Shown piece by piece: positions 1 through 36,177 of a stretch of 36,177 nucleotides of DNA (its first letter is position 1; every line of letters starts with the position of its first letter). The stretch lies in the NCBI GenBank assembly GCA_002269645.1, contig NIVC01004749.1:1-36177 (forward strand). Reading direction: 5' to 3'. This DNA comes from Macrostomum lignano. Taxonomy: Eukaryota. A program made the translations under genes and the position numbers. The notes beneath the pieces are model-generated. The model had not been told where the DNA came from. It ran no database searches and worked only from the letters and a program-made list of their open reading frames with translations.

Positions 1-570
1 CGGATCCTACAAATGATCACATTGACCCACATCCCGGATCCTACAAATGATCCCATTGACCCATATCCCGGATCCTACAAATGATCCCATTGACCCACAT
101 CCCGGATCCTACAAATGATCCCATTGACCTACATCTCGGATCCTACAAATAATCCCATTGACTCACATCCCAGATCCTAAAAACGATCCCATTGACCCAC
201 ATCCAGAATCTTATAAATGATCCCATTGACCCATATCCCGAATCTTATAAATAATCGATTGACTCACATTACGGATCCTATAAATGATCCCATTGACCCA
301 CATCCGGATCCTATAAATGATCCCATTGACCCACATCCCGGATCCTACAAATAATCCTATTGACCTACATCCCGGATCCTACAAATAATCCTTTTGACCC
401 ACATCCCGGATCCTACAAATAATCCTATTGACCTACATCCCGGATCCTACAAATAATCCCATTAACTCACATCCTGAATGTTATAAATGATCCCATTGAC
501 TCACATTCCGGATCCTAGAAATGATCCCATCGACCCACATCCCACATCCCAGATCTTGCAAATGATCCCA
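1..570. repeat. 34-bp minisatellite (consensus CGGATCCTACAAATGATCCCATTGACCCACATCC), ~16-17 copies, truncated by the window start
   Basis: CGGATC recurs at 1, 35, 69, 103 and onward. Units are contiguous with point variants and no unique spacers. Confidence 0.95.
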
Positions 571-660
571 CAGACACACTCCCATTTTCCCGAATCCCAA
601 GCTAGCAGTTACAAAATCATCGCTAATCCCTCACAAAAGCATCCTTGACTCTCTTCGCAG

Positions 661-777
661 CTGCTGCACGATGCGATCTTCAGAGAGACGGGGTTCAGCA
701 GACAGGACAAGGTGGCCAGCGAAAACGTCAACGATTTCAACATCCAGACGGCCAGAAAAGCCGATGCCACTGACTAG
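661..777 (+). CDS. Probable exon of a gene entering from the left (LLHDAIFRETGFSRQDK...), product unknown
   Basis: Pyrimidine-rich acceptor CTCTTCGCAG ends at 660, followed by GC3-rich codons. It either ends at TAG 775-777 or splices at AAG|GTGGCC (711/712). Confidence 0.35.
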   Translation: MLHDAIFRETGFSRQDKVASENVNDFNIQTARKADATD

Positions 778-990
778 CTAATTAACCCGCTGCGCTTTTT
801 TGTAATCGCTGGTCGCAAAATTTTCCAAAGCAAACTTTAATTGCATATTTAATTCTGTTATTTCGTTGTTGAAACTGAACTCTTATCCAGAATGGTAATT
901 AACCACTTCAAAATCAATTATTGACATCAGACTAACAAAATGCTGACAACTAACACCTGAAGCCAAATATGACCGCACGATATCACCCAG

Positions 991-1161
991 GCAACCAGAC
1001 GGGAGCTGCAGGCGCTGGAAAGCGTCAATGAGTCTCTGCAGAAGAGGTACGAGGCCCAGCTGCAGAAGGTCAGGCAGGGCGCGAGCGACGATCAAGCTGT
1101 CGGCCACCGTGGTCCCGGGTTCGACACCACAGTGAGACTGAGGAGCAAGACCGGTGTTTAG
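991..1161 (+). CDS. Probable terminal coding exon with coiled-coil character (ATRRELQALESVNESLQKRYEAQLQKVRQG...RSKTGV*)
   Basis: Acceptor ATCACCCAG ends at 990. Open frame of 56 codons with host-like GC3 bias, stop TAG 1159-1161, AATAAA at 1286-1291. Confidence 0.55.
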   Translation, partial: ATRRELQALESVNESLQKRYEAQLQKVRQGASDDQAVGHRGPGFDTTVRLRSKTGV

Positions 1162-1912
1162 ATTGGCTGATGAAGCTCGCGCTTTACATTGAGCAGAGTT
1201 TATTTTTTATTCAAGTGGTTCTGAGTTGCAGTTTTAAAAAACACTCCGAGGTAACCAAGATTGGTAATCCCTGATATGCACTTGTAATAAATTTACATTC
1301 GCGCATTGAATAATTCCATTATCAAATTAAAATTTGATTGCTTGCTTAAACAAATTAAATTTCTCGTCTCCAATCGTATCACTCCCACCGCCATTCGAAC
1401 AAACAAACACTGCGATGCACTTTACCGCTGGGACCAAGCAAGATTGCTCCGGTCACATATTCCGTCTGTATAATAAAATTTTGTAAAACTTCCTGCTTAT
1501 TCCCAAATTATACTTAGTTTTTATTGCTGTTGCAAAACTTGCATTGATCCGCAGTAGAGGCGAAAAATTATTGCATTTTTTCTTGCAGCGATTAGAAATC
1601 AATCAGCAGAAAAGCTAACTTCAAAATTCAGTTTAATTGCGGTAGAAATTACCAGGCAAATATCAGAGAATGTTTGGTCGGCTTGCTGATGAAATTTGGA
1701 GGCTTGGCAAGGCTGCACACTGGCGCTTATGTGAAAAATCCGACCTTCTGGCGGAATTGTTGAATATCTTGACGGTCCAGAGAGCTGGCGATTTGATTCT
1801 TGTTTGAGAAAGTGCGCAACAAAACGTCAGGCCGTGTTTTTTCATTTCTTGGTACTTTGGCTTGAGAGTCGGACTCATTAACCACTGAGCTTAATCTGCC
1901 TGTGCATAAACG

Positions 1913-2697
1913 ATTTGCCTTCCCCCTCCCGGCGTTTCCCCCTCCTGGCGTTTCCCCCTCCCGGCGTTTCCCCCTCCGGCGTTTCCCCCTCCCGGCGTTT
2001 CCCCCCTCCCGGCGTTTCCCCCTCCCGGCGTTTCTCTCCCGGCGTTTCTCCCGGCGTTTCCCCCTCCCGGCGTTTCCCCCTCCGGCGTTTCCCCCTCCCG
2101 GCATTTCTCTCCCGGCGTTTCTCTCCCGGCGTTTCCCCCTCCCGGCGTTTCCCCCTCCCGGCGTTTCCCCCTCCCGGCATTTCCTCCCGGCGTTTCCCCC
2201 TCCCGGCGTTTCCCCCTCCGGCGTTTCCCCCCTCCCGGCGTTTCCCCCTCCCGGCGTTTCCCCCTCCCGGCGTTTCCCCCTCCGGCGTTTCCCCCTCCCG
2301 GCGTTTCCCCTCCCGGCGTTTCCCCCTCCTGGCGTTTCCCCCTCCCGGCGTTTCCCCCCTCCCGGCGTTTCCCCCTCCCGGCGTTTCCCCCCTCCCGGCG
2401 TTTCCCCCCTCCTGGCGTTTCCCCCTCCGGCGTTTCCCCCCTCCGGCGTTTCCCCCTCCCGGCGTTTCCCCCTCCCGGCGTTTCCCCTCCCGGCGTTTCC
2501 CCCCTCCCGGCGTTTCCCCCCAGCGTGTCCCCTCCGGCGTTCCCCCCAGCGTGTCCCCTCCGGCGTTCCCCCCAGCGTGTCCCCTCCGGCATCCCCCCCC
2601 AGCGTGTCCCCTCCGGCGTCCCCCAAGAGTTTCCCTCCGGCGTCCCCCCCCCAGTGTGTCCTCTCCGGCGTTCCCCCAGCGTGTCCCATCCGGCGTT
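1913..2697. repeat. GC-rich minisatellite: ~16-bp unit CCGGCGTTTCCCCCTC, grading into a ~26-bp derived unit (CAGCGTGTCCCCTCCGGCGTTCCCCC) after ~2520
   Basis: Directly visible tandem units with variable C-run length. Explains the repetitive ORFs called in this interval. Confidence 0.95.
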
Positions 2698-3243
2698 TGA
2701 ATATTATCAATATTACTGCTACTAATATTGTCATCATGCGAACTGATGGACTATTGATATGAACTTTTACTGTCAGTCTTGAACTGTTCAGCCTTGGCTT
2801 TTTATGCTTCTCCTCTGATGACTGGTTGACCAGCGGACTGCTCTTGCTCTGCATATTGGCTTCTGGAAAAGCTGTTTTGAAAAATTTGAAGCCGCTTAAC
2901 AATTACTGTATCGCGACATTAAAGAAGTGGCAATGCGTAGCAGCTTCTGAACAAGTTTTTATTGCCGTTAAGTTATGAATTCAACAAAGGAGATACAGAC
3001 ATCATGCGCTAGTTTTGGCCGCCAGGATCAATTCAGGTTACCTGATCATATCTGACAAACGCTTCATAGTAACTATAAAATATACAACAGAAGCGCAGTT
3101 GTTTTCTGCAGTTGAATTCTCTTGGAGGCTCCCTTTCACCTGCTAAAAATTACACATTGTCGAATCCACAGCACCGAATATCTCGAAACTTCATAAGCCC
3201 ACAATTTTTTTTTCACGAGTTTGAAGGCCTGAAAGCAAAATCT

Positions 3244-4924
3244 TCAATCTCGAAGCGAACTTGCGGCACCCAAACTGCTGTAGGTCTTGGGAACCTCGCG
3301 CATCATGAGGCCGGCATCTTCGGTAGCGGCAGCAGCCCCAGCCGGCTCTCTGGAATCCTCCGGCTCGGCAGCTGCGGCCTCCGTCTCCTCAACAGTCTGG
3401 CTCAGCGCGCGTCCTTTTGTTTCAAACGGGAAGAAGGCGGCCGCTACGGTGGCCACGATGGACACGGCGGCATAGACCAGCAGGCCTGCCCTCACTGAGT
3501 AGTCGGGCAGCATCACCTGAGCAACGAACGGCGTGAGCAGGGCGCCGATGCGGGAAGCGGCGCAGCAGACGCCCATGCCGAGAGTGCGGATGGTGGTCGG
3601 GTAGGCCTCGTTCGTGTATATGTAGATCGACGTGAATGCGGCGCATGAGCAGCCGCGAGCGAGAAACAATAGCGCCGTGAGCGCCAGCTGCGGCATGCAG
3701 AACAGCATGCAGAACAGCAGGATGCTCAGCAAGGCCGTGTTCACCGCCATCACGCGCGCGTCTGCCGATTATGTCAATGAAAATGACGATGATCAGGTAG
3801 CCGAAGAGCTCCCCCAGCGTGGCCAGGGCGGCTGTTTCATAGTCTGCGCTGCGCAGTGCCTGGCAGCACTCGGAGCTGGACTTGCCGGCTGTGACTTTGC
3901 TCATCAGTCCGGGGCTCTGCAGGCACCTGTGCGGCAGGCCGGGCAGCTCCGTGGTCAGCAGCACCAGGCCATAGTAGAGGAACCCTCCGCAGAACCAAAA
4001 CAAGAGAAGCAGCGAAGTCAATCTGCGGGTCGATGGGTCGATAATAGACGCCACTGCTCGTGAGCGTATTTGAAAGCTTGTTATCTTATTAAAATTTATC
4101 AAAGTTGCGCCCGAAAGAAGCAACCAACCTGATTAGCGTGCGATTCGCGAACAAACTGTTGAAATCAGCTCTGCCAGTCTTCGTTGCGGAATAAGCGAGG
4201 GGTCCCGTCAGCTCCGGACTCCCGTTACACCTGGCCGCACGATTCAGCTGGACCAGGGCCTCTTCTGGTCGACCGGATGCCAGCAGGAATCTGGGCGATC
4301 GAGGCAGCCAGAAGAATAAAGGTAGTATGGCGAACAGCGGGATTGAAGTAGCAGCCAGCACCCGTCTCCATCCGTCTGGTATGAGGACCCCATCAGAACC
4401 GAGAAGCAGCCACGCGATGAAGACCTCAAGCAAGCCGCCAAACGTCCAAAACGTCATCATCACAATGAGAAACAATGCTCTGTACTTTGTTGGCAAGAAT
4501 TCGCCGGTGAGGGTCGACGTCAGCGGGATGAGGCCGCCGATGGCGAACCCGACGAAGCCCCGAAGCGTTAAAAGCCAAGTGAGGTTGGGCGACGCGGCTG
4601 ACACAGCTCCGTAGTAGGCGATCAGGCATGCGCTCAGCAGCAGTGCGTTCCACCGGCCGTACCGATCGGAGATCGCCCCAAGGATTGGCGCACCGAAAAT
4701 TGTTCCGATGAAGACGCAGGTTGCTAGCAGAGCGATCTGTTGAGACGCCAGGTGCCACTGGCACTGCACGCTCCGACCGAGAAACGACAGCAGGATCATC
4801 TCCATGGAGTCCGCGGCCTGAACAGTGCCGCAGACGGCTACCAGGCCGATCTGAAACCGGCCAAATCCGATCTTCTCTATGGCCGCGTCCATTGTCAGGC
4901 CGTTTCATTGCTGCTGACAGACAT
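3244..4924 (-). CDS. SVOP: SVOP-like MFS transporter, copy A (exons 4924/4892-4129 and 4022-3244) with two 1-nt frame disruptions
   Basis: Motifs IGFGRFQ, ADSMEM, GAISDRYGR (MFS motif A) and EAYPTTIRTLGMG..ASRIGALLTPFVAQV. Phase-2 intron 4128-4023 (AG|GTTGGT...CCGCAG). Relative to the paralogues: -1 near 4903 and +1 near 3755. Confidence 0.85.
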
Positions 4925-7395
4925 GCTAAAGCTTCTCACCTGGAAGATTAACACCGCCGATTGAACTCTAGCCAATGATTAAGCATTGTACAACGTAGAG
5001 GCATTGTGCCAAAACGCTGACTGACTGCATCTAACAGACGTCGTTAAGAATAAAGAACGACAAGCTCAAATCCAATGAGCTTCTACATTTACATGATGTT
5101 GTACCGTACTTAATTACTTCATTTTATTAAGAGAGACCCGTGTGTAAATTTTTTTCCTATTTCAACTAGTAGTTCTACAAATCAATAAAATTTCAAATGT
5201 GCGCCGTCAGGACTCCCACTTACATTTACACAAATCCAGTTTCAGGCGTTCGTCAGGTTCCGTCACGTTTGGCTGGGAGCGTGCAGGAGAGATTCTGGTG
5301 TTTTTGTAAAATTAGATCTCTGTTGGCTTACGCTGTGGCAATTTATGTGTGCAGCACTGTATGGAGAGAGGTTTGGAAAGAATAGAGTAATGCAGGCGGG
5401 GGTTTTGAGCTTAAGACCACATAGTGCTGCGCCTTCTCATTGTGTCGAATAAGTCAACGTACAGGGCCGAAAACTCGCTAGTATTCGAATAGCGACAATG
5501 AAAAGGAATGAGTCTGTGAGCCTCTCTGTAGATACACAGCAGAGCTCGGCATTTCGACCGAACTAGCAACAGAGACAAGGCTCACAAAAATCTATCTGGC
5601 AATTGAAGCAAAGCAATTTTTTGTACAGCGGTAAAATTTGGGTAAGCAAAGCACTTAATGAAGTTTTTCAGCAATGTTTGCAAATGCTTTTGGCAACAAT
5701 ACGCTCGTAAGTTTCACTGTCACATTTACTGTAAACACGCACTGCTTCCTACACCGACCTAAGCATTACATTACTGGATTCTCTTAATCCTGAAGTGATC
5801 CACTTTAATTCATTTAGTAATTCACAAAGAGAGCTTTGTTTTGTTATAATCGTTGTATCGTTGTACTGCTGAAAACATTCAGAGCAGTAGAAATGCCAAG
5901 CATTTTTCTCCCTTTTTACCAAGTAATACGTTGAATATTTTAACAGTCTGACGAGTTTGCGACCTGATTTTTACTAGAGGAGTGATGAACTACCTAAGGG
6001 AAATAGTTCCAACATAATTCATTGATCACTCTGTTTTGCGTCACCATTGGTACATCTGCGAGTACACCAGGACACCACATTTGTTTATTAGCTTGTATCT
6101 GTAAAAACAACAAAAAAGCTGCAGGAACTACTCAAGAGGTCCTTGGTAAGCTGTTGGTTCACTAATTTACTTCTAATTGGATCTGCTAGTTTCGGCTGAC
6201 ATCACACAGAAAAAAGACGCATGATCTGGATATCGAAATTCGAATCACAGGTCGGTATCCTAACTGCGGATCAGTTGCACTTAAAATGATAAGTTTTCTA
6301 CAGGCTGTTCGAAATTTTGATCTCTTTAACATGATAGCTTTGTTATTAATTAGATTACTTATACGCTCTTAGACTACAGTTTTGTAGCAGTATGTCTACA
6401 TACAGGCATAGCAAGTTTTAAACGAGTATCAATGTTGCATGTAATGACAAAAATAAACCTTAGCAAATTACACATACGCTCCTACACCTATTTGGGAGTT
6501 TCTGTGGCACAAAGCTTGAGGCTAGCACAGGTTTCTTTAAAACAATCAAAACGGAATGATTTTTTGAAGTCAAAGATCTCTAAATACGAGCGTGCACGCA
6601 AGCATGGGGGCATTGAAACAATTTCATAATATTAAGAGTGTCGCGTCCTGTTTAACCTAATCTTCTAGCGGTCCCTGTATCCACTTTGATTCAAATATTT
6701 GGAAAAGTTCTAAAAGACGGTATATAACTCAATACGTCGATAACTTGTGAAACCTTTTTGCCATTCAGTTTATTGGCCCATTTCTCATTTGGTCCCATGG
6801 TCTCAAGTCGTGGTCAAGATGACACAATCTTGGGAGTCAAGATGAGGTCGGTGCTGACCTTTACAGTGAGATGTAGTTTCGAAAGAGCGGGTCACAACGT
6901 GCTGACGTCGCAGCAAGGTTCAGATTTACCAGCAATCGACGCTTCAGCCACCCGCTTTAACTTTCAAACGCTTCCCAACTCACTTGATCATAGTATCGCC
7001 ATGCACTCCATGAAACACACGAAAGCCTTTGAATTTGAATGGGATGAGAATGAACATATCAAGGCATTGGTATGTTTAATATTAGGTACAGAAAGCTAGA
7101 GTTTCAATATCGAAGCATCTAGACGTTTACTCTCCGGCATTGACGTCTTAGAAATTCTTAATTAAAATATTTTCAAATAAAGCTTCTTTTGAGGTTAATT
7201 GTGTTTCATTTATTGTGAATTGTGACGTTCCCAAATACGAGCGTATGTCTGTGTAGCAAAGTATGAGCGCAGTGAGCAATAAATATCTGATACATGTAAG
7301 AGAAGTGGGGATTTGCAGTAACTAACAGTATGGAAACCATGGACTTTAAATGGGGAAATCGAACGGGCGATCCGATTGGCCCTCGACACGGAGAA

Positions 7396-9056
7396 CTATC
7401 TCGGGAGCTCAGACTGATTCGCGTCTGCGCCGTCTAAACTGCTGTAGGTTTTCCGCACGTCGTCCATCATTAGACCATCGTCTTCGCTGGCAGCCGCTGC
7501 ACCTCTTGCCTCCGCTTTCACTGCCGACCCCTCGATCTCTTCAACAGTCTGGAACAGCGGGCGGCCTTTCGTTTCAAATGGTAAAAGCACAGCGACCACC
7601 GCCGCCAAGAGGGCAACGGCTGCGTAGGTGAACAGCCCGGCCATCATTGAGTAGTCGGGAAGCAGCACCTGGGCAACGAACGGCGTCAGCAGGGCGCCGA
7701 TGCGAGAAGCCGCAAAGCAGACGCCCATGCCGAGAGTGCGGATGGTTGTCGGGTAGGCCTCGTTTGTGTAGACGAAAACGGTAATAAACGCCGCCTGAGA
7801 GCAGCCACGACAGAAGAACAGCAGCGCAGTGAGCAGCTTCTGCGGCATGCAGAACAGCATGCTGACGAACAGGACACACGTGACGCAGGAGTTCGCTGCC
7901 ATCACGGCGCGCCGGCCGCAGACGTCTACGAAGAGGATTATGATGAGGTAGCCAAAGAATTCTCCAAGAGTGGCGAAGGCTGCCGTTGCGTAGTCTGCGC
8001 TGCGCAGTGCCTGGCAGCATCCTACGGTGGATTTTCCGGCAGAGGCGTTGCTGTAGAGACTTAAGTCCTGCAAACACCTGTGCGGCAGGCCTGGAAGCTC
8101 GGTGGTGAGCAGCACCATTCCGTAGTACATGAAACCTCCACAAAACCAAAACACAAGCAGTAGCAGGGTCAACCTGTTGGCGAAGTTCGAAATACTCTCA
8201 GGATATCAAGTCAAACCTTGTACATCAGACACCATTAGTTATATCATCAGCAGAAGCTTACCTAGTTAGTGTGCGATTCGCAAACAGCCCTTCAGATCAG
8301 CTCTGCTCTTTTTTGCAGCAACATCAGTGAGAGGTCCCGTCAGTTCTGACTCTTGTTGCACCTGGCTACTCGATTGAGCTCTGCCAGGGCCTCTTCGGGT
8401 CGGCCCGATGCCAGCAGGAATCTGGGAGACCGAGGCAGCCAGAGAAACATCGGCAACGAAAGAAACAAAGGAATCGAAGTAGCAGCCAGCACCCGTCTCC
8501 ATCCGTCGTGTATCAGCGCTCCATCAGAACCGAGAAACAGCCACGCAATTAAGACCTCTAGCAGGCCGCCAAGCGTCCAAAACGTTAGCATTAAAACTAT
8601 AAATGTTGCTCTGAATTTTGCCGTCAAGAATTCGCCGGTGAGAGTCGACGTCAGCGGGATGAGGCCGCCGATGGCAAACCCGACAAAGCCTCGGAGAGTG
8701 AGAATCCAAGGCAGACTGGGCGACGCGGCTGACACAGCTCCGTAGTAGGCGATCAGGCATGCACTCAGCAGCAGTGCGCTCCACCGGCCGTACCGATCGG
8801 AGATCGCTCCCAGAATCGGAGCGCCGATTATTGTCCCGATGAAGACGCAGGTTGCCAGCCAGGCGATCTGTTGAGACGACAGGTGCCACTGGCACTGCAC
8901 GCTGCGACCGAGAAACGACAGCAGGACCATCTCCATGGCGTCCGCGGCCTGGACGGTGCCGCAGACGGCCACCAGACCGACTTGGAACCATCCGAAGCCG
9001 ATCTTCTCCACGGCAGCGTCTACCGTCAGGCCGCCTCCACATTTGCTTACAGACAT
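7396..9056 (-). CDS. SVOP: SVOP-like MFS transporter, copy B (exons 9056-8262 and 8173-7396) with two 1-nt deletions at the end of exon 1
   Basis: Same motifs as copy A. Intron 8261-8174 (AG|GTAAGC...CAACAG). Deletions near 8349 (AGT CA GAA vs S-P-E) and 8288 (GGC TG TTT vs G-L-F). Exon 2 is intact to TAG 7396. Confidence 0.85.
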
Positions 9057-10526
9057 TGTCTGCCCAGCTCTTTGCCCAAACAGCAATTTTTTGATGCGCC
9101 TAAGTTGTTGTCCGTTTTCAAATCGGTATTTGCTCCGATAAGTGAAGTTGCAATCGAATTAGTTGAAGAATCGGTGGAATCCAATTCTCGAGAAAATGTC
9201 ACCATGTGACAAGAGCGGACTCGAGTAAAACGTGCGGTGGTGTTTTGCCACTCGACAAGTATTGAGGCAGGCTTTTATTCGTATGTTTGCTGGATAGAAA
9301 GCTTGGGTAGCAAGGTGAAGAGTGATGGAAAGACAGAAACAGTCAGTGTGCTCACCCAGTGCTCAGTCTCAATGTACGGGGCTAGGGTCAATTTTCTCTG
9401 CTTGAACAATACGAGCCCGGAAAGGGGCTGACAAATGATGCAGGACAGCTGTGTGCGTTCTCTGTGTCAGCTTTATATACATAGACTTAAAGCATCGCTT
9501 GTGCAAATTCAAGTGAGCAAAAGTGAGCTCCGCGTGTGCAACATGCGGTTTGAAAGGCAACTGGCTGACTTGCACCGAGTGATCGAGAGCCACTGCGAAC
9601 GGTCTTATATTTGGCTGGGTTACCTCCAGCTCGGGAGCACCCAGTCAGCATCTGATGACAGAAGGCACAGCAGTTAACACGAAATATGAGCCTTACAACA
9701 AAATTATGATGACAGCTTTGATAGGTGGTTCCCTGGGCCGATTATCAAACGTTTCGAATTGTGAAAATGTTATAACTATTTTTTACAATGTCTCGTAGAA
9801 CGTACAACACCAATGTTTATGTCTCTGAACATCAAATTACTGGAGGAAGTGACAAGTGATTATCAAAATTATTTTCGGTGCAGGGAAGGCAACAACACAG
9901 CGTTTAAAAGTAAAACAAAAATATTTAACTTATCTATATATTCTAGCTGTGTGTGAAGCCTTGAGACATTGCGTGAGTAGCATAAACACTCAAGTCATAA
10001 TCGAACATAAATAAAGACAATAAGCAAAACAAACAGGACTATGACTAAGGCAAATAATTCCACAGGGACTTAAGGTATTTAGTAGAAGACGCTGCATTCT
10101 GAAATCATGGCAAAATACAGGTTTCTTCTACCGGGAACACATGAAAAGCCTACCTGATGAAAAGATCTTGTGTCTCAGTAGCAAATATTTAAACGTGTCT
10201 TCGAAATTGCCAGGTTAATATATTCGAGCATGAACTATAGAAATGAATTAACAGTCATCAGATGTAACATTCTTTGCAATCCTAGCACTGCTGCAGCCTG
10301 TGACACAAATCTTTTCATCGTTTCACATAAATTATAGAATTCCAACCTCCGTAGTCACGATCTGAGAGCAAAGTGTCCGGCTAACTAATAGTGGTCCTTG
10401 AAGATAGCAACACGAAGATGTCGCTGATCACTTATAACCAATCCTGATATTTCGTATTTTGCACAAAGATTCGCGTGCACCCAGGAGTCAGGAGTGCATG
10501 CAAGCATGTCCTACAGCAGGGCCGCC

Positions 10527-12172
10527 TCAGCCCTGGGACTCCTGAGCGTCCCCACCAGTCACGCTGCTGTACTTCTTGGGATCGCCAGTCATCCGCAGCC
10601 CGTCACCCTCAGTCGGCTCGCCGGCTGGCTTTGAAGACGGCTGCCCAGCGGAAGCCGCTTCGGCAACCTCCTCAACCGTCTGCATCAGAGACCGGCCCTT
10701 CGTGTCGAACGGCATCAGGAGGACGCACACGGTGGTCACGACAGCCATACCGGCGTAGGTGAGCATTGCGGCCATCACTGAGTAGTCGGGCAGCATCACC
10801 TGAGCAACAAAAGGTGACAGCAGGGCGCCGATGCGGGAAGCGGCGCAGCAGACGCCCATGCCGAGAGTGCGGATGGTGGTTGGGTAGGCCTCGTTCGTGA
10901 AGATGTAGATCGCCGTGAAGGCGGAGGCTGCGCAGCTGCGCGCAAAGAAGAGCAAGACGGCCAGCAGCTTCGGCGGCATGCAGAACAGCATGCAGACGAG
11001 CAGGACGCTGAGCACCCCCGTATTGGACGCGATCACGGCCCGCCTGCCGCAGGTATCAATGAACAGAATGATGATCAGGTAGCCAAAGAACTCTCCGAGA
11101 GTAGCGAAAGCGGCAGTTGCATAATCTTCGCTGCTCAAAGCCTGGCAGCACTCGGTGCTGGACTTGTCGGACGAGGCCGCGCTCATCTGGTGCAGGTTCT
11201 GCAGGCACCTGTGCGGCTGGCCGGGCAGCTCTGTGCTCAGCAGCACCAGGCCGTAGTAGAGGAATCCACCTCCAATCCAGTTCACAATGGATAGTAGGGT
11301 GAGTCTGGAATTGTCATTTTGAGCATCGGTCAGAAATGGTCAATCAGTGCTTTTAGGACAGCATCTGCGACTTACCTGGTCATGGTCGGGTTGGCGAACA
11401 GGCCCTTCAGGCTGGCCCGCTCACCCCTGGCCGCGGTGTTGCTGAGAGGTCCCGTCAGTTCCGGCCTCTTGTTGCTCCTGGCTGCTCGATTGAGCTGCGT
11501 CAGGGCCTCTTCGGGTCGGCCGGATGCCAGCAGGAATCTGGGCGACCGAGGCAGCCAGAAGAACATCGGCAGGATGAGAAACAGCGGCACGGAGGTGCCG
11601 GCCAACATAAACCGCCATCCGTTGGGTTTCAGGGTGCCGTCGGAGCCCAGTGACAGCCAGGCTATCAGGACCTCGAAAAGGCCGCCCAGCGTCCAGAAGG
11701 ACATCATGACGATGAGGAAGGATGCTCGGAATTTTACTGGGAGAAACTCGCCGGTGAGGGTCGACGTCAGCGGGATGAGGCCGCCGATGGCGAACCCGAC
11801 GAAGCCTCGGAGAGTGAGAATCCAAGGCAGACTGGGCGACGCGGCTGACAGAGCTCCGTAGTAGGCGATCAGGCATGCGCTCAGCAGCAGTGCGTTCCAC
11901 CGGCCGTACCGATCGGAGATCGCTCCCAGAATCGGAGCTCCGATCATTGTCCCGATGAAGACGCAGGTTGCCAGCCAGGCGATCTGTTGAGACGACAGGT
12001 GCCACTGGCACTGCACGCTGCGACCGAGAAACGACAGCAGGACCATCTCCATGGCGTCCGCGGCCTGGACGGTGCCGCAGACGGCCACCAGGCCGATCTG
12101 AAACCGGCCGAAGCCGATCTGTTCCACGGCGGCGTCTATCGTGAGTCCTCCGCCTTTGCTGCTCTCAGACAT
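10527..12172 (-). CDS. SVOP: SVOP-like MFS transporter, copy C, intact, 524 aa (exons 12172-11376 and 11304-10527)
   Basis: 797+778 nt = 525 codons including TGA. Intron 11375-11305 (AG|GTAAGT...TTCCAG) is at the same position and phase as in copies A and B. SVOP-family motifs as above. Confidence 0.92.
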
Positions 12173-12470
12173 GCTGCTTCTTCCTTGTAGTGTTTGCAGC
12201 TGCGAAGGATTACGCTGAATCGGAGCAAATCTGAAGCAGCTCTTTTAGATCCGGAATTTTGAGCAACTTTCTCACCGTTCAACCGTTTTGGAACCTGAAA
12301 TTTCTATTTTAAAAGGCTCGCTGCGCAGTGTAGAACGCTCCCAGAAACGTAAGCTGTGGGAGCTTAAAAGCGATTAGATTTCTATGGATATGGCCGGATA
12401 GGAATGTGGAAGGAGCCAGGCAAGCACAGTGTTTTACAGCTGTTAGTATAGAGCTGCTCTGGGGAGAAAT

Positions 12471-12576
<106 letters not shown>

Positions 12577-13229
12577 AAGCTGAAAATCCTTGCGCCCAAG
12601 TCAACCGTCATGAACAATCGATATAGCAAAACGCATGCAAAAAGGGCTATTGATTTTTACTAGCCAAATTGATCGGCAGAATAAGACTGCCGAGGGCTTC
12701 CTACAATTGAAGCGTGGGTGTGGGCGCGCACTGCATGGGGTTAGCATTCCAAAGGATTAGTGCTGGTTTTGGCTGGAGGTTGGTCGGTTGGTTGGTCGGT
12801 CGTTGGTAGGGCGACGTCCAAGTATGGACCAGACCCAGTACTTGGACTCAGTGGCTCAACGAGTAGGAAAGTTGCTGTTTTAGAGACCCTGTAGCTTTGC
12901 ACTCCAATCGGAGAAAATATTGAGCGTATTAGCGATCAACTGTTTACTTTGCATGTGCATCTTTTAGCTTTTTAGAACTTCATTATGTGGAAATCGCTAT
13001 TTTACTGTATCGAAGTCCACGATTTTTTTAGCTAACATGCCGCAAGAGTTCTTGAACAAAATCTCGCTGTTCACTAAGATTTACGTTTTACAAAAAAGAC
13101 CTATCTTTTTGTAATCCACCAATATGAAACAGAAATGAACAGCAGCTGAAAGAATGTCCACATTAATTTGTTTATTTGCTCGTTTGAACATGAAAATAAA
13201 AACAAAAAAGTGAAAGTTTCGCTGCCGCC

Positions 13230-14813
13230 TCAGCGAATGTGCATCAGGGTGTCCCTCAGCAAATAGGCGCGAATGCTCAGCAGGGCGAGATAGTGCTCAA
13301 TTTCTGGCAGAATGTCGTCGGCGAGTGTTGCCGACCTCAGCGTGGGCACCACGGGGCTGGTCTGGCTGAAGTGTGCGGAGAAGTCCTCCAGAGGGAGCTT
13401 CTCGGCCAGGATTATCTCCTTTATTGTGCTCACCTGTCGATCGTTGTATAGCCGTTTGCACCACACCTGGGGGGAGGAATGCGAGAGGCAGTCACGTGAC
13501 CTGCACTTGATGTACTTTGTAGCAGTAGCGTGATTCGAAAAATTCTTTTTGTGCAGAATTCATGTGCCTAAAAATTACGTAAGCCCGACAGCCTAACTGA
13601 CTGCTAACTGACTGACTGACTAACTGACTGACTGACTAACTGACTAACTGACTGACTGACTAACTGCTAACTGACTAACTGACTAACTGACTAACTGACT
13701 GACTGACTAACTGACTGACTGACTAACTGACTAACTGACTGACTGACTAACTGACTAACTGACTGACTGACTAACTGACTGACTGACTGACTGACTAACT
13801 GACTGACTGACTAACTGACTAACTGACTAACTGACTAACTGACTAACTGACTAACTGACTGACTGACTAACTGACTAACTGACTAACTGACTAACTGACT
13901 AACTGACTGACTGACTGACTAACTGACTAACTGACTAACTGACTAACTGACTAACTGACTAACTGACTAACTGACTAACTGACTAACTAACTAACTAAGC
14001 TCAACCAAAAGTCGCTTATCTCACCCGGAACAAGTGGAAGATGTGCTCGAACAAGTCTGGCCGGTAGAACCGCATCAGTTCCAGGGTGTAGTCAGCCAGA
14101 GGGTTGTAGATCAGTTTGCCCGCTCCGTTGTCCAGTTCCTAAAAATATTTGTGTCTTTTTCGTTAGAAGCTAAATGACTGATAGCTACTGAGTACAGTCA
14201 TTTTTTAGTTTTTATATTTCTAAGGTTTAAATGAGCAAAGCTGTTTCATAACTATCGATACCAAGACTCACAGAAGTTTTAAGAACTTACCACAATTTAT
14301 GCATGTACCTTTCGGTCCTGTGGTCTACATAGTGCTCAGGGCAGGAAGTCAGGCTACAACAAACTGACACAAGATTGCCAGGAACTCAAGTGACTCACTC
14401 ACCTGCATTGAGTGGATGTCCACCTTCCAGTAGCACGGCGGCTGCTCGCTCCAGCAGCCCTGCTGGATGTGCGCCGGCACCCAAAATGGCCTTGCCAAGG
14501 CGGCCTTCTGACTGCCAGTGTAGTTGGCTGACCTGGATAGATCGACGTACATCACTTCCTTGATGGCCATCTTCTTGTTTTCCTCCAGGCTAAGCGAGTA
14601 AACTCTGCTGGTTATGGCGGCGGTGTTGAGCAAATTGGGCACCTGCTGCAGATTCGCCCGCGAGACGGAGGCCTTCGGCTTCTGCTTGTAATGGTTGTTG
14701 TCCAACTCGACTGGCGACTCCGGCCTCTCCATCGCGCCCGGCTGTCTGCTCCGTTTGCAAACTCCGGCAACCCGGTTGAAGGTTTGGGTCGGCATTTTTG
14801 ACAGATCCGGCAT
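13230..14813 (-). CDS. Uncharacterised 3-exon protein, ~253 aa (exons 14813-14403, 14138-14025, 13466-13230)
   Basis: All three exons are phase 0. Donors CAG|GTGAGT and CGG|GTGAGA; acceptors TTTTTAG and CCCCCCAG. Joined frame is open; AATAAA on the - strand at 13171-13176. Start codon uncertain; no family recognised. Confidence 0.75.
13593..13998. repeat. Compound tetranucleotide microsatellite of GACT/AACT units, intronic
   Basis: About 100 interleaved ACTG/ACTA 4-mers inside the 14024-13467 intron. Confidence 0.95.
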
Positions 14814-16988
14814 GGCGAGATCAGATTGTAAGTGCGGCGATAAAACAATACAACGCACCCGATGTGCAGTCTATGGGCCAAGTGGCTTCCACACAGCAGT
14901 TTCTAAATAAAAATCTTCCAATCAAAAAAGTCAGACAATAATCGTTACTTGCTTACTAACCGCAGTAGCCTGTTAAGCCTATTGATGCCGAAGCAGTTTG
15001 AGCTTTAACAATATTGTCGTGCTTCTTGTGAAATCGGGGGGTTTGGGCGAAAGCAAGGAGGGCGGGTGTGAGCACAAGTCATATTCCGACAAAAGGTGTA
15101 CTTATGGGTGCATGTAGCAACACGAGAAGCAGCTGTGAGTCCACCTTGTAGCCTGGGGGTTCATCCTCTGAGCAGCTAAAAATAGCATAACTCATCTGTC
15201 GTTCTTGACTGGCAGGCATAGAAGAAAAAGTGCAATTTGGCTTCAGTAGAACGGGCAGCAACCGTTTTATGCATAGGTTGATGAAGCGCAGTTGACGTCA
15301 AGGACTGCTAAACGAACTGAACAAGTATGGGCGCAGACTGGGCAGTTTCTCAAGGCTTTCTGTGATCCCGTTCAAGAAAAAAATCTCTCTAATTAGAACG
15401 GAACCTGATGCTTTCAAACAGAGCCTGAACACTCGAACGACCCACGCTGGCTATAGAGATTTTGTATGTTCTCAGGAGTCCACTGGGGGAATGGGAAGGA
15501 TTGCCGTAAGTGCTGGTTGTGGGACGGTGTCGCGTTGGCGCCAGGGTGCCCGCAGCCCCTCCTGCAATTACTATCAATAAAAGCGTAGAATGGGGGTTTC
15601 AGAGCTGGAAAGAGGATTGGGGCACAGCACCTCTGGATTGCCTCTCGAGATTTGCGACAAGAGAATCGCTGCATCGCCGCGCCGGCCCGGCCCATCCAAG
15701 CGACCTGGTGGACTCCAGCTGGCCACATTATCAGCATCGAGTCGTACTTCCCACGACCGATGCAGGAGCTGCTGACGTCGTCGCAGGCCCCCTACAGGCA
15801 AGGACGGCGCGACCGACGTTTTTTAGAAGCAGGGGGCTGTGTGCACCCTGGCGCACTTTGAGCGACATTGTCACACAACCGGCGAGAGGCATTACTGCCC
15901 ATTCCGCCGACTCCCCTGAGCAGGCACACAAGCGCGCGGATACGTACGCAGTCATACGCACAGGCACACACTCACACAGGAGTGTACAGCGGCCCTAACT
16001 TATCGTTAAGGCAAGTACACTTCACTGTGCCTTGGGGGTTGGTTAATTGCAAGTCGAGATTCCAGTTTAGCTCCAAATTAATGTGACTGAACGTCGAATC
16101 GAGCCTGAGCCGTTGGCACACCAGAGCGCCGCTCTGGACCACTGGGCTGCTGAGAGTAGGGTGAATAGATTGTGGACAGACGAGTAAAGGGTAAAAATAA
16201 TTGGTAGTTCCTGCGGTTTTGTCAAATAAGAAGCAGTTCTACTTGAAGCGTTTACTATGGCTAACATGTTTCGTTACTTTTTACTCACAGTAGACTGCAG
16301 ACATAATGTAATTATAATTTGCATAATACCGTGTGAAATTGCACCCGTTGTTGCAATCGCAATAGCTGGTTTTGTACGGAAATCGTAAGACAGAAACTAG
16401 CAATAGCCAGATAAAAAAAGAAGTTGAGAAACTCGGGCAAAACTGAAGCCAAGCCAGCAGAATTAAGAAATATTGCACAACCGGGCCTCCTCAGTGACGA
16501 CCACTGAAAACAATCACGCAGTGGATCTGCGTTCGGCCTTGCGGGACAGCACCAGTGTTCTAAAAATAGAACTCTACTAGTGACGGCTAGCCCTAAAATA
16601 TTGCCAAGTAATGCTGCGCACCGATACAGCCCGCAGCCAAACTGGATTCTCGTCCCTCTCCCCTCCACAAGCATAAGCTGGAAACCAGATAGAAAAGACC
16701 CGGTGCACTTGTACTTGCATTTTTACTGCTCACACACGAGGCCCTGTGGAATCGTAGGAGAAGCGTTGCAGTAAGCCGAGAGTACTGTAGTTTTCCGTTA
16801 TTTGGTCAGACTGCGCTGCAACTGCAATTTTTACCATGCAGCCGGCCATGACTCTGCGGTAATTATTGTACTTCTGCATGTTTGACATTCTGAAGTACAA
16901 TCACAACTTCAGTTGCCATTTCAATAATGATAGATTTGGGATAAATTTGTTCTCAAAGCAGTTTAGAAGCGGATTACGAATTTTGTTT

Positions 16989-17529
16989 GATAATCAGGGG
17001 AATTGTGAGTGATAATCAGGGGAAATGTGAGTGATAGTCAGGGGAATTGTGAGTGATGATCAGGGGAAATGTGAGTGATAATCAGGGGAATTGTGGGCGA
17101 TAATCAGGGGAAGTGTGAGTGATAATCAGGGGAATCGTGAATGATAATCGAGGGAATTGTGAGTGATAATCAGGGGAATTGTGAGTGATAATCAGGGGAA
17201 TCGTGTATGATAATCAGGGAATTGTGAGTGATAATCAGGGGAATTGTGAGTGATAATCAGGGGAATTGTGAGTGATAATCAGGGGAATCGTGAATGATAA
17301 TCAGGGGCATTGTGAGTGATAATCAGGGGAATCGTGAATGATAATCAGGGGCATTGTGGGTGATAATCGAGGGAATCGTTAATGATAATCAGGGGCATTG
17401 TGAGTGATAATCAGGGGCATTGTAGGTGATAATCAGGAGAATTGTGAGTGATAATCAGGGAATTGTGAGTGATAATCAGGGGAATTGTGAGTGATAATCA
17501 GGGGAATCGTGAATGATAATCAGGGGAAT
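16989..17529. repeat. 22-bp minisatellite (GATAATCAGGGGAATTGTGAGT), ~24 copies
   Basis: GATAATCAGG recurs at 16989, 17011 and onward with a 21-22 bp period. Confidence 0.95.
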
Positions 17530-18204
17530 GGAGATGCATGCAATGGTAGAATAAAAATAAAAAAAATCTGAAGAAACTCCACATCGAACTAAAAATTGCG
17601 TCAATAATTTTTCATATTTTTTGTTAATCAATTTAAATTCACGCGCGCTGCCAGACAGACAGTAGAGAGCACACAGCTACTCGCACACTCGCGTCAGGCC
17701 ACAAGCTTGAAATGATTTTAGTCCAAAATTCCAAGCAAGCGGGCTTCACTTCACTGCGCGTGGGTTCTTTGTATATTTATTTTCATAATTATAGAAACAA
17801 TTTTAGTCAATAAATTTCAGCGAGCCAGAGGTTGGTTAAAGAGTCAAAAAGCGTAACACGAACGTGTCGAAAATGAAAAACACGGCAGCGGGAGAATCTT
17901 GCGGCGGCTGTTAGTTTTCTGGTTTAGTATAATAATTATCTTTTATCGGAACTGGAGGGTAGAGCAGCTAAGGTGGATTGCATATTTTGGGATGCAAACT
18001 GATGGAGTCTAACAATCTGTTTACTAGGGCTGACCCGTACCCGGAGCTGCTCTGCCGCTCGCATCCGCACAGAACAGAGCACAATAGTACAATAATTAAC
18101 TTAGATTGTTAGGCAAATTATCAAGAACAGAGGGTCCGCGCATCGGGATAAAGCAAGAGTTTGGTCAGTCAGCCTGTCAGATCGCATTCGCTGATCGTGC
18201 CGGC

Positions 18205-21200
18205 TCACAGCTTGTCCAGGAAGCGGTCCAGCGGCGGGATGCCCTCCTGCAGGCCCTTGCGCTTGCGGGTGTCCAGCACGATCTGGCTGGGCTTGGTGCC
18301 GGCGGTCAGGGGGTCGCCAGGCATCACCTGCCAGTGGTCGAACACGCACTGCGGGAAGGCCTGGCCGCCTGTGGCCTGGCGCAGGTCCGAGGTGAAGCCG
18401 AAGCTCTCGTTAACCGGCAGGTGGGCCTTCACGATGAACATCGGGGTGCCGGACACCTGGCAGAGGGAGGTTGTGGAGGGGATCGATTGGAAATCGGAAT
18501 AGGACGCCACTAACAAAAAATTGCACTCTCAGTCTGAGGGGCGTTTCAATAGCTCGATACTTCACAAGCTCGAAACTGCTCAAGCTCGATACTTCACAAG
18601 CTCGAAACTGCTCAAGCTCGATACTTCACAAGCTCGAAACTGCACAAGCTCGATACTTCACAAGCTCGAAACTGCTGAAGCTCGATACTTCACAAGCTCG
18701 AAACTTCACAAGCTCGAAACTGCTGAAGCTCGATACTTCACAAGCTCGAAACTGCTGAAGCTCGATACTTCACAAGCTCGATACTGCTCAAGCTCGAAAT
18801 TGCTGAAGGTCGATACTTCACAAGCTCGATACTTCACAAGCTCGAAACTGCTCAAGCTCGAAACTGCTCAAGCTTTAAACTACTCAAGCTCGAAACTGCT
18901 CAAGCTCGAAACTGCTCAAGCTTTAAACTACTCAAGCTCGAAACTGCTCAAGCTCGAAACTTCAGATTGTCCAAAATTAAAAAAAAACGACCAGTCACTT
19001 TGCCAAGCTCACAACGAATTAGATGATATGAAGATTAACGAGAAGATCCATTAACAAGTGTGAAGAGTCTCACCTGCTCCTCGGAGAACACAACACCGCG
19101 CCGACGGTTCAGCACACCGTAGATGCCGCCAACAGCGTTCTCCGGGCACTGGATCTCGCACAGGTACACCGGCTCTAGCAGGGCCGGCTCCGCGGTCAGC
19201 ACGGCGGCGTAGAAGCAGCGCCGAGCAGTCGGGATGATCTGGCCGCCGCCGCGATGGATAGCGTCGGTGTGCAGCGTCACGTCGCAGATGTCAAAGCGGC
19301 AGCCGCGCATGTTCTCGTCGCACAAAACGCCCTCCTTGGTGGCCCACTGGAAAGCGGCTACAACGCTGTCCTTGATCTCGGCCAGGTACTGCACACCTTT
19401 GGTGACGTCAACAACCAGGTTGGGACCGTTGGTGTCCGGCCCGAAGCACCAGATCTTGCGAGCCTCGGTCACGTCCCAGCTGTAGGTGTCGGCAAGGATG
19501 CGGCCGCGGTCCTTCGCGTCCTGGCGGGGCGCGATCTTGCCATCGTCAATGTCCTTGCAGAGATCTTCGTCCAGAGGGCGGGCCTTCATGTACAGCCGGT
19601 TGTGCTTGTTGGGCGACTTTGACAGCACGGTCTAGAGGGGTCAAGAGACGACGGTGATTGATATGCTGACTTAGTATTCAATGCCTATGTTCTCAGTAGC
19701 CAATGCTTATATACTCAGTAGCCAATGCCCATGTACTCAGTAGCTAATGCTTATATACTCAGTAGCCAATGCCCATGTACTCAGTAGCTAATGCTCATGT
19801 ACTCAGTAGCTAATGCTTATGTACTCAGTAGCTAATGCTTATATACTCAGTAGCCAATGCCTTTGTTCTCAGTAGCCAATGCTCATGTACTCAGTAGCCA
19901 ATGCCTATGTTCTCAGTAGCCAATGCTCATGTACTCAGTAGCCAATGCCCATGTACTCAGTAGCTAATGCTTATGTACTCAGTAGCTAATGCCCATGTAC
20001 TCAGTAGCTAATGCTCATGTACTCAGTAGCTAATGCTCATGTACTCAGTAGCTAATGCTGACAGTCAGTAGCTAATTCTGACAGTCAGTAGCTAATGGTC
20101 TAACTACTACACAGAAGATCTAGGCCACTAACCTGGTTGCTCTCGTTAGTGACAGTCTCGCGGTAAGACACAACGGGATCACCGGTCTTGATCGGGATCT
20201 GGGCGTGATCCTCCTCCAGATCTTTCAGACAGATCTCCAGGTGCAGCTCGCCAGCGCCAGCAACGATGTGCTCGCCGGACTCCTCGTTGTAGATCTGCAC
20301 CATGGGGTCGGACTTGGCCAGGCGCTTCAGACCCTCGACCAGCTTCGGCAGGTCGGACGGATTCTTGCAGTCGACGGCGACGCGAACGACGGGCGACACG
20401 CTGAACTTCATGACGCGCATGTTGTGCGCAGCGGCGTAGGTGGTGATGGTGCCGGTCTTCACCAGGAACTGGTCGACGCCGACGAGACCGCAGATGTTGC
20501 CGCAAGGTACATCCTCGATAGGCTCGGTGTAGCGGCCCATCATGAGGATGGTGCGCTGGATGCTCTTCTCAAACAGGTCATCCTTTTTGCCCGGCGCGAA
20601 GTTGGGGCCCATGATTCGCACCTTGGTGGCGCTCACAACTCCGGAGAACACCCGACCGAAGGCGTAGAATCGGCCCTTATCGGAGGTCGGCACCATCTTC
20701 GAGATGTACATCATGAGCGGCGCCTTCGGATCGCATGTCTTGATGCCGATGGCGGCCTCGTCATCGTGGGGTCCCTCGTACAGCAGCTCCATGCGGTAGC
20801 GCTGGGAGGTCACGGGAGACGGCAGGTGGATGGCGATCATCTGCAGCAGGGTGTCGCCAGCTGGGAGCCACTTGCGCATCATCACCTTGAGCAGCGGCTT
20901 GCCGCTCAGCTCGCGCTCCTCAGCGTCCAGCTTGATGTTGAGCTTTTCGGCCAGCTTCAGGCCCTCCTCGATAGGCTTGTCCATCACTACTTCGAACATC
21001 TGTGGAGCAGATGGCACAAAGTGAATTTTCGTTATCGCGGAGAAGCAATCCCAGAGAACTGACCGAAACCAAGCAATAAAAAAGTATTCGCAAAGCTCAA
21101 ACTAACAATAGCTACCTGCTGTGAATCAGACAGACTGAATCCTCATTAAGTAAGATTTCTCTCAGCCTGGGGCAGTATAAGGTCATCATGCGCAGGTTTT

Positions 21201-22288
21201 ACAGACGGAGCGAGAAAATGAAAACTTTCGATAATAAATAATACAAAGTAATCTCCGCCAGAAAAACAAGATCATCAGGTTCAGTATAAAGTGATCATAC
21301 TGTCAAGCCATTAACAATAATATGAAAGGTGTACTGAAGCAACACTTGCCTGGTAGATGGGGTTCAGCACGAACTGGATAAAGCCCCGGACGCACTTGTC
21401 GCTCTCCTGAGTCTTAACCCACTTCCTCGTCTCCGTGTTGTAGAAGTTGTCGCCCCACAGTCGCTTCATCAGCTTCTCCGGTTCGATCTTGAACTTGGAG
21501 GCGTAGATCTCGGCGAACTGCTTCAGCGTGAAGGCCCAAGCGTGCAGGCCGGAGCCGAAGCCGACGGTGCCCTTCTCCGGCGACACGAAGATGTTGCCCA
21601 TGGCACCGCCCTCTTCGCCGAACTGGGCGATGATCACGTTGATGTTCTCCACGACTCGCTGGAACTGCTGGTACAGATCCTCCTTGCCCTTCTTAAGCGT
21701 CAGCAGCGAGCAGTCCATTTTGTTCATGAACAGCACTGGCTTGATGCGCTCGGCGATGGCCTGCCGAAGCACCGTCTCCGTCTGCACGCACACGCCGGAG
21801 TTGCAGTCCACGACGACCAGGGCGCCGTCGGTGACACGCAGAGCGGCCGTCACCTGCAGGAGTTGAAGTTATCAGGTTTCGTGGTCCAACGAGGTGAAAG
21901 GAAAATGAAATAGCCAATTTACCTCCGAGCTGAAATCCACGTGGCCAGGCGAGTCGATGAGGTTGATCAGGAAGCCGCACTCGTCAGTTCCGTCGCTGCG
22001 CTTCGACACCTCCTGCAGGGTCTTGACAAAATTAACGTCAGCCTCACCCAGCTCGTAGTACATGCTCACGGCAGTCGACTTGATGGTGATGCACCGCTCC
22101 TGCTCATCCTTTCGCGTGTCCGTGAACCTGGTCTCGCCAGCCCTGGCCGAGGCGATGATGCCGGCCTTGGACAGCAGCGAGTCAGTCAGCGTCGACTTGC
22201 CGTGGTCGACGTGGGCGATGACGGACATGTTGCGGATGTTCCGCTTGTTGTCCATCATGGAGCGAATTTGGCCAACAGTAAAGTTCAC
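18205..22288 (-). CDS. EEF2: Eukaryotic elongation factor 2, coding exons 22288-21923, 21853-21350, 20999-20133, 19631-19074, 18456-18205 (~849 aa with the initiator Met)
   Basis: [16 protein letters not shown] (G1), [11 protein letters not shown] (Thr56 region), DSPGH, NKMD, diphthamide motif [19 protein letters not shown] and C-terminal FLDKL. All exons phase 0 and collinear with known eEF2. Confidence 0.98.
18551..18966. repeat. 16-bp minisatellite with higher-order structure, 26 monomers, in the last eEF2 intron
   Basis: Monomers AGCTCGATACTTCACA (A), AGCTCGAAACTGCTCA (B) and AGCTTTAAACTACTCA (C); 26x16 = 416 bp. Confidence 0.95.
19668..20097. repeat. 22-bp minisatellite (TACTCAGTAGCTAATGCTCATG) filling most of eEF2 intron 20132-19632
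   Basis: CTCAGTAGC recurs at 19692, 19714 and onward; ~19 copies. Confidence 0.95.
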
Positions 22289-23199
22289 CTAGTTGTGCGG
22301 TTGGTGCCATAGAGTGGTTGGTTGAGTTGCGCAGTCTGCGATTCGACAGGTGCTGTACATATTTGGAAATGTTTTATAATTCAGTCCATCTAGTAGCAAA
22401 AGTTCCCCCATGATATTGTAGGGCAAAGTGTTAAAGCTTTCATCATTAATATCCAATGTAGAATAGGTTTGCAATACAGTACAATACAGGCTTACAATAG
22501 GTTTAGGTTTGCTAGTATGCTTTTAGCAATTTCAACAAGATTCCCACGCTGTGGTTGGATAGTAGAGGCTGAAGTTAAGATGAATTTTTCACTTTTCAAT
22601 GCAGGGTACAGGGGTTGAAAACTTTTTGACCTTGTTTAAATTTTTTTAGCAAAACAATGGCTTCTTTTTTAAATCTTTATATTTCAATGGTTTTAGCCAT
22701 TGAAGCAGCTGTTTCCTATAGGCATATTGGTAGCTGCCATAGGTAGGTAGGATACATGTTAGTATAGTTGCTACAATAAACAATATATGCTACTAGCATA
22801 AAATCAGACTGTAAGGCTATTCTTTTTTCTCACTTTTAAACACCTTATCATTTGTTAGATATAAATAATGTACTAATAATAGTAGACATGACAAAATGTA
22901 TAAACTAGGTAAATTCAAACTTAATTTAATTGCAAAATGCAATATTGGGAAGCCAAGAAAGAATTGAATAATTAAAGACAACACAGCCTCTGACCTCTTA
23001 GTCTTGATATTTTAGTAATTTATCCTATGATTTGACCTCTTATAAGCAGACTTCTTAGCAATTCTTCTCTAGGTTATAATATCTTAACAATTCTTTATAT
23101 GGCAATATGACAATGTTTTAGAATAACTTTATTTATAGATAGCATGTGCTACATTAAGCCATGACAGTTTAGTGAAAAATTCTAACCCCTGCCCTCTGT

Positions 23200-23788
23200 C
23201 CACACTCAGGAAGGTGTCACGTGTGCGCGGGAACATATTTTAGCGTATTTTTGGTGTGCGCTGTGCACGAAGCTAAAATATGAATTTGTGCGCCGAGGTG
23301 TACATTCATTTATTGACAAATACATCGCTAACTAATGCGCCGTAGCACTAAAAACTCGGTAAAAGTCCAATTAAAACAAAACTAAAAAACGGATAAATTT
23401 TTGTATCTCATGTAGGCTTTTTTTTAACTCAAAACTTTTGCTTTTTTTAGCTCACGTAGAAAATTCTCAAAAGAAATAGCTTTAACTTTACGTTAAAATC
23501 CCATTTTGAATTTTATTATTTGTTTCACTTACCAAGAAACAACAATTTTTATTGATATGCTTAGAAAAAATGTAATCTTAAAGCATATTTTATGCACTGC
23601 ATATGCAGATTATACATTTAGGTGACTCATTGTGAGTTAAATTTTTCTAATCAGGTTTTGCTATGCACCATTATGTGCTAAAAACTTTTGCTAAGCCTTT
23701 GTTGTGCGCCGTGTGCACCACTTTGCGCATATTTTTCATGGATGTGCGCCGGAATTTTCCGCCATAATGTACACCTTCCTGAGTGTGG
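23200..23788. mobile_element. 589-bp non-autonomous DNA transposon (MITE-like)
   Basis: Perfect 18-bp TIRs CCACACTCAGGAAGGTGT (23200-23217) / ACACCTTCCTGAGTGTGG (23771-23788). Flanking 8-mers CCCTCTGT / CCCTCTTT match 7/8 (TSD). Subterminal TGCGCC/GTGCAC motifs. Confidence 0.85.
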
Positions 23789-23995
23789 CCCTCTTTATAG
23801 GCAAACTTTGTAGCAGTTTAATAGTGGGTGGCAATTGGCAAATCAAGGCAATGCAACATGGTTTGTAAAAGCAAGATTTATAAAAAAGTAATTCAATGCA
23901 ATACAATCCTACTAAATTAGTCACACAATGGAAATTTTCACATTAAGTTTAATTTATTTTATAATTATATAAGTTTAAATTTAAATAGTGAATTT

Positions 23996-24520
23996 AAATC
24001 ACAAGAAAATTGTGAAGAAATGGGAGAGGAAGGAGAGAATAGCAAGAGAGGAGAGAAAAGGGAGAGAGAAAAAGAGAAAAGAGGAGAGGGGAAAGAGTAA
24101 AGGAAGAAAAGAGAGATAAGAGGGCATAGAGATAACATGACAAATGAGAGAGTAAGAAGAGAAAGTAAAGAGAATAGCTGAATAGAGAAAAGACAAGAGA
24201 ATTGATAGAAAAGAGAAAAGAAGAGAAATAATAAATAGGAGTATAAATTTGAGATGAGAGAGAAGAGATGAGACAGGAAAGAGTAGATAGGAGAGAGGAA
24301 AGAGGAGAGAAGAGGGAAGTGTTAAGAGAGAGGAAAGTAGAGTGAGAAGAGAGGAGAGAGAAGAGAGAGTAAAGAGCAAAGATAAAAGAAGAGAACTGAG
24401 AGAGCAAAGACAAGAGAAAGGAAAGAGGAGAAGAGGGCAGAGACAAGAGGAGAGAGGAACAAAGAGGGAAGAGACAAGAGAAGATGATAGAGATAAAGGA
24501 GGAGAGAAGAGAGAAATCTT
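23996..24520. repeat. Polypurine GA-rich low-complexity tract
   Basis: Strongly A/G-biased + strand. The Ser/Leu/Phe-rich and Arg/Glu-rich ORFs here are compositional artefacts. Confidence 0.9.
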
Positions 24521-24680
24521 AAAAAACCCAAATTTACACTGAAGCTTTTTTGCAGACCTAGGCCTATCTTAACATGTCATAGATCTCTACTCCCCAACAT
24601 GATCATTTTTTGCTGCCGAAACTTAATGCTTGTTGTGCCAGCTGCCAGAATGCCATATTCAAAAACAACCTCTTGACGAC

Positions 24681-27600
24681 CCACAGCCAGGAAGACGGTA
24701 GAATCCTCGGAATTTTCCGGCGCAAATCAGCAATTTGCCGGCGCACGGCGCACACTTCACTGCGCCGCGCGCATGGGCTCGGCGCATCGGCGCATGGCTC
24801 GGTGCATCGGTGCATGGCTCGGCGCATGGCGCACAAGGTACGTCAGTGTACGTGACAATATAATAATGAATAATAAAAAAACGTATATTAAATGTCAATC
24901 AATCAATAAAATAAACGATGGTCGATACGATAGTCGTTATTTCCAATGTTGTTTCGGGTGTGTATAAAAGCTGGCACTGGCACATTGGACACATTGGACA
25001 CCCCTTTTTATAACAAAATTAGATATGAAAATGCAGAATAAACTTGCGGAGATACTTTTAAATAATTTAAAAAATTGATAATAATAGAAATGACATCCTT
25101 GCTTTCGTGATAGATGATTTGTTAAATATTCTTTGTATTATCGTTTTTTGTACATGTTTAATTTGGCATTCGATTTTTTAAAATAATCGCACATGCAAAA
25201 ACTGCAGCTTGCAATGCTATTACACTGTGATTTTACTACCCCGAAGGTTCTGTACTACAGGCGTACCGATTTAATGCTAAATATGCCTGATATATGAAAT
25301 GATCAAACTAATAGTCAGAACTCAATTTTCCATAAAATGATGAAGCATTCTGCTCTTATCAAAAAACCACAACTTATTTTGTTAGGATTACTTCATGAAG
25401 AACGAACTTTGGATATTCCAAATTGCAATTATTTCTATATTAAAAAAGTTAATACATTGGCAGATTATTTGATGAAAAAATTGCACCCAAAAAGTTTTTT
25501 TTACTTTGTAAGATGATGATTAAATTAATAATTTCCAAGCTTCTTCTTTTATTAGTTCAATTACTTTTTGTATGATTTCAACCAACAAAAAAAGGAATAG
25601 CTACTCAGTGAAAGTTCAAATTACAGTCTCTTCTTTACATACAATCCTTTTAAGAAAACATTATTATGAATAATTTGCCAAGTCATGATATTTAAGAAAT
25701 TGTGCTAATCATTTAAATTATGAGTTAAAAAATGCAAGCATATAAGTAAAAAATCTACCTCACAGACCAAGAAGTCTTTTTACTGAAAGTTTATATGTGA
25801 CGCTTTGAAAAAACAACATATAAACCATCTTCACATAACATTTATTGTCATTTATTTCAGACCTAAATCCTTTAGCACATAAATATTCTGCACGTATGTT
25901 GCAGGGTATACTTCCTTCTTCTAAAATCCTACAAATGCCACAAAGTTTTAATAGGCAAATTTATTCATATTGTTTATATTAATATTTCTATATTTATGAG
26001 AAGTTTTCCAATAAGAACAAGTTCCCAATCAGTAAAACACTATATTTTAATTCTAATGTCCAAAATTATGGCATTCTAAGGGACCAAGTGATAGGTTTTA
26101 AGCTACTATTAGCACCTGCATGATTTATTTATTTAATACCTACACATTCCTTAATGTCTATAGTTCGCCTAATTGCCTAATTGCTAACCCTAATTCTAGC
26201 CTTCTTGGCTTACAAGTTTGAGTCTTCACAGCATATTATTCAATTCAAGCCCTACTAATTTTATTAGCCTCTCTTAATTTTATAAAATAATAATTTTCTT
26301 TAGTGTAACTGCTCCAAAAATTTCAACTTTAATTTAAGTGGTGTGCCGAAACACCACTTGCACCATTACAGCCGTCTATAATTTTTTGTGCTAATTGGTT
26401 GACCACTTTCAATAATTTTCTTGGGTCAAGAGTGTGATATATGCATATTGCAGCATGAATTTTTTAAAGAATCCCTAATTTTATACAAGGAATCATATAT
26501 ATTTATAGAAAGTTAGCTCTTAGAGTAGAGATAAAGTACATAAGACTATTAATAGCAACTTTTCATACAATTGCTTATGGTAATGATTTCTATTGTTATA
26601 AAGTTACAAATAAATAAAAAGTTACATTGCATTTAAACTGTACTTTATGAGTTGTAAGCCTTTCAACTCAGAGTGCACTTCAATTGCTTTAATATACATT
26701 GCTAGATGTTATTTAGCATTTCTTTGTTATTTATCATTTAACTCATTGCATTGTTTAATTGCTAATTTCATTTGCTCAGCTGCAATATTTATTACTTTTT
26801 TATTAATGCCAATGTTTGTAATACTTTTTCTCCCTATTTTTAGTGTTTGTGGTATTCTTTTGTCAAATTTTAATTTTCCGCTGTATCTATCTTTACAAAA
26901 AATTGTACCTGTAAACTTATGGTTTTTTGCTTACAATGGTACTGTACTAAATTATATTTATTTCCTTGTTAGATTCTCTAAATTGAAAAAGTAATGCACT
27001 GCTTTATTATCATGCATATTGAATATTAAGGATAGTTAGTATTCCTTCCTTGAAAAAGATTCTAGAGTTGGATTCTATTTGATAAGAGAATAAATAATTT
27101 ATTGAGTTTAAATGTTTTTAAAACATTAATTAATTGCATTTTGATGGAAATCACAACTTAAAAAAATATTCGTTTTTTTATTTAAGACACGGGGGATTTT
27201 AAAAATCCATATTAACAGCAAATCAAACATTAACATTATGGGAGAGAGAGAGAGAGAAGGATTAGATTCACTTTCACCATTGCTGTTGATTTATGGAAAG
27301 GCAGTAAACAAGCCAGAGCAGCTGCAAATAGTCAAATATGCCATGTCCGGCAATAAAATTCTGCAACTAGTCTGCTGCTCACTTTTTCCAACGTTTATTG
27401 AGGACAAGAAACGGCATTTAATGTTTCTATGTTTTCTGTAAGTGCACCAACTAGGTAAATGAAAATGACGTACCGAAAGTAGTTCGACAATAAAGCAAGA
27501 TAAGAAATGAATTTAAATGTAGAATAAAACTTGTTGATACTACCAATCTCATGGTTGTTAGAAGTATATGAAAAAGTGCAATTATAAATAAATATTTACA

Positions 27601-28014
27601 TTTTTATTCGAAAGCCAAAGTATATTTATTCAAGCAAAACAACGATCAAAACTCGATTTTTGTTAACATAAGGGGTGTCCAATGTGCCAATGGTGCCCTG
27701 CTTTTATACAGACCCATGTTGTTTCTATTTCAAATTTCATTAATCGACTTAACAAACTTAACAAATTTGCGCCTTTCGCGGCTTTTGTTGCGTCTTTTTG
27801 CTTATATTTTACAAATAGAAGATATGATTGAACTGCTTGAACTTCCATTGATATTGATTCAATTTAGATACTTAATACTTGATGGTGCTTTTTCAAGTGT
27901 ATTTTTCTCGGCGCATGGCGCACAAGTAATTTTTTTTTCTCGGCGCACGCGGCGCACAACAAAAATTTTGATGGATGTTATTCCGGCGCACACGCTGCAC
28001 CTTCCTGACCATGG
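24681..28014. mobile_element. 3.3-kb degenerate DNA transposon with an 8-bp TSD (hAT- or Mutator-like), related to the 589-bp MITE
   Basis: Identical flanking 8-mers TTGACGAC at 24673-24680 and 28015-28022. Ends CCACAGCCAGGAAGACG / CACCTTCCTGACCATGG resemble the MITE TIR (13-14/17). Clusters of GGCGCA subterminal repeats at both ends; AT-rich interior with no long ORF. Confidence 0.8.
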
Positions 28015-28168
28015 TTGACGACTTGATCATAATAGCCTAGGCCTACTATAGATAGGGACAAAATTCCTGGCCTGAGGCCTGGCCCACATAATTTACAACG
28101 GTACTGTTAAGCTTAAGTTGAAAAAAAACATCAGATTGTATCATTTCAAAAGAAGACAGACAACTCAC

Positions 28169-28171
28169 CAT
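28169..28171 (-). CDS. EEF2: Candidate ATG-only first coding exon of eEF2
   Basis: Exon 2 begins CTAG|GTG AAC TTT (VNF), so it lacks only the Met. The best upstream match I found is AAAG ATG|GTGAGT at 28171-28163. An intron directly after the start codon is known in animal eEF2 genes. Confidence 0.6.
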
Positions 28172-28692
28172 CTTTACAAGTTTACTGGTACCGTAAGGAG
28201 TTGATAAATGATAAGTATACAGTAAGTTACAATACAAATAAATATTGCCGCGCAAGTAATCAGCGTAAGTAAAATTTGTGAAGTAAATAAAGTTTTAAAT
28301 TTGGTGCGAGGAAAACTAAATCATTATTCAATAAAACAAACCTTTTTGTAAAACAAAACTACAATACTTTACTATGTAAAATATGAAAAACGCTATAATT
28401 TGAAGCAATACTTTTACGCTAAACAATACCGTTTGCTCTCAAGCAGCAAACGCAAGTTTCTACTTGTGGCTTCGGCTTCGAAGGAAATTAGACAAATACA
28501 AATCTTAAATGGAATTTGATTTAACTGGAGAGTAAATTTAATCGAATATTAGCTTGGTTTAGATTGTACAAATCACTTATTTTTGCAGACAAAGGTTTAC
28601 GGAAGGCAATGGAGCAGTAAAATAGCCATGCTATATTAAGCAAAATTTAAAAAATCGATCTGTTTACTTGAAATCTTTACTAATAGTAAAAA

Positions 28693-29568
28693 TACGAGAG
28701 CGAAGTAAAGAAGTAATAATTTTTTGAAACTCTAAAATATATGATGTATTGACGTGCAAATGGTTTCATTTGGTTTTACCAGATCCGACAGTTCACCGAA
28801 CGATTCAGGCACTTTAGTAGGGCCGATGGTTCGTAGATGCTCAATATGATCTGGAACACTAACAACACCGCGCACAGAGAAAACCGTGGCAGCTGTGCAG
28901 TACATGATTGAGCAGGAATGCCGCGTGACCATAGACCAGATTTTTGCTCAAATGGGCATCTCTCTGAAGTGCTCACTCTCTTTTGTGTATCTTGTTCAGA
29001 CCGACACTCTTGGTCTGAACAAGCTGAAAGCCCGTTGGGCCTCTCGCGCCGGTTGAGGCCTGAACATCGGGTTCAGCGCACTGAATGTGCCGTCAGTCTG
29101 ACAATCTAACTGCGTGAACGCCGACTCCAAAGACTCTACCAGCGCTTGGTGACCATGCAGTGATAATGCATCGATATTACTCCTACATGTAAGTACAATT
29201 CAATTAGTGGATGCTACGATGTTCAGATCAGCGGGCCCTTGCAAGAAGTTCCGTGTCAAAGAGTCTGCAGTCTTCTGGGATTATGCGGGAGTTGTGATGG
29301 TTGACTTCCTAACCCAAAATCTATCAAACATCATTTGTTACGAGCCTTTTTTCTTTCCGAAACTAAAGGAGGCGATCAAGGGAATCCGACTCGACTGCAG
29401 AGAGGCTACCAAGAAGGTTGCCGCGCAGGTGGCTTGCTGCGCAGCCTCCTGCATTCCACACGAACGACCTGGAGGGAGGGCAATGGTGCATGAAGAAGTG
29501 CCTGATCTGGGAGGAGGCTTGAAGCTTGTGACATTACTATCTGATTAGCTTTTTCACTTGTCCTCATA
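28693..29568 (+). mobile_element. Internally deleted, degenerate mariner (Tc1/mariner) transposon
   Basis: Broken peptides: RVTIDQIFAQMGIS...LGLNKLKARW..R.LRPEHRVQRTEC (HTH and WVP-like linker), YQRLVTM, KKFRVKESAVFWDYAGVVMVDFL, FFPKLKEAIKG. Degenerate TA-flanked TIR-like ends TACGAGAGCGAAGTAAAGAAGTAAT / ATTAGCTTTTTCACTTGTCCTCATA. Confidence 0.8.
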
Positions 29569-29761
29569 GAATCATGGGTACACACCGAACACGCGAAAGA
29601 TGCAGTTTCGAACGACAAATTTATCAATCACCGATTCTTAATTTATTGACTAATCAAAAGAAAGGTAGTGATATCGCGGAAAAGTTCTGTAGCTACTAAT
29701 CAAAAAAACAAAAAAGTATGCTACCCTATTGGTCCATTTAGTCTATCCACGAACCTAGCCA

Positions 29762-30318
29762 TCAGATATTCCTCAGTAACACCATTGGCTGGTACTCAGC
29801 TAGCCTGCAGTAGCCCTCAGCCTCTTCCCTTAGCAGCGAGAACCTCTCCAGCTGTATTCCCCGGAAAGCGAAGCAGAACCGCCAGCCAAAGGCCTCGGCC
29901 AGCCAGCCCTCGGTCGATCTGCTCAGTCGGAGACAGAGTGGCAGTCCCTCCGGCTTGTTCAACAGGCTCAGCGTGCTGGCTGGTTGCAGCTTCTTGAATG
30001 CTAACTGGAAGAGCCACTGGCCAGCGGGACGACTTTCTCGGTACTGCAGCGTCAGTCCGCGTCCCGGATCATCGTCCAGAGAGCCGAAAAACTCCGCCGT
30101 GCCTTCCTCTTTCTCGGCCTCTGTAACCGTACCGTCTGATTGGCGACGTCGACAGAACTGCCAGCGAGTCGAGTGCAGCGCCCGAGCGATGGCTGAGGCC
30201 GCTAAGCTGCCGTCCGGGTCGGCGCAGACGGCGGCCAGCTCCGCCGACACGTCGGGGTCTGGGCCGCCGCGGCGGTACGCGTTGGCCAGCAGGTGGCTGC
30301 TGAAGGCGGGCTGACTGC
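29762..30318 (-). CDS. Large GC-rich coding exon of an unidentified gene, weakly CENP-N/Chl4-like
   Basis: Open frame of ~185 codons after the acceptor CTTTCCTCACCATCTATAAG (alternative acceptor at 30311), with host-like GC3. Family resemblance is by eye only. Confidence 0.55.
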
Positions 30319-30848
30319 CTTATAGATGGTGAGGAAAGTTTGGTCAGAGGGGATGATAGAGGGTGGAAATTAAAGTATTTGTAAGTAAATTCAGTTGGAA
30401 AAATAAAAAATAAAGGCTGTGTAAACGCTCTGAAAATGTTTTCACAACCTACACGTATTCAGAAATCAAATTACGAGCGTACAAGGAGATACGCTCGTAG
30501 CGTAACTTAAACCCATATGCATGTATGTGCGAAATTTGTCAAGATAAAATTTCAAACTCCAAAATATGTCAATATTTAAAACTGGATAAAGCTACGAGCA
30601 GCTACCCTTCCAGCAGTATTAGTATTTTAATCAACTCAGTCAACCAATGAAATGAATTACACCCCCTGCGCTTCCACCCGATCCTCGCCGTGTATAAATA
30701 GCCATAACGAATAAAGTAGAACTGCCCAAACTCAGACTCTTTAGCTTTAATTTCCCAGCAGTGTGCAAAAGTGGAAAAACTGAAGAAAGTGGAAGAATTG
30801 ACTCTACATTTACTTTGCGTATTGAGCTGCTAAACAAAACGAGTTGAG

Positions 30849-30957
30849 ATGGTCCAGATTAGAGCAGCTCATCTATTGATTTTCGCTGGCTTGCTGATTT
30901 TCGGAGAGATTTTCCAGTTTTGCAGCGGAGCAGCCATTAAACACGGCAAACGTTCTG
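30849..30957 (+). CDS. Probable first exon of a secreted protein (signal peptide followed by a GKR site)
   Basis: MVQIRAAHLLIFAGLLIFGEIFQFCSG|AAIKHGKRS has a hydrophobic core and small residues at -3/-1. Donor CTG|GTAAAT at 30957/30958. Confidence 0.45.
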
Positions 30958-31956
30958 GTAAATTTTCAACTTGCTTGAACTTTCGCAATATATCCTTTTT
31001 CGATTTTTACTGCGACTGGACCCATTTAAGTCATCTCAGTCTCATAAAAAAATCGCTATTGATTATATACGGACGTGTAGAGATCTCCAGAGGCATTACA
31101 AGCAGACTACTGTAAGTAGAAACATAAAAATGCGAAAAACTTGAATGTTGTAAAAACTGCAAATTGTCACACTCTATTTTTAAAGACCACGAAAGCAACA
31201 AATGACCACCTTTTGCAACACTTAAATTTAGAACTCCGAATATGGTATTGACGCTCAAACCTAATGTATTCCATAGGGGTCAAATTTCCAAAGCGCTAAA
31301 CTGTCACCTACTAAAAATAATCTGTTCTTCAAGAAGGTTTCCTATAAATACAAGCCAAAATCCAAGCTAAAAATCTCAGACTCGGAGCAGCCTCAAAAGA
31401 TCTTGGGACTCGGAGCAGCCTCTAAAGATCTTGGAGCTTGCTGGAACAGCTAAGCGAGGCTACATCTCTGAGAGAGAGAGATAAACCAATTGGTGAGCCG
31501 TTGCTCGAGCCTTTGTTATTGATTTTGAGAGCGATTTATTGCCGGCCGCTACTATCCAGTCGTTTGGACTGAGTTCATTGAATTTGAGGCCTCCCATTTT
31601 CCTAAGGGATTGGATAGGATCGGCGGACCGATTCCGATACCCTTAGAGGATTATCGATTGATTGATTTTGGTTATCCTAGATTAACCGATAGGAGCACAC
31701 GACTCCGATTCCGTTAGATCTAGAAGAAGACGCCCTTCTTGGAGGTCCTCGTGATTATTACAGAAAGTTGATTTTATTACAAGGGCGCATCGTTGATATT
31801 GATTACTGAGCTTAAGGCCTATATTGATTTGCATTCGAGAAATACTGCGACGTCGCCTGATTTGATCGTCACGCTCTCATTCGGCCGATTCGAGACTTCA
31901 AGAAGATTCCTCCGGAGAAGAAGAAGATTAGAAGAAACGAGCTCGGAGAACCTGCA

Positions 31957-32226
31957 AGTAGTATATAAAAAGACGCTTCTAGACCCAGAGCACTTTTTTA
32001 ATGACCGTTTTAAGGGTCTAGAGGGGGGACACGGGGGGTAAATAAAAAAACACATCTAAACACCATTAATACATCTAATCACCCATAATCACCCCTAACA
32101 ATAAAAATCATTCCCAACACTTCCAAACACTCCCCAACACCCCCCTCGCGTCCCCCCTCTTAAGACCTTAAAAACGGCCATTAAAATAAGGTCTGATCTG
32201 TAAGCGTCTTTTTCTATACTACTACT
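31957..32226. repeat. Imperfect inverted repeat (~82-86 bp arms) around a 109-nt G-free loop
   Basis: AGTAGTATATAAAAAGACGCTT...GAGGGGGGACACGGGGGG (31957-32038) pairs with CCCCCTCGCGTCCCCCCTC...AAGCGTCTTTTTCTATACTACT (32141-32226). No G on the + strand from 32039 to 32147. Confidence 0.85.
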
Positions 32227-32280
32227 CTATAACCCCTTGCCCGCGCCGCAGGCGCGAAGGGTCTTTTTCTGTTACTAAAA

Positions 32281-32595
32281 ATGACCCGAGTTTACACCTT
32301 TTCTGTTAGTGATACTTTTGAGACTGTTGCTAAAAATGCAGAGATAATAAAACAACATATTTTGAATGGAATAATTGATGAAGTTTATTTAAAATATGAC
32401 GACAAGCATGACCTAAAGCTTTATCCATTAGAGCTAGATGAGATGTATGATTTAGAACAAGAGGGTGAGTTAATATTTCAACTTGGAGATTATTTAAATT
32501 CGGATGATTGGGAGGTTAGATCAACAGATTCCGAATCAACAAATAGTTCATATGAAACCAGTGATTCAGAGAATGAAAGTGAAATTTTTATGTGA
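32281..32595 (+). CDS. Viral hypothetical acidic protein, 104 aa
   Basis: ATG preceded by TAAAA. AT-rich open frame with a D/E/S-rich C-terminus. Confidence 0.65.
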   Translation: MTRVYTFSVSDTFETVAKNAEIIKQHILNGIIDEVYLKYDDKHDLKLYPLELDEMYDLEQEGELIFQLGDYLNSDDWEVRSTDSESTNSSYETSDSENESEIFM

Positions 32596-32611
32596 AAAAA
32601 ATATTTAAAAA

Positions 32612-32836
32612 ATGAACTATTATTCTATAACAGAAACGACGTTTATTATGAAAAATATATATAAAAAAATGAAGGTAAATTATTCCTACATCGGAAATGT
32701 TCCAATTAATGAACTTAATGAAAATTTAAGTTTGATAACAGTTGAACAAATGTCAATAATAATATTAGTAACAATAATAGTAATAATATTGTTTTTGTTT
32801 GTAATAAAAAATTTACTACCATGTTGTCTTAAGTAA
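32612..32836 (+). CDS. Viral small membrane protein, 74 aa, with a C-terminal TM helix followed by PCC
   Basis: MSIIILVTIIVIILFLFVIKNLLPCCLK*. ATG preceded by AAAAA, 16 bp after the previous stop. Confidence 0.55.
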   Translation: MNYYSITETTFIMKNIYKKMKVNYSYIGNVPINELNENLSLITVEQMSIIILVTIIVIILFLFVIKNLLPCCLK

Positions 32837-32846
32837 CTGTTTGAAC

Positions 32847-34452
32847 TTAGTTCGCAGACATTATCTGGTTCTCATAAAAAGAACCCAATATTTCTTCACC
32901 ATCCTTATCAGCAATTATATAGGTTGTAGGATTTGTATTTAAAACTTTACTGATGGTAAATTTCTCACTTATTTTCCAATATCCTTTTCTTCCCTTTTCA
33001 AACTTATCTTTCCATTTATAGATATAAACAGAATCACCAACCTTAAAACCTTTAGTTTTCTTTTTTTCAAAATCTCCAAAAGTAACCCTAACATTTTCAG
33101 GATTGTTATAAGCTTGTTGAGGAGTCATCTTTATCGCCGAATGATATGAATTGTTATAATCTTTCACTACGTCTGGTAATATTTTTACCCATTTTTGGTT
33201 ACCATTAAGACTAAACTGAAACCATAATTTCTTACCTAAAGTTCTATTAAATCTTTCTATTAATGCGTTTTTACTCTCTCCATAAATAGAATAAATTTTA
33301 TTAATATACTCCCCATTCGCGTCCTTTTTCCTTTCTTGTCCTTTTTCAAAATGATACAATTTATACATGTGAGGATTGTAAAATTCTTTTCCTTCGTCAA
33401 CACACAACCTTTCACTTTTTTCTCCAAGACTTCTAAAAGCAGCAGCAACCTCCTCTCCCTTTTTGGATTTTAAAGGAACAGCCCACGCGTATCGAGTAAA
33501 ACCATCTAATATGGTTAAGATATATTTATATCCTCTTTCGTTCGGCATCGACATTAAATCAGCATACCAAATTTCATTCTTTTTGAAGTTCATGATTTTT
33601 CTATAAAATTTAGGTTTTCGATATTCTTTATGAAGAATCTTTGCCTCATCAGAACTTAACCCGCCGCCACTTAACAACAAACACTCAACACAATTATTTC
33701 CATGTTGATTATAATTAATTCCCAAACCAAATTTAACTTTAGACTGCAAGATCTTTTTAACCATCCACCTAGTTAATTTTTGACCTACCGATAATCCCTG
33801 CAAGTTATCTAATCCTTGAATCATTTTTTGATCGGCTTCATGTTTTAATCTTAATGCTTCCTCGGGTGTGTTCTTATCAGCATCTCTGTATGCTAAGTCA
33901 TGATAGTATGCTAACCAATCAATTCCATTTATGGGAATTGAATCGGCTTTTGGGTGTCATCAGGATTTAATCTCAAATCTAAGCGAGTGCCGGGTAGTTT
34001 ACCCTCAATCTTTCGAAAGAGGCTGGAGCACACCTTAAGCGGCGATAATTACCGCCCATCTCCGTCTGCTCTCTGAACCTTCTCCTTATATTTAAAATAC
34101 TTAGGAGCTTGGCTGCGCATTGCCACCGTGTCTTCAAGCTTTTTACCATCGAACCATAGGTTCGCGGACGAAGTCCGATTGGGAAGAGGAGTTACCTCTG
34201 TTCCTTCAAAAGATTTCTCAATTGAAGTGGTACTTGAAGCTGTATGACGGGTTTCACGCAATTTGGAGATGTCGCCACAAATAGTGACTAGCAAGGACAT
34301 TGCCTTCCTCACTCAGGCCACGGGTTAACCTGTGAAGTTCATTGATGGTAGGTGTAGCTCACCCGTATACCTCCCAGTAGTAAATATTGGTGGTAAGCTT
34401 GTTAATCCTTTTTGAACATCTAAAATCCTCCTTCAAATACTATTTGGTTCAT
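32847..34452 (-). CDS. PLA2-like domain fused to a Polinton RVE integrase; exon 1 34452-34328, group I intron, exon 2 33994-32847; two 1-nt indels in the PLA2 part
   Basis: Reconstructed MNQIVFEGGFLDVQKGL...GELHLPSMNFTG|PGTRLDLRL...PINGIDWLAYYHDLAY...HEADQKMI...KVKFGLG carries the HD dyad and Ca loop. It continues into WYADL / LCVDEGKEF / IERFNRTL (DDE) and FKVGDSVYI...GEEILGSFYE. Needs +1 at the A4 run 34422-34425 and +1 near 33952-33954. Confidence 0.85.
33995..34327 (-). ncRNA. Group I self-splicing intron, subgroup IC1, 333 nt, with no internal homing ORF
   Basis: P1 exon CAGGU / IGS GCCUG with U.G; P2.1 GUCAC/GUGGC; P3 CAUCUCC/GGAGAUG; P element AAAUUGCGUGAAAC; P5a with A-rich bulge; Q AAUGCGCAGCCAAGCUCCUAAG; R GUUCAGAGAGCAGAC; S CUUAAGGUGUGCUCC; P7 fully paired; P8 GGCGGU/AUCGCC; P10 with exon-2 CCCGG. 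Removal restores NFTG-PGT. Confidence 0.92.
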
Positions 34453-34936
34453 TTTTAATGTTTAAAAAACATGTTTCTATCAATTTAATAATTTCTAAAT
34501 ATTGGTCACCATATAAAAAATTTAAAGCAAATTCCCCAGTTAACAAGGTAACTCCATTATCAAATACTTTTTGTACGGGGTTTTTAGTAGTATTATTAAT
34601 GCAAATATAATATAAATCAAATTCGGGATTAACATATTTAAATTCTAATAACTTTTGAATATTTCTAAATCGACTTGATGAATTATCTGTGTTATCAGAA
34701 GATTTTAACTCTAACGCAACTTTTCTTTCTGTATGAATTAAATCAATTTTATTTACTTTTTCAAAACCAAAATGTTTAATAGCTAATAATTCATAAAGAG
34801 ATCCAAGTCTCATTTGTATTGTTTTAATACGGTTTGCAATTATTAATTCATCTTGAAATATTTTATTTAGTATTCTGTCAGAACCAACTTTATCATAAAT
34901 AGGCTTACAAAGGTGGTCTTTTATTGTTTCATCCAT
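34433..34936 (-). CDS. PD-(D/E)XK nuclease resembling Eco47II/Sau96I-type restriction endonucleases, 167 aa
   Basis: KTIQMRLGSLYE...KIDL...VALELKSSDNTDNSSS...KLLEFKYVNP...YYICIN gives an E...D...ExK core plus the NT.NSSS motif. Intact ORF; its 3' end overlaps the PLA2 ATG by 20 nt. Confidence 0.7.
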   Translation of the reverse strand: MDETIKDHLCKPIYDKVGSDRILNKIFQDELIIANRIKTIQMRLGSLYELLAIKHFGFEKVNKIDLIHTERKVALELKSSDNTDNSSSRFRNIQKLLEFKYVNPEFDLYYICINNTTKNPVQKVFDNGVTLLTGEFALNFLYGDQYLEIIKLIETCFLNIKNEPNSI

Positions 34937-34964
34937 TTTATAAAAAAATAAATTTAACAATTAA

Positions 34965-35636
34965 TTAAACTCCAGTATGTCCAGCAGCTTTCGCAGCAGC
35001 TAAAACAAGTTTTCGCGGTGTTTTAAATCCATCACCAACAGCTGGTTTGTTATTTATAGAATTAACAATCCATTTATACAAGCTGGTATTTTTAACAGCT
35101 CCTCCTAACTCATCATAAAAAATTCTAGCACTTATTAATTCATCCCTAGTATATAAATCGGGGTTAAATTTTACCCTAGGGTTCGTAATAATATTAAATG
35201 CTCCGCCCAATTCTCTATATAGTTCATTTCGATCTTTAACAACGTTACCAATTCGATAATTACCACCACCTAAATCTGTCACAGCAATACTAGTTGGTGC
35301 AGGTCTCGGATATTGTTCAACTCCACCCCTAATCTCTTCACGTCTAATTTCTGCAACTCTAAATATTGCTTGATCAGTCTCATAAGCAGGCGGCTCATCC
35401 AAAATTTCATCCTCTTTTGGCTCCGTATTTTTAGCAATTTTTTCCAGAAGATCTTTATCTGTTTTTTCTAGTTCACTAATTTTCCCAGTAATAGGATTAA
35501 CAAAAGGAGCAGCAAATCTTTCGCCAGCTAATTGTATTCCTAACTTTCTTTTTTGTAAATTTCTAACAAAATCAGAATATCTTTGCTTCTCTTTATAAAT
35601 CGCTAACTCTCCATCAACGTCCATAAATTGACTCAT
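34965..35636 (-). CDS. Viral hypothetical protein, 223 aa, with a C-terminal LVLAAAKAAGHTGV motif like conserved Polinton-associated proteins
   Basis: Intact AT-rich ORF. The tail resembles the L.LL.AS..AG.T motif of Polinton proteins (recognised by eye). Confidence 0.7.
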   Translation of the reverse strand: MSQFMDVDGELAIYKEKQRYSDFVRNLQKRKLGIQLAGERFAAPFVNPITGKISELEKTDKDLLEKIAKNTEPKEDEILDEPPAYETDQAIFRVAEIRREEIRGGVEQYPRPAPTSIAVTDLGGGNYRIGNVVKDRNELYRELGGAFNIITNPRVKFNPDLYTRDELISARIFYDELGGAVKNTSLYKWIVNSINNKPAVGDGFKTPRKLVLAAAKAAGHTGV

Positions 35637-35670
35637 TTTTTAACATAAAAAACTTTTTTAACTTAAAAAA

Positions 35671-36177
35671 ATGGCTGAAACAAAAACTATGTGGAGTGAT
35701 AAATTTCATTTCAAAAAGCACCGACAGTATATTGATGAGGTCAGAGCAAGAGATTTAAATTATACCCTACCAACAAGTGATAATTCAAATAACTTTACTA
35801 CTGGAACGGTAACTTTTGACATCGGCGCAACCAACACTATATTGGATATGAAAATGCGTTTTCCGCGTTAGATGGTTGTATACTAGAAATGATGGAACTG
35901 CTCTTGCAGCCGGAGATATCGCAGATCGATCCGGAATAATAATAGAAAATGATTGGTTTTATAAATGTTTTCCCAAGCTCAACTAACTGTTAATGGTGCT
36001 GAGGTTGAGACATCATCAAACCCCGCAGAGATTAATGGAGTTTTGAAACATTTAAATTAAATTATACTTATTTATCAAAACAAGTTGGTGATAATGTTGG
36101 GTGGATGCCGGATAAAGGTAAACGGTCAAGCAGTAGTTTTCCTAATGTACAAAACGCAGCTGGTGCAGATACTGCAG
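35671..36177 (+). pseudogene. N-terminal part of a probable major capsid (double jelly-roll) gene with at least 3 frame disruptions, running off the window
   Basis: Pieces NNFTTGTVTFDIG / TRNDGTALAAGD...IENDWFYKCF / SQAQLTVNGAEVETSSNP...LKHLN / NYTY...GWMPD follow the order of Polinton MCP N-terminal motifs. Breaks near 35860-35880, 35970 and 36058. Confidence 0.55.

Follow-up and report, generated by a model that had tools for sequence, protein, structure and literature searches.

A group I intron lineage in a protein gene of Polinton elements from the flatworm Macrostomum lignano and its candidate restriction-like nuclease partner

A 333-nt insert in a viral gene from Macrostomum lignano is, with near certainty, a group I intron of IC1-like structure borne by an integrated, amplified Polinton in a bilaterian genome. 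It was studied in the window, that is, the whole 36,177-nt stretch of contig NIVC01004749.1, and represents one of three intron types (A, B and C) found at one site of a PLA2-integrase gene. Polinton-like viruses integrated in protist nuclei are already on record as bearing group I introns (PMC12220804); the novelty therefore lies in the animal host, the putative nuclease partner and the terminal A of the intron. The result is a multi-copy group I family that inhabits a nuclear protein gene in a laboratory flatworm, outside the places that reviews and a database paper assign to these introns.

A covariance-model scan matched the insert (window 33995-34327, minus strand) to RF00028 with 61.1 bits (E 3.9e-15; cut-off 50 bits) over positions 34004-34337 of the same strand, in agreement with the group I identity proposed in the initial annotation; a faster Rfam pass over the whole window at the gathering threshold had 0 hits, its filter having passed over the intron. 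Because a natural intron-less allele of the window's family (locus L088) reads through the gene, as a continuous PLA2-integrase ORF of 424 aa, the insert is exactly 34327..33995; the coordinates and length first assigned to it thus stand. Its removal restores the gene, as seen from the intron-less alleles L088, L059 and L060. The annotation had placed the intron within a PLA2 reading frame. The site was right, but the gene is a fusion of PLA2 to an rve integrase rather than PLA2 alone, with both PF08398 and PF00665 matching the natural intron-less allele. In the window, the rve integrase scores 32.3 bits against PF00665 (E 1.2e-7), just below the cut-off of 32.6. The integrase part has an internal ATG at 33824 from which it can also be read, and transposition may therefore be independent of splicing. 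The two frameshifts of the window copy, near 34421 and 33950, may reflect decay or sequencing indels.

Table 1. Features of the window, with intron helices from the 5' end, followed by genes and element landmarks
Feature	Position	Strand	Remarks
Type A group I intron (IC1-like, without ORF), 333 nt	33995..34327	-	RF00028 61.1 bits; ends from L088
P1	34314..34332	-	exon CAGGU 34328-34332 pairs with guide GCCUG 34314-34318; U.G at 5' splice site
P2	34290-34313	-	type A intron of the window
P2.1, short	34274-34288	-	P2 and P2.1 together span 34274..34313
P3	34265-34271 with 34057-34063	-	cmscan register; compensatory changes
P4	34255-34260 with 34114-34119	-	cmscan register; compensatory changes
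P5abc	34132..34239	-	A-rich bulge 34139-34144; L5b GAAA 34214-34217; P5c 34185-34199
Optional double hairpin in P5abc	34150-34177	-	missing from L027-L030
P6a/b	34082-34107	-	cmscan register; compensatory changes
P7	GAGCA 34067-34071 / UGCUC 34026-34030	-	guanosine-site G-C pair kept
P8	34041-34056	-	P7/P8 region 34026..34071
P9.0 and P9	33995..34024	-	P9.0 is 34023-34024 with 33996-33997; P9 with GAAA loop; terminal A at 33995
Exon 1, PLA2-integrase gene	34328..34452	-	frameshifted near 34421 in the window copy
Exon 2, remaining parvovirus-type PLA2 fused in frame to rve integrase	32847..33994	-	frameshifted near 33950; internal ATG 33824
Free-standing Eco47II/EcoO109I-like PD-(D/E)XK nuclease, 167 aa	34433..34936	-	overlaps exon 1 start
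223-aa element ORF without Pfam match	34965..35636	-	also in L088
Element end: terminal AGTAGTA motif and internal inverted repeat	31957..32223	.	shared end in other copies
Host EF2 gene, in pieces	19035..22258	-	10 kb from element end

Introns of the IC1 class have a P5abc with an A-rich bulge and a GAAA loop, together with P2 and P2.1, and typically also P9.1/P9.2 and P13. All of the former traits occur in the window intron, whereas the P9.1/P9.2 extension and P13 are missing, with only 8 nt following P9. The complete IC1 core claimed at the outset is therefore too strong a description, and we use the label IC1-like: helices P1 to P9 are present, but P2.1 is short and P10 is weak, with four of five pairs formed by inspection, and is not conserved in the other lineages. 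The same seven pairs make up P1 in types A and B and in a metagenome relative, L095. P7 is paired throughout in the window intron (the unusual GAGCA/UGCUC, with its conserved G-C pair), in type B (GACUU/AAGUC) and in L095 (GACUA/UAGUC). The folding energy of the window intron has a z of -2.6, and an equally good fold arose in 2 of 100 shuffles.

Short G+C-rich double hairpins of about 30 nt come and go among these sequences, as at window 34150-34177, near 1025-1060 of L053, in the cores of L045 and L048 and at the start of exon 1 in L099. They keep the frame in the cases checked and resemble tiny mobile inserts, although none of them came up in a scripted search with strict criteria.

The comparison of intron types indicates selection on the ribozyme structure, as had been suggested from the compensated P7. 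Ten of 54 registered pairs differ between types A and B, eight by two-sided compensatory and two by one-sided changes, and none is non-standard; under a random null the mean was 0.6 two-sided changes, and none of 200,000 draws reached eight. Some circularity attaches to this test, because cmscan and energy folding supplied the pairing registers. The same comparison of type A with L095 gave seven two-sided changes and two non-standard pairs. Moreover, the A and B cores are 82% identical (231/282) as against 48% (31/65) at fourfold sites of the exons, which implies purifying selection, exchange between families, or both. L098 and L099, two further A-ending introns with about 86% identity to that of the window, each add one two-sided change, and P3 runs through the series U-A, U.G and C-G among A-ending copies; one P5 pair is broken in L098. 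To judge from these changes, selection on structure continued while the end was A.

A pattern for the intron 3' end matched the genome at 109 places (types A and B; control 0), and a degenerate search for the uninterrupted site at 31 (reversed control 0). Intron-plus and intron-minus alleles, for which the initial annotation had proposed a search, coexist in related Polintons. Intron-less alleles numbered 19 in family B and a single one, L088, was found in family A. Type B introns measure 836-895 nt and occupy the same codon junction in a second element family, whose protein is 60% identical. Type C (325 nt, 24 genome copies) scores 42.9 bits against the RF00028 cut-off of 50; its P2.1 and P5abc are related to those of type A (L096:205-530, L097), its core is different and looks IE-like, and the whole is possibly a chimeric ribozyme. 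Type C flanks read Gly-Ala plus one extra codon.

The metagenome relative L095, a Polinton-like contig, contains the same intron (80.6 bits) at the same site of the same gene, with a nuclease gene inside. Because so distant a relative shares this arrangement, the intron is, by all appearances, an old resident of the Polinton virus lineage rather than a one-off capture. Of the horizontal acquisition initially proposed, carriage by the virus into the host is retained, the single capture is not, and the search for a donor gave none: the intron core pattern matched six giant-virus loci, with similarity to the window intron over only 25-30 nt, so no donor was identified. Among viral contigs, no relatives of the PLA2-integrase or of the nuclease were confirmed, and the 5' splice-site pattern had 0 matches. 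Four database proteins (P0132, P0162, P0168 and P0171) start at or just before an intron 3' end, suggesting more intron-bearing relatives elsewhere. In the giant-virus contigs L091:1310-2778 and L092:2447-3256, RNA polymerase and capsid genes are interrupted by several consecutive group I introns.

The putative nuclease encoded beside exon 1 resembles type II restriction enzymes. PF09553 (RE_Eco47II) matches 10 of 10 aligned members of its family (best E 4.1e-7), the query itself scoring 20.6 bits, below the cut-off of 25.9. Its structure model (pLDDT 89) aligns with EcoO109I over 165 residues (Z 9.7, rmsd 3.6; next row Z 6.3), and its language-model neighbours are the Eco47II and EcoO109I clusters. 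Residues E49, D65, E76 and K78 are invariant and the catalytic residues intact. EcoO109I recognizes RGGNCCY, and AvaII GGWCC. Eco47II homologues have been assigned GGNCC (PMC10305163). From family and modelled fold, the most likely target of the predicted enzyme is GGNCC or a site derived from that word. No methyltransferase gene was found in 31957-36177 or in the loci read.

A homologue of this nuclease lies inside the intron, at P2.1, in all 28 family-B loci, where it reads on into the core, and likewise inside the L095 intron; the window protein and the intron-encoded homologue are 58-67% identical in near-full-length matches. None of the 30 intron-less loci fetched contains a nuclease homologue. 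In family A, the gene stands upstream of exon 1 in 11 of 30 copies and a different gene in the other 19; in L088 and 19 type-A copies, the upstream gene is HNH-like by eye and has no Pfam match. Since six of nine database relatives end in intron-core-like tails, the position inside the intron looks ancestral. The nuclease tree leaves A, B and P0001-3 without clear order (support for an A+B clade 57/31), and the direction of movement is therefore read from the outgroup layout only, which suggests that the nuclease left the intron. Alleles of one site with the nuclease inside, with the nuclease beside and with no intron offer a momentary view of the acquisition and loss of nucleases by mobile introns. 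The position upstream of exon 1 (window 34433-34936; L088:852-1418) is filled by either an Eco47II-like or a zinc-finger HNH-like gene, each ending in the same overlap with the PLA2 start. At L032:1055-1570 (family B), a perfect 12-bp stem closes the loop with the nuclease ORF, its 3' arm being nuclease coding sequence.

The intron splits Gly-Pro codons in a PLA2 loop that always spell GGNCC, the Eco47II site. This insertion site is the sole GGNCC in the scanned stretches of intron-less L059 and L088, and none of 30 type-A copies has the word at its junctions. In about 8.6 kb of intron-plus element DNA from three lineages (A, B and L095; all of it from regions other than polymerase and capsid), GGNCC occurred 0 times against 8.9 expected (P 1.3e-4). 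It was the most depleted of 256 words (next word, P 0.011), with a P of about 0.03 after correction for 256 words, and had been named beforehand by the Pfam match. The host part of the window has 71 occurrences against 85.9 expected, and the word is not depleted in Polinton-type loci whose PLA2 gene stands apart (observed/expected 8/6.7, 6/6.0 and 7/6.4). Only five occurrences, in four loci, were found across 58 intron-plus loci. Among 120 database homologues, which are non-independent, Gly-Pro outside the matched motif occurred 43 times against 73.5 expected, and Pro-Gly 74 times; some homologues have Gly-Ala in place of the motif Gly-Pro.

We think it somewhat probable that intron and nuclease work as a pair, with the intron masking the one cut site that the PLA2 protein forces on the element. 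On this proposal, the group I intron lineage, which occupies one PLA2-integrase site in multi-copy flatworm Polintons, would be removed from viral mRNA by group I splicing, through the terminal A in type A. The partner nuclease, within the intron (family B, L095) or free-standing and adjacent (11 of 30 family-A copies), would cut GGNCC or a derived site. As a pattern, GGNCC is purged from the tested element DNA except at the protein-forced Gly-Pro codons, where the intron sits and abolishes the site; intron-plus genomes would thereby be immune and intron-less rivals would be cut once. Repair from an intron-plus genome would then spread the intron, or else the rival would be lost, most plausibly between co-replicating viral genomes. 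Use of intron nucleases against competing viruses has been proposed for Bodo saltans virus (PMC5871332), and intron-based competition between co-replicating genomes has been reported for a phage (PMC11620839). Because an enzyme with a 5-bp site would also attack the host's own DNA (71 sites in 32 kb), the nuclease is predicted to be silent in integrated copies or extra-specific; the 19 persisting intron-less B copies fit chromosomal silence or a longer site. Several observations count against the pairing as stated: 16 of 78 type-A copies end in G, those 19 intron-less family-B copies exist beside nuclease-bearing ones, L098 has its broken P5 pair, the query falls below the Pfam cut-off, and 19 of 30 type-A copies are without this nuclease.

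A fuller picture is more doubtful, and we offer it tentatively. An animal DNA virus would possess a methylase-free restriction system, made up of a GGNCC enzyme, a GGNCC purge and a self-splicing intron that masks the forced site; the ribozyme would act on Pol II mRNA in bilaterian nuclei, with a terminal A in one lineage; integrase supply would depend on it; the three intron types would compete, and the nuclease gene would have moved out.

Ordinary homing, by a nuclease that reads a site of 15-25 bp containing GGNCC and cuts rival copies only, would account for several of the same data. The intron-encoded position in family B and L095 is its classic layout, a long site would spare the host, and intron-less B alleles differ from intron-plus flanks at several near bases, yet persist. 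However, long-site homing gives no reason for the purge of GGNCC elsewhere in the element, and the nearest folds are type II restriction enzymes; we regard it as unlikely, if deserving of attention.

Group I splicing of the viral mRNA, a step of the proposed intron-nuclease pairing, would in type A proceed from an unusual end. The last base of the window intron is A (33995) and not G, a point that the initial annotation had missed. Among 100 listed 3' ends, counted by hand, type A ends in A in 62 of 78 and in G in 16, whereas type B ends in G in 22 of 22; the L095 intron also ends in G. To our knowledge, a terminal G is near-universal in group I introns. A terminal A also occurs in the hexacoral mitochondrial intron ND5-717, which undergoes splicing in vivo, albeit at lower efficiency (PMC6545197). 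Of the 30 copies nearest to the window, 25 end in A, and these have both exons open in 18 cases and exon 1 open in 24; across exon 1 and the PLA2 part, A-ending copies show 25 synonymous versus 8 amino-acid variants. From this selection on A-ending copies, we infer that type A is spliced via its terminal A instead of a G. Other possible 3' sites that end in G were discarded on grounds of reading frame. With natural alleles ending in A and in G, the chemistry of the 3' splice site can readily be compared.

The window stretch is contained in 19 sequencing runs from 7 studies, none on record as RNA. Among contigs of four runs on 32700-35700, mostly short and of guessed RNA origin, no joint skipping 33995-34327 was listed, a result that weighs neither way, and one contig spans both unspliced junctions. 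The action of a group I ribozyme on mRNA in a bilaterian cell is directly testable with existing RNA data.

It could also be that the intron lineage is real but its A-ending type dead, the integrase being supplied from the internal start or by other copies. The terminal A, the variant P4, P7 and tetraloop receptor, the ATG at 33824 and the double frameshift of the window copy are in keeping with a dead type. We nevertheless hold this to be improbable in view of the compensatory changes among A-ending copies, the single intron-less family-A allele found against 78 intron-plus ends listed, and an exon 1 that is open in 24 of 25 A-ending copies.

The Polinton context and the integration in a bilaterian genome, both part of the initial annotation, are well supported. 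Positions 20103-20999 are 100% identical to Macrostomum lignano EF2, and a further 39 scored copies have the same element end, near 31957, beyond which they cease to match. Of the terminal repeats, one end was mapped (31957) and the other lies beyond the contig. PF03175 (pPolB) hits lie on the intron's strand, 9-11 kb upstream of it, in at least eight type-A contigs (91 of 974 candidates scored), the window contig ending before that distance. For 18 of 28 family-B introns, a hit to PF21738, the double jelly-roll capsid protein, lies some 3 kb away, and none is listed beside family A (126 of 195 scored). Neither mir-124 nor Pox_A32 had a match in the genome, an outcome that carries no weight. 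A contaminant, such as the virus of a food alga, or a chimeric join in place of host integration, would agree with the low G+C of the element (0.33 versus 0.43-0.60 in host genes), with a contig that ends within the element and with the metagenome relatives. Nevertheless, there are more than 100 copies, some deep inside large contigs (at position 636 kb; in a 1.24-Mb contig), they share an element end with different flanks, and four runs from four studies all cover the stretch, so that contamination, which the annotation had itself considered, is scarcely credible. Spliceosomal removal, via a GT located two bases upstream and an AG close by, could draw on the AG|GT at the 5' end and on copies ending in CAG, but is rejected by frame, its cuts shifting the frame or meeting a stop by inspection, and faces a ribozyme core under compensatory selection; its probability is negligible.

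The intron and its putative partner recall several known systems. Introns of the Polinton-like viruses of Rhodomonas, Paulinella and Desmodesmus likewise match RF00028 and lie in protein genes (309-376 nt), but they are reported only from a few protist groups and lie in another host gene, and the available text of PMC12220804 assigns them no nuclease; the present host is a bilaterian. Nuclear rDNA introns of IC1 type (Tetrahymena type) share the core motifs, P2/P2.1, P5abc and the U.G and G-C pairs (PMC3679873). According to that review, all known nuclear group I introns are in rDNA, whereas the Macrostomum intron is in an mRNA gene, is without P9.1/P9.2 and mostly ends in A. Animal group I introns are listed only for placozoans, corals and sponges, mostly mitochondrial, in the available part of PMC11835236. 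Coral ND5-717 shares the terminal A, but is mitochondrial, obligatory and from a non-bilaterian (PMC6545197). Subscription papers, Tables S11/S12 of PMC12220804 and the PMC11835236 database aside, the full-text literature yielded no account of such introns in the Polintons of animals; none is described in the available text of 10.1101/2023.08.22.554363, PMC11296320 and PMC8502044.

Bodo saltans virus also has introns with and without a nuclease in conserved viral motifs, although its nucleases are HNH as well as GIY-YIG enzymes and it is a cytoplasmic giant virus (PMC5871332). Collaborative homing in phages combines an ORF-less intron with a free-standing nuclease that targets the site of insertion, a proposed step towards the composite intron (PMC3984707); here, by contrast, a single animal genome contains both states, and to judge from the outgroup layout the nuclease departed from the intron. 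The restriction endonucleases of chloroviruses are, similarly, restriction-type nucleases with short sites from a eukaryotic DNA virus, thought to degrade host chromatin during infection, but there a neighbouring methyltransferase protects (PMC7019647), while here site avoidance and the intron apparently do so, with no methyltransferase in the examined stretch. The Macrostomum genome offers a candidate example of a restriction enzyme with a short site that is paired with an intron. Alpha adintoviruses and Polintons share pPolB, the rve integrase and a parvovirus-type PLA2, the latter as a separate PLA2X gene (PMC8502044) and not fused to the integrase as in the Macrostomum element.

Elsewhere in the window, an MFS transporter gene is present three times in tandem at 3244-12172, every copy being split into two pieces. 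Minisatellites lie in or beside EF2 at 16988-17529 (22 nt), 18551-18961 (16 nt) and 19679-20059 (22 nt), and an AT-rich segment at 24979-27697, bounded by 45-nt inverted repeats, is probably a DNA transposon remnant.
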